In this document: in pieces, positions 1-64,000 of the stretch
How positions within the stretch are numbered: the stretch's first letter is position 1
Layout of the letters: each line of letters begins with the position of its first letter
Source of the DNA: an uncultured delta proteobacterium
Lineage (GTDB): Bacteria > Desulfobacterota > Syntrophorhabdia > Syntrophorhabdales > WCHB1-27
NCBI GenBank assembly: GCA_963821605.1
Contig: CAWGEZ010000033.1
Location: 9,645-73,644, forward strand
DNA: 64,000 nt
Reading direction: 5' to 3'
Position numbers and translations under genes: made by a program
The notes under the pieces: model-generated
The model's database searches: none
What the model saw: only the letters and a program-made list of their open reading frames with translations
Told to the model about the DNA's origin: nothing

Positions 1-66
1 AGTCTTGGCCTTAAGCTCGAGGAACAGGTTAGTCTTCTTTTTCTTGGGTGTTCCTTTAGAAGGCAT
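1..66 (-). CDS. first 22 codons of an unidentified gene that runs off the left edge
   Basis: Reverse-strand ATG at 66-64, then open to position 1 (MPSKGTPKKKKTNLFLELKAKT). Too short to classify. Confidence 0.2.
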   Translation of the reverse strand, partial: MPSKGTPKKKKTNLFLELKAKT

Positions 67-254
67 ACTAAATTTTAGCAGAAATTCCTTTGATTATCCA
101 CAGGTTTCACGCCGATCGCCGAACTTCATCATCCGACAGAACCCTTTCAATGGCGGAGTCGGGCAACTGCGATGTCCGACGTCCACGGTCTGCTGTTTGG
201 ATACGGTCAGAACAGCTGGTCCTGCAGCATATGAACGGCCAGGACCCTTGACAA

Positions 255-800
255 ATGGGCCTAAAAAAGATATTGTCATATGGCTTCATGGATCGGACGC
301 TTCTTCTCAATGCAACCTTTGAGCCGCTTGCTATCGTCTCCTGGAGAAAGGCGGTCACCCTCGTATTCCTGCAGAAAGTTGAGGTTTTGTCCGAGTACGA
401 GCGGGAGATCAAGAGTGTTTCGTCCAGCGTGAAGCTCCCCGCGGTGGTGAGACTGCTCAGATTTGTCCGGAATCACAGGAATGGCCTCAGATTCTCGAGG
501 CGCAATCTGTTGTTGCGCGATGACCATACGTGCCAGTACTGTGGAAAGAGGTTCGACCCGAAATTCCTCACGTGCGACCACATCATTCCGAGGTCACGGG
601 GCGGCACCACTGAATGGACAAACATAGTCACTTCATGTATATACTGCAACCTGAAGAAGGGCGATAAGCTGCCGGAAGAGGGCGACATGTATCCGCGCAA
701 GAGACCGGGGAAGCCGGACAGTTTTTATATTCTCAGGCTGAATATGGGTGTGAAAGTGCTGCCTGAACCCTGGAAAGCTTATACGTTCTCTGGAGAGTGA
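255..800 (+). CDS. HNH endonuclease (small stand-alone HNH/McrA-type nuclease)
   Basis: ORF 255-800 with Cys/His nuclease core CQYCGKRF..CDHIIPRSRGGTTEWTNIVTSCIYCNLKKG. The likely real start is MDRTLL at 288. Confidence 0.8.
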   Translation: MGLKKILSYGFMDRTLLLNATFEPLAIVSWRKAVTLVFLQKVEVLSEYEREIKSVSSSVKLPAVVRLLRFVRNHRNGLRFSRRNLLLRDDHTCQYCGKRFDPKFLTCDHIIPRSRGGTTEWTNIVTSCIYCNLKKGDKLPEEGDMYPRKRPGKPDSFYILRLNMGVKVLPEPWKAYTFSGE

Positions 801-801
801 G

Positions 802-1296
802 ATGAAAAGCTTGTGGGCACCATGGAGGATGGAGTACATAAGGAGCAGCAAGCCAGCGGACCAGACCGGGTGCTTCTTATGCGTGGATAAGGCGGACGAG
901 GAGAAGGCGCTTGTGGTCGGGAGACGCGGCAAGGCTTTTGTGATCATGAATAAGTTCCCTTATGCAAATGGTCACGTGATGGTCGTGCCTGAGAGACACG
1001 TGGGGAGGCTCGAAGCTTTGACGGATGAAGAGCTTCTCGATATGATCGGCCTCGTGAAGATATGCTCGACGCTGCTCAGCCGCGAACTTGACGCTGAAGG
1101 CCTTAACGTTGGCATCAACATGGGCCGGGCTGCTGGTGCGGGACTGGAGGAGCACATACATATCCATATTGTACCCCGCTGGTTTGGTGACACAAACTTT
1201 ATGCCCATTCTGGGAGAGACTAAGGTGATTTCGGAACACCTGCAAGAGACATACGAAAAGCTCAGGGCAAGTTTTCTCAATACCAATTTGGTATGA
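802..1296 (+). CDS. HIT (histidine triad) family protein
   Basis: ORF 802-1296 with histidine-triad motif EEHIHIHIVPR. It starts 1 nt after the HNH stop. Confidence 0.85.
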   Translation: MKSLWAPWRMEYIRSSKPADQTGCFLCVDKADEEKALVVGRRGKAFVIMNKFPYANGHVMVVPERHVGRLEALTDEELLDMIGLVKICSTLLSRELDAEGLNVGINMGRAAGAGLEEHIHIHIVPRWFGDTNFMPILGETKVISEHLQETYEKLRASFLNTNLV

Positions 1297-2042
1297 GGCA
1301 GTTCTTTGATTCCTCCCCCCCGTTGCTACTACCCGCTGATCTAGTCCGCACCTTTACGGGAAAGAAGGCGGAAGATCTTGCCCTTCCGAAACGAGCCATC
1401 ATCGTGGTGAGCAGCACCGATCTCCGTTCCCTTCGACAAAACCTGAGCGCGGGGCTTCTGGATACCTGGGCCCCTTTTCGCCGTATCTACAGGCTCGGTG
1501 AAAAGGAAATGATTTTGACCAGGTCGTGGTATGGCGGACCCAACATCGCGTCTCTCATTGAAGAACTCTCTGCCTTCGGTGTCCGTGAATTCTGTCTCTG
1601 GGGCTACCTGGGCGGCATCAGTCCAGGCATTTCTGTCGGCGACATCGTCATTGCCACCGGGGCTCTCAGGGATGAGGGTGTATCATATCACTATATCGAT
1701 GATGGAGAGGATACGGTCTATTCGGAGTGGGCGCAAGAGTGGAGCTTGCACCCGAATTGTAAGGAGTTTGGAACGGGCATTGTCTGGAGCTGTGATGCCA
1801 TCTATCGTGAGACCCGTCAGAAGCTTGATACGTGCAGGCGCAAGGGTGTGCTGGGTGTTGAGATGGAAGTAGCGTCGTTCTATGCGGTCTGCCAAGCAAA
1901 GGGGCTCAAAGGTGTGGCTTTTCTTGTGGTGTCTGACCTGTTCAAGGACGACGGAACCTGGGTACCAGGCTTTTTTACGCCGGAGTTCTCCACAGGCGCA
2001 AAACGGCTCGGCGCGTTTCTGCAGGAACATGCGATAGTGTAG
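1293..2042 (+). CDS. nucleoside phosphorylase family protein (PNP/UDP family 1)
   Basis: ORF 1293-2042. The GVLGVEMEVASFYAVC..VAFLVVSDL block is typical of the purine/uridine phosphorylase fold. ATGA start/stop overlap with the HIT gene. Confidence 0.7.
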   Translation: MRQFFDSSPPLLLPADLVRTFTGKKAEDLALPKRAIIVVSSTDLRSLRQNLSAGLLDTWAPFRRIYRLGEKEMILTRSWYGGPNIASLIEELSAFGVREFCLWGYLGGISPGISVGDIVIATGALRDEGVSYHYIDDGEDTVYSEWAQEWSLHPNCKEFGTGIVWSCDAIYRETRQKLDTCRRKGVLGVEMEVASFYAVCQAKGLKGVAFLVVSDLFKDDGTWVPGFFTPEFSTGAKRLGAFLQEHAIV

Positions 2043-2236
2043 TCGAACGACCGTCCATACGGGACTAGGCCGACCGTTCGCTGCGCTCACTAGGAAGATC
2101 GCCCACTTCGTTCGCTAGGAAGATGGAAGATTAAAGCGCGAAAGCAACAATAGAATAGAGGTGTTAGAGATTTTATGCTTCCTAGTCGCACCCGGGGGCG
2201 TGACGATCTTCCTAGCGAAGCGGTCTTCCCTCTTCC
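2043..2236. repeat. intergenic repeat module related to the CCTTACAGGATGCT element family (copy F, lacks the motif itself)
   Basis: 14-bp perfect inverted repeat ttcgctaggaagat (2111-2124) / atcttcctagcgaa (2206-2219), with a third ctaggaagatc at 2090-2100. The right end cttcctagcgaagcggtcttccctcttcc recurs inverted at 32755-32800. Confidence 0.6.
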
Positions 2237-3230
2237 CTCTGATTTTGCTCATGCAGTATCCGTTGCAGGACCCGAAAGAACTGCGCATTGTCGGGGTGGG
2301 AACGGAAGGGCAGCGCCACATGCTGGTTCCCCTGTGCATCGCCGTATTCGTCGATAAGCACCCCTCTGGTGAAGAAGAGGTCTTTGAGGCCCGAGATCTC
2401 CGGTCGCACCTGCAAGAAGAAACCCCAGGGCGTTGCTAACGGTTTGATCCGCTCCAACCTCTGAAACTTCTTCAACGCGTATGCGCTCTCCGCAGACAGA
2501 AATTCGGCGGTTCTCCTTCGATACCCTTTATCTTTGAGTGAGGCCAGGGCGGCAAAGGGTGCCAGGCTGTTCAGAGGCCACGGTCCCATACGTTGACGGA
2601 GTTCGCGAAAGAAGCGCCGGATCGCCGATAGCGTAGCCCAGCCGCAAGCCGGCCAGCGCGTGGTAAGAAGAGAACGTCCTGAGGATGATCGCCCGCCCGG
2701 CCCGGACAACCTGCCGGACCTGGGACGGGTTATCGGTGAAATCTCTCAGTGTTTCGTCTATGATGAGGGGCTTGTCCAACTCCGCCGAGGTGCGGGCTAG
2801 GTCGATAATCAGGTCGTCAGGAAGAATAGTACCTGTCGGATTATGAGGATTGAGGATAAATGCAGCGCCTGCATCACGCCAACAGCCCCTGAACGCTTCA
2901 AGACTCATCGTAAACCCTTGCCCGGGATCGAGAGGAAAATGGCGTATCTCTACGTGCTGCTTTTGCAGAATCTCCTCATATGCGTGCGGGAAGGGCGAAG
3001 GCAATAGTGCGCTTGCCGGGGTCAGGGTTTGCAGAAGAAGAGTAAGGATATGGGACGCGCCACTGCCGAGAAGCAGCTGCTCTTCTGCTATGCCCTCTCG
3101 TGCTGCACAGATAGCGTGTCAAAAAGTGGGTTTGCGGCAGGCGGTCTACTCTTCTTATCTCCCTGCGCATGACGTGACGCGCCTTGTTGGAGGGTCCGAT
3201 AGGATTGGAGATGAAGGTAAAGTCGATCAC
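2212..3230 (-). pseudogene. class I/II aminotransferase (CobD/HisC-like), split over three frames
   Basis: Reverse ORFs 2976-3230, 2528-3004 and 2212-2709 read as one enzyme: IDFTFISNPIGPS / FILNPHNPTGT..LIIDETLRDF..ILRTFSSYHALAGLRLGY / GPWPLNSLAPFAALASL. The last codons fall inside repeat F. Confidence 0.7.
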
Positions 3231-3288
3231 TCTTTGCGTACCTGCCTTGTTGGCGCGCCTCGATGATGATTCATGTTCCGCACAATTT

Positions 3289-3495
3289 CACGTTACAAGT
3301 TTACGAGTTCCGCGTTGCGAGTTAACAACTTTCAAGCAGGCACCTCGACCGCCTTGCAGCTTTCTTAACGCTGTAACCCGTAACTCGCAGCTCGTATCTC
3401 ACAATACGCTTTTGTTTTTCAAACCCGTAACCCGTAACGTCCGTAACGGATTCTTTAACACTATACACTAATCACTATCCACTGAACACTAAATC
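3289..3495. repeat. low-complexity 'word' tract (cgtaac / acccgtaac / cacta units) upstream of rarA
   Basis: Contains cacgttacaag..gcgagttaac..gtaacccgtaactcgc..acccgtaacccgtaacgtccgtaacgg..cactatacactaatcactatccactgaacactaaatc. Similar word tracts occur at 34981-35030 and 45181-45250. Confidence 0.5.
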
Positions 3496-3575
3496 TGTTT
3501 CAGGGCCTGCTTTGAGGGCGCTGGCATGCGTCTCCTGGAAAAAGGCGCTGTAAGCTGGTATATTGTAAGGGAGTT

Positions 3576-4889
3576 ATGGAGCTATTTGAGCAAGAGTTTG
3601 TGAAGAAGGAGCTGAAGAAGCCCCTCGCTGACAGGATGCGGCCGAAAACCCTTGAAGAGTTTGTCGGTCAGGAACACCTGATGGGCGAGGGAAAACTCCT
3701 CAAGACGCTGCTCGATCGGCAGGATATCCCTAGCCTGATATTCTGGGGACCCTCGGGAACCGGTAAGACGAGCCTCGGATTCCTGATCGGAAGGGCTCTC
3801 CGGCTGCCCTTCGTGGCGCTCAGCGCGGTCAATATCGGCATCAAAGAGGTAAAGGATGTCATTCAAAAAGCGAAGCATCAGAAACTTATCCTCTTCATCG
3901 ACGAATTTCACAGGTTTAATAAACTTCAGCAAGACACGTTCCTCCCTCACGTCGAGAGTGGGGAGGTCATACTGATCGGAGCCACGACGGAGAACCCCTC
4001 CTTTGAGATCATCGCTCCCCTCATTTCCCGCATGAGAGTTGTTACGCTCAACCCGCTTACTGACAAGGACATAGAAAAGATAGTGAAGAGGGCGCTGCAG
4101 GAGGACAGCGAACTTGCCGGCCTTCCGCCCGTGATCAGTGATGATGTGCTCGAGGAGCTCTGTTCCCTCGCCATGGGAGACGCCAGGAAGGCCCTCAATC
4201 TGCTGGAGGTCTGTTACAAAATGGCATCTCAGAGAAACCGGAAGGCCCCGGTGATTGACCATGCGATAGTACGGGAAGGCTACCAGAAGAAGATCCTGAT
4301 CTATGACAAAAAGGGTGAGTATCACTATGATCTCATAAGCGCCCTGCACAAGAGCCTCAGGGGATCTGATCCTGATGCTTCGCTTTACTGGCTGGCCCGG
4401 ATGATAGAATCGGGCGAGGATCCGCTTTACATAGCCAGGCGCATGGTGAGATTCGCCTCTGAGGATGTAGGCAATGCCGACCCCTTTGCGTTGTCACTTA
4501 CCATGTCGTGTATGGAAGCATTCAATTTCATCGGCCCGCCTGAGGGATACCTGGCCCTTGCGCAAGCGGCTGTGTACCTCGCCCTTGCGGAGAAGAGTAA
4601 CGCCATTTACAGTGCATACGGCCAGGCTGAGCGGGATGTGCGCGATTTCCCGGAATGCCCGGTGCCTCTGCATCTTCGCAACGCACCAACAAAGTTGATG
4701 AAAGAGCTTGGCTACGCCCACGGCTATTTGTATCCCCATGATTTCGAAGGCGGCATCGTGAAACAGGAGTATATGCCTGAAAAACTGCAGGGCAGGACCT
4801 ACTACCACCCTACGGATCGCGGCCACGAAAGGAAGCTGAAAGAGTTTCTCGAAAGAGTGAAGAAGGTGCATGCACCTGAAGGAGCGTGA
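3576..4889 (+). CDS. rarA: replication-associated recombination protein A (AAA+ ATPase RarA/MgsA)
   Basis: 437-aa ORF with RPKTLEEFVGQEHL..FWGPSGTGKTS Walker A and the C-terminal MgsA helical region (YWLARMIESGEDPLYIARR). Confidence 0.9.
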   Translation: MELFEQEFVKKELKKPLADRMRPKTLEEFVGQEHLMGEGKLLKTLLDRQDIPSLIFWGPSGTGKTSLGFLIGRALRLPFVALSAVNIGIKEVKDVIQKAKHQKLILFIDEFHRFNKLQQDTFLPHVESGEVILIGATTENPSFEIIAPLISRMRVVTLNPLTDKDIEKIVKRALQEDSELAGLPPVISDDVLEELCSLAMGDARKALNLLEVCYKMASQRNRKAPVIDHAIVREGYQKKILIYDKKGEYHYDLISALHKSLRGSDPDASLYWLARMIESGEDPLYIARRMVRFASEDVGNADPFALSLTMSCMEAFNFIGPPEGYLALAQAAVYLALAEKSNAIYSAYGQAERDVRDFPECPVPLHLRNAPTKLMKELGYAHGYLYPHDFEGGIVKQEYMPEKLQGRTYYHPTDRGHERKLKEFLERVKKVHAPEGA

Positions 4890-4914
4890 GCTGCGTGATG
4901 TGTGAAAAGAGTCT

Positions 4915-5868
4915 ATGAAAAAGCTCTTTGTCAAAGACCTGGTCCGGGATACGGATGTAAACGATTACTTCATAGTCGTCAGGAAGGGCACCTATCTCAG
5001 CAGGAACAATACGAAATATATGACACTTCGCTTGAAGGATCGAACAGGCTCTATTGAAGGGAGAGTCTGGGAGCGGGTGGACGAACTGGGGGCGGGTTTC
5101 GAACGTAACGATCTGGTCTACGTTGAATCAAGGGCGAAGATGTACCAGGAGTCGCTGCAGCTGAACGTGACCAACGTACGGAAAGTGGAGCAGGAGCTTT
5201 CAGGTGAAGAGCTGAAGGAGTTTTACCCGGAGAGCGACTCGGGAAACAGCGAGCTGCAGAAGGCCTTCTTTGGTCTGGTTTCGGGATTGAAAAATCCTCA
5301 TCTCCAGGCTCTTTTTGCTGAATTGGTGAAAAGGAAGGATCTTCTGGAGAGATTCTTTTTCCTCCCGGCTTCCATCGGGGTGCATCACGTCTATATCGGC
5401 GGCCTCCTGGAGCACTCCGTGAATCTCGCCATCATGGCAAAAGGGATCGCACCGTTGACAAAGACGGATGAGGACTTGCTCGTCTCGGGAAGCCTGCTCC
5501 ATGATATCGGAAAGGTGGAAGAACTGACGATCAAAGGTGGGTTCGGTTTTTCGGACAAAGGGAGACTTCTCGGTCACATAACGCTCGGTATCATGCTTTG
5601 TGACGGGCTGATCGCGAATATCGACGGGTTTCCGGACTATCTTGGTGACATAGTGAAGCACATCATATTGAGTCATCACGGGGAAGCTGAATGGGGATCG
5701 CCCAAAAAGCCAATGTGCCTGGAGGCACTGGTGATACACTATCTGGATAATCTCGACGCCAAGGTCGTCGGCGTGAGAGAGCATATGCAAGAAAACATGG
5801 ATGATGAAACATGGACGCAGTATCACAAGCTATTTGAATCGCGGTTTTACAAGCTTCCTGAAAGGTGA
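4915..5868 (+). CDS. yhaM: HD-domain 3'-5' exoribonuclease, YhaM-like (OB fold plus HD)
   Basis: 317-aa ORF with an N-terminal OB-fold-like region and the HD region GGLLEHS..LLHDIGK..ILSHHG. Confidence 0.7.
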   Translation: MKKLFVKDLVRDTDVNDYFIVVRKGTYLSRNNTKYMTLRLKDRTGSIEGRVWERVDELGAGFERNDLVYVESRAKMYQESLQLNVTNVRKVEQELSGEELKEFYPESDSGNSELQKAFFGLVSGLKNPHLQALFAELVKRKDLLERFFFLPASIGVHHVYIGGLLEHSVNLAIMAKGIAPLTKTDEDLLVSGSLLHDIGKVEELTIKGGFGFSDKGRLLGHITLGIMLCDGLIANIDGFPDYLGDIVKHIILSHHGEAEWGSPKKPMCLEALVIHYLDNLDAKVVGVREHMQENMDDETWTQYHKLFESRFYKLPER

Positions 5869-5871
5869 ACC

Positions 5872-6609
5872 ATGGAAATAAGAAGAATTTTTGTTGACAA
5901 GCTTAAGATGAAGAATGGCATGGTGGTCGTGACGGGACCGTATCAGAAGTATATTGTCACCGTTCTCAGGAAAGATGTCGGGGAGCGTGTCGACGTGATC
6001 GACGGGAAGGGCTATCTTTACCGTTGCGTCGTAAGCGGCATCAAGGGGAAGGAGCTCTACCTGCAGGTTGTGGATGTGGTACACCATCCCGAGGAGAAGA
6101 GACCCAAGGTAACGCTCTTGGTTAGTCCGGTCAAAGGGCCGCGGATGGACTGGCTCGTTGAGAAGGCAACGGAACTCGGGGTTGAGCGGATCGTGCCCAC
6201 GCTCTTTAAGAGGACTGTTGTCAAGATGGACAATGGACACATGGTGAAGCCGGAGAGATGGAGAAAGATCTGTATCGAGGCATCCCGCCAGTGCGGACGT
6301 TTTTCCGTCCCCGAGGTCACGGAGCCGGTCCCTCTGCGAGGAATCCTGTCGTACATGGACCGCTTCAAACACAGATGGCTCTTGTACGAAAAAGAGAGGA
6401 AGCAGACGATCCGTGACGTTATGACCCCGCAAGTTAAGGGCGAGATATGCGTGGCTGTGGGACCGGAAGGAGGCTTTGAGGAGGGCGAGGTTGCCTGGCT
6501 CCAAGAGCAAAACTTCATGCCCTTGACGCTGGGTGAGAACATTCTCAGAACGGAGACAACACCACTCGTCGTGCTCTCCATCATTTTTTATGAGCTGAAC
6601 ACGCGATGA
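5872..6609 (+). CDS. rsmE: 16S rRNA (uracil1498-N3)-methyltransferase
   Basis: 245-aa ORF with a RsmE-type layout: KGPRMDWLVEKATELGV and C-terminal GPEGGF..EE....LGENILRTETT. Confidence 0.85.
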   Translation: MEIRRIFVDKLKMKNGMVVVTGPYQKYIVTVLRKDVGERVDVIDGKGYLYRCVVSGIKGKELYLQVVDVVHHPEEKRPKVTLLVSPVKGPRMDWLVEKATELGVERIVPTLFKRTVVKMDNGHMVKPERWRKICIEASRQCGRFSVPEVTEPVPLRGILSYMDRFKHRWLLYEKERKQTIRDVMTPQVKGEICVAVGPEGGFEEGEVAWLQEQNFMPLTLGENILRTETTPLVVLSIIFYELNTR

Positions 6610-7047
6610 CCAGAGCATCAAGTTTTGCAAGGCTTTTTGCTTTTGTGGTCGATCTGTTCTTTCTTTTCATGGTGCATCTCCTTCTCTTTGCGGCAGCCCT
6701 CGGCGGGCACGCCCTCTGGAGCGAGTCTACTTCCGCTCCTTTTCGCCAGACTTATAGAGTTTTCCCCGGTGCTGACATTCGCTTTTGTTTTTGTGGTACT
6801 GTACTACTTCACGTATCTTACGGCCGATGGGGAGCAGACGATCGGGAAGAGCATTTTCGGAATCCGCGTTGTTACAAAAGACGGAGAAAATCTGGGACGG
6901 GTCTGGGCTTGTGTCCGGTGCTTCTGCTACTGGATTTCCGCGGTTCCCTTTTTCCTCGGTTTCTTGATGGCATTTGTTTTCAGAGGGCATGCATTGCATG
7001 ATATTCTGTGCAGGACGATGGTTGTAAAGGTGCAGGATGACTGGTAA
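6606..7047 (+). CDS. RDD family membrane protein (1 frame change in this assembly)
   Basis: The N-terminus MTRASSFARLFAFVVDLFFLF lies in frame of ORF 6606-7001 (ATGA overlap with the rsmE stop). The remainder, TIGKSIFGIRVVTKDGENLG..HDILCRTMVV, lies in ORF 6625-7047. Confidence 0.65.
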
Positions 7048-7088
7048 CCAGAAAGGAAAAGCCGGTTGCGGCTGTCTTCTTCTTCGTT

Positions 7089-7877
7089 GTGGTCGTCTGC
7101 ATGGTGCTCGCGGCGCTTCTGGTCCACCCTTTCTCTCTCAGGATGCTCACAGGTCTTCTGATCTATCAGGATAAGATGGTCCCGTGCGATGCCCTTTTAG
7201 TGCCCCGATTCCTCGAAGATAAGAACGGCGAGCTGTACCAGGAAGCCTTCAGGGAATTCTGGGCAGGCAACGGCAAGGTAATCTACGTGGAGGACGATCA
7301 GGTTCTGGGCATCAGCGTCAGAGAGATCGTCGCGAGGATGGCAAAGCAGCGCGGCGTCAAAGAAGACGTCGTAAAGAAGCTGGAGTTCGGCTCTGAGGAC
7401 AAGGCCGCTGTGAAGAAGATGAAAGAAGGGCTGGCACAGCTTGGCGTCAAAAGGGCGATCCTGATTGTACCTGAGTATGCATCCGAGAGATTCCATTTAC
7501 TCTTCGGCTCCCCAGGGGCGGATGAGAGGACGATCTTCCTCGTAAAGCCGGTTACCGTCTCCTATTTCAAGAGAGAAAAATGGTGGGCAAATGAATTCTC
7601 ACGGGCAGCCTTACAGCGTGAGCTGTATGCCCTTGGCTCATTCTACTTCAGCCGGTTCAAGTATGGCCCCAAGAGTGAAGAAACAGGAAAAGATAAAGCA
7701 GGGTCCTTACAGGATGCTCCCTTATCCTTACAGGATGCTGCGCTAAGGTCACGGGATGCTTCCAATGCTGATGGGGTCCTAGGGGCCTGGGTCCAGATGA
7801 ACCGGACCGACCATAAAGGCCGGAAAAACGAAATAGACCAGACAGACCATATAGACCAAATAGACTATATGGACTAG
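7089..7877 (+). CDS. DUF218/YdcF-ElyC-like protein; the C-terminal ~60 codons read through repeat and low-complexity DNA
   Basis: 262-aa ORF. Its central region (GVKRAILIVPEYASERFHLLF) resembles DUF218. The tail SLQDAPLSLQDAAL.. is encoded by two CCTTACAGGATGCT motifs. Confidence 0.45.
   Translation: MVVCMVLAALLVHPFSLRMLTGLLIYQDKMVPCDALLVPRFLEDKNGELYQEAFREFWAGNGKVIYVEDDQVLGISVREIVARMAKQRGVKEDVVKKLEFGSEDKAAVKKMKEGLAQLGVKRAILIVPEYASERFHLLFGSPGADERTIFLVKPVTVSYFKREKWWANEFSRAALQRELYALGSFYFSRFKYGPKSEETGKDKAGSLQDAPLSLQDAALRSRDASNADGVLGAWVQMNRTDHKGRKNEIDQTDHIDQIDYMD
7701..7760. repeat. two tandem CCTTACAGGATGCT motifs (copy H)
   Basis: ccttacaggatgct occurs at 7704-7717 and 7725-7738, followed by gggatgcttcc. 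Confidence 0.7.
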
Positions 7878-7895
7878 ACACAAGATAGATCAAAT

Positions 7896-8951
7896 ATGGA
7901 AGAATCTTTAGCCATTCTTGGCCTGGTTAGGATGCCGGGCGTATCTTATGAGAGGAAGAAGGAGATCCTTGAAGGATCGGAAACCGTTGCGTCGCTATTC
8001 GAAGGGAAGGGGAAGGCTGGCGATCCGAAGCTCCGGCAAAGAATAGGCTCATTTAGAGGCCTTAGAACGATCGAGGACGAGCTGGCTAAGCTGCGGGAGA
8101 TGGATGTACAGATCGTCTCGCTGCGTGAGGCCTCATATCCGCCGCAGCTTAAGCGCATCCCTGATCCTCCGCTGGCCCTTTATCTCAAGGGTTCGCTCTC
8201 CCTGCACGATCAGACGATGGCCATTGTTGGTTCGAGGAAGGCCACCTTCGAGGGCTTGAACCTCGCGGAACGCATCGCCGAAACCCTTTCATCCCTTGGT
8301 GTCACTGTCGTTAGCGGTTTTGCGAGAGGTGTGGATTCGTCCGCACACAGAGGTGCTCTCAAGGGGAGAGGGAAGACGGTGGCGGTTTTCGGATGCGGCA
8401 TCGACATCTGTTATCCCGCCGAAAATAAGCATCTCTATGAAAAGGTGGCAGCGGACGGGCTCCTTCTCACGGAATACGCACCGGGGACCCGCCCCTTGGC
8501 ACACCATTTTCCCGCGCGGAACCGTATAATCGCAGGTCTTTCCAGAGGTGTGCTGGTGATCGAGGCGTCCTCAAGGAGCGGCTCTCTTATTACGGCGCGG
8601 CTTGCCCTGGAATATGGCAGAGAGGTGCTGGCAGTGCCGGGCAGGGTATTCGATGAAGAGTATAAAGGGGCGAACAACCTCATCAAACAGGGAGCGAGAC
8701 TGGTAGAGGGTATGGAAGACATCATCGCGTCCTGCTTTCCGGGGCTGCACGTGAAAAGAGAAGAGAAACTTGCTATAGATGAAGAGGAAGATTATATTTA
8801 TTCGCTGATGGGGCTCAATAGAATTCATGTGGATGAGCTCGCGGCGAAAAGCGGGAAGGAGATCCGGCATCTTCTTGTCCTGATGACCCGGCTAGAAATG
8901 AAGGACCTGATCCGGCCGCTGCCGGGCGGGTTTTATTTAAGGAAGGTGTGA
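7896..8951 (+). CDS. dprA: DNA-processing protein DprA (Smf)
   Basis: 351-aa ORF with the Rossmann-like DprA core IVGSRKAT..VVSGFARGVDSSAHRGAL..TVAVFGCGID..YP..N. Confidence 0.9.
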   Translation: MEESLAILGLVRMPGVSYERKKEILEGSETVASLFEGKGKAGDPKLRQRIGSFRGLRTIEDELAKLREMDVQIVSLREASYPPQLKRIPDPPLALYLKGSLSLHDQTMAIVGSRKATFEGLNLAERIAETLSSLGVTVVSGFARGVDSSAHRGALKGRGKTVAVFGCGIDICYPAENKHLYEKVAADGLLLTEYAPGTRPLAHHFPARNRIIAGLSRGVLVIEASSRSGSLITARLALEYGREVLAVPGRVFDEEYKGANNLIKQGARLVEGMEDIIASCFPGLHVKREEKLAIDEEEDYIYSLMGLNRIHVDELAAKSGKEIRHLLVLMTRLEMKDLIRPLPGGFYLRKV

Positions 8952-8958
8952 TAGGCGT

Positions 8959-11175
8959 ATGGCGAAGAAATCACTATTAATCGTTGAGTCACCGACAAAG
9001 GTGAAGACACTTTCAAAGTTTCTGGGAAAGGACTTTACCATTAAAGCTACCTTCGGCCACATCAAAGATTTGCCGAAGAGCAAGATGGGAGTGGACGTAG
9101 ATGACGACTTCAAACCTCACTTCGGGCTGATCAAGGGCAAGTCGAAGGTCGTCGACGCGCTCAAGAAAGCAGGCGCAGAGGCTGACAGGATATATATCGG
9201 CTCAGACCCTGACAGGGAAGGTGAGGCGATTGCGTTTCACGTGGCTGAGGTGATAGGCAAAAAGAAACCGGTCAAGAGAGTGCTCTTCAATGAGATCACG
9301 AAGAAGGCGGTGGTCGAAGCCTTAAAATCTCCTCAGGAATTGGATGAATCAAAATATGACGCTCAAAAAACCCGGCGCATACTTGATCGTCTCGTGGGCT
9401 ACCAGATCAGCCCCCTGTTGTGGGAGAGGGTGAAGTACGGCCTTTCCGCCGGAAGAGTGCAGTCCGTGGCACTGAAGCTCGTCTGCGAGCGCCAGGACGA
9501 GATTGATGCATTTGTTAAAGAGGAATACTGGACGATAGAGGGTACGTTCAAACTTCCGTCAGGGGATACCTTTGACGCAAAACTGGAGAAGATTGCTGAC
9601 GCAAAAGTAAAGATACCATCCAAGCACGAGGCTGATAAGCTGAAGGCCGAAGCGACCGGCAAGTCCTATGCGCTCACCAGGATTGAAGAAAAAGAGCGTG
9701 CGATCATGCCGCAGCCTGTTTTCAAGACAAGCAGCCTGCAGCAGGACGCCTCCGGAAAGCTCCGGTTCTCACCATCGAAGACCATGCTCATCGCGCAGAA
9801 GTTGTATGAGGGCGTTGACCTCGGCGAGGGCACGACAACGGGTCTGATCACGTACATGAGGACCGATTCGGTGCGGGTAGCCGATGAGGCCTTGAAAGCC
9901 GTGCGAACGCTTATTGGGGAGCAGTTCGGACCCGGGTATGTACCTGAGAAACCGAATTTCTTCAAAAATAGCCGGGCTGCCCAGGATGCCCACGAAGGTA
10001 TCCGGCCGACCGATGTGATGCTCGACCCGGAAAGAGTGAAGCCATACCTGGAAAAGGATCTTTTCTCACTCTACTCTTTGATATGGAAGCGATTTGTAGC
10101 ATCTCAGATGGCGCGACTCAGGCTCCAGCTCAAGGTCGTGGATGTGACGGGCGGAGATTACGTTTTCGTGGCCAGGGGCTCCACCGTGCTGTTTGACGGC
10201 TTTACGAAGCTTTACGAAGAAGAGAAGTCGGAGGACGAGGAGAGCAAGAGCCTCCCGCCCATGCGTGAGGGTGAGTCGGCAAGCCTCATTGATCTGAAGG
10301 GCCATCAGCACTTCACGAATCCCCCTCCCTACTACAATGAGGCATCGCTAATCAAAACGCTGGAGGCGAAGGGCATAGGCAGACCTTCCACGTATGCCGC
10401 GACAGTGGGCACGATTCAGGAGAGAGAATACGTGCGAAGAGACCGGGGAAGACTCATGGTCACCCCATTGGGGAGGACGGTCAATGGTCTCCTCACCGAT
10501 TCGTTCCCGAGGATTATCGATTATGACTTCACCGCAAAGATGGAAGAAGGGCTTGATCAGATCGAGGAAAAGGAAAAGGATTGGGTCGCTGAGCTGAACG
10601 AATTCTATGCAGTATTTAAGGAAGAGATGTCTGCGGCAAAGCAGAAGATGAAGAATCTGAAAAAAGAGGAGCGGCCGACCGACATTATCTGCGACGCGTG
10701 CGGGAAACCGATGGTGCTTCGATGGGGTAGAAACGGCGAGTACCTTGTGTGCAGCGGCCGCCCGGAATGCAAGAATAAGAAGAACGTGGAAGTTGACAAG
10801 GACGGCAAGATCACGGTGTTGGAAGAAATCGTTCCACGGGGTCTGTCCGACATGCGGCGGTAACCTTGTCGAAAAGACAGGGAGGTTCGGCAGGTTTATC
10901 GCGTGAGCAACTATCCCGACGTGCAAATTCACGAAGACCTGTTTCTCTTGGATTTCAGTGTCCTCTTGACGGTTGCACCGGTGAGCTCGTGGAGCGGCGT
11001 CTCGAAGAAGAAGAGGAAGTTCTATGGGTGCAGCCGGTATCCTGAGTGCACGTTTACCACGAGCTCAACGCCAAAAGAGGGCGAGTGCCCGAGCTGCGGG
11101 GCTCCGGTCGTGTTCGGCTCCAGGGGAAGGACATTCTGTCTACGGAAGGACTGCGGTTGGAAGTCAACGTCATAG
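8959..11175 (+). CDS. topA: DNA topoisomerase I; the C-terminal zinc-ribbon region is broken by several frame changes
   Basis: ORF 8959-10863 carries the Toprim and topoisomerase IA core ([12 protein letters not shown].., [10 protein letters not shown]). Zn-ribbon segments [41 protein letters not shown] and [17 protein letters not shown] are spread over three frames up to 11175. Confidence 0.85.
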
Positions 11176-12449
11176 GCGCTGGTCTTGCCGGGGCGGAAGC
11201 CGCCTATCAGTTGGCGAAAAGAGGCATAGATGTAAGCCTCTACGAGATGAGACCGCACCGCACCACGCCTGCCCATAAGACAGGCGACTTTGCTGAACTC
11301 GTCTGCAGCAACTCCCTTAAGTCAAAGGAACTGACAAACGCCCACGGGCTTCTGAAGGAGGAACTTCGCCTTCTCGATTCTCTCATCATGAGGGCAGCGG
11401 ACAGGACGGCGATCCCCGGAGGCAAGGCGCTGGTGGTCGACAGGACCCAATTCTCGGCGCCGAGTCAGCGACGCGATTCTGTCCGAGAAACGCGTCCGGG
11501 TCGTAAGGGAAGAGGTAGACGAGATTTCGGATGGTGTGAACATCATCGCCACGGGCCCGCTGACGAGTGAGGCCCTGTCGGGGAGCATCAAGGCGCTCAC
11601 AGGAGCAGGAAAATCTCCATTTTTTTGATGCGATATCGCCGATTGTTGATGGCGCGTCAATCAATATGGAGCACGCTTTTTTCGGCTCACGATACATGGA
11701 TGATGCCGATGATTACCTGAACTGTCCGCTCACCGAAGCCGAATACAACAGATTCTACGATGAGCTTCTTGCGGCGCGGCGCGTGGACTTGAGAGCATTC
11801 GAAGATACGCAGTACTTTGAAGGATGCCTTCCCGTAGAGGTTATGGCAGAGCGTGGAAGACAGACCCTCGCTTACGGGCCGATGAAGCCGGTGGGTATCG
11901 TAGACCCGACGCACAAAGGAGCAGCCTTACGCCATCGTCCAGCTCAGACGCGAGGATCTGGCGGGGCGCATGTATAATCTCGTCGGGTTTCAGACGAAGC
12001 TTACCTATCCTGAACAGGAGAGGGTCTTGCGGCTGATACCCGCTCTCAAGGAAGCGGTCTTTCACCGGTACGGCAGCATCCATCGAAACAGCTTCATCAA
12101 TGGGCCAGACGGTGCTGACAGCGGGTCTTCAGCTGAAGAGCAATCCTTCGGTTTTTTTTGCGGGGCAGATCACGGGTGTGGAAGGTTATGTCGAATCCAC
12201 TGCCATGGGCCTCGTCGCAGCCATCTCTGCGCTCTGCTTCATAAAAGGCAAGCCTTTCGCGCCGCCGCCACCGGAGACCACTGTCGGTGCCTTACTCGCT
12301 TACGTCACCACGCCGCGGAAAGATTTCCAGCCCATGAATGTCAATTTCGGCTTCTTGCGAATTACAACAAGAAGCGCAAGGAAGCCGTTGTTAGGAACGC
12401 CCTTGCCGCAATCGTGGCCTGGAGAGAACAGATCGAAGAGTCGCTCTAG
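11157..12449 (+). pseudogene. trmFO: folate-dependent tRNA (uracil54-C5)-methyltransferase TrmFO/Gid, at least 5 frame changes
   Basis: [31 protein letters not shown] (ORF 11046-11570), HFFDAISPIV..YFEGCLPVEVMAERG (11567-11977), [18 protein letters not shown] (11970-), [19 protein letters not shown] (12100-), and the end ..[18 protein letters not shown] start at 11157 overlaps the topA end. Confidence 0.8.
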
Positions 12450-12470
12450 CGAGCGTAGCGTCCGGGCAGG

Positions 12471-12500
12471 AACCTTAACTCAACCTCAACCTGGTATTAT
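12471..12500. repeat. short 'aggttaagg/ccttaacc' family repeat after trmFO
   Basis: aaccttaactcaacctcaacctggtattatt. Relatives occur at 28217-28248, 39211-39256 and, inverted, 49853-49876. Confidence 0.5.
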
Positions 12501-12599
12501 TTTCTCCTCGTGAATTTGGGCGCGAATTTCGTTGACAAATTCCGTGCGGTTTGTTACTTTAGGAACGAGGTTTTACAATATGAAACGTGGAGGCTAGTT

Positions 12600-13908
12600 A
12601 TGAAATACTGGAATCCTTACACTGAGACGCTGCCACAAGAGCAGCTTGACGCGATCGAGTTTTCTTACTTCAAGGAGTATCTTGCGTACGCCAAGACGCA
12701 TTCGGCCATGTACAGGGAGAAGCTTAAAGACATAAACGTTGGGGACATCAAGACGATGGAGGATGTCCGGAAGATTCCCTTCACGTACAAGGACGAGTTA
12801 CGGGCGCAGCAGGAAAAGGAGCCAAAGAACTTTCCTTACGGTGCTCTCCTTGGCGTTGACATTACCGAGGTCTCTGCCTTCAGGCAGACGAGCGGCACAA
12901 CGGGAAAGCCCGTCTACGTGCCGGAGAGTTATGAAAGCTGGCAGTGGAGGGTCGAGGCGTGGTGCCATATCTTGTGGATGGCCGGTTTCAGGCCGCACCA
13001 TAGGGTTTTTCTCCCTGTCGGTTACAATGTGTACGTCGCTTTCTGGGAATGCCATTACGCGTGCGAGAAGGTCGGCTGCGAGGTTGTCCCTGGAGGAGCG
13101 CTCGACACCAAGGGGAGGGTGAACAAGATCATCGAGATAAAGGCAAACGCCATGGGATGTACCCCTACTTACGGCCTCAACATAGCTGAAGAGGCCATGA
13201 AAATGGGGATCGACCCCAAGACGATGGGCATCGAGCGCATGATATGTGCAGGAGAGCCGCTGCCTGAGGCTACGCGAAAGAGGCTGGAAGAGACTTATGG
13301 CGCTCACGTTTATGATCATATCGGAGGGACCGAGATCTGCGGCTGGGCAGGTATGTGCGAGGAGCAGAAGGGGCTCCATATCATTGAGCCTTTCTTCCTG
13401 ATTGAAATTCTTGACAGGGAGACGCTGTCGAAAGAAGTGGCAGAGGGTGAGATCGGGGTTGTGGTGATCACACCTCTCGGCAGGCACTCTTTCCCGATGG
13501 TACGGTTCAATACCAACGACATGGTCGTTAAGGGGAAAGGCAGGTTGTGCATGCGGCCGGACCTCCAGGAAAATAATGGAGGTTGTGGGAAGGGCCGATG
13601 ATCTCCGGAAGATAAGGGGAGTGCTTTTCTCTCCGAAAACGGTTGAGCAATTCATCAGGGAGGAGTTCCCCGAAGTCGTTGAATTCGAAATCGTTGTTAC
13701 AAGGAAAGGGATCATGGATGAGCTGACCCTTCGGACCGAGCTTCAACCGAATATCGGCAAGGATAAGGCTGAGGAGATCAAAGGAAGGGTCAAAGAGAGG
13801 GCGAAGGTGAAAACGAACCTGACGATGAACGTGACTCTCGAACCCGAAGGGACGTTGCCAAGGTACGATCTTAAGGCAAGGCGATTCAAAGATCTGAGAG
13901 GTAAATAG
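12600..13908 (+). CDS. phenylacetate-CoA ligase family (PaaK-like / F390 synthetase-like) adenylate-forming enzyme (1 frame change near 13535-13540)
   Basis: MKYWNP.. start with a GTGGAGG ribosome-binding site; FRQTSGTTGKPVYV AMP-binding motif. KAGCACGRTSRKIMEVVGRADDLRKIRGV continues in ORF 13576-13908. Confidence 0.75.
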
Positions 13909-13910
13909 TG

Positions 13911-14084
13911 ATGGAAGAGATCAGGAAAGAGATAGCAGCTATAGAGAAGAGCGCGAAGAGACTCAAGGAATTAGCGGCTGATATGCCGGGCATCAAGACG
14001 AATGCCGACATTATACTGACGTTTGTGTTTCTGCTGAAGTTTGTTACGCCTGCGTGGAAAGCAAGAGAGCTTGAGCGGCAATAG
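13911..14084 (+). CDS. possible 57-aa small ORF directly after the ligase gene
   Basis: ATG at 13911 lies 3 nt after the ligase stop. Reads MEEIRKEIAAIEKSAKRLKELAADMPGIKTNADIILTFVFLLKFVTPAWKARELERQ. It is below the ORF-track length cutoff and I recognise no family. Confidence 0.2.
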   Translation: MEEIRKEIAAIEKSAKRLKELAADMPGIKTNADIILTFVFLLKFVTPAWKARELERQ

Positions 14085-14282
14085 ATTTCCGCGGACATAC
14101 CGGGACCCCGCGGTCTTCTTCGGGAACTGAAGTCTATCTAGCCGCCACGGCGCGTCGACTACCGCGAGGTCCCATGAAAAGGGCCGTGGGTGGGCCAGGT
14201 TCCGGCGTCCTGGTACCGCGCAGGGGTGTTGGCTGGCCCCGGTACCCACGCAGCGGGTGGAAGACAACGCGAACCCCTATCT

Positions 14283-15050
14283 ATGGATGAGTCAAAATAC
14301 AGCGTAAAAGTCCTTGAGAAGGTCGTTAAGATACTCAACCTTTACACGTACAACGAGGGATCGTTTACGCTCGATCAGATTGCGAAGAAAGCGGGCCTTT
14401 CCAAGACAACCGCATTTCGCATTTTGAAAACCCTCGAGAAACATGGGATTTTCAAATACAACGAATTAGAAGAGACATACAGCCTGGGACTGAAGCTCAT
14501 GGAACTGGGCGGTATTGTCTATTCCTCTCTCTCCATCCGGAAAGTTGCTTCACCGTATCTCGATGCGCTGTCCCAAGGCTTGAAAGCGACGATACTCTTG
14601 GGCATTATGAAAGACGAACACCTGCTGTATATTGACAAGAGGGAATCGGAGAGCATTATCAGGGTTTCCTCGTACATCGGTCTGAAAAGACCTCCCTATT
14701 ACGGGATGCTGGGCATGACGCTTGTTGCCTATATGTCGCATGACCAGCAGAAGAAGTTGCTGCAGTTATACCCGCCGACCAAGATCACCGATAAGACCGT
14801 AGTTGACGCCGAGGAACTGATGAGGAAGTTCGACCAGACAAGGAAGGCGGGTTACTACGTCGAGCGAGAAGAAGTGATCGACGGGGTCATGGGTGTTGGC
14901 GTTCCCATCAGGGATTTTTCGGGGAATGTTGTTGCCGCCCTCGGCGCGAGTATGCCGGAATTCCAGGTAAACGAAAAGATCACCCGGCGCGCGATCAAGG
15001 AACTCACAACGGCCTCGACATCGATCTCGAAGGAGCTGGGCCACCCCTGA
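14283..15050 (+). CDS. IclR family transcriptional regulator
   Basis: From MDESKYSVKVLEKVVKILN: N-terminal wHTH (LDQIAKKAGLSKTTAFRILKTL) plus a C-terminal IclR effector domain. Confidence 0.85.
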   Translation: MDESKYSVKVLEKVVKILNLYTYNEGSFTLDQIAKKAGLSKTTAFRILKTLEKHGIFKYNELEETYSLGLKLMELGGIVYSSLSIRKVASPYLDALSQGLKATILLGIMKDEHLLYIDKRESESIIRVSSYIGLKRPPYYGMLGMTLVAYMSHDQQKKLLQLYPPTKITDKTVVDAEELMRKFDQTRKAGYYVEREEVIDGVMGVGVPIRDFSGNVVAALGASMPEFQVNEKITRRAIKELTTASTSISKELGHP

Positions 15051-15277
15051 AAACAGGTTGAGGTTCGGTTATTTGCCGAAGGTGTGGAAAAGGTGCAGCT
15101 TGCCACCGGAAAGCGATAACGTGTGGCTCACCCAGAGCCAGCTTTATCTGCGATCAGGTGCAGCCGATTGTTAGGTCATCATTGCCTTCGGCCTCGAACT
15201 TCTTATCTCTGTCACCCTCCCACCATCGGCCGCGGCAGGACATTGTCACGTTATCAACTACCCTTCGATTGACTTGC

Positions 15278-16543
15278 CTATCGTAGCACGTCTCGCCCCC
15301 GTCCTCGCCGACGGAGGAGAAGGCCGCGGAGCACGAGGCCCAGCGCAACCAACCCTGCGCAGATGAGCAGCAGCTCTACCAGCCGGAAGAAGGCATGGTC
15401 CACGACCCCATCCAGGGTCTCACCGGCCTCCACCATCAGTCGCTTGCGCATCTCCTCGATGTTTTCCACGAGTTCCTTCAAGTCGGCCCGCACCGCATCG
15501 CGCAGCGCTGGGCCCGAGCGATCCGCGAGACGCTGGGCCATCGCCTCGACCTCAAGAAGGGTCGCGATGCGTTCTTTCTGTAACCTGTCCAACAACGCGA
15601 GGCGCTCCGCTCGAACAGCGTCCAACAACGTGAGGCGTTCGCCTCGAATAGCATCGAACACAGCCGCTCGCTCGCGCGCCACCAAATCGGGCGCAGTCTC
15701 GGCCACGGTCGCGATCCGGTCCATGGCCCTCGTGAACCGCTCGAACTCGGCGCTCAACGTCCGCGCGTCGACCCCACGTGTCAGGTCGTCCGCAGCCAGC
15801 TCGGCTTCCCAGCGCGCGAGCCGCGGCAGGTACATGGTGTAAAGGTCCATCCGGGTCATTACGTCCGCCGTTGTCTCGTCGAGATTGCCGAGCGCCGCGA
15901 AGACTCCGTCGGCTCCGGACGATGCGAGCAACTCCGCCACCGCGCTATCTATGGACGGCCTGCGGTAGAGCGCCCCTTCGATGGGATGGCCGTCCGCCCA
16001 CCGTCGCACGGCGGACGCGAACTTCTCAGCGAAGGGGCCAGCCTGCACGCTGGCGACGAAGTCGCGGAACTGTCTGTCGACCAGCGCGAGGGCTTCGGAG
16101 GCTCTGTCAGCAGATTGGCCGTACTTGGCCTGCAGGTCCGGTCGCGCGAGCCCGTCCTGGGCCTGGAGCACGCACCCCCACGCGTCGGCGAGGGCCAGCA
16201 CGGGGTCGCTCCGGAGCATCGCGGCGAGGATCGTCGTCGTCATCTCGATCTTCAAGGTCAGGCCTCCCCGTCGCACCGCAGGGTCCGACGTGTTCGCGAT
16301 GATCCGGTCGGCGCTTTCCTCGATGATCCCCAGCATCGGACGGATCAGGGCGCGCACGCGGACCCGGAGTTCCTCCGGGGACATCTCCAGGCCCTTGACG
16401 GCCGAAGTGACCGGGGTGCGCGACTTGCTCTTTGCGAGCAGGTCCGTCCCCGGATGGCAAGGACACGGCGATGACAACGGCCAGCGAAACGGCGAAACGA
16501 CACATGGCAGAGGATCGTCGAAACACGGGGCCCCTTCGCACAA
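15278..16543 (-). CDS. hypothetical alpha-helical protein with a C-terminal transmembrane anchor, on a high-GC patch
   Basis: 421-aa ORF ending FFRLVELLLICAGLVALGLVLRGLLLRRRGRGR. Contains 11-aa repeats (LLDAVRAERLA). A signal-peptide-like MCRFAVSLAVVIAVSLP sits in another frame at about 16500, so the 5' end is uncertain. Confidence 0.5.
   Translation of the reverse strand: MCEGAPCFDDPLPCVVSPFRWPLSSPCPCHPGTDLLAKSKSRTPVTSAVKGLEMSPEELRVRVRALIRPMLGIIEESADRIIANTSDPAVRRGGLTLKIEMTTTILAAMLRSDPVLALADAWGCVLQAQDGLARPDLQAKYGQSADRASEALALVDRQFRDFVASVQAGPFAEKFASAVRRWADGHPIEGALYRRPSIDSAVAELLASSGADGVFAALGNLDETTADVMTRMDLYTMYLPRLARWEAELAADDLTRGVDARTLSAEFERFTRAMDRIATVAETAPDLVARERAAVFDAIRGERLTLLDAVRAERLALLDRLQKERIATLLEVEAMAQRLADRSGPALRDAVRADLKELVENIEEMRKRLMVEAGETLDGVVDHAFFRLVELLLICAGLVALGLVLRGLLLRRRGRGRDVLR
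15587..15652. repeat. 33-nt tandem repeat (2 full units) inside the high-GC ORF
   Basis: gtccaacaacgcgaggcgctccgctcgaacagc (15587-15619) / gtccaacaacgtgaggcgttcgcctcgaatagc (15620-15652). Confidence 0.8.
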
Positions 16544-16642
16544 CGCATAATCCTTCTACTCTGCTACGCCCCTTTCTTGGTCACCCTAGCAGAACTTACG
16601 CTATACCTGGCGCTCAATTCCCACCGGTTTCGGGGTAGGGAC

Positions 16643-17216
<574 letters not shown>

Positions 17217-17373
17217 CTTACAGTCCTCCTTCTAAAATTTAGTAGTGTTGCTAACTACAAGGTAAAAAATGACATTCCGAGCCGGTCGTTAATACCAATG
17301 ATAGGACCGAGGCCATGGTACGTCAATAGGACTTAGGTCCTATACGAGTTTCGAGGAGAGACTGTCGAGAGAT

Positions 17374-17399
17374 GAAAAGCAGTGATCAGTGAATCACTG
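17374..17399 (-). terminator. possible intrinsic terminator after the MscS gene
   Basis: Stem cagtgat/atcactg (17380-17386 / 17393-17399), followed on the reverse strand by CTTTTC. It lies 10 nt downstream of the stop at 17409. Confidence 0.35.
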
Positions 17400-17408
17400 A
17401 AAGAGGCG

Positions 17409-18218
17409 TTAGGAGGGCCGGCCCTCTGGAATCCATGGCGGAGGATACCCTGCCGCCGCGCCAACCTCCGCGATCGCCTTGTTTGTATCAAAAAAGACCT
17501 GCCAATAGTTATTGTTGTGGCAGAAGGGATTGACAGAAAGAACTGGCCCCGCCATGGTAAACTCCACGATCTCAACGTGCGGCGGCGGGTCGGGAATCAC
17601 ATTGGGAATCTGTTTCAGCCGTTCTCTCAGTTTTGCCGCTGCCTCAAAAGGGTCTACCCCGTGGGCAAGCTGTGCTTTCAGATCCACACGACGGAAAGGA
17701 TTGGTTGTATAGTTGATGATATTCTCACTGAGGAGCTTGTTGTTTCCTACGATAACACGCAGGTTGTCCACGGTGTCTACAGTTGTTGCAAAAAGGCCTA
17801 TTTCTTTAACATCACCGGTAACGCCAGCTCCGGTAATCATATCGCCAACCTTAAATGGCCTCAGAATTATCAAAAATGCTCCAGCCGCAAAGTTGGCCAG
17901 GAGGCCCCCCCACGCCATGCCGATGGCGACACCTGCGGCGGCGATGAAGGCAACAAAAGATGTTGTCTCGATGCCGAATACGGCAAGTATTGCGATGACA
18001 AGAACCATCCGTAATACAACGCCGATTGTGGCTTCAAAATATTTTATGAGAGTAGGGTCCAATTTCTGAGCCCCCATTCCTCTTACCAACAGATTTCTGA
18101 TGATTTTAATCGCCCAACTGCCGACAATCCAGAGAACAACTGCACCAATAACTTTCCAGCCGACCGGTATCAGATAAGACACCGTAAACGTGTTAAAACT
18201 TGTTATCCAATCACTCAT
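17409..18218 (-). CDS. mscS: small-conductance mechanosensitive channel (MscS family)
   Basis: 269-aa ORF with three N-terminal TM helices and the conserved pore/beta-domain region AGAFLIILRPFKVGDMI..GDVKEIGLFATTV. Confidence 0.85.
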   Translation of the reverse strand: MSDWITSFNTFTVSYLIPVGWKVIGAVVLWIVGSWAIKIIRNLLVRGMGAQKLDPTLIKYFEATIGVVLRMVLVIAILAVFGIETTSFVAFIAAAGVAIGMAWGGLLANFAAGAFLIILRPFKVGDMITGAGVTGDVKEIGLFATTVDTVDNLRVIVGNNKLLSENIINYTTNPFRRVDLKAQLAHGVDPFEAAAKLRERLKQIPNVIPDPPPHVEIVEFTMAGPVLSVNPFCHNNNYWQVFFDTNKAIAEVGAAAGYPPPWIPEGRPS

Positions 18219-18591
18219 GATAACCTCCCTCGAATATGTTCAGACAGAAAACCAACTATGGCATTGTTCAAAGACCAGGCTGCCTCTTTTAAGATACGGG
18301 CCCTGCAGCACGCCGGGTGTGTCTTCGACTGCGGACTCGATGGGACGTCCATCACGCAAGGTGCGGTTTGTCGCATCACAATCCTTGAAAGGGATGAGGA
18401 TTTCTGTCACTTAAGTGAAGAAAACGCAGGCATGGACATAGACCAAAGGTCGTTTATGAATTGAAGCGCGCCGGTTTTCCCTGGTACGTAAGATAAACGT
18501 ATAGATAAAGGCCCGACGCTCTCGGCATTGTCGTGCTCACGACGAAAGCGAGGTTTATTGAGCGCTGATAACCGGGATCAGCGACAGGCTC

Positions 18592-19417
18592 CTACTTCCC
18601 CCAGCTATACAGCACGCCTGCGCCAAATATAAACTGATCCTTTGAACCCACGGTATCCACTATTGGGCTGTCGGCCGCATCTCCCAGAAGCCGCATGTAG
18701 CGGACACCGCCTGCGATGTGCCAGTTCTGGTTCACGTGGTAAACGATTGCCGGCGTGACGGAAACATCCCTGAACCCCGCGCTGGCATTATAGCGCGGGA
18801 AAGGGGGCGCGGATCGCATCGATGCTGTCTACGCCGAAGTATTTTTCCGTGTACGCACTGTCACCGTACGTACCGCTGAGGGTCAAGCCGATGTCCCATT
18901 CCTTGGCGATAGGTTGCCATCCCCTTACCAGTCCCGTGACGAGCCAGCCATTGTACACACCGCTCATGTCCGCGGTCCATGTCAGCGTGGTGAGGAAACG
19001 CCGCCGCGGGTTGCTCTTGTCGATGCACTCGAACCCTACAAAAGCACCGCCTTCAATCGCGCCATCGATCGTCTCCATCCGGTCAACCCTGGAATTCTGC
19101 ACGCTCGATCGCTCAGGGCGATAATTGAGCACCGGTCCAAAGCGGAACGAGGGATGGTTGATGAGATTGATGGAAAGTTCGGTGCCCCGCAACAGGAGGT
19201 ACTGGTAAGTCCCGGGCAGCGTGTACTTGAGGAATGGAGCGGCGATACCCTTGTACTCTTTGGAACCCAAATAATCGGGCGCGGCTCCCACTAAAACCCC
19301 GACAACCGTCGGGGCGTTGTCAACCTCTATGGCAGACTGTTGAGCGCGTACAACACCGGGAGTCAGGACCAGTACCGCAAACAGAAACAAAAGTGCACTT
19401 TTCACTACATGGTTCAT
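18592..19417 (-). CDS. MipA/OmpV family outer-membrane protein (1 frame change near 18800)
   Basis: MNHVVKSALLFLFAVLVLTPGVVRAQQ signal with a GAGGAGG ribosome-binding site. The body is in ORF 18788-19477. The C-terminal beta-strands ..HIAGGVRYMRLLGDAADSPIV..FIFGAGVLYSW are in ORF 18592-18819. Confidence 0.7.
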
Positions 19418-19790
19418 ATCGTGCCTCCTCTGAAACTTATTTGTGCTCTCGGGCGTTTTGGTAACCATGAGTATCATGGGTATGGATTACCCTCTTGTCA
19501 AAGGTCACGCAACCACAGGGGCCCCAATCGCACACTAGCAGAATAATTATATCACGCTGATCAGTGACCTGCCAAGAAATTAGCTTGCGACATTTATGAG
19601 GATTCCGTTTGAAAGCCTCTATAGAAGGATAGATTCAGGGAATCGTGACTTTAGGAAGTAACGGTCGAGAAAGTCACCCGCGAAGACTCAAGGCCAACTG
19701 CCCACATCCACCCCTAAGCTCGATTCTACGGGGTGCCTACGTGCCGGTGAATTGGGTACGATCAGAACAGTCTTCATATCATATCTCCAT

Positions 19791-19861
19791 AAAAAAGATG
19801 GCAGAGGGGAATGCGGCATAGCGGCGCCGCCCGGGGCCTCGCGGCTCCCGGCCTCTGCCAT
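19791..19861 (-). terminator. GC-rich compound hairpin plus T6 run (reverse strand)
   Basis: 10-bp stem atggcagagg (19798-19807) / cctctgccat (19852-19861), inner ccggg/cccgg pairing, and aaaaaa at 19791-19796 (TTTTTT on the reverse strand). It lies about 200 nt downstream of the DUF2254 stop. Confidence 0.5.
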
Positions 19862-20060
19862 AGGGTGGATGGTCAAAAATAATGCCCACTTACATTCTAG
19901 CCCCGACACTAAGTCACTGCTCCACACGCCGTCTATAGTCGGGCGACCTTCCTCACATGTCCAAGCCTGATTAGACTCCTGGCACAGCCCGCAACACTCC
20001 ACCCAGTCCATCACCCCCCTGATTACTCGGCATTCGGTAACGGTCTCCCTACTGCTCGGT

Positions 20061-21353
20061 CTACCGGCGTGACAGCCCAAGGCCTTGCCGGTCTTCCCGC
20101 AGGGCCATCGTCTGATCCAAGGCGTCGAGAATCGAGCGCTCCACCACCAGGTCCAAATGTTGGAGATACCGCTGCACCACCGTCTTGTGCTCGGCCTCTG
20201 TCACCGAATCCGCCAAACTCAGAAGGGCAGAGCGCAGCCGGCGCATCACCTGAACCGACCCGGCGCCATATTGGCGAATCTCATCGAACGCCAGCGTGAG
20301 GTAATCCTCCCAGGTGGGCGTCGGGAAGACGAGACGGCAGACGCCCCGTTCATCCGTAACGCAGCCGGCGTCGAGCGCCCGCCGGCCAAGTCGGACCAGC
20401 AAGTCCTCGATCTGGTCGATAGTTTGAACCGCTGTGGTCGGATCGTTGATGGCCGGGGAGAGCGCCCGGATGGCGATGTCCACCAACAGGCGCAGGGGAT
20501 ATTTGGGATCCTGCTCGAAGCTGCGTTCCCGGGCTAGCCGAATCGCCTTCAGGAGCTGGGTCTCGGCCAGCGGTTGCCTGCCGCCGTGGACGCGCAACAG
20601 CAGGGCACCATCGGCCAGGGTGTCGCCGACGGCGCACTCCATCACGATCACTGCGTCAGCTTCCTCAGCCTGCCGGACCAGAGCGTCGACCTGGAAGCGC
20701 GCGACGGTCGAGGGATCGCCCGAGTAGCGCAGCGTCTGAGTGATCGGGCGCTGGCGAGCCTCCTCGGCCGCTTTTCTCCACGACTCCGGCGCTGCGCCTC
20801 CTGCCGCATCCAGTCGCGGGAACATCGCCCGAATGACCTCGCGTCCTCTCTGACCGATCAAATGCAACACGTTGGTGATCTGAAGATCTTTTAGCCGCTG
20901 CACCAGCCGGGCAAAAGCGATCATGCTAACAATCAGCAAGACCACGACCAGCATGACCGAGAACAGGGGTACCTTGCCGCTTCCGTCGCGATCGATCCAG
21001 CAAAGGGTCGCGATCGAATAAAGAAAGGTGGCGATGAAAAGGCCCATAGCGTGAAATAGCATCGGGTCGCGGCTCAGCCAAATGACCAGGCGAGGAGAAT
21101 AAGCCACGGCGCTGAATTGCACCATGACGAAGGCGATGGCGAACACGATGCCGGTCAGCGCCAACATGCCCGAGGCGATGGCGGACAGGGCTGCCTGGGC
21201 CGAAGCGACCGATATACTGTGAGTGAAGGCTCCGAGGAATTGATGCTCAAGTCGCGGCAAAACTAATGCGCATACGACGGTCACTCCCACATACAGCAGC
21301 GGAATCAGCCAAGGCGGTATCGACAAATTATGGGTCTGCGAGAATTTCGGCAC
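20061..21353 (-). CDS. DUF2254 family membrane protein
   Basis: 430-aa ORF with four N-terminal TM helices and a soluble region carrying ERSFEQDPKYPLRLLVDIAIRALSPAINDPTTA, which I recognise as DUF2254-like. Confidence 0.65.
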   Translation of the reverse strand: MPKFSQTHNLSIPPWLIPLLYVGVTVVCALVLPRLEHQFLGAFTHSISVASAQAALSAIASGMLALTGIVFAIAFVMVQFSAVAYSPRLVIWLSRDPMLFHAMGLFIATFLYSIATLCWIDRDGSGKVPLFSVMLVVVLLIVSMIAFARLVQRLKDLQITNVLHLIGQRGREVIRAMFPRLDAAGGAAPESWRKAAEEARQRPITQTLRYSGDPSTVARFQVDALVRQAEEADAVIVMECAVGDTLADGALLLRVHGGRQPLAETQLLKAIRLARERSFEQDPKYPLRLLVDIAIRALSPAINDPTTAVQTIDQIEDLLVRLGRRALDAGCVTDERGVCRLVFPTPTWEDYLTLAFDEIRQYGAGSVQVMRRLRSALLSLADSVTEAEHKTVVQRYLQHLDLVVERSILDALDQTMALREDRQGLGLSRR

Positions 21354-21541
21354 GGGTAACCCTCCTTACCATCCGGGACAACGACGCTGGTAATAGGTGT
21401 GTAGTTCTGCCACCGGTTATCATTAAACCCACGTATTGATTTTATAGATGACCGGATGCTGTGGCCAGCGAGCCATTGGTTTCTTCCGTTTATCCTATTC
21501 ATTCCCGGTCCGCGACTCGTCCATGAATTTCCTGATTCTCT

Positions 21542-22135
21542 CTACCCAGAACTTAAAGGCCTCCTTGGCTGATCCTCAGACGGGGAAAACCTTTCCGTGA
21601 ATCCGGCCGTCTGCTCGTTTTTGGCGACGGCGATGACCTCACGGTCATAGGCGACGAGCGACCCTCGGGCGACTCTGCGCTGGTTGCCCCGGACACTGGT
21701 CTCGACGAACCCCGTAGCGTTCCTGTCTTCAGGGCCGGGGTTGCGCGGAATGTCGGCAGGATATTCACAGAACTGATTTCCGAATGCCGATGCCGCCCTC
21801 ACCCACGACCTCCAATGCGGCTTGGATTGTGCCACGATCGGTCAATGGTCGAACGACGGGTACGTTGGATTCGTAAGGAATGTAGAACCAGAACATTTTT
21901 TCCGGTCAGTTGCCACTTGAGGCCGGGACGTGACGCATGGGTTGGGAACGCTGAGAACAGTTCACCGAGGCTGGCATGAACATCGATACCAGAAGACCGC
22001 GAATCGCTACAACCAAGTATCGTCACGTAGGATGCGGTCCATTGGCAGCCGGTCAGGGTCTATGTGGCAAGCCAGGCAAATGCTCTCCTCTCTTCAGGAA
22101 TCGTTGATGCGCATCTTGAGGCGCTGAACGTTCTA
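21542..22135 (-). pseudogene. probable beta-class carbonic anhydrase, heavily frame-shifted
   Basis: Reverse-strand fragments in different frames: ..DAHQRFLKRG.., ..AANGPHP.., YVTILGCSDSR(12 aa)GELF.., ..LVAYDREVIAV... The CxDSR..G[DE]LF spacing matches beta-CA. The rest is too broken to confirm. Confidence 0.35.
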
Positions 22136-22408
22136 TCAAAGACTTTCGCGATTTGTCTAATCAATGGTGACGATCTTGCACGATGTCAGAAAAGGCACCA
22201 TTAGCCTAACCATTTCCCTCTGAAGCGTGTGTATTGAATGCAGTAGTTTCAAAAATCACGATTACAGTAACAAACGAAATTCAGCATCACGGATTCTGGA
22301 AAATCTTTACAGGACAAAAATGGTCGCTTTCACCTGCTATGTAGATTGTTCAACCCCCTGAAGTGGCTGCTGCTGCAGCGCACTTGTTAGGCAAGGACTT
22401 CAAAATCA

Positions 22409-22789
22409 TCACATGAATCCCTTGATATATCTTAGGACGTCATCTGGCACCGGGAAAGCGATACCCTCTTGCGCTGCCTGCTTAACTATATCGTGCCAGC
22501 TTCCACCGAAGGTCTTCGCAACTCGCTCTGTCACCTTCGCACTATTCGCAATCTCAGCCAAGCGGGAAATACCGACGTCCTCGACTAAACGAACGATGGC
22601 GTCGTGCAGCGTGGCGAGCGTCGCAGGGTCATTGGTAGTCCACTTGATAAACGTACCCAGACGCTTCAGGTCAGTCGCACTGTGCGGTGTGACGCTCGTG
22701 TGTGGCATGGGAACAAAAACCATCCATTGAGTCGTGAGGATGTGAACTTGTCCTTCGCTCGTGTCGAGTGTTTTGAAATACCTGCTCAT
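22409..22789 (-). CDS. hypothetical protein (orphan)
   Basis: ORF 22409-22876, with a probable start at MSRYFKTLDTSEGQ. I recognise no family. It lies in a lower-GC patch. Confidence 0.35.
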   Translation of the reverse strand: MSRYFKTLDTSEGQVHILTTQWMVFVPMPHTSVTPHSATDLKRLGTFIKWTTNDPATLATLHDAIVRLVEDVGISRLAEIANSAKVTERVAKTFGGSWHDIVKQAAQEGIAFPVPDDVLRYIKGFM

Positions 22790-22835
22790 GGCGAGACAAT
22801 CGATGGTGCCCATCGAAAAAACAACAAATATAGCA

Positions 22836-23250
22836 TCATGGCTCCGACCGCAACGCAGAGCCCAAAGAAAAGCCACATGAAGGACTGACTTGTCTTTTCT
22901 GTTCCCGTTTGTTTCTTTGCGATATGATGTAAATTGAAGCTATTGCTAGTACGAGCGGGATTGGAAACATTCCGAGTATGAAAAAAAGGATCTTATCGCT
23001 TGTTTCAAGAGGCGCAGCATTTCGAGTGGTAAGTGCTTCAGCAGTTTCTTCTTGAGTTTGTGCGGTTTCCTCTTCGGGCCCTTGCAAGGATTTCTTCATA
23101 GGCCGTTTGAGAAGTTATCCCCCCCGACAGCAGTTCCCTCTTCGCTAGCTCGATAGCCTCCGTTTCATAATCAGCTTCGTCGACGAAGGCAGTCCAGCAC
23201 CCTCCGCATGGTCCCCGCCGTTCCGCGTCCGACGATTCCTCCGTTAACAT
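22836..23250 (-). CDS. hypothetical small membrane protein, apparently frame-shifted
   Basis: ORF 23038-23250 (MLTEESSDAERRGPCGGCW..) continues in ORF 22836-23099 (..ILFFILGMFPIPLVLAIASIYII TM helix). A second TM-like FMWLFFGLCVAVGAMMLYLLFF is in a third frame. A G7 homopolymer lies at about 23125. Confidence 0.3.
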
Positions 23251-23337
23251 TAATCAGTTGACCTTTCCCTTGTCAAAGGTTCTTACGTTGTTCGGTGAAT
23301 CAAAGTTCTTTACTTCGATACCTTTCATACCTCTCCC

Positions 23338-24435
<1,098 letters not shown>

Positions 24436-24483
24436 TCAGTCCACATTACCTAATATAATTCGGATTCTCTTGTGGACAAGGAG

Positions 24484-25801
24484 TCATGGCTGAAGCCGTG
24501 ATTCCTGTGGCTGTCTATCGGTACCTTCTCGTTCTGTCTTGCAGTGATCAACGATAAGCTGCGAACCCCGCCGTGTCGTCGCATAGGTCCACGCCCATTG
24601 GAGGAACACACTTACCTTCAGGTACGACTCGGCGAGAGACAGGAAATGCACGGCCACCCATACGACCCACGCCAGGAAGCCGGCAAGTCGAATCCTGCCG
24701 CTCTCCAGGACGGCGAAGCCCTTGCCGACCACCGCCATATTACCTTTGTCAAAGTAGTGAAAGGGAGCCGGTGTTGACAGACCCGGTGATACGAGCGTGA
24801 AGCAGCTTTCCCGCGTAGTGTCCCTGCTGAATCGCCACCTGCGCCACGCCGGGCAGCGGTTTGCCGTCGCGATCGAGTGACGCGGTATCGCCTACTACAA
24901 AGATCTCAGGATGGCCGGGCACTGACAGGTCTTTTTGTACTCTCACCCGGCCGGCGCGGTCCGTCTCCGCGTTCAACCACTTGCCAGCAGGTGAGGCCGT
25001 CACCCCTGCCGTCCAGATCACTGCCCTGCTTGAAATACGTTCCCCTGCTATGATGACGCCCTCTTCATCGATCAGGTCCACCCCCTTTCCCAACCGCACC
25101 TCCACGCCCAGTTCCTCGAGCCTTTGCTTTGCGGCCATGGAGAGCTTTTCCGAAAACGTGCCCAACACGCGACTGGCCATATCCACCAGAATAATGCGCG
25201 CCGACGTGGAACGAATCCTCCGAAATTCGGATTGCAGGGTGGTCCGGACGAGCCACGCAAGTGCGCTCGCCATTTCCACGCCGGTGGGACCCGCGCCGAC
25301 CAGTACAAAGGTCAGCAGGTCCCGGTGGCGGTCCGGATCTTCTTCGGCTTCCGCCCGCTCGAATGCTCCCATGATCTTGTTCCGGATCGCCACGGCATCC
25401 GCGAGGGTTGTCAGTCCCGGAGCGTACCTCTCGAATTCGTTGTGCCCGAAGTAGCTGTGACCCGCCCCTGTGGCAAGAATCAAATAATCGTACGCGATCG
25501 GCACGCCCTCGCGGTCCGCGTTGCTGGCGAAGACGCACTTTCGATCTTGGTCCACTCCTGTGACGTCACCCATGATCACTGTAGTGTTCTTCTGATTCCG
25601 AAGAATCCCGCGAATCGGCGAGGCAATCTGCCCTGGCGTGAGGACCCCGGTGGCTACCTGATAGAGCAACGCCTGAAACAGGTGGTGGTTTGCGTGGTCG
25701 ATCAAGATAATCTGAGCAGGCGTCTTCCTGAGAGCCTTAGCGGCGGCCAGGCCGCCAAAGCCTCCGCCAACGATTACGACACGGGGTGTTCGATCAGTCA
25801 T
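24484..25801 (-). CDS. ndh: type II NADH dehydrogenase (NDH-2) (1 frame change near 24745)
   Basis: Start MTDRTPRVVIVGGGFGGLAAA at 25801, with a second dinucleotide fold FVLVGAGPTGVE. The C-terminal membrane-anchor part MAVVGKGFAVLESGRIRLAGFLAWVVW is in ORF 24484-24738. Confidence 0.85.
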
Positions 25802-25961
25802 ACCCTGATCCGAATGGGTACATTTTCCATCGAGGTGTCTCCACCTTGCGGTTCGGATAGGAACCGAGGCTCGTGGGACATGAGAATTGGAAATAGCAGT
25901 GCACGAGAGCGAAACGATTTCAGCCGGTTTGTTGGTCTCCTCTTCTTGTCCATGTATCAAT

Positions 25962-26189
25962 ATAAGACACATGAGCAGAAGCGGCAACTGCTATGACAAC
26001 GCTTACCTAGAGTCCTTCTTCGGCACGCTCAAGACAGAGCTGGTCCATGGCGAGCGGTACCGTACGAGGCTGGAGGCGCGGCTCAGTATTTTCGAATACG
26101 TAGAAGTGTTCTATAATCGTCAGAGGCGGCATTCGGCATTAGGGTACAGGAGCCCAGAACAGTATGAAAGGCTCCTCAATGAAACTTAA
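25962..26189 (+). mobile_element. IS3-family transposase (OrfB/rve) C-terminal remnant
   Basis: ..[67 protein letters not shown] is the conserved IS3 integrase-core tail. No N-terminal part or OrfA lies upstream, where the ndh promoter region begins. Confidence 0.8.
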
Positions 26190-26405
26190 CTATGTGTCCA
26201 CTTTTTCGGGGAAAGGTCAGAGTGAAATTCTTGCGAAAAAGGCAGAGCCATTTCAAGCTCAGCCTTTTATGGTCGTCTCCATCTGCAAAGAATCATTTGG
26301 AAGGTAAGGTACAGGCGGTTGATCCCACGACTATGCGTGAAGAAAAGACGCTTGCTTTGAGAGGAACAGGCGTCGTCTCCCTGTGAGACATAAACGCGAC
26401 GCACC

Positions 26406-26936
26406 TCACTTTGGCGGGAATTTCGAAAGAATTCCTTGTACGGCCTTGCTTAGGTCACCCGACGCCCCATCTGTGCTGATGGTACCAAATGCTGTGCCCC
26501 GCCATACCAACTCTCTTTTCTCAACATTGTTTTCCTTCTGCATGGACATTTTGGGCGTGTCGGAAGGAGAAGGCATATCACGTTTGATTTGGTAGATGTT
26601 CAAGGTCAGCATCCGAAGCTGATAGTTGTCCTGGTAAAAGCCGCTCTCGAATTCGTAGTTCATCGATACCATCAGACCAGACTTCTCGGACATCCTGGTC
26701 AAACCTTTCTGCGCCAGAATTTGATCCGCAAGAACCTGAACATTTGCTTCAAGCAGGGGGTCTTTCACATACATGCCCAGTGACGGTGCCCACGTATAAC
26801 TCTTTGGTTCCGAGAAGCTAGTCTTCATGTCATAGGAATATTTGATAGTTGTGCAGCCCCCCAGAATCAGAACCGACAGAAAGACTGTCACTGCCAGTAC
26901 TAAGCTTTTGTTTCCTTTACATACGGTCATCATCAT
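26406..26936 (-). CDS. DUF4136-like lipoprotein
   Basis: 176-aa ORF with the signal and lipobox VFLSVLILGGC, and a DUF4136-like pattern (..SYTWAP.., ..ELVWRGTAFG..). Confidence 0.6.
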   Translation of the reverse strand: MMMTVCKGNKSLVLAVTVFLSVLILGGCTTIKYSYDMKTSFSEPKSYTWAPSLGMYVKDPLLEANVQVLADQILAQKGLTRMSEKSGLMVSMNYEFESGFYQDNYQLRMLTLNIYQIKRDMPSPSDTPKMSMQKENNVEKRELVWRGTAFGTISTDGASGDLSKAVQGILSKFPPK

Positions 26937-27283
26937 GCCCCCTTGCTGAAGATGATATGACGATAAGATATCTTGTCACTTACGGGTATTGTATAGCAGC
27001 TTCTACACGACGTCAAGGTTGTCCGTCAGCAGGGCTCTGACCAATATTGCGGTGTAAAATCATGCGTATTTTCTGGATTGATCCGTGTGTGGATTTCAGG
27101 AAGCACTAAATGAGACGACGTGATCTATCGAAGTCACCTACGAAGAAACTGGCGAAGAAAGTTTTTTGAGTAAAAAATTACCACTGAAATCCGCGCAAGG
27201 GCAGAGCCGCTTCTGACTCTACCCTTGCCAGACGTGCCACCGCAAACTGCGGAGTCACTCCTGTGTGTCGAAAAGCTTCTTCT

Positions 27284-27898
27284 CTAGGGTCTTTCCACCT
27301 TAATCGCGAAAGCCTCAGTCACACGTAACACCACTTCGTCACCCACCTTCACTTCGTTCAATCTCTTCACACGCTTATCCACCGGGTACGTATTGACGTT
27401 GCCCTCAGGCCCTTTAAGGGTAACCGTCCGCTTCTTGTAATCAATGCCTTCCACCGTGGCCGTTATCTCGGTCGTCTTTGTCAGTGTGGCATGAGGCATG
27501 TCTCCCTTCGGCGCTACTTTGACCGTCTGTACCTCTGCAGCAGCAGGTTTCTCAGTCGCCTTTCTCACCCAGATGGCTACCGACTGAGCGTAGGTAGTCT
27601 TTACCAGGTCCCCTACCTTCATCTGGTCGAAGTTCCTTACCTCCGGCCCGCAGGTGATGGTCTGCATTGTGCCATCAGGGTATTTGAGGGTCACTTTGCG
27701 CGTCGCAGCGTCAATCGCGTCTATGGTGGCTGTTACTGTGGCCGTCCCTGCCACAACCGCTCCCGGCCTACCTGCGGCCTCCTTCGGCGCTGCCTTCGTC
27801 TCCTTGCTTACTGTAGCCGCGTGCTCCTGCGCTGCCGCAACCTGCGCAAAGGCGACCATGAGCATCACTGCCAGAACCACTGATAGTACTCTTTTCAT
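27284..27898 (-). CDS. secreted hypothetical protein with two tandem homologous ~60-aa domains
   Basis: Signal MKRVLSVVLAVMLMVAFAQVAAA. Domain 1 is TVTATIDAIDAATRKVTLKYPDGT..KVGDLVKTTYAQSVAIWVRK and domain 2 is EITATVEGIDYKKRTVTLKGPEGN..KVGDEVVLRVTEAFAIKVER. Confidence 0.5.
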   Translation of the reverse strand: MKRVLSVVLAVMLMVAFAQVAAAQEHAATVSKETKAAPKEAAGRPGAVVAGTATVTATIDAIDAATRKVTLKYPDGTMQTITCGPEVRNFDQMKVGDLVKTTYAQSVAIWVRKATEKPAAAEVQTVKVAPKGDMPHATLTKTTEITATVEGIDYKKRTVTLKGPEGNVNTYPVDKRVKRLNEVKVGDEVVLRVTEAFAIKVERP

Positions 27899-28216
27899 AT
27901 GCTACCCCCTCCTGATTTGGATTCAATGGCCTTTATGGATGTTACACCTGTTCCATGCGAAACCTATGTATCAGGCCATTCATTGTCAAGCGAGAAGCGG
28001 GGACCTTTCAAGATTTCTTTTCAAGGACAGCTAGAGACCCGAGCCGATTAGACCCTGCACCGAGAGTAATGCAACATTGCCAGTTCTACTCATGCATGAA
28101 TTGCAACTATCGCGATATACATGTTTCAGGAAGAAGTTAGGAGATGACCTTGCACAGTCCGATAGGTCAAATCCCAACTCTTACAGATAAGAATAAAGAT
28201 AGAGCCTATTTGTTTT

Positions 28217-28248
28217 CCTTAACCTTAACCTGTATTATCTCTTACCTG
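28217..28248. repeat. 'ccttaacc..ttacctgtatta' family repeat after dctP-1
   Basis: ccttaaccttaacctgtattatctcttacctg; compare 39211-39256. Confidence 0.5.
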
Positions 28249-28254
28249 CATTTA

Positions 28255-29319
28255 TCAGTACGGCGATGCTATCTTCAGCTCCTTCTCCTTTTTCGTCCAG
28301 ACCGGAATACGCTCACTGATGAATTTTACGTAGCCTTCGAGATCTGCCCTTTTGTGTCCCTTTGCCTCCAACTCTTTGATATGTTTTTCGACGACCGGTT
28401 GAGCCGCGCTCACCCACCTCTTCGACTCCTCATCCGATAGCGGTATGAGTTGCCCGCCATTCTTTAGCAGGTATTCCCGGCCTTCGATATCGATGTCGTT
28501 GGACGCAACGCCATACTTGTCCTTCCACTGCGCGGCAACATCGGTGAATATTTTCTTCGTGTCTTCCGGCAGGGCGTTCCATTTGTTCTTGTTCATGACG
28601 ATGTAGAACGTATAAACCGTCCCGACTTTGTATGAAAGCGTTGCATACCTGATGATCTCTCCCACTTTCCAGCCTTTCTGTACCTCCATGGATGAGAGGA
28701 CGCCATCCACGACGCCCCTCTGCAGGCCGTCATACATGTCGGCCATTTCCACTCCCACCGGCGTTCCGCCAACGGCTTTCAAAATGTCTGCCGGTCTTCC
28801 CGTAGCCCTGATTTTCAGGCCCTTCAAGTCTTCGAGGGTTTTAACGGGCTTCTTCACGGTCGATATGATCTGCGGGCCGGTGGAGTAAAAGAGGAGCACA
28901 TGGGCCGCGTCCCACTCTTTCGCGTGAAACTGGTTGTAAAAATCGTTTGCTGTCTGGCCAGCCACGTAACCGCTCGGATAGCCCATGGGAAGGCTGAGTG
29001 TTTCGGTCACGGGAAACCGGCCCCTGGTGTACTCGCAGTGAGAAAGACCAAGGTCAGACACCCCGTTTACGACACCCTCAAACATTTTGGGCGCCGTGGT
29101 AAGTATCCCGCTGGGATAATAGGCGATCTCGACCTTCCCATTCGTACGCTTCTTAATCTCGTCGCAGAACTGCTGGCCCAGAATAGCGTACTGATGAGTC
29201 GCCGGGAAAAAGTTGCTGAACTTGAGCTTTACAGGTGCCTGCGCGAATACCCGTGTCGCCGGTAAGAGAGCGATGCCTAGTACCAGTGAGATTGCCAAAA
29301 GCAGACTGATCTTTTTCAT
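28255..29319 (-). CDS. dctP: TRAP transporter substrate-binding protein (DctP family), system 1
   Basis: Start MKKISLLLAISLVLG with a GAAGGGGGG ribosome-binding site. DctP-type periplasmic binding protein body. Confidence 0.85.
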   Translation of the reverse strand: MKKISLLLAISLVLGIALLPATRVFAQAPVKLKFSNFFPATHQYAILGQQFCDEIKKRTNGKVEIAYYPSGILTTAPKMFEGVVNGVSDLGLSHCEYTRGRFPVTETLSLPMGYPSGYVAGQTANDFYNQFHAKEWDAAHVLLFYSTGPQIISTVKKPVKTLEDLKGLKIRATGRPADILKAVGGTPVGVEMADMYDGLQRGVVDGVLSSMEVQKGWKVGEIIRYATLSYKVGTVYTFYIVMNKNKWNALPEDTKKIFTDVAAQWKDKYGVASNDIDIEGREYLLKNGGQLIPLSDEESKRWVSAAQPVVEKHIKELEAKGHKRADLEGYVKFISERIPVWTKKEKELKIASPY

Positions 29320-29448
29320 CAAAGTCCCCCCTTCGTTATTTGAGGTGCATAAAACCAACTTATAGTTAGCACGACCCACTCCGTGGGTACCCCGCGCGAG
29401 AACGGATCATGGTCGTATAGGTTCCGCATACGCTGACGGCTGTCTTCG

Positions 29449-30750
29449 TCACGGCATAAAATAGTTAGGAAGAAAGAGCGCGAGCTGCGGAAAGAGAAAA
29501 AGTAGCGCCCCGAACAGAATGATGCCGGCCAGGAACGGGTAAACACCGCTGTAGATCACGCTCATCGGCGTCTTGGTGATATTGGTGACGATGAAGACGT
29601 TGATTGCAACTGGCGGAATGACGACCCCGATCATTTGCGTCACGCCGATCATTATGCCAAACCATATGGGGTCGAAGCCAAGCTTAAGCACTGCGGGGAA
29701 GAAGATTGGCGTTGCAAGGATCATGAAAGCCAGATCATCGATGAAAGAGCCGCCCAAAATGTAGATCAGGCATATGATGACCAGGATAAGGTTCCGGTTG
29801 AGGGGCAGAGCGACCACCCAGTCGGCCATGATCTGAGGTATGTTGGTTATGGCAATGAAATGGCCCAGGATGGCCGATCCGCCAATCAGCATGAGCATCA
29901 TGCACGCGGTGCGCATGGAGTCGCTCATGGCTTTGACGTATCCCTTAAACTTGAGCTGTCTGCGCAGAACGACGAGCAGGGCCACAGCGGCGGTACCGAC
30001 GCTTCCAGCCTCCGTTGGGGTGAAAAAGCCCTTCATCAGCCCGACGATCATGAGAACGAATATGGCGAGCACGATTACTACCTCTGGCAGGCTCAGGAAT
30101 CGTTCCTTCCAGGTAGATCGCTCTCCCGCCGGCGCAAGGGCCGGATTCCTTCTTGCCCACACGTAGATGGTTGCCAGGAACGTGGCGGCAATAAAGAGCC
30201 CGGGGATAATGCCGGCAAGGAAAAGTTTGCCGATCGATTGTTCGGTGATGATGCCGAAAATGATTAGAAAGACGCTTGGGGGGATCATACAGCCGAGGGT
30301 TCCGACTGTGGCCACGATGCCCGTGGAGAGTTTCTTGCTGTAATTGTAGCGATCCATTTCGGGGATGGCCACGCTGGCAAACGTGGCTGCTGTGGCTGCA
30401 GCCGACCCGCAGAGTGCTTTGAACGCGGTTGCCCCTCCGACCGTCGCCATGGCCAAGCCTCCCGGTATGTGGCCGATGAACGTGTACGCAGAATCGTAGA
30501 GTCTCTTGGCGATGCCCGAGTTGAATGCAATCTGTCCCATCAGGATAAAGATGGGGAAGACCGTGTAGCCGTACGAGGCAAAGACTTCGTACAGGTCTTT
30601 TGCGACCAGGTGCATGGCTGCCTCAAACGAGACGAGGTAGGCGAACCCCAGAAAACCAACCAGTATCATGGAAAAGGCGAGTTCAATGCCCGTAAGAAAC
30701 AAGATGAGCACTGCGGCCAAACCGATGCATCCGGCGATGACTTCATTCAT
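29449..30750 (-). CDS. dctM: TRAP transporter large permease (DctM), system 1
   Basis: 433-aa polytopic ORF, paralogous to 35050-36351. Confidence 0.9.
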   Translation of the reverse strand: MNEVIAGCIGLAAVLILFLTGIELAFSMILVGFLGFAYLVSFEAAMHLVAKDLYEVFASYGYTVFPIFILMGQIAFNSGIAKRLYDSAYTFIGHIPGGLAMATVGGATAFKALCGSAAATAATFASVAIPEMDRYNYSKKLSTGIVATVGTLGCMIPPSVFLIIFGIITEQSIGKLFLAGIIPGLFIAATFLATIYVWARRNPALAPAGERSTWKERFLSLPEVVIVLAIFVLMIVGLMKGFFTPTEAGSVGTAAVALLVVLRRQLKFKGYVKAMSDSMRTACMMLMLIGGSAILGHFIAITNIPQIMADWVVALPLNRNLILVIICLIYILGGSFIDDLAFMILATPIFFPAVLKLGFDPIWFGIMIGVTQMIGVVIPPVAINVFIVTNITKTPMSVIYSGVYPFLAGIILFGALLFLFPQLALFLPNYFMP

Positions 30751-31255
30751 GGCCGCCTCCGAAGTTGCCTTCCACGACTTTCAAGATGTCGCAGAAGAGC
30801 ACCACCGAGAGGACGAAGAAGCAGAATCCCACGCCATAAGCGATAGGGTAAAGCGGTAACTGGAGCGTGAGGGAAACTTCGTCAACACTGTATAGATTTC
30901 TGCCTATCTTGAACACGTTCCAGCTTATCATCAGAAAGAGGGCTATACCCACACACCTGGTTGCGATGTCAAAAGCGCACTTAGCGCGGCGGGAGAGCCT
31001 CTCTATGACAAAATCCATAAAGATATGGCCCCTGACCCACGAGGTAAACGGTGTGACGAAGCCGATGACGACACCACCCGCCATAGCTACAATTTCGTAA
31101 ACGCCCAGTATCGGCATCCCGAGTGCTCTTAGCACCACATCGCAGACGGTGATCAGTATAATGAATGTCAGAGCGATGCCTGCGACCACGTTCATGCATT
31201 GGGTTATTCTGAAAACGGTGCGCAGAAACCCATTCATCGCATTCCTCCCGATCAC
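30743..31255 (-). CDS. dctQ: TRAP transporter small permease (DctQ), system 1
   Basis: 170-aa 4-TM ORF overlapping the dctM start by 8 nt. Confidence 0.8.
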   Translation of the reverse strand: MIGRNAMNGFLRTVFRITQCMNVVAGIALTFIILITVCDVVLRALGMPILGVYEIVAMAGGVVIGFVTPFTSWVRGHIFMDFVIERLSRRAKCAFDIATRCVGIALFLMISWNVFKIGRNLYSVDEVSLTLQLPLYPIAYGVGFCFFVLSVVLFCDILKVVEGNFGGGHE

Positions 31256-32733
31256 AGATCCGGCTCGAACACGTCTATGGCCGGGATATCAAAGGGTAAC
31301 CCGTAGCTCTTCCACTTTTTCTGGACCTTCTCGTAGGTGGGTTTCGTCAAGCGGGTGCGCTTGGAGAAGGTCTTGAGGAACTTGTGCTCCTTGCAGGCGT
31401 TGATGATCGTTTTGGAGCCGTAGGGCCGCTCCTCAGGCGGATTCTTTGTAGGATCGAGGTAGGTGGACCAGGTGTGTCTCAGGATGTCGATGTCGCTCGC
31501 CGGGTCGCAGCGGGTCGACATGGCCCAGATCACCTGCTCAATATCGGTCGGGTCCACATCGTCATCGACAACGACGATCCACTTTGTATAATAGGCAGCG
31601 CCTGAACACTGCGCCGCGAGTGCGGCCGCCTGAGCTGCATGTCCCGGGTACCGCTGCTCGATGGAGACGACGACCATGCCAAAGCCGCCGGCGGCCGCAG
31701 GAACTGAATAGACACCCCGAATGGCCGGCACGCCGATGATCTCCAGATCATCCCAGATCTTGGCCGAGCGTGCTATACCGAAGAAGAGGTTCTGCTCACA
31801 GGAGGGATGATCGGCCATGAGCGCAGCGGTAAGGATCGGTTCGTTCCGGTACCGTATGCAGGTGACATCGATGGCCGGTGTCGGGCCTCCCGGGCGTCCG
31901 TAGTAACCCTGGAACTCACCGAAGGGGCCTTCCGTCTGCAAATCGTCCGGATAGGCTATCCCTTCTATGACGATCTCGGCATGGGCGGGTATGAGAAGAT
32001 CGACGGTCTTCCCCTTTACCACTTCATAGGGTCTGCCCATGATCCCGCCTATGGCGTCATATTCAGAGATGTTTTTCGGAAAGCCCATCGCCCCGCAGAT
32101 GAAGAGCAAAGGATCGGTTCCGTAAACAGCCGCCACCTCGCAAGGCTTTCCTCTGCTCCAGCACCGTTCGCGATGGAGCAAGGCATCCTTACCCGGAGAG
32201 ACATAAAAGCCCACCTGCCTCTTGTTCATGATCATCTGCCGGTAGGTCCCCAGGTTGAGAAGACCGCTGTCGGGATCTCTGGTGATAATTGCGTCCCCGG
32301 TCCCGATGTACCTTCCGCCGTCGTGATGCCACATTTTGGGCGCAGGAAACATGGTCACATCGATGTCTTCCCCGGTTATAGTGTTTTCATTGATGGGTGC
32401 CTCTTTATCGCTGATCTCACGAGGGGGGATCCTCTTCTTGTAAATGTCCTTGGTCATCCTTATCATCTCAAGGGCAGGAAGATTGAGGGGCAAGCCCAGG
32501 GCAAGGGCGATCCTGTTCAAGCTACTGCCGAGGATGTTACTCAGTACCCGGTTTCCTTTCTTGTAATCCTTTATGGTTTCGAAGAGCAGGGCCGGCCCGC
32601 CGATCTTCTTGCCGGTCAAATAGGTGAGGGCCGAAAGCTCCTCGTCCCAATCAACTTCTTCGGTGATCCGTGCCAGCTCACCGATCTTTTCTACTTCCTT
32701 GAGCCATTCCCTCAAGTCGTTCCAAGCGATCAT
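31252..32733 (-). CDS. UbiD family (prFMN-dependent type) decarboxylase
   Basis: Start MIAWNDLREWLKEVEKIGEL at 32733 with a GAGGAGG ribosome-binding site. UbiD-like throughout (..GGPALLFE.., ..HHDGGRYIGTG.., ..EGPFGEFQGYYG..). The ORF-track extension to 32847 reads through repeat E. Confidence 0.85.
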   Translation of the reverse strand: MIAWNDLREWLKEVEKIGELARITEEVDWDEELSALTYLTGKKIGGPALLFETIKDYKKGNRVLSNILGSSLNRIALALGLPLNLPALEMIRMTKDIYKKRIPPREISDKEAPINENTITGEDIDVTMFPAPKMWHHDGGRYIGTGDAIITRDPDSGLLNLGTYRQMIMNKRQVGFYVSPGKDALLHRERCWSRGKPCEVAAVYGTDPLLFICGAMGFPKNISEYDAIGGIMGRPYEVVKGKTVDLLIPAHAEIVIEGIAYPDDLQTEGPFGEFQGYYGRPGGPTPAIDVTCIRYRNEPILTAALMADHPSCEQNLFFGIARSAKIWDDLEIIGVPAIRGVYSVPAAAGGFGMVVVSIEQRYPGHAAQAAALAAQCSGAAYYTKWIVVVDDDVDPTDIEQVIWAMSTRCDPASDIDILRHTWSTYLDPTKNPPEERPYGSKTIINACKEHKFLKTFSKRTRLTKPTYEKVQKKWKSYGLPFDIPAIDVFEPDL

Positions 32734-32754
32734 AGGTGCCTCCTCAGTATTCAA

Positions 32755-32928
32755 GGAAGAGGAAGACCGCTTCCTTACAGGATGCTTCGCTATCGCTAGG
32801 AAGCCCGTTCGCTCTGGCGTGCCTAGGAGCGTCGAAATCTCCACCACTCCATGGATTAATTTCCACGTCAGCGCCCTAGCCGCGATCGTCCTAGCCGAAG
32901 GCGATCTTCACTCTTCCAGCGCGGTCTT
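32755..32928. repeat. CCTTACAGGATGCT element family, copy E (mosaic)
   Basis: ccttacaggatgct at 32773-32786 is followed by tcgctatcgctaggaag. Short inverted flanks agaccgc (32764-32770) / gcggtct (32921-32927). The right end abuts the aldolase stop (32929-32931). Confidence 0.65.
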
Positions 32929-33726
32929 TCATCGCATATCCGGCATGTTCTTTTTCACCCTGGCCACCCAGTAGCTCCACATGCGGTCCAGGGGCAGGGC
33001 GTTGAAAAGCGCAACCTCCATGGCGCGCTTGGCCTCGTCGGGAGAAAGATATTTCACCTGTTTGTCCAATTGGAGTGCCTGGAGCTGGATGGCAGCATTA
33101 TCCCGCAAGTAGATGGCAGAAGCCACCACATGCCGAAGACTCTCTCCGACAACGTCGCAGCCGTGACCGCGCAAGAGATGCACTCTGTATTGGCCCAGGT
33201 GCTTTGCGATGCGCTCCCCTTCCTGGCTCGTGGAGATCAGCATTCCTCCGTCCGGCTCGTAATCATCGTAGACCGGAACGCCCTGATACAGGAAACTGCC
33301 GACGTGCGTGACGGGACGAAGGGGAATATTGGTAACCGAAAAGGGTATCACCGCAGCAGGGTGCCCATGAAAAACAGCGTTCATATCGGGACGCGCCTTG
33401 AGGATCGCGCCATGGATGATGCGCTCTCCGTATGGCCTCATGGTTGTCTTTGTCAGTACATTTCCATCGAGGTCGATCTCGAGGATGTCATCTCCGGTCA
33501 CCTCAAAAGGGGAGATGGAGCGTGCTTGAAAAAAGGCGTTGGCGTTCTCCGGGCTTCTCAGGCTTACGTGTCCCAGGGCGTCGAGAACACCTTCGTTCGC
33601 GAGTATCCTGTTGGCCATGACGACCTGTTCGATGGCCTCCGCAGCAGATTTTGGAGCGTTCTTCGGTTGCTCAACCGGCATCATTGCAGTTCTTCTCCTG
33701 GTCTGTTTTTTTGAGGGATTTTGCAT
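32929..33726 (-). CDS. class II aldolase/adducin-domain protein
   Basis: 265-aa ORF with a metal-binding His pattern ..ERIIHGAILKARPDMNAVFHGHP..LLRGHGCDVVG.. typical of the class II aldolase fold. Confidence 0.8.
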   Translation of the reverse strand: MQNPSKKQTRRRTAMMPVEQPKNAPKSAAEAIEQVVMANRILANEGVLDALGHVSLRSPENANAFFQARSISPFEVTGDDILEIDLDGNVLTKTTMRPYGERIIHGAILKARPDMNAVFHGHPAAVIPFSVTNIPLRPVTHVGSFLYQGVPVYDDYEPDGGMLISTSQEGERIAKHLGQYRVHLLRGHGCDVVGESLRHVVASAIYLRDNAAIQLQALQLDKQVKYLSPDEAKRAMEVALFNALPLDRMWSYWVARVKKNMPDMR

Positions 33727-33782
33727 GGAACACGTGTCACGTCACGCGAGTAAGCAGCAAAACATCTCGCGCGTGGAAATGG

Positions 33783-33812
33783 CACGCCCCATCCGCACCA
33801 GGATGGGGCGTG
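33783..33812 (-). terminator. 12-bp perfect GC-rich hairpin between dctP-2 and the aldolase gene
   Basis: cacgccccatcc (33783-33794) / ggatggggcgtg (33801-33812) with loop gcacca. It lies 13 nt downstream of the inferred dctP-2 stop. The downstream T-run is weak (ATTTCC), so it may be an attenuator or stabiliser rather than a full terminator. Confidence 0.4.
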
Positions 33813-33824
33813 GGCCGGTTCATT

Positions 33825-34888
33825 CTAGTACTGATATGCCGTCGGTATCTTCTGCGCCTTTTCCTGGCCTTCCAGTAGTCGATACGCTCCTTTATAAAGG
33901 CTATCCAGGTATCGACCTCTTTCTCCTTATAGCCCTTGGAGACGAGGTCCTTCTTGTAATCGCCGATCACCGGCTCTGCAGCTTTTACCATTTGGCAGCT
34001 TCAGCGTCGCTGATAGGCACGATCTGTCCACCCTGGCTCTTGAGGAATTCTCTGCCTTCGATGTCTATGTCATTCCAGTCCGCTGCCCATTTTTCCAGAT
34101 ACTCCTTGGATGTATCATCGAAGAGTTTCTTCATGTCGGTGGGAGGCTATCCCATTTGCGCTTATTCATTGTTACATAGAAACCAAAGACACTTCCCACC
34201 TTCCATGACTCCGTGACGTACTTGATCAGTTCGCCGATCTTGAAGCCTTTAAGCTGTTCCAATGGTCCCATGTTGCCGTCGATAACGCCCCTTCTCAGGG
34301 ACTCGTAGAGATCGACCATCTCGATGGGCATGGGAGTCGCGCCAAGCGCTTTTACGATGTCCCCGACCCTGCCGGTTCCCCTGATCTTCAGACCTTTGAG
34401 CTCCTCCAGCGTTTTCACCGGTTTACTGAGCGTCTGGATAACGTTTGCGGGGACTGGTGCTGAAGATGAGGGGATGAAACTCGATTCCATTCCTTCGGTT
34501 TGAACTTGTCATAAAAGTCGTTGGATACATAGGTGCCGATCCAGGGCTCGGAAAGCCGAGCGGCAACTCCATGGCCTCCATGACCGGGAAGCGCCCTCTT
34601 GAGTAAGCGCAGTGAGAGAGCCCGATGTCGGCAATCCCCGTTGCCACGCCGGCGGCGATCTTGGGTGCTGTCAGCAGTGTCCCACCGGCATAATAGGATA
34701 TCTCCACTTTGCCGTTCGATTTCTTGTTGATGTCTTGAGAGAATTGATCAAAGATTATGGCGTTTTTGTGCGTGGGCGGAAAGAAGTTCGCAAATTTGAG
34801 CTTGATCGGCTCGGCTGCGTACGTAAAGGAATACGTTGATGAAAAGAAGAGAAACGGCCACCACGAACAATGCTACTTTTCGTCCCAT
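33825..34888 (-). pseudogene. dctP: TRAP substrate-binding protein (DctP family), system 2, at least 5 frame changes
   Basis: Start MGRKVALFVVAVSLLF at 34888 (AAGGGGG ribosome-binding site). Fragments: AEPIKLKFANFFPPTHKN.., ORF 34423-34707 (VEISYYAGGTLLTAPK..), ORF 34131-34490 (..LKIRGTGRVGDIVKALGATP..) and ORF 33737-33991 (..EPVIGDYKKDLVSKGYKEKEVDTWIAFIKERIDYWKA). Inferred stop at 33825-33827. Confidence 0.75.
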
Positions 34889-35049
34889 CTTGATACCCCC
34901 TTCACTTTATTTTGATACGTCTTTGCTTCTTACACAGCACCTGCCTCTGGTCCGCCTGCATTTGTGAACCAGTCATCATTGCTCGCCGCTCACCACTCAC
35001 TGACCACTGATCATTATACACCACTATCTCCCCTTTCCGCACTCTCCTC

Positions 35050-36351
35050 TCACTTGAAAAAGACCGAAGGAAGCCAGAGCACCATTTGCGGGATGAGAAA
35101 GAGCAGGCCCCAGACAAATATGAGCGAGATCAGGAACGGAGCCACGCCCCTGTAAATCTGGCCTATAGGTACCTTGGTTATGTTTTTCACCACGAAGACG
35201 CAGATTGCGACCGGCGGAATGACAACGCCGATCATGACGACAACGCAGATCACTATCCCGAACCAGAGCGGATGGAAGCCGAGCTTGAGGGCTGCCGGGT
35301 AAAAGATAGGGGTAGCAAGAATCATGAATGCAAGGTCATCGATGAACGAGCCGCCTATTTCGAAGACGATGCAGATGAGTATCATGATGAGGTAGCGGTT
35401 GAGCGGCAAGGCCACGATCCAGTCCGCTGCTTTCTGGGGGATATTGGACACGGCTAGGAAATGGCCGAATATGGCGGAGCCCGCAATGAGCATGAGAAGC
35501 ATCCCGGCCGTGCGTAAGCCTTCCGAGACTGACGAGACATACTTCTTGAAGGTCATGTCCCTTTTTACGATCGTCAGCAGGAGAACGGCGAACGTGCCGA
35601 CGGCGCCGGCCTCTGTGGGAGTGAAATAGCCCTGCATGATGCCACCGACGACCAGCAAGAAGACAAGGAGGACCCAGAACACCTCGGGAAGGGATCGCCC
35701 TCGCTCCTTCCACGTTGACCGAACACCCCTGGGGGCAATGGCCGGATTGATCTTCGCCCATCCGTAAATGATACCGATGAACAACGCGGCAATGAGGAGT
35801 CCCGGTATCAGCCCGGCGAGGAAGAGCTGTCCTATGGACTGTTCGGTGAGTATGCCCATGATAATAAGCGTAACGCTCGGTGGTATGATGCAGCCGAGGC
35901 TACCCACGGTCGCGACGATTCCCGTTGAAAGCGTCTTGCTGTAACCGAAGCGGTCCATCTCCGGGATAGCGACGCTGGCAAAGGTAGCGGCTGTGGCGGC
36001 TGACGAGCCGCAGATGGCCTTGAAGCCCGTTGCACCTATGACCGTGGCCATAGCCAGGCCTCCCGGGATATGGCCGACGAATTTGTCCGCGGCGTTATAG
36101 AGCCTCACTGCTATGCCTGCATTGAAGCCGATCTGGCCCATCAGAATGAAAAGCGGGAAGACCGTGTATCCGTAGTTGGTTATAACGTCAAAGACGTCTC
36201 TTGAGATGAGGTTCATGGCCGAACTCCAGCCGTTAAGGTAAGCAAACCCCACAAAACCTACCAGCGCCATGCCAAAGCCGAGCTCGATACCTGTTGAGAA
36301 AATAAGGAGCAGCACGGCAAGGCCAATAATGCCTACGGTGACCTCATTCAT
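35050..36351 (-). CDS. dctM: TRAP transporter large permease (DctM), system 2
   Basis: 433-aa polytopic ORF, collinear with the system 1 DctM. Confidence 0.9.
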   Translation of the reverse strand: MNEVTVGIIGLAVLLLIFSTGIELGFGMALVGFVGFAYLNGWSSAMNLISRDVFDVITNYGYTVFPLFILMGQIGFNAGIAVRLYNAADKFVGHIPGGLAMATVIGATGFKAICGSSAATAATFASVAIPEMDRFGYSKTLSTGIVATVGSLGCIIPPSVTLIIMGILTEQSIGQLFLAGLIPGLLIAALFIGIIYGWAKINPAIAPRGVRSTWKERGRSLPEVFWVLLVFLLVVGGIMQGYFTPTEAGAVGTFAVLLLTIVKRDMTFKKYVSSVSEGLRTAGMLLMLIAGSAIFGHFLAVSNIPQKAADWIVALPLNRYLIMILICIVFEIGGSFIDDLAFMILATPIFYPAALKLGFHPLWFGIVICVVVMIGVVIPPVAICVFVVKNITKVPIGQIYRGVAPFLISLIFVWGLLFLIPQMVLWLPSVFFK

Positions 36352-36829
36352 GTTGGCCCCTCCAGATATTCACGATTTCGAAGATGAAGACGAAGCACTC
36401 AAGGAAGCAGCAAACTGCCACCCCGTACGCGACAGGGTAGAAGGGTAACTTGATCGTGGGTGAGACCTCCCCTGAGGCGTGAAACTCAGCGCCAACGTTG
36501 AACAGGTTGTAGCCGATGAAAAAGAAGAGGATGAGGACCAGTATGCGTGTAAAGGTGTTCATCACGTCCTTGCCTCTCGGGCCCAGCTTCTCCAGCAGGA
36601 ATTCCATGTAGACGTGTCCTTTGTCCAGAGAGACCTTGGGGATGCCGAAGCCGATGACGACTGCCAGGGAGAGGGCCACGATTTCATAGGTGCCGATGAT
36701 CGGGTGACCGGCTGCTCGTAACGAGACATCGGCCACGGTCAGGAACATCATTAAGGTGAGGGTTATGCCCGCAATGAAATTCAGGATCTTACTGATGAAT
36801 TTTAAGACATCATATAAAGCATCCATCAT
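36344..36829 (-). CDS. dctQ: TRAP transporter small permease (DctQ), system 2
   Basis: 161-aa 4-TM ORF with an 8-nt overlap with dctM-2. Confidence 0.8.
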   Translation of the reverse strand: MMDALYDVLKFISKILNFIAGITLTLMMFLTVADVSLRAAGHPIIGTYEIVALSLAVVIGFGIPKVSLDKGHVYMEFLLEKLGPRGKDVMNTFTRILVLILFFFIGYNLFNVGAEFHASGEVSPTIKLPFYPVAYGVAVCCFLECFVFIFEIVNIWRGQHE

Positions 36830-37084
36830 TCCTCCTTCTTGATCCGGCGAGGCAGCAGGGCGCCCGAAGACTCTTACACCATAAAAGGGACCAAGTGCTC
36901 CGGACAGGTGCCAGGTGCCACGAAAATGTAGTCTATTCTATAAATTAGGCCGATTTCATGTCAAGACAATTCTCTCACGGTAGCTTCCGTGATGCCAGAT
37001 GTGCGCGCCGTTGAGTGGGTCTCCCCGGGCATTACCCACGGGCCGGAAGTCCAAGGCGTCAACCGGAACAAGAGTCGTGACTCG

Positions 37085-37294
37085 TAACACCAGTTCGCCT
37101 GCAAAAATAGAGCGAGGCGACCAGGAGGACAGCGATAGCGCAGCATCCTGTAGGACGGAGGCGTACTATGTACGCCGGAGTCGTGCCGATAGCGCTAGCG
37201 AAGCATCCTGTAAGGAAGCATCCTGTAAGGACACAGCGACGAAGGGGCACCCGTGTCTAAACACGGGTCTATGAATGAAGGCGAACTGGTGTTA
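37085..37294. repeat. CCTTACAGGATGCT element family, full copy A
   Basis: 15-bp perfect outer inverted repeat taacaccagttcgcc (37085-37099) / ggcgaactggtgtta (37280-37294). The core contains three AGCATCCTGTA(A)GG motifs, a cgtac-tat-gtacg hairpin and an acccgtgt/acacgggt hairpin. The right arm contains the NYN gene stop (37292-37294). Confidence 0.8.
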
Positions 37295-38330
37295 GGTCTC
37301 CACCCTTTTGACCGCGTGCTTGAGACCTTCGACTTTCGATTCTACCAATCCCCGAGATTCAGCAGCCTGTATGAACTCTTTGAACTGCGCAAATCCCAGG
37401 GCGCTGAACTGCACTTTTCTTTCGATCAGCCTTGAGTTTACCGTGCGATAGGAATGGTAGCTGGGTGTACTTCCCTTGTCCAGGTCCTTGAGGACGTCCA
37501 GAAGAGCTAGCAAAGGCTTTCTGTTGCGGACCTTCCCGTCTCAGCGCGTCCGGCGCAGGATAGACGAGCGCTTCGGCCCCTTTGCCTTCGATGGTGACAA
37601 AACCGGCTTTCACGGCAGCCGTGACAAAGTCACTCCAGTGGGAGAAATTGAGCTTCTTCTCATTGAAGTTCGGGTTTAACATCTTCATTCTGATCTTGAC
37701 CGAGCCGAGGCCGGGGCTAACCTTCTTCTTCAGCATGAGGTCTGCGGCTTCTGCAAGCAGCTGGAACCAGTCTTCCTTGGTCGTCGGGGTTACGATGCTC
37801 CGTTGCTGAGCGGCCTTGTCTTCCGCCGCAGGGACCGTTTTCTGAGGCGATTCTTCATCGTCACCTCCCGGGACAAGTCCCCGGTAGTCTACATAGCTGT
37901 CAGCCAGCGCGAGGAGATCTTCAGAGGCGTTCTGGGTATTGCAGACGATGTGCACCATCTTGCCTGCACGCCGCAGGGCGAGCACGAGAAAACGAAAATC
38001 GCTATCACCTGTTACGAGGATGAAGGTATCTATATGTTCGTGGATACGCATGACCTCCATGGCGTCGGAGACCAACACCATGTCGGAGCTGTTCTTGCGT
38101 CCTTTGGGCACGTGCACAAGATAAAAATATCTCCTGGTCAGGGATGGCGCGAGTTTCGAGAAACCCGGATTGGCCCAGTTGCCGTAAGCGCGAGCAGCCA
38201 CTATCCTGCCTTTAGCCTCAGCGTACTCAATCAAGCCCTCCAGGAAGAGGGAGTCAGACCCCGGGTTCACATTCTCAAGATCCCACAGAATGGCAACATT
38301 GCTCATATCGTTCATGGCCCTCTCAGCCAA
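37292..38330 (-). CDS. NYN (LabA/PIN-like) nuclease-domain protein with C-terminal OST-HTH/LOTUS-like domains (1 frame change near 37500)
   Basis: N-terminus VAILWDLENV..ARAYGNW..FILVTGDSDFRFLVLALRRAGKMV (NYN). The tail in ORF 37292-37513 reads FSALGFAQFKEFIQAAESRGLVE. Confidence 0.75.
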
Positions 38331-38503
38331 TTATACAGGTTTACACAGCAGGGCGCAAGCCAAAAGTCTGATTTCTCAACGTGAGACGTGGTTCAGACGG
38401 TTCAACTCGAAATTTGCGCATGACGTTTCTTGCGAGTGACGTCCGGCCCGGTACCATCTCGTCCGGGTTCCGTTGAAAGCGAAGGCCCTGCAGTATAGTA
38501 CGT

Positions 38504-38987
38504 GTGCCCGTGAGCCAGATTCCTTTATCAACGATTATTATTGCTATTGCAATGCTCGTCTTCTCCGTACTCATCGTGAGTAAGATTGGGAGGAAGATTC
38601 CGCTCTCGAGACGGGCCCAAGCGGCCCTCCTTGCGTTCGGCGCTGCGGCTCTTCTGGTGGGTATCTATCTGCACCTCGATGAGACGCCCGCGGCCAAGCC
38701 CTGCGCTGCGGGGGTGGCCAGGCAGGAGAAAAACGCAGGAGAGTCATTCACGTTCACCTTCAGGCCCGGAGCAGGTTCGATGGGGCGATCAGGTGGAGAT
38801 TCAGGTTCCTTTCTCTGCCGAATCGATCACGGTATACTTGAACGGGATGCCGCTGCCGAAAAGGGTGAACGGCGGCGGAAGAACGATCCGCGTGACTATC
38901 CCATCGGGCAGCGAAGACGGGTTATCTGGAGTTAGAGCGGGACGGAACCCGGGCCCGCGCTTCAGAGCCGATTTCTATCAGCCCTGA
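38504..38987 (+). CDS. hypothetical membrane-anchored protein (frame-shifted)
   Basis: N-terminal TM helices IIIAIAMLVFSVLIV / ALLAFGAAALLVGIYL (ORF 38504-38935). A beta-rich C-terminal part VRWGDQVEIQVPFSAESITVYLNGMPLP is in ORF 38586-38987. Confidence 0.3.
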
Positions 38988-38992
38988 GTAAC

Positions 38993-39256
38993 AAGGTAAG
39001 AGATAAAGAAGGTTGAGGTCAGGACTCAGGAAGACTGAAAGAAGGTAAAGGTAAAAACAAGAGCAAAGGTAGAGGTAGGGCTTAGGCAGAAGGACAGGTA
39101 ACCTGTTTCATTCGTTCTATTGGTTTGATTGGTTTGTGTCGGGAGTTGCGTTGCGGGATTTGCCTGTCAACAAATGAAACCAATTAACCAAAGGAACCAT
39201 TGAACGAACTCTTGACCTTAACCTCTACCTTCGTTTAGTTCTTACCTGTATTACTG
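38993..39256. repeat. ~260-bp imperfect palindrome of purine-rich / pyrimidine-rich low-complexity words between convergent genes
   Basis: The left arm aaggtaagagataaagaaggttgaggtcagg...ttcattcgttctattggtttgattggtttg mirrors the right arm aaaccaattaaccaaaggaaccattgaacgaa...cttgaccttaacctctaccttcgtttagttcttacctg. Confidence 0.6.
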
Positions 39257-40610
39257 TCTCTAGTTGCTGCCGCGCATATTCCAGGGCAGCACTCTTCTGT
39301 GTGATCTCGCCTGATATCTGTTTTTCGCGGATGGCATCGAGGATCTTTCCGACTCGCGGCCCTTCGGGAAATCCCATCGCCAGCAGATCGTATCCGTTCA
39401 CAAGGCGGGGCATCGGCTCCTTGCGCCACTCGTCGTACGCAGAGAGCGCCTCCGTACACCGCTGCCTGACGCGCGTGGTTGTTTCATTTTCCTCTCCGTT
39501 AGAGCTTCCGTACATATCCAGAAGGGTGAGGAGGAGTAGCGCAGGCGTGAGGTCCCCCATTTTATAGACGAGGCGCCTGATGGCCTTGTCCGTCGCGCCT
39601 TCGTGGCTTATGAGGAAAACCCTCATGTGGTGCTCGATCAGTGTGGATATGATCTTGATCTCGTGTGAGCTGAACCGGAGTCTCTCCATGATCGCGACGG
39701 CCAGGTCTTTGGAGTGCTTTTCATGATAGAAGAAGTGGACACGGTTCTTAGTCTCGTCATATGAAAAGGTATAGGCCTTGCCGAGATCGTGGAAAAGCAG
39801 CCCGTACGCGGCGTTGTGTACATCCTGTTCTTCAAAGGTGTAGAGCGCCCTCGCTCTCTCCATGTAAGCGAAGCCCTCTATGGTGTGTCCCAGCGTTTCC
39901 AGGTCGAATGCTTTTTCCCGGTCCATCTGCTCCAGTGCGCTCAGCTCAGGAAAAAGCGTGAAAAGCAACCCCGTGTTGCGCAGGGCGGCTATGCCCCTAT
40001 AAGGGTTCCGGGAGAGCATGATCAGGTCGAGTTCATATTTTATTCTCTCCGGCGCCGTCAGGCGTATCAGCTCTTTCTGCTCGCTTATGGCCAAAAGCAG
40101 ATCATGATCGAGCGAGAAACCGGGGAGCGTTGAGAGGTGACGTACTGCTTTCAACATTCTGAGCGGGTCTTCCTTGAGGGACTCTTTTCTGGGATACCTG
40201 ATGAGTTTTCGGTCTATATCCTCGAGCCCTCCGAACGGATCGAAAATCTCTTCTGAGACGGTATCGTACCCGATGGCATTCATCGTGAAGTCTCGCCGTG
40301 CCAGGTCGTCGACGATGCCGCCGTGAAGAAGCGTGAGATCGAAGACCTCGCTTGCGCCAACAATCCGGTACGTCTGTACCGGCTTTTTTCCGAGGAGGAA
40401 GCTTTTCGCCTGAAAAAGCGCTTCCACTTCTGCCACGTCCTCGGCCCGTTCCAGGGCAAGATCATAATCGTTCGGGGCCTGTTCCAGAGCCAGTTCTCGT
40501 ATCGCTCCTCCTACAAGATAGATCCTGCCGGAGAAGGTCGGGGCGGAAAGCTTTGCTATGACACCAAGATTCTTGATTCTTGTCCGGAGAAGTTCAAGCG
40601 AAACGTCCAA
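39225..40610 (-). CDS. cca: CCA-adding enzyme / poly(A) polymerase family nucleotidyltransferase with HD domain
   Basis: YLVGGAIRELAL..DYDLAL..RRDFTMNAIGYD head domain, then the HD region LLFHDLGK. The probable TTG start at 40610 lies 2 nt after the upstream stop. The last codons lie in repeat DNA. Confidence 0.8.
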   Translation of the reverse strand: MDVSLELLRTRIKNLGVIAKLSAPTFSGRIYLVGGAIRELALEQAPNDYDLALERAEDVAEVEALFQAKSFLLGKKPVQTYRIVGASEVFDLTLLHGGIVDDLARRDFTMNAIGYDTVSEEIFDPFGGLEDIDRKLIRYPRKESLKEDPLRMLKAVRHLSTLPGFSLDHDLLLAISEQKELIRLTAPERIKYELDLIMLSRNPYRGIAALRNTGLLFTLFPELSALEQMDREKAFDLETLGHTIEGFAYMERARALYTFEEQDVHNAAYGLLFHDLGKAYTFSYDETKNRVHFFYHEKHSKDLAVAIMERLRFSSHEIKIISTLIEHHMRVFLISHEGATDKAIRRLVYKMGDLTPALLLLTLLDMYGSSNGEENETTTRVRQRCTEALSAYDEWRKEPMPRLVNGYDLLAMGFPEGPRVGKILDAIREKQISGEITQKSAALEYARQQLETVIQVRTKRR

Positions 40611-40612
40611 CG

Positions 40613-41197
40613 CTATCCTTTCTCGGACAGGTAGGCGAGCTCCCTGACAATTCTCTTGAGGCCATCCATCATGTCGACATAAAGATAAGACGCCTGAGGC
40701 GTGCACTGGCCAATGATGAGCCTTTGCTGGTGCTCAAGGGCGAAGTCATCGGCCATCCGGGTTATCTTTTCCATTTCTGATCTTGCGTGGTTCTTGAGAT
40801 TAGGGTTCCCTGTGGCGAAGACATCCTTGGTATCACGCGCGAGTTGCTTGACGGCGGAAATTACTTGTGTGAGCTCGCCCATACCTTTATCTGTGAAAAG
40901 AATGGCTGACTCGCATTTGGTCTTGGTTCTTGCCAGCATAGTTTCCATGGCTTGAGCAATCCCCTGCAGCGAGGGTACGAGCATGAGGAGCCGTTTTTCC
41001 AGTTCATCCTTCTCCTCCTGGACTCTTACCCTGTTGATAAGAGGGAGCGAGGCAACGAGCATCTCTTTAAATTCATTCTGAGCCTTTTTGAGGCAATTCC
41101 TGTCGTCTGTAATGAGGCACCGCCTCATGTCATCCACCGTAACGCTCATCCAGTCAAGAATTCGCTGGAACGTGTCTAGATATTCTTGTTTTTCCAT
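40613..41197 (-). CDS. PhoU-like helical domain protein (resembles the Na/Pi-cotransporter C-terminal domain)
   Basis: 194-aa ORF. ALEHQQRLIIGQCTPQASYLYVDMMDGLKRIVRELAYL matches the E.H..RL..G.C......Y.D....L.RI pattern of PhoU-type repeats. Confidence 0.5.
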   Translation of the reverse strand: MEKQEYLDTFQRILDWMSVTVDDMRRCLITDDRNCLKKAQNEFKEMLVASLPLINRVRVQEEKDELEKRLLMLVPSLQGIAQAMETMLARTKTKCESAILFTDKGMGELTQVISAVKQLARDTKDVFATGNPNLKNHARSEMEKITRMADDFALEHQQRLIIGQCTPQASYLYVDMMDGLKRIVRELAYLSEKG

Positions 41198-41361
41198 AGC
41201 ACCCCCCTTGGTGCAGCTCTCCGTAAATAGTATCTATCTTTCTCTTTTTGTTTGCAAGGTCCTCCGAAATGCAAATCCGAAGCCGAGTGAAATCCTAGAC
41301 GATATCGAATGGCTAAAATCCAGGAGAGGCCAAACCCTGCCTGCTCTTTAATCCCTTTGAC

Positions 41362-41398
41362 ATTTGGATTTGTTTAGGATTTCGGATTTAGATATTGG
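41362..41398. repeat. AT-rich 'gatttgtttaggattt' repeat
   Basis: atttggatttgtttaggatttcggatttagatattgg, with a related copy at 57552-57607. It overlaps the DUF763 stop (41388-41390). Confidence 0.55.
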
Positions 41399-42470
41399 AA
41401 GTTGGCGTATGATAGCGGTTGAGTCGCTTAAATGCTTCTATCTTGTCGCGGTCGTTTATCCGTGCCTTGTCGAGGCAGGTTTGGAGGAAGGCAATCGATT
41501 CTTCGTACGTCTTTCGCTGCACCGGGAAGGGGTGGCCGTCCTTGCCTCCGTGGGCGAAGCTGAAACGGGCCGGATCCTTGAAACTCGGCGGGGCATTGTA
41601 AACGAGTTCCGATACCAGACTTAGAGCCGCTATCGTCCTTGGCCCGACACCATGGACCTGGACAAGGTCTTTGAAAGTCTCAGGATGCGCTTCATGCAAG
41701 GTCTTGAACACGCGGTCAAGCCTCCTGGCATCTACGTCCTGCGCGGTTATGTAGTGTCGTTCCGGCATTGCGAGGGCTATCTCTTTCCAGGTTTTCGACA
41801 TCCAATCAGGGTCCTGCCTTGTAAAGTCCACCGTTGCAGCGTGCACCGGAGCGCTTTCCCTGGCCACAAGGTTAAGCGTATCCTTTTGCTGGTCGCAGGT
41901 CACGCCGGTATGCGGTTCGCAGGTTAGATCAAGGTTCTCCCGTGAGAACCACTGGTAACGTCGCGCCGTGCGGGTTTCCTCACTCATGCCTTGCTGGATG
42001 ATCGCCCAGTCCCCGTCTTTCGAGAGAATGAAGGTGTGGTGGTAGATGTTGTAGCCATCCTGTACCAGGCTGTTGTCGATCTTTGCGCAAAGTCGGCTGA
42101 GAGCTATGAAGGAAGTGACGTCCATGTCCCACGCTCTGCCGTAGTCGGCCAGTTCCTCAGGTGTCCGGCGAGACGTCGCTGCCTTTCCACCGCAAATAGC
42201 CAATGGAAAATCGGAAGCGGTGTAAGCAAGCCCATCCTTGAGCGCACCGCAAAGCGTGGTAGTCAGTCCACTCGAGTGCCAATCGAAGCCGACTACGCAG
42301 CCAAATGCCTGGAACCAGACAGGATCGGATAATCTCCTCAAGACCTCCCTGGGACCGAATTCGAGGAGGATCATAGATAGGACCGCGCCAGAGAGCCGCT
42401 TCATCTTATCGAAGAGCCACCGCGGCGCCTTTCCGTAATGGAGCGGGAGCGTAGTAACGGCCCTTTTCAT
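41388..42470 (-). CDS. DUF763 domain-containing protein
   Basis: 360-aa ORF. The N-terminus LPLHYGKAPRWLFDKMKRL..RLSDPVWFQAFGCVVGFDWHSSGLTTT is as I recall for DUF763. Confidence 0.7.
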   Translation of the reverse strand: MKRAVTTLPLHYGKAPRWLFDKMKRLSGAVLSMILLEFGPREVLRRLSDPVWFQAFGCVVGFDWHSSGLTTTLCGALKDGLAYTASDFPLAICGGKAATSRRTPEELADYGRAWDMDVTSFIALSRLCAKIDNSLVQDGYNIYHHTFILSKDGDWAIIQQGMSEETRTARRYQWFSRENLDLTCEPHTGVTCDQQKDTLNLVARESAPVHAATVDFTRQDPDWMSKTWKEIALAMPERHYITAQDVDARRLDRVFKTLHEAHPETFKDLVQVHGVGPRTIAALSLVSELVYNAPPSFKDPARFSFAHGGKDGHPFPVQRKTYEESIAFLQTCLDKARINDRDKIEAFKRLNRYHTPTSNI

Positions 42471-42724
42471 GCTTTCACGAGAAAGACCGTATCTTTCTCG
42501 TGCACCTTCTCCTTTACCCTGATGCCGACGTCGGTGCCCGGACCAGCCTTCTGCACACTTTCGTGCTCGACCTGCATGGAGTCGACCGATTGCTCAAAAT
42601 CCGTGGAGTGACCTTTTATGTGGATCTTGTCACCCACTTTCATCTCCCCACCGGTGATCCTGATTGCGGCAACACCGATCTTGCCAAAGTATTTTTCGAC
42701 CGTTCCAATGGCAACCTCTTCCAT
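42467..42724 (-). CDS. small EF-Tu domain-2-like beta-barrel protein ('translation elongation factor-like protein')
   Basis: 85-aa ORF ..KIGVAAIRITGGEMKVGDKIHIKGHSTDFEQSVDSMQVEHESVQKAGPGTDVGIRV.. with a 4-nt overlap with the DUF763 gene. Confidence 0.65.
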   Translation of the reverse strand: MEEVAIGTVEKYFGKIGVAAIRITGGEMKVGDKIHIKGHSTDFEQSVDSMQVEHESVQKAGPGTDVGIRVKEKVHEKDTVFLVKA

Positions 42725-42832
42725 GAATCACCTCCGGTTTGTTTTCGAAATTGTAACACGGCGAGCAGCAAATTTGAATATCTTCTCAGTGCGAGAAGGA
42801 GCAAGACTTATCTCACGCCCGCTCGTTCCACT

Positions 42833-43017
42833 CCTTACAGGATGCTCCGCTATCGCTAGAGGCCGCAGAGGGCGCAGAGGAAAGGCGAGGTGAGAAGTAC
42901 GTGAGGACCAGCATGTGCTTACGCGGAATGCTCGAGAGACATTCCGGGCATCGCGTCCGTGCTGCGCCGGAATGGGTTAGCGTAGCAAGATCCGCGATAG
43001 CGCAGCATCCTGTAAGG
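42833..43017. repeat. CCTTACAGGATGCT element family, copy D: two 24-nt arms in inverted orientation
   Basis: ccttacaggatgctccgctatcgc (42833-42856) versus gcgatagcgcagcatcctgtaagg (42994-43017) match at 23/24 as reverse complements, separated by a 137-nt spacer. Confidence 0.8.
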
Positions 43018-43184
43018 AAGCGGAGCATGAAGAGCGATGAGTTGCCTGATGCGAGAATTCTGCATCAGGCACGAAGAAATGCTCACATTCTGCGAGTCAT
43101 CTCCTCAAGTCGCTCTCTGCGGCCTCGAAGGAGCATAGCGACTGGGCGTGAGATAATGTACTGTGCTTGGCGACGACTGCCGAC

Positions 43185-44169
43185 TCACGTCGGGAACAAT
43201 TGCCCGACCAGCCGGTTGAGCATTGCGCCGCCCTTTACCTCGGTCTCGAAGAGGGGCACCAGAGCGCGCACCTTGATCACCGAAGATCTCCCATATCTCC
43301 TGCATATGGTCATCCTGCATCTTGACGCGGTTCCGCACGAACTCAGCCGCGTCCTTGCTAACCTGCTCCTTCTGAATAATGCCGTTGACTACCACTCCGC
43401 CTACCGGGATTCCAAATTCATAAAACCAGTTGATGAAGCGGGTAATAACGGCGATGGGCAGGCTTTCGGGCAGGGTCACGAAAAAGAAGGCGGTCAGGGC
43501 ATCGTCAGTAAGCAGGCTCTGCGCCTTTGCCATGCGCTCCTTGAAACCGAGCAGGTACTCCATGAGGGGGTCTGCTTCCTTTTTCTTCGTAAAAGAGAGC
43601 ATCTCTCTGAGAGACTTCGCCTCTTCCCGGCTCTTGAGCATTTTTTCCACCCAGAGGGAGTAAACTTTCGACATGCCAAGGAGTCGCCTTGCGTTTGCCG
43701 TGGGGGCTGTGTCAAATACGTAGAAATCGTATTCATCCTTGAACATGAGGTCGGTCATGTTCTCGAACATAGCCGATTCTTCGAAGGCCGGGTTCATGGT
43801 GGCGGACTCGACGAACTCATCCGCCTTCGTCGTGATATCGGCGAACTTGAGAAACCAGTTGATCTTTTCGCGGATCTCCTGTTTGGACCGCTCGATCGTA
43901 TCTCTTGTATCGATTTCAAAGGCGTAGCACATCTTCTCGTCGCAGACCACGGCCGGTTTTCCAAAGACATCCTGCTCCATGAGGTTCGAAAGGCTGTGGA
44001 CGGGGTTCGTGGAGGCGAGCAGAGTTTTTCTCCCCTGCTTGGCTGACCATAAGGCCGCTGCCCCTGCCATAACGGTCTTTCCAACACCACCCTTACCGCC
44101 AAAGAAGATGTACTTGAGCTTGGGGTGCTCCTTCATGTACTGGATCATACTCCTGGTTACCTGCTGCAT
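43185..44169 (-). CDS. ArsA/Get3(TRC40)-family ATPase, paralogue 1 (1 frame change near 43275)
   Basis: P-loop FFGGKGGVGKT, STNPVHSL and FDTAPTANARRLL. The C-terminus IKVRALVPLFETEVKGGAMLNRLVGQLFPT* is recovered in another frame, with the stop at 43185-43187. Confidence 0.8.
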
Positions 44170-44189
44170 CGTCAGACTCCTTTATAGTC

Positions 44190-45170
44190 TCAATGGTCCT
44201 CAAACATCTGTTCGGCCAGTTTCTCGATCATGGCAAGACCGGTGACGTCCCGCTCCATTTCAGGTACCCAGGCCAGGATCTGCCCCTTAAACGTGTCATC
44301 AATCACCTTGAGGTACTTATCCTGCATTTCCAGGCGGTTCTTCAGGTATTCAGGGATGTTCTGGCCCTTGAGATCGGCCGGGAGAACGCGGTTCACGATG
44401 TAGCCGCTGAGCGGCACATCGAACTTTGCAAAGAGCCCCGCTGCCTTGAGCGTGTCATTTATGATCATCTCCTCGGGTGTCACAACGAAGAAGAATGCTG
44501 TCTTCTGCTTGTCCGTAAGGATACCCGAAGACTTGTTGATGCGTTCCTTGATGTAGAGGAGTTCATTCAGGATCGCATCCTCGTCGAGTTCCTTGTCGCG
44601 CCGCATGACCGCCGCCACCTGATCATACTCCCTCATCTGCTGCCGGAGGCCCGTGATCTTGTCAATCCACGCATCATAGACGGACGCCATGCTCAGGTAG
44701 TACAGGGCGTGACCAAGAGGGACAAGGTCGTAAATGTAATAGTCGTAGCCGCCTTTCACGACGATATCGACCACCTCGTCGAAGATAGCGCTCTCCTCCA
44801 TGGCAGGCTCTGCAGCAGCGGCCTGGATATAACTCTCTATCTCTTCAGGGATCTGATCCATGCCGTACATGTCGAGAATTTTCTGTCGTATCTCTTGCTG
44901 ATACTCCTTCACCCGCCGGTCTGCATCGATCTCCTGAGCGTAGAGGTTCGGCATGATCTCAGTGGGCCCTTTTCCAAAGATGTTCTGCTGAAAGATGTCG
45001 CTCAGTGATGCCTGCGGATCAACGGAGAAAACGAGTACCCGTTTCCCCTGTTTTGCGAGGTAATACGCAGTCGCCGCTGAGAAAGTCGTTTTGCCAAGCC
45101 CACCCTTGCCGCCGAACATGATGTAGTGCCTGTCAGGATACTGGTCAAAAATCTTAGTCAGTGAAATGGT
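44190..45170 (-). CDS. ArsA/Get3(TRC40)-family ATPase, paralogue 2 (start codon unclear)
   Basis: P-loop MFGGKGGLGKTT, SVDPQASLSD and YDLVPLGHALYYL. The frame is open upstream of the ATG at 45119 (..ISLTKIFDQYPDRHYI) back to about 45170 without ATG/GTG/TTG. AAGGGGG lies at about 45172-45178. Confidence 0.75.
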   Translation of the reverse strand, partial: TISLTKIFDQYPDRHYIMFGGKGGLGKTTFSAATAYYLAKQGKRVLVFSVDPQASLSDIFQQNIFGKGPTEIMPNLYAQEIDADRRVKEYQQEIRQKILDMYGMDQIPEEIESYIQAAAAEPAMEESAIFDEVVDIVVKGGYDYYIYDLVPLGHALYYLSMASVYDAWIDKITGLRQQMREYDQVAAVMRRDKELDEDAILNELLYIKERINKSSGILTDKQKTAFFFVVTPEEMIINDTLKAAGLFAKFDVPLSGYIVNRVLPADLKGQNIPEYLKNRLEMQDKYLKVIDDTFKGQILAWVPEMERDVTGLAMIEKLAEQMFEDH

Positions 45171-45279
45171 ACACCCCCTTAAAAACAGTGATTAGTGATC
45201 AGTGTTACCAGTGTTAAGTAGCTCGAGCTCAACACGCAACACATAACACATAACACTCTGCGGCCCTGCGTCGTGCGCG

Positions 45280-45718
45280 TCAATCCAGGGCGTCTACTAA
45301 ATCCCTCTCCATCAACATTCTTCGCTTCCAGCCGTGGAGGCGAGGAAGCATGTGAGGCAAGAGTCTCAGGCCGTAGTAAGGTCTGACGATGGGCAGGCCC
45401 AGCATGTCACCAAACATGACAACGGTTAAAAGATCGCCCAGACCGGCTCTTGTCTTTGCCGCAAAAACGACATGATCGTGCACCGCAAAGCCGAAGAGGA
45501 ACTCCTTTATCGCGTTGAGGAGCCCGCCGCTAGTCATATAAATCCCCGGTTGGCAAGTAAAAAGCTCCAGGTGCGCGATCAAGGCCATCTGACGAGGATC
45601 ATGAGCAGGAAGCCCCAGATGCAAGGCGCGCGAGCCTTGGTCGACCGGAGGCGTACTTGACTGTACGTCGGAGGACGCGGGCGCAGCCGCAACGCCGCAG
45701 ATGGACTTGATTGCTCAT
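45280..45718 (-). CDS. small conserved hypothetical protein S1 (paralogue of S2); 5' end uncertain
   Basis: Core GGLLNAIKEFLFGFAVHD..MFGDMLGLPIVRPYYGLRLLPHMLPRLHGWKRRMLMERDLVDALD. Candidate starts are MTSGG at 45537, or AGGAGG-ATG at 45718, which needs one frame change. Confidence 0.45.
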
Positions 45719-45724
45719 GACCTC

Positions 45725-46006
45725 CTACGCCAGGGCGTCGGTCAGATCCTTCTCCCGCAACATCCTCCGCTTCCACGTGGAGATCTGGGGCACCACATAC
45801 GGCAGCAACCGTAGGGAATAATACGGCGGCAGTATAGGCACGCCAAGCATGTCTCCCATCGTGATCAGGATGAAGAGATGCTCCATGCTGGCCCTGGACT
45901 TCAGGGCGAAGCGCGCGGAATCATGCGCTGCAACGCCGTAAACGAACTCTTTTGCTGCCTGGAAAATACCGCCCTTCTTTTTCTTTCCTTCTTCGTCTTT
46001 CGACAT
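45725..46006 (-). CDS. small conserved hypothetical protein S2 (paralogue of S1)
   Basis: MSKDEEGKKKKGGIFQAAKEFVYGVAAHD..TMGDMLGVPILPPYYSLRLLPYVVPQISTWKRRMLREKDLTDALA, with an AAGGAG ribosome-binding site upstream. Confidence 0.5.
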   Translation of the reverse strand: MSKDEEGKKKKGGIFQAAKEFVYGVAAHDSARFALKSRASMEHLFILITMGDMLGVPILPPYYSLRLLPYVVPQISTWKRRMLREKDLTDALA

Positions 46007-46102
46007 ACTACTCATTCTCCTTACAAAAATATAGTTTGTACCTCAACTCTCCATCAAGATCGTTGCGTCTCTCGTCGTACGAACCAGAGAAACCGCCAGT
46101 TG

Positions 46103-47807
46103 TTAAGCCTTTGCCGCCGCCTCCGCGGCTGCTTGCCTTATCTGTGTTCTTATGCCTCTGTAGCGATTAAAAGCTTTAGCGCCTTCTATGCCGAGCGCTA
46201 TGGCCGCGATGACGAGGAAGAACCCGACGAGCCCCATCAGGGTGTTTCCTACGAGGGCCTCTCCTTTCACGGCTCCGCTGAAAACCTTGCTCGAGCAGGC
46301 TCCAGGATGTGTAAATCAGCGCAGCTATCGTCGTAATAAACATGAAGATCATAGGATAAAAGGTCCACGCTATAGGTTTACCCTCAGACATGAGCCATGC
46401 TGTCACGAGCATCAAGGCGAGGGATGCCATCAGCTGGTTTGCGCCGCCGAAGAGTACCCAGAGGTACTGCCACCATCCTGTCATGATGAGTATTGCTGCC
46501 AGGATGCATGCTATGAATGTGCCGATATGGGCATTCCTGAAAACGGGGCTCACATCACTCAGAAGCTCTGACGTTGCCACCCTCATAAACCTGATGACCA
46601 GCTGCATGATCGTGACAGCCAGAACGATCATCATGACGCTGCCGTACGAATTGCCCAGTTTGGCCGGGAGCCCGAGTGCACCGAGAAATTTCGACACGCC
46701 GGCCGCAAAGATGACCCCCGGGCCCTTTGCGGCTGCTGCTCCGTACTCGGCGGATGAGGCATAAATTGTTCCCGCGATGATCAGGGCAAAGAGGGCGAGC
46801 ATCATCTCGACAAACATGACGCCGCCTCCCACGGGACGGGCATCAAGCTCGTTCTCCAGTTGGCGCGCGGTCCCGGAGCTCGATACGATGCTGTGCCAGC
46901 CCGAGATGGCCCCGCAGGCGATCGTGACGAACATGATAGGCCAGATGGGACCGATCTTGATGGAGAAGGACGTGTAGGCAGGCAAGGTAAAATCGGGATG
47001 GAGTATAAAAACGCCGATGACACCAAAGAACAGACCAAGGAATACGATGTACGACGCAACGTAGTTTATAGGGAGTGCGAACCTCCAGATGGGCAGTACC
47101 GCGGCGAAATAACAGAAGACACAGGCAGCGATAGTCCAGAGTATCCTGCTGTTTGCGAGGCTCGCCCCGAGCACCTTGTCAGACGGAAGCTGAGTCCCGA
47201 GAAATATGCCGAGCAGGGCAATGATCACGCAGACGGCGGTTGTGAGGAGGATGTCCTTGCGCCAGCGATAGATCATCTGTCCGGCGAGCACGCCCCCGAT
47301 AGTGAGGAGCAGCCATGCCATGGGAGCTGCCTTAAGACCGATAACCGTGCTTACGACAACGTTTCCGAAGGCACCCGCGATGAGCAGGAGATAGAAATAG
47401 ATGAAAGAGAGCAGGATGACGCGTGCCCTCGGGGAGATCAGGCGGTGGCTCAAGCCCCCGAAGGAGGCGCCTTCGTTGCGCATGGCCACCATGGCGCTCG
47501 TGTAGTCGTGCACCCAGCCTATGAACAGGGCACCCCCCAGGATCCATATGAGCGCAGGAAGCCAGCCCCACTGGATGGCAATAATCGGTCCGATAATGGG
47601 CGCAGCGCCTGCGATCGATTTGAACTGGTACCCGAAGAGGATGTTTTTGCTCGTGGGCATGAATTCCACACCATCCATGTACATCTTGGCTGGTGTGGCC
47701 CTTTTTGGGTCGGCCTTGATGATTTTCGTGTCGATATACTTTGCGTAGAACCGGTAGCCGAAGAAGAACACAATAAAGCCTAAGATAAGAACGACGACTG
47801 CATTCAT
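46103..47807 (-). CDS. cstA: carbon starvation protein A (CstA family peptide/pyruvate transporter) (1 frame change near 46280)
   Basis: Start MNAVVVLILGFIVFFFGYRFYAKYI at 47807 (GGGGAGGGG ribosome-binding site). Polytopic CstA body. The last TM ..GEALVGNTLMGLVGFFLVIAAIALG.. is recovered in another frame, with the stop at 46103-46105. Confidence 0.85.
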
Positions 47808-47923
47808 GTTTCCCCTCCCCCAAGAACGGGATTTATGATGCGCGTTCTCTACCATTATTACGGAACCGTTGGAAGGCGTCAAGTAAAAAAATCTGATAGA
47901 CTATAGAATTTCGGAGTAACTCC

Positions 47924-49789
47924 ATGGATACGTTTGATGTAATCGTTGTAGGGGCAGGGTCATGCCGGCTGTGAAGCTGCGCTCGCCGCGGCCAGGCTTC
48001 GGGCCAGTACGCTCCTTCTCACCATGAACCTCGATCATGTTGCCTACATGTCATGCAATCCGGCCGTGGGAGGTCTGGGCAAAGGCCATCTCGTCAAAGA
48101 GATCGATGCGCTGGACGGGGAGATGGCCCGGAACATCGACGCCACCGGTATCCAGTTCAGAACGCTCAATATGACAAAGGGTCCGGCGGTCAGGGCGAGC
48201 AGAGCCCAGGCTGACAAGATCAGATACAGCCAGAGAATGAAGAAGGTGCTGGAGGGGACGGACGGCCTGCTTCTGCGTCAAGCCACGGTAGAGAAGATTC
48301 TCGTGGAAGAGGGCAGGGCGGTTGGTGTTGAGACGGGGTGGGGAGAAAGGTTTTACGGGAAAACAGTCGTGCTCACGACGGGCACCTTTCTGCGGGGCCT
48401 TATTCATGTCGGGCTCGAGCAGTTCGAGGCCGGAAGGATGGGCGATTTCGCGTCAGTGGGGCTCTCCGAGTGCCTGCGGAAGCTGGGCTTCGAACTGGGA
48501 AGGTTGAAGACGGGCACGTGCCCGCGGCTGAACGGCCGTACCATCGATTTCTCAAGAATGCAGGCCCAGGCCAGCGATGACCCACCCAAGCCCTTTTCAT
48601 TCTTGACAACCAGACTCACTCAGCAGCTGGTCCCCTGTTTCATGACCTACACAAACGAGACTACCCATGAGATCATACGGTCCGGGCTCGGCCGGTCCCC
48701 TCTGTACAGCGGCAAGATCAAGGGCACCGGTGTCAGGTATTGCCCATCGATAGAAGATAAGGTCGTGCGATTTGCGGAAAGGAAGCCGTCACCAGATCTT
48801 TCTTGAGCCCGAAGGGCTCGATACCGTGGAGTATTATCCTAATGGGCTTTCGACCAGCCTGCCGCTCGATGTGCAGCTTGCGATGCTCAGGAGCATCGAG
48901 GGCCTGGAGCGGGTGGAGATCACACGGCCGGGCTACGCTATCGAGTATGATTTTGTCTATCCGACGCAGCTTTTTCCCACGCTCGAAACGAAACAGGTGG
49001 GCTATCTCTTTTGCGCCGGGCAGATAAACGGAACGACCGGGTATGAGGAGGCGGCGGCCCAGGGCCTCATGGCCGGCATCAATGCGGCCTTGAAGGCGCA
49101 GCGGCAACGGCGAGTTCGTGCTGCGTCGCGACGAGGCGTACATCGGAGTAATGATCGACGATCTCGTCACCAAGGGCGTGGATGAGCCTTACCGTATGTT
49201 CACGTCCCGGGCAGAGTACAGGCTCCTGCTGCGAGAGGATAATGCTGACCTGAGGCTCACGGAGAAGGGTTACAGGATAGGCCTCGTATCGAGGGAACGG
49301 TACGAACACGTGGTTGAAAAGCGGGCAGCAATGGAGCGTCTCAGCCAAACGCTCAGGGAAAGGAGACTCTTTCCCACGGCGGCTACCAATGAACAGCTCA
49401 AAGAGCTGGGATTGGAAGGGATAAAGAACCCCACGACCCTGGAAGAACTGCTCAAGAGACCCGGCATTACCGTGGCTACATTACGTCGACTGGTTGAGGG
49501 GCTGGACGGTATACAGGATGTTGTTGCTTATCAGGTGGAGTTGGATGTAAAATACCGGGGCTACACCGACAGACAGATGGAGATGATCTCCAGAGTGAGC
49601 AAGCTGGAGGAGAGAAAGATACCGCCTGACATTTCGTATGGAGAGATTGCGGGTCTTTCCAGAGAGGTCATAGAGAAACTGTCAAAGATCAAACCCGTCT
49701 CCTTCGGCCAGGCGTCAAGGATTTCCGGGGTTACCCCTGCCGCGGTGAGTGCCCTTCTGATTCATTTCAAGAAGAGAGGGCTCCTCTGA
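47924..49789 (+). pseudogene. mnmG: tRNA uridine-5-carboxymethylaminomethyl modification enzyme MnmG (GidA), at least 3 frame changes
   Basis: MDTFDVIVVGAG at 47924, then ..LLLTMNLDHVAYMSCNPAVGGLGKGHLVKEIDALDG (ORF 48024-48806), ..[22 protein letters not shown] (48772-) and ..[31 protein letters not shown] (49118-49789). Confidence 0.85.
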
Positions 49790-49852
49790 GGGCGAAAGCT
49801 CATCGGAGGGCGCTCGAACAGCAAAAACAGGTGAAGAGAAAACCAGCTACAG

Positions 49853-49876
49853 CAGGTTAAGGTTGAGGTTAAGGTC
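49853..49876. repeat. 'aggttaagg' family repeat after mnmG
   Basis: caggttaaggttgaggttaaggtc is the reverse-complement relative of 12471-12493. Confidence 0.5.
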
Positions 49877-49937
49877 GGAGCAGGAAACGGACAGAAAACC
49901 CGAACCAGATGAGAAGAACGACGGAAATGATGGGACA

Positions 49938-50626
49938 ATGCGCATGCAGGGGAACGTGATAGAGACATCGACTGACGTCATGAGGCTGCTTGCCCATCAC
50001 GATGTTGATGCAGCCGGTGCTGCTGACTTATCGCGCTACGGAAAAGAGCTCCTGGGGTTTGATGAGCCTATCCTTGACCAGTACACGTGTGCGATCTGTT
50101 TCGGACTTGTTATCTCAAAGAATGTGCTTGAGACGATCAGCAATGGACCAACGCTCTTTTATCAGCATCATTACAGGCAGATCAATTACCGGCTCGATAT
50201 GATCGCCTATTTGCTTGCAAGGGAGATCGAAGCGGAAAGGTTTTAAGGCCTTGCCGTTTGCCGCATCCCAGATGGTTGACTGGCAGAACCAGAAGGCGCA
50301 TATTTCGCACAAGAGGATGGGAGAGATCGCAGGCATCGGATGGATAGGAAGGAATAATCTTCTCGTTCATCCCGGTGTTCGGCGCTCAGGTTCGCTACAA
50401 CACGGTCCTGACCGATATGCCGCTTGAGACAGGAGAGCCCCTGGAGACGGGCTGTGGGTCGTGTACTGCGTGCATGCAGGCCTGTCCGGCTGAAGCCATC
50501 AAGGCTGAGAGGGAGCTTTTCGATCACAAGGGATGTTTTGCCATGCTCAAGCGCTTCAAGAATGAGCGCGGTCTCGGCCATCACATCTGCGGCATCTGCG
50601 TGAAGGCCTGTAGGGGGAAACGATGA
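49938..50626 (+). pseudogene. QueG-like (epoxyqueuosine reductase-related) 4Fe-4S protein, at least 2 frame changes
   Basis: ..AHISHKRMGEIAGIGWIGRNNLLVHP.. (ORF 50215-), ..VRYNTVLTDMPLE..CGSCTACMQACPAEAI..CGICVKAC (ORF 50375-50626). The N-terminus is in ORF 49863-50246. Confidence 0.6.
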
Positions 50627-50629
50627 AGT

Positions 50630-50772
50630 ATATCAAGCTGCCTTCATTCATATAGCTTCGTTGCCTGCGTCCTTACAGGATGCTGCGTCGGCACGACTCC
50701 GACGTACTAATAGTACGCCTCCGTCGCTATCCTCCTGGTCGCCTCGCTCTATTTTTGAATGCAGCTTGATAT
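50630..50772. repeat. CCTTACAGGATGCT element family, full copy B (opposite orientation to A and C)
   Basis: 12-bp perfect outer inverted repeat atatcaagctgc (50630-50641) / gcagcttgatat (50761-50772). The core contains ccttacaggatgct and the cgtacta-a-tagtacg hairpin. It starts 4 nt after the QueG-like stop. Confidence 0.8.
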
Positions 50773-50806
50773 CATTAACCGTTGATATGAATATGGGGAA
50801 CTACTA

Positions 50807-51902
50807 ATGAAAGCGATGATTGCTTTGGAAGACGGGACCTTCTTCGAGGGTCAGAGCTTGGGCGCCGACGGCGAGAAAGAGGGCGAGATGCGTCTTCAAC
50901 ACGAGCATGACGGGCTATCAGGAGATCATGACCGATCCTTCGTACAAAGGACAGATCGTTACCATGACCTACCCGCTGATCGGTAATTACGGCGTTAACG
51001 AAGAGGATGTGGAGTCGAAGGGGCCGAAGGTCGAAGGCTTCATCGTCAGGGAGTTCAGCAAGATCACCAGCAACTGGCGGGCGAAAGAGAGCCTGATCGA
51101 CTATCTGAGACGGTATAACATCGTCGGTATCGAAGAGGTCGACACCAGGGCGTTGACCAAACACATACGCGAAAAAGGGGCCATGAAGGCCATCATCTCC
51201 ACGCGTGACCTCGACCCGAAGTCCCTGGTGCAGAAAGCAAAGGAGTCGGCAGGGATCGTCGGCATCGACCTGGTAAAAGAGGTGACGTGCGATGCGCCGT
51301 ACGAATTTGAGGCGCATGGTGATTTCACCTGTGTCGTTATGGACTTCGGCGTCAAGATCAATATTCTCAGGATGCTCCGGAAGACAGGCTGTCGCGTGGT
51401 TGTGGTGCCGGCCCGGACCAAGGCAAAAGAGATCCTGGCCATGAAGCCGGATGGGGTGCTTCTTTCCAACGGCCCTGGTGATCCGCAGGGCGTGCCCGAT
51501 GTTGTTGAAGAGATACGCAAGCTCTTCGGCAAGGCGCCGATCTTCGGCATCTGTCTCGGACAGCAACTGCTCGGCCTCGCATACGGCGGCGACACGTACA
51601 AGCTGAAGTTCGGCCACAGGGGCGCGAATCAGCCCATCAAAGAGTTGGCCACAGGGAAGGTTGCGATCGCATCGGAGAATCACGGTTTTGCCGTGAACCT
51701 TGATTCCATAAAGAAGGAGAAGGTTAAAGGCACGCACCTCAATCTCAATGACGACACGCTTGAAGGTATAGAGCATGAGATCTACCCCATTTTCTCCGTG
51801 CAGTTCCACCCGGAAGCGTCGCCGGGCCCGCATGACTCCTGGGGTCTGTTCGCGAAATTCAGGGAGATGATGGACGCATTCAAGAAGGAGCGCCATGCCT
51901 AA
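50807..51902 (+). CDS. carA: carbamoyl-phosphate synthase small (glutaminase) subunit (1 frame change near 50887)
   Basis: [27 protein letters not shown] at 50807, then [23 protein letters not shown].. in ORF 50820-51902, and the GATase motif [10 protein letters not shown]. Confidence 0.9.
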
Positions 51903-54900
51903 GCGGAAAGACCTGAAAAGCATCTTCCTCATCGGTTCCGGTCCCATCGTGATAGGTCAGGCCTGCGAGTTCGACTACTCGGGAAGCCAGGCCTGCAAGG
52001 CATTGCGGGAAGAGGGCTACCGCGTGATCCTCGTCAACAGCAATCCTGCAACCATCATGACCGACCCGGACATGGCAGACAGGACCTACGTGGAACCCCT
52101 GATTCCGGAAGTGCTCGAAGAGATCATCAAGGTTGAAAGGCCGGATGCGCTCCTGCCGACGCTCGGCGGACAGACCGGGCTCAATCTCGCGACTATCCTC
52201 GCGGAGCGAGGCATTCTCGAGAAGTACAACGTCGAGCTGATCGGCGCGGACTACAAGGCAATCAGGAAGGCTGAGGACAGGGAAGAGTTCAAGGCTGCCA
52301 TGGAACGCATCGGGCTGGAAGTGCCCAAGTCCGGCTTCGCCCGCACCATGGAGGAGGCGCGCAAGGTCGTTAAAGAGATCGGCTTCCCCATCATCATCAG
52401 GCCGAGCTACACGTTGGGCGGCACGGGCGGTTCCGTGGCTTACAACATAGAAGAGTTCGAAGTGCTTGCCCTGCGCGGCCTTGAGAGCAGCATGATCAGC
52501 GAGATCCTGATCGAAGAGTCGGTCATCGGCTGGAAAGAGTATGAGCTTGAGGTGATGCGCGACAAGAAAGATAACGTTGTCATCATCTGTTCCATAGAGA
52601 ACCTCGATCCGATGGGCGTTCATACGGGAGACAGCATCACGGTGGCGCCGGCACAGACCCTCACCGACAAAGAGTATCAGGTGATGAGGGATGCTGCCAT
52701 CAAGATCATCCGTGAGATCGGCGTGGAGACGGGCGGATCCAATATCCAGTTCGCCGTCGATCAGAACAACGGAAAGATGGTCGTGATCGAGATGAACCCG
52801 AGGGTGTCGCGAAGTTCCGCGCTGGCGTCAAAGGCGACCGGATTCCCCATAGCCAAGATCGCGGCCAAGCTTGCCGTTGGCTACACGCTTGATGAGATAC
52901 CGAATGATATAACGAAGAAGACGCCTGCATGTTTTGAACCGACGATAGATTACTGCGTGGTGAAGGTCCCCCGCTTCACCTTTGAGAAGTTCAAGGGCGC
53001 CGACGAGACGCTTACGATCTCGATGAAATCGGTGGGCGAGGCCATGGCCATAGGCAGGACTTTCAAAGAGGCCTTGCAGAAAGGACTTCGTTCCCTGGAA
53101 GTCGGCTGCTATGGGATCACCGACGGCAAGCAGTTCGGCCCGAACGACGTGGAACTGATAAAGCAGAAACTGACCATCCCCAACAAGGACAGGATCTTTT
53201 ACGTGCGCCACGCTTTCCGGAACGGCATACCTCTGGATGAGATCTACGAGCTTTCAAAGATAGACCCATGGTTTCTGAAGAACATAGAAGAGATCGTTGA
53301 ATTCGAACATGAGCTGGAACAGTACAAGAGCGATCTACCCATCTTCTCGCAGGCGAGGGACAGCTTCTCCGAAGAATTGATGAAGCGCGCCAAGCGGTAC
53401 GGATTCTCCGACAGGCAGATAGGCGAGATCATAGGCATGAATGAGCTGGAGGTCAGACAGTGGCGTCTGAAGCGGGGCATCTCCAGCGTATTCAAGCTGG
53501 TCGACACGTGCGCCGCCGAGTTTGAAGCCTATACCCCGTACTACTATTCCACCTACGAGATCGAGGATGAAACCAGGAAGAGCGACAAAGAGAAGGTGAT
53601 GATCCTCGGCGGCGGGCCCAACAGGATAGGGCAGGGGATCGAGTTCGATTACTGCTGCGTGCATGCGGCCTTCGCTCTCAAAGACCTGGGCTACGAGACG
53701 ATCATGGTCAACAGCAACCCGGAAACGGTCAGCACCGACTATGACACGTCTGACAAGCTCTACTTCGAGCCATTGACCCTGGAGAATGTGCTCGACATCG
53801 CGGAGCGGGAAAAGCCGATGGGCGTGATTGTCCAGTTCGGCGGACAAACGCCGTTGAATCTTGCCGTAGCCCTGAAGAAAGCCGGCGTGCCCATCATCGG
53901 CACCGCACCTGAGATGATAGACATCGCAGAGGACAGGGAAAAGTTCAAGGCCATTCTGAAAAAACTGAACCTGACCCAGCCGGAGAATGGGACGGCTACG
54001 TCGGTTGCCGAGGCAAAGGAGGTCGCGAACATCATCGGTTACCCGATAGTCGTGCGGCCATCCTATGTGCTTGGCGGGCGTGCCATGGAGATCGTCTACG
54101 CGGAGAGCGATCTGGAATCCTTCACCGAAAAGGCCCATGAGGCATCGCCTGACCATCCCATCCTGATCGATAAGTTCCTTGAGGATGCGATAGAGATCGA
54201 CGTGGATGCGGTGGCGGACGGAGAGCGGTGTGTGGTGGCCGGCATCATGGAACATATTGAAGAAGCCGGTATCCACTCCGGCGACAGCGCCTGTGCCCTG
54301 CCGCCTTACTCCTTGAACGACGACATCATAGAGAAGATTAATAGGGAGACGTGCAAGCTTGCTGCGTGAGCTTCACGTTGTCGGGTTGATGAATATCCAG
54401 TATGCTGTGAAGAATGATATCGTCTATGTGCTGGAAGTGAATCCCAGGGCGTCGAGGACTGTGCCCTTTGTGAGCAAGGCCACGGGCGTCCAGTGGGCCA
54501 AGGTGGCGGCAAAGCTGATGGTGGGCAAGACGTTGAAGGAACTGGGCATAGAGCGGGAGATAGCGATCGATCACATCGCGGTCAAAGAAGCGGTCTTTCC
54601 CTTTAACCGGTTCTACGGCGTGGACACGATCCTTGGACCGGAGATGAAATCGACAGGCGAAGTCATGGGCATCGATACCAATTTCGGGGCGGCTTTCTGG
54701 AAGGCGCAGCTCGGGGCCAATCAGAACCTGCCCTTTAAAGGCAGCGTTTTTATCAGCGTAAAGAACCAGGACAAGCGCCACGTTGTCTTTATTGCCAAAA
54801 AGCTTTCCGACCTCGGGTTCAAGGTTTTTGCGACGCGCGGCACGTCAAAGATACTTATCAATAGCGGCATCGACACGCAGTTTGTCTATAAGGTTTCTGA

Positions 54901-55132
54901 AGGACGGCCGAACGTGGTCGATATGATCAAGAACGGAGAGATTCAATTCATCATCAATACCCCCAGCGGAAGAAATCCGAAGATGGATGAGGTGCTGATC
55001 AGGTCGGGGGCGGTGCAGTATAAGATCCCGTATACGACAACACTTTCCGGCGCCGAAGCCGTGGTCAATGCCATAGAGACGATGACGAAAGGTGGGTTAA
55101 GGGTGAAACCGCTCCAGGATTATTATAGGTAA
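51895..55132 (+). CDS. carB: carbamoyl-phosphate synthase large subunit (1 frame change near 54361-54366)
   Basis: ORF 51895-54369 (two ATP-grasp halves, [18 protein letters not shown].., [18 protein letters not shown]..) continues as [31 protein letters not shown].. in ORF 54359-55132. Total length is about 1079 codons. Confidence 0.92.
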
Positions 55133-55152
55133 CCTGGAGCGGTTTCACCCTT
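55099..55152 (+). terminator. 20-bp perfect hairpin spanning the carB stop codon
   Basis: aagggtgaaaccgctccagg (55099-55118) / cctggagcggtttcaccctt (55133-55152). The 14-nt loop contains the TAA stop. No T-run follows, so terminator function is uncertain. Confidence 0.45.
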
Positions 55153-55299
55153 CCTTCGCGGGGGGCGGCTTCGTCAAAGGCTCATCTCCTTCGTTGCCTG
55201 CGCCCCGTGTCATTCCTACGTACCACAAGGTACGCCTCCGTTCCTCCCGGCTTGAGCGCCTCCGGGTACCCGTGAAGCTCTCTCACGGGTGGTGAAACC
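55133..55299. repeat. degenerate member (copy G) of the CCTTACAGGATGCT element family
   Basis: Shares cttcgttgcctgcg and cgtacc-acaa-ggtacgcctccgt with copy B, carries the acccgtga/tcacgggt hairpin (55268-55290), and has inverted flanks ggtttcacc (55141-55149) / ggtgaaacc (55291-55299). Confidence 0.55.
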
Positions 55300-55581
55300 T
55301 TTTACTCGCCGCCCAAGCAAGCCCACACTGTCTGCGAGAGCAATATTTGGCGAGCTTAGTGCTCTGAACCGTCTCACTGTTTGGTGAGCCACAGGCCAAA
55401 TTTACTATAACCTTGCAAATTGTCCATACTATCCCGTAGCCAGTCAAAGGCGGACCATGAGGACGCTGCTGACTAGCGTGACGTGGTCTTCTTGACCATC
55501 GTTATTTAGGAATGAGCGGGTGAGCGGAAGGCCCATCGATCAGGCCTTGACATCCAGTCCGACAGATATAACACTTCAAAT

Positions 55582-56037
55582 ATGAGCATGGTTCTCCGAT
55601 GTTTGTTATTCCTTGTTCTCACGGTGGCCGTACCGCTGCCATCACTCCTGGCGGCAACGTGTGAGCCCACGCGGCCGGACGCGCTCGGTCCGTTTTACGA
55701 ACCGAATGCGCCGGAGAGGTCAAAAGTGGGCGAAGGATACGTCTTAAGTGGTGTTGTACGATCGTCGCAGTGTTCGCCAATTGCCGGCGCACGCATTGAG
55801 TTCTGGCTGGCCGGGCCGGATGGACGGTATGATGACGAGCACCGCGCCACACTCATCTCGGATAGCTCGGGTGCTTACACGTTCCAGAGTAACTCCCCTC
55901 CGGCGTATAGCAATCGTCCCCCGCACATTCACGTCCGTGTTTCCGCGACAGGCTACGATCTGCTCGTAACCCAGCATTACCCTGCTAAAGGCAGCGCGCA
56001 CGGCACCATGGAACTGGTCTTACTTCCAGCCAAATAG
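55582..56037 (+). CDS. secreted intradiol-dioxygenase-like (protocatechuate dioxygenase fold) protein
   Basis: Signal MSMVLRCLLFLVLTVAVPLPSLLAA; PTRPDALGPFYEP.., ARIEFWLAGPDGRYDD.., RPPHIHVRV. Confidence 0.6.
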   Translation: MSMVLRCLLFLVLTVAVPLPSLLAATCEPTRPDALGPFYEPNAPERSKVGEGYVLSGVVRSSQCSPIAGARIEFWLAGPDGRYDDEHRATLISDSSGAYTFQSNSPPAYSNRPPHIHVRVSATGYDLLVTQHYPAKGSAHGTMELVLLPAK

Positions 56038-56203
56038 TTGAACTCAGCACGGTCTGCCACCTCGTGCATCCCTCTGCAAAATCCCTGCCTTGCTATTTAC
56101 TTACAGTCCGCAATTAACGAAAAGAATAGGTGAGAAAAATATTCCTGCGGTCCTACCGACGAAGCTGACGGGGCGAAAGAGTTACTTATCAAGCTCGAGA
56201 GGT

Positions 56204-57376
56204 TCATCCCATCCCGTGCAGCGTCTGCTCGAGCCTTTCCGTCTCAGACATGATCACCCGGACATAGGTTCCTTCACGCGATGCAGGGTCGATTGTCTTT
56301 GCGAGTCTTCTTGCGAATCTCCCTACATAGGTCAGGCGGTTGCGAATTTGATGCGCAGCACCTTCCAGCGAGCCTCCACCCGCATCGGTGGTCTGGGTCG
56401 GGCGGGGTAGTGGCGCATGTGGCGAGGAAGGGCTCTCGGTGGACGCACACTCCAGCACCCTGCCCGCGAGCCTGGTAAGCGCCTTATTGGCCTTTTCCAT
56501 CACCTCAAGCACATCCTGAGTGCTGTCGACATCCACGTCGAAGGGTTCCGCAATCTCGTAGACCTGCTCAAGGACCGCCCCGACCGCTTCAATGGCGATA
56601 CTTTTGTTTAAGCCGAAGAAGGCCTCGACATTGAAGAACAGTTCATCAAGGTCGGTTCGCGGCTCACAGATAAAGGCTGACAGTTCTCCAGCTATTGCGC
56701 AGATCCGTGCCAGTTCGGACAATCCAGCCAGGTTTTCCTTGAACGCAAACGACTGCTGGCAGGCCACGATCTGCTCTGGAAACCTCCAGGACCTGAGGAG
56801 GGCCTCTCCAATCTGCCGGTGGTGTATGCCGTACAACTCCTTTTCTTTGGCCAATAAGGATGGCAGCGGATAATCGAGGTAGAGTGTTGCATCATCGGCG
56901 CACGCACGGACCAGAACGAGAAGTCCGATCTCCAGCGTGAGCCCGGCCGTGAAGGCTTCTTCAGGGTCACTGACTTTCATCGTCTGCGCAAGCCACCGCG
57001 AAAGAAGACCCTGATAAAGGCAGAGGCGCCAGAACCGTCCATAGTCGAGGGGGCCTCCCCGCTTTAAGGGAAAGGCGTCCTTAAGAGAGACAGAGAGCGC
57101 AAAGAGCCGGGTCTGGTTTACGCCGATCCTGGCGATTGCCTGAAGCGCGGTGCCGGCCGGATAGCGAGATTGGAAAAACGCGCTGTTTGCGAGTTTTAGA
57201 ATCCTCGCAGTCAGTGAAGGGTCCTTCGTTATCAGATCGGCCATCTGGCCGAGAGAACTCTCATCATCCGCCGCAAGTTCGATGAGCGCCGTGACAACCG
57301 GGGAGAGCGAAGGGAGGATATGCTTCTCATCGAGTTTTTCGAGAAATGCGCTGCCATCAAGGTCTACTTTTGCCAT
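56204..57376 (-). CDS. HDOD domain signalling protein with a C-terminal HisKA-like H-box and no ATPase domain
   Basis: Start MAKVDLDG at 57376 (AGGAGGAGAG ribosome-binding site). HDOD region LPSLSPVVTALIELAADDESS..LITKDPSLTARILKLANSAFF. The C-terminus reads AAHQIRNRLTYVGRFARRL..SETERLEQTL and then stops. Confidence 0.7.
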   Translation of the reverse strand: MAKVDLDGSAFLEKLDEKHILPSLSPVVTALIELAADDESSLGQMADLITKDPSLTARILKLANSAFFQSRYPAGTALQAIARIGVNQTRLFALSVSLKDAFPLKRGGPLDYGRFWRLCLYQGLLSRWLAQTMKVSDPEEAFTAGLTLEIGLLVLVRACADDATLYLDYPLPSLLAKEKELYGIHHRQIGEALLRSWRFPEQIVACQQSFAFKENLAGLSELARICAIAGELSAFICEPRTDLDELFFNVEAFFGLNKSIAIEAVGAVLEQVYEIAEPFDVDVDSTQDVLEVMEKANKALTRLAGRVLECASTESPSSPHAPLPRPTQTTDAGGGSLEGAAHQIRNRLTYVGRFARRLAKTIDPASREGTYVRVIMSETERLEQTLHGMG

Positions 57377-57551
57377 GCTCTCTCCTCCTAAAATATAATT
57401 ATCGGACAAATCGGCTCTATTCTAAAATGTGATCTTCCTTCTTTGGCCCAGACGCCACTCAAGGACGGATGCAACGGCGATACCTTCCGATCGCGATGTT
57501 GGGCGGCCTCGGTGACCGAGATCCAAACCGGAATCGGCAAAGTCTCCAGTT

Positions 57552-57607
57552 TGGAAATTTGATATTTAGATTTGTTTAGGATTTAGATATTCGATATTCG
57601 GATTTGA
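57552..57607. repeat. AT-rich 'gatttgtttaggattt' repeat, second copy
   Basis: ggaaatttgatatttagatttgtttaggatttagatattcgatattcggatttgagg. Confidence 0.55.
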
Positions 57608-57672
57608 GGCACGGGCGATACCCACGATGCGAGTACCCGGAGGTATACACCTGAGGGGGTAACGTGACTTAT

Positions 57673-58795
57673 TCAGTTAGCTATGCAGGTATTGTAGCTC
57701 TGGACGGACTGGTTATAATCTGAGATCAGACGGAGGGCTGCCTGCCTCCTGGCGCTGATCTCGTTGATGAGTTCGTTGTATTTCGCAACTTTTTGGTTAA
57801 GTTCTCTTGCGTTGATGCCGGAGGCTCCGCTTGATCTATCGGCGGAGATCTCTTTATGAAGGGAAGAAGCCTGCCCGGTGAGATCATCCAAGTCTGTCTT
57901 CGCTTTCGTGATATTGCCCAATAACGATTCATCAGGCGGTTGACACTCTCTTCGTCGGTGATCACTTGAATTCGCCGACGCGTAGGTCACAGTCGGCCGG
58001 GCCCCGGAATCGGCCGCAACAGAGGGTGACTGCTGGCCGAATATCTGGACGGCAATCCAAACGTCCTCGCCCTTCATCCGGCCTCTTTTTGCAGCCACAC
58101 CTATCTCGGAACATCCGTCAGACAGGATGTTCTGTCGGTGACCGGGACTTTGCATCCATGCCAATACGATCTTTTCATCAGTCTGAAAGGAGCCCAGGGC
58201 TATGTTCTCGCCCAGGTGCTTGTAATGGTAGCCTGCCCGCTGCGCTACGTCGGTAGCCCCCTCGCCGGATGGTGAATAGATGCGCGAAATACTGCTTCTG
58301 AATCATGTCGGCAGCGCGTTCAGAGGCTATAGCATCGAGGAGACTGTTCTCGGAGAGTGGCGGAAGCCCTCCATTTTCCGCCCGGGCTCTGTTTGTGCAT
58401 TGGATGATTCCTGCTACGGAAAGACGCGACCCCTGGGCCGGAGATACCATTGCCCGCTCAGGCAATGGCAGGACATAATGCCTCGGCACAGCATCCCGTC
58501 CCGGAAAAAAGTAGATAGTTGTGAGAAAAAGGATGAGTGCGGCGAGCCCGATTAGCGGCAGTCTCCTTGAAGGGGATCCCGTATAGGATGGGGTGGGCTC
58601 CAGGAATTGCTTCAGGAGCAGAAAGTTAGAAGCGGCATACCAGCGCGTGTCAAGGCCGAATCGGACAAGTGTGTCGCTCCGGATAGTGCCTTTCCGAATG
58701 AGAACTCCCAGCTCCTCCAGCGAAAGCGGTCCTCTCACCAGGGGAGACGGGCGGATTCCTCCAACTGATAATACCATCTGTTGGTTGTCCGCCAT
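57673..58795 (-). pseudogene. membrane-anchored CAP/SCP (YkwD-like) domain protein with an N-terminal GYF_2-like domain, at least 2 frame changes
   Basis: MADNQQMVLSVGG..LSLEELGVLIRKGTIRSDTLV..W (58795-), TM helix LIGLAALILFLTTIYFF, CAP parts IIQCTNRARAENGGLPPL..ERAADMIQKQYFAH and, in ORF 57673-58164, AWMQSPGHRQNIL..IGVA. Confidence 0.6.
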
Positions 58796-58859
58796 GGATG
58801 GTTGGCGTGCGTGCGCAAACGCACCCCTATGGGAGTTATCGGACAGCTGGTGTGTGACT

Positions 58860-60422
58860 TTACCCCTCCGGATGCAAAACCATCTCAATAAGGTGCGGGC
58901 CCGGTTCTGCGAGCGCAATGCGCAGTTCCCGCGCCAGACTCTTCAGCCCCGGTGACAGAGACGGCCGGCACCCCGAGCCCCCGGGAGACGTTTACCCAGT
59001 CGATGGATGGACGATCCAGCTCGATGACTCTTCTTGCAGCGGAGCCGGGTGATGTGACGCCGTCCCGGGCGAGTTGATTGCGTAGAGCGTTGTATCTCCG
59101 GTTGGCAAAGATGAGGGTCGTCACGTTGAGGCCCTCCCGCGCTTGAGTCCAGAGTGCCTGTACCGTGAACATGGCGCTGCCGTCCGCCTGCAGGTTGATT
59201 ACCGGCCGATCGGGAGATGCAACAGCTGCCCCCACCGCGCAGGGCATTCCCCACCCGATTGTGACTCCCGCCGCAGTAAGAAGGGTGTGCGGTGCCACTC
59301 TTGGGGTCATCGGATAGTAGGCCCAGGTAGAGGTGATCCCTTCATCCACGATAATCGCGCCTTCAGGCTGAAGGGCTGCCACTGTCCGGCAGGCCTTATC
59401 GACGGTCAGTCTGCCCTCGGGCACGTCAGGCGGCTGCAATTCAGCGATCAACCCGGCCGGCAGATGAGAATTGCCGGGTGCACCAAGGGCCTCAGCCAGC
59501 CGCTCCAGCGCCTCCACGACGTCCTGTCCCGGGGCAGCAAGGGAGACCTTTTCGCTGCTCTTTCTTGAGAATTCTGCTGTCGAAGCCCTGCCAGACCGGA
59601 AAATGTCACTGGTTCGTTCATACCTGCGAGCACCACGCCCCGGTACTTGAGCATGTTTTGCTGGCCGGGGAGGTGGGCAGTACGCTGCACAACGGGCAAA
59701 CCTGCGCCACGCTCCCAACATGTGGGAAATATCTCCGTGAAAAGGTCGCAGCCCGTGGTTGCTTTGATGCGGGCCGCAGCGGCGAGGCCGCTCTTGCCCA
59801 GGGCCTTCCCTCCGAGCATGAGAGCCGTCGTGGAGTGTTCTTCTTAACAGCGCGCTCGCCCTCTCGATGATGCGTCTGATCAACCGTCTCCAGCGAGAAG
59901 CGGGTCAGGCCCGCCACGTTCTCATTCGACTCGGCCACTTGATAGTCTTGCGGCACGATGAGCGTTGCTATTTGTCCGCGCAAAGCCGCTGCTACAGCTT
60001 CCGCCACGTCGCGGGAGACTGTTTCGGGCGACCCGGTTTTGCGGTACCATCCCGATACGGTGGCAGCCAGGGCCTCGATATCCAGGTGAAAGGAAGGGTT
60101 TTCCGCACGGTGCCAGGTGGCATGATCGCCGATGACGTTGAGCACGGGGTGTCCGCGCCTGTTGCGCATTGTGAAGGTTGGCGATCCCGTTTGCCAGTCC
60201 CGGGCCCTGGTGAAACAGGGTCATGGCAGGCTTGTCCAGAATGCGCCCATAGCCGTCCGCAGCTCCTGTACACACGCCCTCGAAAAGCCCAAGGATAGTC
60301 CTGACCCCCGGCACTGCATCGAGTGCCCTCACCAGCGGCATTTCTGTGGTGCCCGGATTGACGAAACAGACCTCAATCCCGGATGCGATGGCAGTCTTTA
60401 CAAGGAGTTCAGCTCCATTCAT
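58860..60422 (-). pseudogene. thiamine-pyrophosphate enzyme (acetolactate synthase / benzoylformate decarboxylase family), at least 5 frame changes, high GC
   Basis: [34 protein letters not shown].. at 60422 (GGAGGAG ribosome-binding site). Fragments are in ORFs 59922-60440, 59618-60169, 59448-59819 and 58885-59883 (..GWGMPCAVGAAVASPDRPVINLQADGSAMF TPP-binding motif). The inferred end is ..HLIEMVLHPEG* at 58860. Confidence 0.7.
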
Positions 60423-60529
60423 CCAATCTCCTCCAATCAATCAATGTGACGGTGAGTTAGTATAGTGGGTTTGGAACGACTTGGCAATACGGTAGGCCTA
60501 ATACTCTTGACCGCCCGGTCGGACAGAGC

Positions 60530-61034
60530 GTGACGGGCTCCACCTTGACGTCCCGGTACGATCTTCTGTTGCCCCGGGACTGGCTTGATGATGTGGATCT
60601 GGAAACCACTAATATGGGAGCTTGGCAGCGGCTTTCCGTGAATGGAAGTCCTGACAAGTACATCGCTTTCGGTGTGGCAAAAGTTGGCCGCTACGGGCTT
60701 CCTCAAATACATGGCGTGACGAGCGGACAGGCCTTTTTCATCGCTGGTGATTTGGGCTCTGGCCCCAGGGCGGCGACGTTTTTCGCACGTGAGCCTAGCC
60801 CCCTGGCTCGGCCAATGGCACAACTTCACGCTATCGGCCGAACCGGCAACAGGCATGGCTGCACTTTACGTTGACGAAAAGCTCGTGGCGCAGGTCGATC
60901 TGGGTGAGGAGATCGCGGACGTTTTTCAGGTCAGCTTTGAACATCAGCATCAGGCGGTCTGCGGACCCATTCCGAAGGTTGTCTTCTTTGATGGCGCAGG
61001 AGAACTACCGCCCGGACCGGCGATAGCTAACTAA
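60530..61034 (+). CDS. hypothetical protein, possibly a LamG/concanavalin-like fragment (frame-shifted)
   Basis: ORFs 60530-60874 and 60747-61034; ..WHNFTLSAEPATGMAALYVDEKLVAQVDLG.. resembles a LamG-type strand pattern. Weak evidence. Confidence 0.25.
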
Positions 61035-61112
61035 AGGCGAACTCGCATTGCCTTGTGATTGTGAGTGCGACTCGACTCACGCGGAGCAAAGGGGAGATCT
61101 GGCCGCACTCTT

Positions 61113-61259
61113 ATACCGATTTGCATTCAAGATGGAGACCGAGGCGGCAGGTGAGGAGACGACGCAGGCGTACTCGATGTACGTCGAGGAAAGCGATAGC
61201 GCAGCATCCTGTAAGGACGCAGCGACAACGAAGGTATACGCTTGAAGGCAAATCGGTAT
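61113..61259. repeat. CCTTACAGGATGCT element family, full copy C
   Basis: Outer inverted repeat ataccgatttgcattcaag (61113-61131) / cttgaaggcaaatcggtat (61241-61259), 18/19 match. The core has the cgtac-tcgat-gtacg hairpin and gcgatagcgcagcatcctgtaagg. The right arm touches the amidohydrolase stop (61259-61261). Confidence 0.8.
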
Positions 61260-62267
61260 TACTTGAGTTTTAGCAGTCTTCGGGCGTTGCCATCGTAGAT
61301 CGCTTGGCGCTCCGCGGGAGTGATTGCCAGACTCTCTAGCACCTCGATGCCCCACCGGATGAAAGCCGACCCTTTTTCAGGGTCGAATGGTGCATCGGTT
61401 GCGAAGAGCGTTCTCTCGGCTCCAAAAAATTTGAGACCGAGCAGGGTAGCATCCCGGGCTCCGCCCAGGGCCGTATCAGCATAGAACATGCGGAAGTAGT
61501 CTACGGGCCGCTTCTTCAGTTTTTTCAGGAGAAGCGAATAATCCTCGTCCGACGTTCTTGAACCCAATTGGTCCCAGCCGGGGCCTACACGCCCCTCAAA
61601 GTAGGGGATCATAGCGCCCATGTGATGGGTGATGATCTTGATATCAGGGTGGCGGTCAAAGAGGCCGGAAAAGACGAGATGCGCCATGGCCACGCTCGAT
61701 TCGTAAGGCCAGCCCAACACCTGCCAGATCTCATAGCGGCTCTTTGTCTCGCTTTTGTAATCGGCAAAATCGGCCCCACGATTTGGGTGAAGCCAGACGG
61801 GACGGTCCAATTCGGCCATGAGGTCGAAGAGTGGCATGGTCTCCGGCCTGTCAAGGGGCCGGCCCAAAACATTCGTCGGCACCTGTACGCCAACAGCACC
61901 AAGCTCGCGTACTGCCCTCCCGGCCTCCGCAAGGAGCCCTTCGGGATCATTCATGGGAAGGGAAAGCAACGAAACCTGGAAAACGCTCCGGATACTTGCT
62001 CACCAGTTCAGCCATGCCGTCGTTCGCCAGTCTCGCCATCTCCGTTGAGACGGGCGGCGGGCCAAATGCCTCGATGGGCGGGGCTCCAAGACAGATTACC
62101 TGGACATAACCCTCAAAACTATCCATGATCCTGAACCGTTCATTAAGATCCACCACCGCCGGGATTTCCCGCATCCGCTTGAGAATATCTTTGCCCTTTG
62201 GTGAGATGCTGAGCATCTTGTCAAAATAGGCTTTTGGAAATATGTGGTTGAAAACATCGATCTTCAT
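61259..62267 (-). CDS. amidohydrolase-2 family enzyme (ACMSD/LigW-type non-oxidative decarboxylase-like) (1 frame change near 61960)
   Basis: MKIDVFNHIFPKAYFDKM at 62267 (GGAGG ribosome-binding site), in ORF 61947-62411. The body in ORF 61259-61969 has ..PVWLHP.., ..IITHHMGAMIPYFEGR.. and ..FATDAPF. Confidence 0.75.
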
Positions 62268-62328
62268 GCCGAGCCTCCGGAAGGCGACGTGATGGGTATA
62301 AGCGTACCTTACCATAAAACAGGTCTGG

Positions 62329-63138
62329 TCATCCCCTGAAATCTCTCGGGATCGGGGCGAAATCCTGTGCATCAGGCCAGAACCTGTTCTTCGGCTCGCA
62401 ACCAATGACACCTTTGCGACAGAGCTCTGACCGCCATTCGTATTTCAGAACGATCTTTTCGACAGCGGCGCGCTCAGGCTCGAAGTCGACAATGCGGACA
62501 GGAGAGTAAGTTGTCTCGCCGAATCCGGTACCCGCTTGTTCGCTCTTCTTTTCGACCCTATCGTAAGAACGGCTCTCCAGAGAAGCAGAAGGCGCCGCAC
62601 CGGCGGGCGCCTCGTTCATTCGGGAGGGTCTGCCGGAATAAGGAATCGGTTCAGGAAGCTTTTCCTTGTACACGGCGAGTGCAATAGTGCCCATCGCCGA
62701 GGCATCGGAAAATACCTTTTCTGAATAAGAGTCAGATTGCTCGGTGAAGTAAAATCTGTTCGTTTTGTCCATGCCTGTTCGCCAGCCTTCGAAGCTGTTT
62801 GTTTCGTAAGGGCCGAGAATATACATACGCTCACTCCGCTGCAAGACTGATTTCTTGCCGTCAATGATGTTTCTTCCATCGACTGCGATTACCACGCCGA
62901 TACGCCTGTCTGATCTGTTGGTGACCTGAACCGCGTACCTCTCCCCCTTCGCTGCTTCGACATAGAAATAGGTGCCGTCTTCACGGACGCGCGGGTAGGT
63001 CCTGTACTTTGTGAACTCTCCTCCATGGTCTGACACGACGCGCACGTCCACTACATTCGCCTTTCCCGCATGAGCGCAAGCCGACACAGGGATGGCCAAT
63101 ACCAGAAACAATAGAGCCAGAAACATCTTTCGTACCAT
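62329..63138 (-). CDS. secreted hypothetical protein
   Basis: 269-aa ORF with signal MVRKMFLALLFLVLAIPVSACAHA and a beta-rich body. I recognise no family. Confidence 0.45.
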   Translation of the reverse strand: MVRKMFLALLFLVLAIPVSACAHAGKANVVDVRVVSDHGGEFTKYRTYPRVREDGTYFYVEAAKGERYAVQVTNRSDRRIGVVIAVDGRNIIDGKKSVLQRSERMYILGPYETNSFEGWRTGMDKTNRFYFTEQSDSYSEKVFSDASAMGTIALAVYKEKLPEPIPYSGRPSRMNEAPAGAAPSASLESRSYDRVEKKSEQAGTGFGETTYSPVRIVDFEPERAAVEKIVLKYEWRSELCRKGVIGCEPKNRFWPDAQDFAPIPRDFRG

Positions 63139-63344
63139 AACGTTACCTCCTCAAGTTTTTTGTTTCTGCTCTGTTTGACAGCAGAGCCAGGAAAAAAGTT
63201 CCCGGGTTTTTGCAAATTTGTGGATCTCCAAATTGACATTCGACCGTTTTGTGCTCATCTTATACAACAAAGGCAAAACTGAGCTGTTCCGGTGGAAGCC
63301 TTGCGCCGGGTAGATAGAGATCAAGAAAAAAATGGAGGCGAGCG

Positions 63345-63866
63345 ATGATCCCCAAAATCCAAAAGATTCTTTACGCTACCGATCTCACGAAGAACTCATC
63401 GTATGCGTTCTATTTTGCGGCGGATATGGCACGAAAACATGACGCAAAAATCGTGATCCTGCACTGTATAGGGACGATTCCTCCTTCGGTATATATGGAA
63501 GCAGGTTTCTCGAATGCAGAGCGGGTCTTGGAAAGGGCGAAAGAGCAGGAGAAAGAGGAAGATATTGCCGAGATCAAGAAGCGCCTGGAGGAATTCTGTC
63601 AAAAGGTGGAAGCGCAGATCGGCCCGCCGTGCGCAAACCTGGTATCCGGTGTTATAGTCAAGGCGGGCTATCCGGTGGAAGAGATCCTCAACACAGCGGA
63701 CGGAGAAGACTGTGATGTGATTGTCCTCGGGACCCACGGAAAAGGGCTGCTGAGGCAGGCGTTTCTCGGGAGCGTTGCCCGTTCAGTGCTGGAGAGGTCC
63801 CGAAAACCAATCTTCATCGTACCGCTGCCGTCTGAGAAAGCCAGTATCGACTGGGCTGCGGTCTGA
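63345..63866 (+). CDS. universal stress protein (UspA family)
   Basis: 173-aa ORF with KILYATDLT.., DVIVLGTHGKGLLRQAFLGSVARSVLERSRKPIFIV (ATP-binding G-2x-G-9x-G[ST] type motif). Confidence 0.85.
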   Translation: MIPKIQKILYATDLTKNSSYAFYFAADMARKHDAKIVILHCIGTIPPSVYMEAGFSNAERVLERAKEQEKEEDIAEIKKRLEEFCQKVEAQIGPPCANLVSGVIVKAGYPVEEILNTADGEDCDVIVLGTHGKGLLRQAFLGSVARSVLERSRKPIFIVPLPSEKASIDWAAV

Positions 63867-64000
63867 GCGCGTTTAATTTAGGCTTTTCTGAAGCTAACGA
63901 ATCCATATGGTCTGGAACCCGGTTTGCCAGAGCGGGCGGTTCCAGCATCTTTCCTTCAACCGTTTTTTCAGTTGCAAAGTAGCCACAATTGCATCAGAAT

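Follow-up and report, generated by a model that had tools for sequence, protein, structure and literature searches.

What kind of element carries long arms that look unrelated from one copy to the next and are nevertheless exact reverse complements within each copy? The question arises from a structured repeat in a 64-kb stretch of DNA (hereafter the window, meaning this whole stretch), for which an earlier note had described three full copies (A, B and C) at gene 3' ends. Since transposition creates direct and not inverted duplications, that note had argued that the repeat either inserts into the loops of pre-existing hairpins or has a closing stem that is maintained by compensatory change.

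The repeat and its terminal inverted repeats

All three full copies were present in the window, where they had been placed and with a common core. Their features are as follows.

37087..37292, + strand: copy A, 206 nt, running from ACACC to GGTGT (reported earlier as 37085-37294)
37087..37098, + strand: left arm of copy A, ACACCAGTTCGC, positions 1-12 of the terminal inverted repeat (TIR)
37160..37176, + strand: central hairpin of copy A, GGCGTAC-tat-GTACGCC
37281..37292, + strand: right arm of copy A, GCGAACTGGTGT
37292..37294, - strand: TAA stop codon of the NYN/OST-HTH gene (C-terminal ORF 37292..37513), overlapping the last base of the right arm of copy A
50624..50626, + strand: TGA stop codon of the QueG-like ORF, 3 nt upstream of copy B
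50630..50772, - strand: copy B, 143 nt
50630-50641, read on the - strand: right arm of copy B, GCAGCTTGATAT
50703..50720, - strand: central hairpin of copy B, AGGCGTAC-tatta-GTACG
50761-50772, read on the - strand: left arm of copy B, ATATCAAGCTGC
61111..61113, + strand: left target-site duplication of copy C, TTA
61114..61258, + strand: copy C proper, TACC...GGTA, 145 nt, the stretch that is missing at the empty site (reported earlier as 61113-61259, 147 nt)
61166..61183, + strand: central hairpin of copy C, AGGCGTAC-tcgat-GTACG
61259..61261, + strand: right target-site duplication of copy C, TTA, which on the - strand is the TAA stop codon of the amidohydrolase gene

Within each copy the arms were exact reverse complements, as had been described, over 15-16 bp in A and 12 bp in each of B and C. 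The central hairpin GGCGTAC-loop-GTACG(Y)C (AGGCGTAC-N-GTACG) occurred 5 times in the window against 0 expected, and the motif GCATCCTGTAAGGA 9 times against 0.5 expected. Each window copy folded on either strand into a closed multi-hairpin structure (fold z-scores -4.9 to -6.6). The location at gene 3' ends was likewise confirmed for all three, with the stop codon inside the right arm of A, 3 nt away from B and touching C. The assignment of eight loci to one family did not hold: TACC...GGTA termini were found only in A, B and C, and the loci at 2043-2236, 7698-7756, 32755-32928, 42808-43156, 45572-45717 and 55100-55299 have internal modules in common and carry different ends or none.

Scanning species-representative genomes with the core motif, followed by profile searches, yielded 44 full copies including A, B and C (the genome set), and the core motif was present in ~57 contigs belonging to a single MAG, 'Syntrophobacterales bacterium Chersky.21_67'. 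Using the left TIR to scan metagenomes, we recovered 97 loci with 68 pairs of MITE size, and the family as a whole exceeds 100 copies in the related MAG and the metagenomes. The 44 genome and 68 metagenome copies have a 19-nt TIR with the consensus ATACCAATTTGC-A-TTCAAG ... CTTGAA-G-GCAAATTGGTAT. The arms had been held to be unrelated between copies; in the 44 full copies they align in register to ATACCAATTTGC, from which the 12-nt arm of C (ATACCGATTTGC) differs at 1 position and the arms of B and A at 3 positions each, every one of the three differences in A being mirrored in its right arm. As judged from this alignment, the 'copy-specific arms' represent the tip of the element's own TIR (its outer 12 nt) and not host DNA. 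An apparent anomaly is thereby removed, because what looked like 'inverted duplications' of unique flanks, which would need a new insertion mechanism, are variable TIR tips.

Most copies are 90-300 nt long (143, 147 and 206 nt in the window), with a G+C content of ~60%. No conserved ORF was found in the family, each of the six frames being open in only 23-63% of copies; the idea that the elements are kept free of stop codons so as to sit in genes was rejected, since there is no frame that stays open in general. Between copies, interior blocks show 80-99% identity; arm positions 3, 6, 8 and 10 vary roughly as much as the flanking DNA does, and so does the central loop of 5-6 nt (51 distinct sequences in 85 copies). 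Copies in the window and in the MAG are 90-93% identical, when an orthologous gene reaches only 71% nucleotide identity. The interior is asymmetric between strands, the forward strand containing 35% G, 25.5% A, 27% C and 12.5% T. Across copies, interior modules come and go as units. Even at a single locus the interior is unstable and turns over fast: copy A in contigs L083 and L084 lacks the central hairpin and holds different modules plus four TCCTTACAGGATGCT-like units. We infer frequent exchange or slippage of hairpin modules, superimposed on constraint that acts on the retained pieces.

The statement that the repeat matches no Rfam family proved correct for the whole window at the gathering score (Rfam 15). 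In E-value mode, the sole match of copies A and B was a chance-level snoRNA (E = 0.16), and blastn of copy C against the PLSDB plasmids gave no match. The MITE family is absent from Rfam and from the literature that we searched; the kind of element is itself ordinary.

Target duplications, an empty site and an IS630-family partner

Three contigs (L079, L080 and L081) carry an amidohydrolase ortholog that is 94% identical to that in the window and lack copy C, with a gap of 148 nt that corresponds to C plus one copy of the repeat. In gene direction the empty site reads ...aaactcaagTAAgagtgcggc..., and the filled site in the window reads ...aaactcaagTAA[TACC...GGTA]TAAgagtgcggc..., the element running TACCGATTTGCC...GCAAATCGGTA. 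The empty site thus has a single TAA, with no arm sequence and no pre-existing hairpin; copy C has landed on the TAA that stops the amidohydrolase gene, and this TAA is duplicated. Copy C is also missing in L068-L078 and L082, and farther amidohydrolase orthologs have no element, their genes ending in TAA or TAG. The MAG ortholog of this locus (L010) was discarded as an empty site, being occupied by a different hairpin repeat. At the locus of copy A, the same insertion with the same arms was seen in L083 and L084 (flanking NYN protein 98% identical); L085-L089 are without copy A, and since their downstream DNA is not alignable they are only suggestive as empty sites. The window genes beside the copies (carA, queG-like, NYN and amidohydrolase) are dispersed housekeeping genes in synteny with relatives. 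Homologs of the NYN protein that are 94-96% identical occur in MAGs named Syntrophorhabdales at NCBI, with which the window shares ~20 kb of synteny. Integron attC sites (RYYYAAC / GTTRRRY, cassette array, integrase) were rejected as an identity of the repeat, since its ends are ATACC.../...GGTAT and the flanking housekeeping genes are syntenic.

The argument that a transposon would leave direct duplications turned out to favor transposition, because 3-nt direct repeats do occur just outside the arms. Exact repeats flanked 17 of the 44 copies of the genome set, compared to 8.6 by permutation (p = 0.0002; flank pairs: TTA-TTA 9, TAA-TAA 7, mixed 2), and 33 of the 67 copies of an independent metagenome set, compared to 17.5 by permutation (p < 1e-4). 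The target duplication of the MITE is T-N-A, mostly TTA/TAA, and is retained exactly in only ~40-50% of copies. Copy B is flanked by TGA and TAC, without an intact 3-nt repeat. Copy A is flanked by TA on both sides (37085-37086 and 37293-37294), producing the palindrome TAACACC...GGTGTTA in which the flanks are inverted (TAA...TTA); a symmetric TA insertion model fits this copy only.

The ends of the repeat led to an autonomous-type element. In two contigs (L096 and L145) the exact 22-nt left end of the MITE is followed by orfA (HTH_23, HTH_33), a frameshift and orfB (DDE_3, E = 5e-17), and the joined orfA/orfB protein matches the NCBIfam model NF033545, 'IS630 family transposase' (177.9 bits; cutoff 100). 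Full-length relatives of this IS (L187-L193), reached via orfA homologs, are 1140-1142 bp long and end as the MITE does, down to the A.G mismatch at position 13 and T.G at position 10; in 6 of 6 full-length copies the flanks are TCA/TCA or TGA/TGA. The likeness between MITE and IS is limited to the terminal ~22 nt, the interiors being unrelated; going by these alignments, the MITE is no simple deletion derivative of the 1.14-kb IS. An IS5/PIF-Harbinger partner had been suspected from the TTA/TAA duplication and was dropped, as the IS at these ends is of IS630 type. The only transposases at MITE ends are of this type, apart from an inserted IS110-type element; in two MITE copies an IS110-family IS occupies one fixed internal position. 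No transposase gene of the IS630-like type was found in the window or in the MAG contigs searched, the IS copies coming from metagenomic contigs, and the window and MAG loci held no paired or orphan TIRs 300-4000 nt apart.

Because direct target duplications flank the copies and the ends match those of an IS630-family IS, the two features that the earlier note had itself named as counting against its reading, its view that the repeat is not a MITE has to be given up: the repeat is very probably a MITE that shares its ends with an IS630-like transposon. The IS630-family transposase, or a relative of it in the host genome, would move the MITE in trans, and the likely route, by analogy with known IS630/Tc1-mariner elements, is cut-and-paste. 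Those elements of this group that have been studied insert into TA and duplicate 2 bp (PMC2170065). Neither the IS (TCA/TGA) nor the MITE (TTA/TAA) shows TA insertion with a 2-bp TA duplication, and our literature search found no IS630 members with T-N-A duplications; the 3-nt T-N-A repeat is atypical for the family that the protein models assign.

Pairing of the arms

A closing stem with compensatory change had been proposed for this repeat, and as a pattern it was borne out. For the terminal stem, both ends of the 42 non-redundant sequences among the 44 genome-set copies were aligned. Paired cells made up 92.8%, and 15 of the 18 stem pairs had changes on both sides. There were 58 doubly changed cells, compared to 11.0 ± 4.9 in shuffles (0 of 500 reached 58) and at most 10 in slid controls. 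Position 6 is AU in 20, GC in 14 and GU in 7 sequences; position 8 is UA in 33, GC in 7 and CG in 1. RNAalifold, applied to 29 copies of 125-130 nt, recovered the terminal stem, an ACC/GGT helix and the central hairpin, whose loop-closing pair also covaries (UA 15, CG 5, UG 3). In full-length IS copies, the ends are mismatched at 2-3 of the 12 arm positions, indicating that arm complementarity is specific to the MITE, with its ends 100-200 nt apart. Two ends keep their pairing only if ~100-200 nt separate them on one strand, and not at a distance of 1.1 kb. The transposase evidently would tolerate change at TIR positions 3, 6, 7, 8 and 10, where both arms are changed together.

The reading of this pairing that we prefer, and to which we give not quite an even chance, is that the copies able to form a closed fold-back, as transcript or as single-stranded DNA, are those that survive and give rise to new ones. 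A selection-free account, which we rate as possible rather than probable, is quasi-palindrome correction, by which the arms would be made complementary in the MITE through fold-back at replication followed by template switching or mismatch repair. Such correction would explain why complementarity is seen only with ends ~100-200 nt apart (MITE) and not 1.1 kb apart (IS), and it agrees with the observation that both strands fold equally well. It would be inefficient at best, as T.G at position 10 and A.G at position 13 persist unchanged at many loci, and copy A in L083/L084 carries a one-sided, uncorrected change in an arm. The inheritance of these two mismatches across many loci also excludes arm-to-arm recopying at every jump. 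A strand-specific wobble signal seemed present at first sight, G.T exceeding A.C by 30 to 10; without position 10, which is inherited from the right end of the IS, the counts became 14 and 16. This absence of a strand-specific G.U signal after control for inherited sites is in line with correction, and since the excess vanishes, the counts do not tell an RNA constraint from a DNA constraint, or selection from correction.

Gene ends, further explanations and known systems

In 11 of 44 genome-set copies and 21 of 61 metagenome-set copies, the target duplication falls on the stop codon of a long ORF. At these copies the gene faces the right end of the element in 10 of 11 and 18 of 21 cases, respectively (28 of 32). 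The earlier observation that the mRNA of the upstream gene carries the CCTTACAGGATGCT strand at A, B and C therefore generalizes to 28 of the 32 stop-codon copies, in which the mRNA carries the pyrimidine-rich strand. Overall, copies occur in both orientations with respect to transcription, and even in frame inside a polymerase gene; in the MAG, copies within tight operon gaps are in the forward orientation, opposite to that prevailing at stop codons. TAA appears to be a preferred target that is regenerated on both sides, such that insertion on a TAA stop would leave the gene intact; it is because of this preference and regeneration that copies would abut stop codons. The right-end bias at stop codons possibly reflects an asymmetric extended target or orientation-dependent selection. 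Consensus scans of A, B and C (terminators on both strands) revealed nothing resembling a promoter or terminator, and no T-run follows their arms, so that they do not have the form of intrinsic terminators. It is unlikely, in our estimate, that the folded single strand is selected with an orientation-dependent role at gene ends, or that the transposase prefers substrates with intrastrand-paired ends. In the first case, selection would keep the purine-rich, strongly conserved interior along with the closing stem and central hairpin, and the pyrimidine-rich mRNA strand could serve in 3'-end protection or Rho loading.

Three further explanations concern the identity of the repeat itself. According to one, it is a non-mobile family of host cis-regulatory RNAs (3'-UTR stabilizers or terminators), with the stem selected at each locus and copies arising by duplication. 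The covariation in the closing stem and central hairpin, the orientation bias at stop codons and the interior blocks, which between window and MAG are ~90-93% identical as opposed to ~71% nucleotide identity for host genes, would all suit such a family. We consider it very unlikely in view of the direct target duplications, the presence and absence of the element at orthologous sites, the ends in common with transposase-encoding IS, the occurrence in both orientations with respect to transcription and even in frame inside the polymerase gene, and the lack of an Rfam family. That the element enters the loops of pre-existing locus-specific hairpins such as terminators, with the arms being host sequence, was suggested by the copies at gene 3' ends and by arms that look copy-specific as long as the window alone is inspected. 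This proposal is refuted by the empty site of C, with its single TAA and no arms, and by the homology of the arms across copies: one in-register consensus runs through 44 copies, the same arms form the ends of a full-length IS, and there is no T-run or terminator-like site, which together make it highly improbable. In REPINs, fold-backs with compensatory changes have been reported. Scarcely credible, despite the long fold-back with compensatory changes and the intergenic location, is a REP/REPIN moved by a RAYT or an IS200/IS605-type palindrome element that a Y1 (HUH) transposase would mobilize in single-stranded form, given that such systems make no target duplication and have no TIRs in common with DDE-type IS, while here a 3-nt duplication accompanies IS630-type ends and no Y1 transposase was seen next to any end.

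These results document an abundant and previously undescribed MITE/IS pair in uncultured syntrophic Desulfobacterota, in which the duplications made by the IS630-family member are T-N-A instead of TA. The TAA stop codon emerges as a self-regenerating safe landing site, used with a strong orientation bias. Covariation of the ends in a DDE-type MITE, missing in the parent IS, offers a natural test of selected against self-correcting hairpins. For annotation, many intergenic segments that look 'structured' in genomes of this kind, as well as some insertions in frame within genes, are accounted for by MITE copies.

Among known systems, the Correia elements of Neisseria and the ERIC elements of enterobacteria are MITEs that adjoin genes and whose paired TIRs form hairpins in read-through transcripts, with documented RNase III/RNase E effects. 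The present family resembles them in its paired TIRs, its position beside genes and its T/A-centred duplication. Correia and ERIC have TA flanks and promoters (PMC3184786); in contrast to their TA duplication and promoter effects, we found T-N-A and no promoter- or terminator-like sites. The bcr1 repeat of the Bacillus cereus group (~155 bp, with 5-bp direct repeats) is transcribed, and compensatory changes keep its RNA double-stranded (PMC3184786). It is, like the present family, a dispersed mobile repeat whose fold is maintained by compensatory base-pair changes, but it is unrelated in sequence and has direct repeats of another length, and a transposase partner for bcr1 is not cited in PMC3184786. 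Chunjie of Geobacter uraniireducens, an A+T-rich MITE whose TIRs measure 21 bp and whose direct repeats measure 9 bp (PMC3184786), is a counterpart in a deltaproteobacterial (Desulfobacterota-related) genome; stable folding and insertion in operons are found in both, whereas the present family has ~60% G+C, 19-nt TIRs and 3-nt repeats.

With REP/REPIN-RAYT systems, the family has in common the paired changes that keep a fold-back and the use as a landing site by IS110-family elements, as exemplified by IS621 (IS110-family), which lands in REP (PMC3184786). It differs from REPINs, which lack a target duplication and have a conserved tetranucleotide tag and an associated Y1 transposase, in its TACC...GGTA TIRs and DDE-type duplication. 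Stowaway-type MITEs and IS630-Tc1-mariner elements such as ISY100 (PMC2170065) are similar in having a partner with HTH and DDE_3 domains, a short A/T-centred target and only the TIRs shared between MITE and partner; their 2-bp TA duplication (PMC2170065) is unlike the T-N-A found here in both IS and MITE. Finally, the Nezha MITE of Anabaena/Nostoc has its TIR and direct repeat in common with ISNpu3, and empty and filled sites occur in related species (PMC3184786). Like Nezha, the present element is small and non-coding, forms a stable hairpin, has the TIRs of an autonomous IS from other genomes, is flanked by direct repeats and shows empty/filled polymorphism. Unlike Nezha, it belongs to another sequence family in other hosts (Syntrophorhabdales/Syntrophobacterales-like Desulfobacterota), and is distinguished by a 3-nt T-N-A duplication, by how often it uses TAA stop codons and by the marked covariation of its TIR tips.

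Repeats related to the MITE and small repeat units

The 19-nt terminal inverted repeats (TIRs) of the MITE frame at least two unrelated interiors, since two MITE-sized elements (127-130 nt), found among the metagenome loci from our scan with the left TIR (L090-L186), carry the same 19-nt ends around an unrelated A+T-rich interior (...TTGTTTTTTTGGGAGGAGTGTTTTATAATGGCGAC...). The window also holds inverted-repeat elements without the TACC...GGTA ends:

2043-2236, inverted-repeat element
32755-32928, inverted-repeat element
42808-43156, inverted-repeat element
45572-45717, inverted-repeat element
55100-55299, inverted-repeat element, with a perfect 19-bp hairpin at 55100-55151

These elements, whose arms include TTCGCTAGGAAGAT/ATCTTCCTAGCGAA and TTATCTCACGCCC.../...GGGCGTGAGATAA, have internal modules in common with the MITE. 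Because window segments 32773-32885, 42774-43184 and 45510-45707 are absent in relatives, the elements are probably further mobile families, with modules exchanged. The (GATAGCG)n-AGCATCCTGTAAGGA unit also stands alone in intergenic DNA, singly or loosely arrayed, with other short low-complexity modules as neighbours, and thus behaves as an independent small repeat. Hairpins or arrays of simple repeats of the GTGTTRAGTGTTAGG or TTTGGATTTAGGATTT type were observed as well, one of them (L010) immediately following the amidohydrolase ortholog's stop codon, the place that copy C occupies in the window.

Window 7698-7756, (GATAGCG)n-AGCATCCTGTAAGGA unit
L042 (retrieved locus) 2190-2560 and 3805-3830, (GATAGCG)n-AGCATCCTGTAAGGA units
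L010 (MAG locus) 3930-4065, simple-repeat hairpin/array
Window 41356-41404, simple-repeat hairpin/array
Window 57558-57606, simple-repeat hairpin/array

Absent block and split genes

A 13-kb block (window 15063-28218) is missing from three relatives' contigs that are elsewhere syntenic (L085, L087 and L088), in which the gene for an IclR-type regulator directly adjoins the DctP gene. Several conserved window genes are broken up, each being spread over at least two overlapping ORFs in differing frames; examples are:

37292-38330, NYN gene
48024-49789, mnmG
51895-55132, carB
58885-60440, TPP enzyme gene
61259-62411, amidohydrolase gene

In relatives, by contrast, these genes are single ORFs, which suggests indel errors of long-read assembly rather than pseudogenes.

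MITE copies within a gene and as an insertion target

Across the MITE family, none of the reading frames is generally open. Two copies lie in frame inside a PHP/DnaE-like polymerase ORF, recalling Rickettsia palindromic elements:

L065 (MAG JADGQN01) 3452-6790, polymerase ORF, 1113 aa
L065 4296-4420, in-frame MITE copy, 42 aa (DTNLHSKIERGG...NANWY)
L065 5976-6136, in-frame MITE copy, 54 aa

Two different MITE copies on metagenome contigs themselves contain a 1.2-kb IS110-family element:

L118 291-1642, IS110-family element in MITE
L154 195-1548, IS110-family element in MITE

The two elements are 99.4% identical, and the 321-aa product matches NF033542 ('IS110 family RNA-guided transposase') with 211.9 bits. 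Since the internal insertion point is identical at both loci (junctions ...GACAACGAAG^CAACTGTGG ... GATACAAG^GTATAC...), the MITE seems to be a specific landing site for this element. In this respect the MITE would resemble REP, the landing site of IS621.

Follow-up and report, generated by a model that had tools for sequence, protein, structure and literature searches.

Operons of the cstA-cstX-arsA type were described computationally by Castillo & Saier in 2010, with 26 instances in which cstA, a small gene of ~90 aa and single-domain ArsA homologues of ~330 aa are combined in one operon without arsR (PMC2963123). In Pyrobaculum arsenaticum, both an adjacent ArsA pair and two CstX paralogues were noted; Symbiobacterium thermophilum likewise has such a pair, and Thermococcus kodakarensis has two CstX paralogues (PMC2963123). 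The ATPases of these operons belong to the same family as ArsA and Get3. ArsA is described as passing its cargo on to a partner in the membrane, with nucleotide in control of the transfer (PMC12415280), and in Get3 the residue D57 is catalytic, with the D57N mutant binding ATP without hydrolyzing it (PMC12506534). A search of the literature on DUF7990, CstX and CstA with ArsA returned nothing besides the 2010 study.

The locus considered here lies on the reverse strand of the window, the whole 64,000-nucleotide stretch of DNA that was analysed, and comprises cstA, two small genes (S2 and S1) and two ATPase genes, ArsA-like 2 (A2) and ArsA-like 1 (A1). Although the original prediction presented the ATPases and small proteins as an undescribed module, the locus is, as judged from its sequence, an instance of the cstA-cstX-arsA operon type, which it matches in gene set, gene sizes, the ArsA pair, the two small paralogues and the absence of arsR. 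The combination of cstA, a gene of ~90 aa and an ArsA of ~330 aa without arsR was found in the window and in 71/71 informative loci. We infer that the CstX of 2010 corresponds to the Pfam family DUF7990 from its size, its position and its spread over bacteria and archaea, not from sequence; no cultured isolate is named among the cluster members of 20 divergent DUF7990 proteins. The new elements are a conserved asymmetry between the paired ATPases, which Castillo & Saier 2010 do not mention (PMC2963123), a predicted hairpin structure of CstX and a probable ATT start of the second ATPase gene.

Organization of the locus

All five reverse-strand genes were confirmed, and the gene order, the ATPase motifs and the paralogy of the small proteins proved to be as originally described. 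The window is ~95.7% identical and syntenic to the ENA metagenome contig L007, whose annotated genes include no arsR, arsB, arsC or arsD, in agreement with the earlier view that this is no ars context. The window copies of cstA and A1 contain 1-nt indel errors, and since mnmG (48024-49789) is likewise broken into three ORFs, these frameshifts fit an indel-prone assembly. The cstA gene (46103-47807) encodes a CstA-family permease of ~565 aa with a frameshift at ~46278-46291, across which the CstA proteins of L007 and of a second related locus, L009, align to the window by tblastn with 96-99% identity over two frames. The L009 orthologue reaches 468.6 bits on PF02554 (cut-off 27) and just 190 bits on the equivalog model of E. 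coli CstA (cut-off 1188).

Downstream of cstA, S2 (45725-46006, 93 aa) and S1 (45280-45537, 85 aa) are separated by a spacer of 187 nt (45538-45724). The original prediction gave two candidate starts for S1, 45718 or 45537. The homologues decide for the latter, and S1 is assigned the start at 45537 because all 37 S1-type homologues are ~85 aa long and their alignments begin at this Met. The AGGAGG-ATG at 45718 lies within the spacer and leads into another reading frame, which ends at 45579; L007, L009 and L012 do not conserve it, and in L012 the S2-S1 spacer is just ~20 nt long. For A2 (44190-45167, 325 aa), no in-frame ATG, GTG or TTG was found upstream of the P-loop, so that translation probably begins at the ATT at 45167, which sits 6 nt after AAGGGGG. 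The last gene, A1 (43185-44169), encodes ~327 aa and, compared with L007, carries a 1-nt insertion near 43276. RNA folding of the S2-S1 and S1-A2 spacers was no better than that of shuffled sequence (z-score of the S2-S1 spacer -1.5, not significant). A defence system was considered and rejected, as the PADLOC defence models gave only P-loop-level noise on the locus.

An asymmetric pair of Get3/ArsA-type ATPases

Both ATPases exceed the curated cut-offs of PF02374 (E 7.5e-59 for A1 and 4e-71 for A2; 199.9 and 240.1 bits, cut-off 24.3) and TIGR00345 (192.6 bits for A1 and 239.5 bits for A2, cut-off 135), which places them by profile in the TRC40/GET3/ArsA family. The deviant Walker A motif with the extra N-terminal Lys, predicted as GGKGG[VL]GKT, was confirmed as GGKGGVGKT in A1 and GGKGGLGKT in A2, and is present in at least 90% of the orthologues. 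The best solved relative of A2 is the archaeal Get3 3UG6 (E 4e-58), and both 3UG6 and the archaeal Get3 3ZQ6 align to the two ATPases over their full length, helical subdomain included. The CXXC motif of these proteins is missing, with CDFC of 3UG6 and CEFC of 3ZQ6 standing opposite IPEY in A2 and AEFV in A1.

The switch II regions of the two ATPases, FDTAPTANARRLL and YDLVPLGHALYYL, agree with those reported in the original prediction. In A2, the P-loop GKGGLGKT, the switch I sequence SVDPQAS, in which the Asp is kept, and the switch II sequence DLVPLGH are each found in at least 90% of 70 orthologues. Switch I of A1 reads STNPVHS, with Asn opposite the Asp in stDPahs of 3UG6 and 3ZQ6, and this Asn and the motif DTAPTANA are likewise present in at least 90% of 70 orthologues. 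The switch-I Asp expected in each subunit of a Get3 is therefore found in A2, whereas A1 has Asn. Residues for nucleotide binding, the first Lys of the P-loop and the adenine-binding Asn, are retained in both subunits. The earlier observation that the switch regions are altered differently in each ATPase holds in at least 90% of 70 orthologue pairs and extends to an archaeal pair, which fits an obligate heterodimer. The Asn of A1 occupies the position exchanged in the hydrolysis-dead Get3 D57N mutant, and A1 is accordingly predicted to be hydrolysis-deficient and A2 to be the catalytically competent subunit. Because A2 keeps the switch-I Asp, A1 has Asn and this asymmetry is conserved from bacteria to archaea, the motifs point to a heterodimer with a single working site.

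The small proteins S1 and S2

S1 and S2 share 53-54% identity across ~80 residues, which bears out their proposed paralogy. Their supposed lack of a place in any named family did not hold: they are assigned to Pfam PF25952 (DUF7990), a named but uncharacterized family, on the strength of precomputed matches of their relatives. S2 is 100% identical to the product of an L007 gene annotated with PF25952, and the family was matched by 120/120 of the listed proteins among 5181 S2 homologues, by an S1 homologue at 94% identity and by all 37 S1 homologues, 30 of which are exactly 85 aa long (range 74-97). A local Pfam scan of S1 and S2 gave no match to DUF7990 or any other relevant family. The named S1-type homologues come exclusively from Syntrophorhabdales MAGs; S1 is a second copy specific to this lineage, and other lineages have second copies of other kinds. 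S1 and S2 also score on the NCBIfam model NF041419 (cory-CC-star) with 42 bits (E 7e-11) and 36.5 bits (E 4e-9), below its cut-off of 80, so that they are related to this family but not members of it; they end in DALD and DALA, respectively, without the C-terminal Cys-Cys of cory-CC-star. No match was found for S2 in a tblastn search against plasmids.

The hydrophobic stretch of CstX covers residues 44-62 of 93 and, with Kyte-Doolittle values of 1.49-1.69, is a borderline transmembrane segment. Its flanks are net basic on both sides in S2 and without net charge in S1, and it is followed by ~30 mostly charged residues, including WKRRMLREKD. With the segment central and such a tail behind it, S1 and S2 fall outside the class of tail-anchored proteins, which have a single transmembrane helix within ~30 residues of the C-terminus and only a short tail, and they are unlikely to be clients of that kind. 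AlphaFold2 (AF2) modelling of S2 alone gave no usable tertiary fold (pLDDT 61, pTM 0.24). In the AF2 model of P0302, a tandem two-domain protein that served as a stand-in for a CstX dimer, each DUF7990 domain forms a helix-PPYY turn-helix with pLDDT 70-83; the hairpins are clearer there, but the pTM of 0.32 leaves packing and topology uncertain. A Foldseek search of this model against the PDB returned no match at E <= 0.001. The models suggest, with modest confidence, that the helices of CstX form a hairpin whose tip is hydrophobic and whose flanks are basic.

The two-domain "fused" CstX proteins (P0001 and P0301-P0304) look like frameshift, read-through or assembly artefacts of adjacent genes, and a 690-aa double ArsA in L091 likewise looks like an artefactual joining of neighbours; neither was taken as evidence of fusion. 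In P0196, the C-terminus of CstA is joined to CstX, and the contig of origin of this protein is untraceable.

Conservation across genomes

The order CstA, CstX, A2, A1 on one strand was found in 71/71 loci with enough flanking sequence, drawn from the best 80 of at least 561 genome loci and covering Thermodesulfobacteriota, Nitrospirota, Spirochaetes, Clostridia and Ca. Hakubella. Wherever a related locus has enough flank, cstA stands upstream of cstX, so that the permease gene, originally seen as a mere upstream neighbour of the module, is a conserved member of the unit. Across 79 genome loci, the median identities are 92% for CstX (S2), the most conserved protein of the cluster, 87% for A2, 83% for A1 and 80% for CstA. 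Such strong conservation would be expected of a complex whose members interact tightly. The cassette is unusually conserved and at the same time very widespread, with at least 561 species-level genomes that carry it and ~7,700 DUF7990 proteins in many bacterial phyla and archaea.

More distant loci vary this arrangement. In a Bathyarchaeota locus (L093/L094), two CstX genes are followed by A2-like and A1-like genes and cstA is convergent, and L096 has the order CstA, CstX, CstX, ArsA, ArsA. Some DUF7990 genes lie distant from any cstA or arsA (L095, L097-L099), and the statement of Castillo & Saier that CstX never occurs without CstA fails locally for one DUF7990 subfamily (PMC2963123).

Proposed mechanism and alternatives

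In our working model, to which we attach roughly even confidence, CstX would serve as the dock by which the ATPase pair attaches to CstA, allowing ATP to drive or gate transport; Castillo & Saier independently arrived at the same model from the co-evolution of the CstA, CstX and ArsA trees (PMC2963123). A2 and A1 would pair obligatorily as a Get3/ArsA-type heterodimer with Walker A motifs of the "intradimeric" kind, in which both subunits can bind nucleotide, the catalytic switch-I Asp is present in the A2 site only, and the A1 site with its Asn would hold ATP without hydrolyzing it. CstX (S2, joined by S1 in this lineage) would be a small helical hairpin with its hydrophobic tip in or on CstA or the membrane and its basic N- and C-terminal helices in the cytoplasm, where they would dock the ATPase pair. 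ATP would make the ATPase dimer close and open, and this movement would be relayed via CstX to the permease, where it would drive or gate the transport of a small carbon substrate. A parallel may be seen in ArsA, which is thought to convert the ArsB carrier into an ATP-driven pump, although direct contact between ArsA and ArsB is itself poorly documented. As to direction, a cytoplasmic ATPase that captures cargo would suit an exporter better, whereas E. coli CstA is known for uptake. More tentatively, and with the balance leaning against it, the CstA-CstX-A2/A1 set may represent a new class of primary transporter, in which a Get3/ArsA-type heterodimer that combines a live nucleotide site with a dead one is clamped onto a CstA-family permease by hairpin adaptors and powers the transport of carbon substrates in energy-limited anaerobes and archaea.

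The conserved features can also be read in other ways. ATP might be sensed instead of spent: the ATPase pair would respond to the ATP/ADP ratio and switch the CstA carrier through CstX, while the carrier stays driven by the proton motive force and ATP hydrolysis merely resets the switch. We regard such an energy-state sensor as unlikely. A permanently hydrolysis-deficient site, as predicted for A1, is typical of nucleotide sites with a regulatory function; in E. coli, CstA, an annotated pyruvate transporter, functions without any ATPase; and a start at ATT, probable for A2, hints at expression that is low and regulated. However, the competent catalytic site of A2 is strictly conserved, and conservation of the whole cassette is equally expected under an energising role and does not discriminate. 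Since the closest solved relatives are archaeal Get3 proteins and not ArsA, a role in protein handling is also conceivable, comparable to the GET pathway but in bacteria and archaea, in which the groove of the heterodimer (helical subdomain) would shield the CstX hairpin and deliver or insert it at CstA, or aid the biogenesis of CstA. The full-length match to Get3, the one hydrophobic stretch of CstX and its lack of a confident fold when modelled alone, as expected of a partner-dependent protein, are consistent with such a role. It is nevertheless rather improbable, because CstX falls outside the definition of a tail anchor and is the most conserved component, which would be unusual in a mere client, and because the zinc motif of Get3 is missing from both subunits and the strict linkage to one permease family would be left unexplained.

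Two further readings concern the extent of the unit and its cargo. The original prediction favoured a self-contained module of two ATPases with two small partners or clients, to which cstA is merely adjacent. Its 2+2 arrangement does recur in L093/L094 and L096, but most close relatives have one clustered small gene: a second one lies between S2 and A2 in only 2 of ~71 close loci flanked on both sides, most having none in the cluster. With cstA present in every locus with enough flank, and in the archaeal locus on the opposite strand, this reading is very improbable. An arsenite or antimonite pump ATPase split over two genes, to which membership in the Pfam ArsA_ATPase family might point, can practically be dismissed. 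The two ATPases, encoded by separate genes of 327 and 325 aa, reach 97.2 and 91.8 bits on the ArsA model TIGR04291 (cut-off 650) and thus stand apart from arsenite-pump ArsA, as the original prediction had supposed; A2 is devoid of cysteine, there is no metalloid-binding Cys triad, and the absence of arsR, arsB, arsC and arsD from the syntenic gene list of L007 agrees with the finding of Castillo & Saier that cst operons are without ars genes (PMC2963123).

If the ATPase pair drives or gates the CstA permease, as the docking model holds, it would add a second, independent example of a secondary carrier that works together with a Get3/ArsA-type ATPase, and provide a tractable system for how such ATPases talk to membrane partners. 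The natural "D57N-like" subunit offers a ready-made test of one-sided hydrolysis in the family.

Comparison with known systems

The E. coli pairs cstA-ybdD and btsT-yjiX resemble the locus in that a small gene, of family PF04328, lies downstream of a CstA-family gene. However, YbdD ends in Cys-Cys and CstX does not, and the E. coli CstA system has no associated ATPases; alignment of the CstX profile with E. coli YbdD by hhalign gave a probability of 0.6%, that is, no homology, and S1 and S2 had no Pfam match to PF04328 at E up to 1. Two adjacent genes for diverged Get3/ArsA-like ATPases are also found in Mycobacterium tuberculosis, Rv3679/Rv3680 (BagA/BagB in NCBIfam). A1 and A2 were rejected as their orthologues, since they score 43 and 51 bits on the BagA model (cut-off 400) and 48 and 35 bits on the BagB model (cut-off 521).

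The closest solved structures are those of the archaeal Get3 proteins 3UG6 and 3ZQ6, which are single-domain and of equal length. Get3 consists of two identical subunits, with two catalytic Asp residues in all and, at the dimer interface, a zinc clasp of the CXXC type, whereas the present locus encodes two diverged paralogues without CXXC, one of which carries a natural equivalent of D57N, and neither a tail-anchored client nor a Get1/2-type receptor was identified. With the ArsA-ArsB pump, the locus shares the ATPase family, the Walker A type and the presumed pairing of a cytoplasmic ATPase with an unrelated secondary carrier. In ArsA, a single chain of ~580-590 aa combines two homologous halves, each with DTAPTGHT, and has three metalloid-binding Cys; in contrast, two proteins of ~325 aa without a metalloid site and with one degenerate catalytic site are found here, together with a different carrier family and an additional predicted adaptor protein. 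The CstA-CstX-A2/A1 arrangement could be a prokaryotic link between the transport-energising ArsA and the membrane-docking Get3.

The operon type and its spread

Five consecutive reverse-strand genes, cstA (47807-46103), the small-protein genes S2 (46006-45725, 93 aa) and S1 (45537-45280, 85 aa), and the ATPase genes A2 (45167-44190) and A1 (44169-43185), were correctly and carefully recognized in the original prediction. They were confirmed by ORF reading and by tblastn with proteins of L007, an ENA metagenome contig syntenic with the window at ~95.7% identity, which also set the gene models. The module is not undescribed, as had been claimed: Castillo and Saier (2010) reported 26 bacterial and archaeal operons combining cstA, 'cstX' (~90 aa) and single-domain ArsA homologues (~330 aa). 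Two of the organisms encode neighbouring ArsA pairs, and two encode CstX as two paralogues (PMC2963123). The CstA, CstX and ArsA trees co-evolve, and the ArsA homologue was proposed to energise CstA with CstX as a linker (PMC2963123). A literature search returned nothing later on this operon type. From size, position and distribution, we infer that the published CstX is DUF7990. The operon type is known from computational prediction; the window holds a further instance, whose local peculiarities are a second CstX paralogue and a probable ATT start.

With one genome scanned per species, at least 561 loci with an S2 relative were recovered. Among the best 80 of these, CstA, CstX, A2 and A1 were encoded in this order on one strand in all 71 loci with enough flank, and cstA, previously treated as a mere upstream neighbour, belongs to the conserved unit. 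The best 80 loci cover Syntrophorhabdales, Syntrophales, Syntrophobacterales, Desulfomonilaceae, Desulfarculaceae and Desulfobacca on the Thermodesulfobacteriota side as well as Nitrospirota, Spirochaetes/Leptospirales, Clostridia and Ca. Hakubella, with median identities to the window lineage of 92% for CstX, 87% for A2, 83% for A1 and 80% for CstA, an unusually high conservation across phyla. Profile searches extended DUF7990 to Anaerolineae, Caldilineae, Armatimonadota, Egibacteraceae, Thermoanaerobaculia and Bathyarchaeota. A Bathyarchaeota locus carries two DUF7990 genes followed by A2-like and A1-like genes, with a convergent cstA downstream, and another locus (L096) combines CstA with two DUF7990 and two ArsA genes.

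Relative to close relatives, the window cstA is interrupted by a frameshift near 46278-46291 and A1 by a 1-nt insertion near 43276. Because mnmG (48024-49789) is also broken into three ORFs, these are most likely indels of an indel-prone, long-read-like assembly rather than pseudogenes or gene decay; cstA of L007 is split too. Downstream on the reverse strand, and syntenic in L007, lie a gene (42467-42724) whose 85-aa product is similar to EF-Tu domain 2 at a score under the Pfam cut-off, and a gene for a DUF763 protein (41388-42470), neither of which was linked to the cluster in other lineages.

Start codons and spacers

Of the two S1 starts originally considered, the ATG at 45537 was retained, since 37 homologues align from the same Met (about 85 aa, exactly 85 in 30, range 74-97), and the AGGAGG-ATG at 45718 was rejected, being in a different frame that stops at 45579. 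Coding in the S2-S1 spacer is not conserved in L007 or L009, and the spacer measures only ~20 nt in L012.

No in-frame ATG, GTG or TTG precedes the P-loop of A2 in the window. The 16-residue stretch ISLTKIFDQYPDRHYI in front of this P-loop is kept in every relative, and ATT 45167 is preceded, at a distance of 6 nt, by the Shine-Dalgarno sequence AAGGGGG. As read from sequence, translation of A2 probably starts at this ATT (45165-45167, reverse strand). When the window, L007 and loci L011-L090 were compared, the region from the upstream stop to the P-loop lacked any in-frame ATG, GTG or TTG in the window, L007 and 12 other loci, with a GGAGG-type Shine-Dalgarno sequence 5-7 nt ahead of ATT or ATC; 43 loci had an in-frame GTG inside the Shine-Dalgarno sequence, and 17 had ATG at the same position. 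ATT starts are rare and usually linked to low or regulated translation.

In the S1-A2 spacer (45190-45262, reverse), GTGTTA/GTGTTG runs give, together with the TAACAC/TCACT units behind them, a long, imperfect hairpin, and L007 and L009 show a similar pattern with different sequence; its folding energy was no better than that of shuffled sequence (z = +0.46). The A2-A1 spacer is 20 nt in the window and carries strongly self-pairing insertions of 97-350 nt in L007 (11349-11445), L015, L033, L041, L056, L059 and L080, one element being common to L056 and L059. Such insertions may represent small palindromic elements that are mobile.

The small CstX proteins

S1 and S2, which the original prediction could not place in a named family, had no match in the local Pfam copy, and their homologues carry PF25952 (DUF7990), among them proteins with 100% identity to S2 and 94% identity to S1. 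Matches to NCBIfam 'cory-CC-star' were significant yet below the cut-off (42 and 36.5 bits versus 80). AF2 predicted S2 alone as all-helical with low confidence (pLDDT 61, pTM 0.24). For a tandem two-domain DUF7990 protein, probably a read-through artefact joining two adjacent genes, the model of each domain runs from one long helix through a turn at the invariant PPYY into another helix (pLDDT 73), with unreliable packing (pTM 0.32), and Foldseek with this model found nothing similar. The hydrophobic stretch LFILITMGDMLGVPILPPY is a borderline membrane span (Kyte-Doolittle 1.5-1.7 over 19 residues) with a conserved Gly-Asp inside. S2 is net-basic on both sides of it, with a near-invariant WKRRxLRE(K/R)D, and S1 keeps WKRRML with flanks of no net charge. 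The predicted features would fit a hairpin whose hydrophobic tip enters the membrane or CstA with both ends cytoplasmic. Some DUF7990 proteins (P0164, P0192, P0238) have in common an N-terminal domain of ~100 aa with R[IF]R[VL]I[ED]P.S..G...G[IV]RRYP[AS]F[IV][IV].

Named S1-type proteins were found only in Syntrophorhabdales MAGs (37 homologues), which assigns the window to this order, and the position between S2 and A2 likewise (L011, L012, L007, L009). In other lineages, a second DUF7990 copy either separates cstA from the S2-type gene (six loci, C-terminus KADFG or similar) or sits on the opposite strand, immediately beyond A1 or as much as ~2.5 kb further downstream (eight loci, mostly ending in ARVDI or SGDL), and another second-copy type ends in [DE]H[DE][HY]HLHG[LV]. 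In many lineages, perhaps most, a highly conserved CstX of the S2 type is accompanied by a second, variable paralogue, of which S1 is a lineage-specific form; therefore, the proposed arrangement of two ATPases with two small proteins was reasonable, although S1 is restricted to one lineage and cstA is part of the unit. In L095 (6001-6327), L097, L098 and L099, neither a cstA nor an ArsA gene occurs within 6 kb of the AGDL/ARVDI type, which adjoins DUF362/MutS-like or HEM4/LysR/FdhD genes, contradicting, at least locally, the published statement that CstX is never found without CstA (PMC2963123).

The ATPase pair and a possible mechanism

A1 and A2 clearly belong to the ArsA/Get3/TRC40 family (PF02374, E 7.5e-59 and 4e-71; TIGR00345 above cut-off for both), and both were far under the cut-offs of the BagA, BagB and NosAFP models. 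Archaeal Get3 (3UG6, 3ZQ6) provided the closest solved structures (E 4e-58 for A2, 2e-45 for A1), with E. coli ArsA (1F48) behind. At a threshold of at least 90% in 70 orthologues each, A2 shows GKGGLGKT, switch I FSVDPQASL and switch II YDLVPLGHALYYL, and A1 shows GKGGVGKT, ASTNPVHSLS and FDTAPTANARRLL. The archaeal pair is split in the same way (STDPQAS and DMPPFGH versus SLNPVHS and DCAAVANA). In the alignment to the archaeal Get3 structures, the switch-I Asn of A1 falls on their switch-I Asp; the yeast Get3 equivalent of this Asp, D57, is the catalytic residue, and the D57N mutant binds ATP but fails to hydrolyse it (PMC12506534). Both proteins retain the first P-loop Lys, which in this family works across the dimer interface (PMC12415280). 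The simplest reading of these motifs is an obligate heterodimer with a hydrolytic A2 site and a degenerate, ATP-holding A1 site; this asymmetry and the archaeal pair support the heterodimer originally predicted.

In what is proposed as the most likely mechanism, CstX would dock the heterodimer onto the permease CstA at its cytoplasmic face. The dimer would open and close with ATP binding and one-sided hydrolysis, a movement that would drive or gate transport in a way analogous to ArsA and ArsB. With 190 bits against a cut-off of 1188, this CstA scores far below the E. coli pyruvate-transporter equivalog. Because distant versions of the cluster adjoin genes for a GlcD-like FAD oxidase (lactate/glycolate-oxidase-like) and CCG iron-sulfur proteins in Bathyarchaeota (L093, 3456-5947) and for an acyl-CoA synthetase and a 2-oxoacid dehydrogenase complex in L091 (8695-12543), a small carboxylate is weakly hinted at as substrate. 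Alternatively, the ATPases could act purely as an energy-state switch, or could handle the CstX hairpin as Get3 would; the pattern of the hydrophobic stretch and its flanks does not fit a tail-anchored client. A cstA-independent module, as first envisaged, is poorly supported, cstA being present in every one of the related loci with enough flank. So is a metalloid pump: A1 and A2 scored 97 and 92 bits against the true-ArsA cut-off of 650, and an ArsA-type metalloid site is excluded because A2 contains no cysteine anywhere, in agreement with the prediction that arsenic resistance is not involved. Compared with Get3, whose CXXC zinc motif is absent from both A2 and A1 in the alignment to 3UG6 and 3ZQ6, the pair is distinguished by the Asn that A1 carries in place of the catalytic switch-I Asp.
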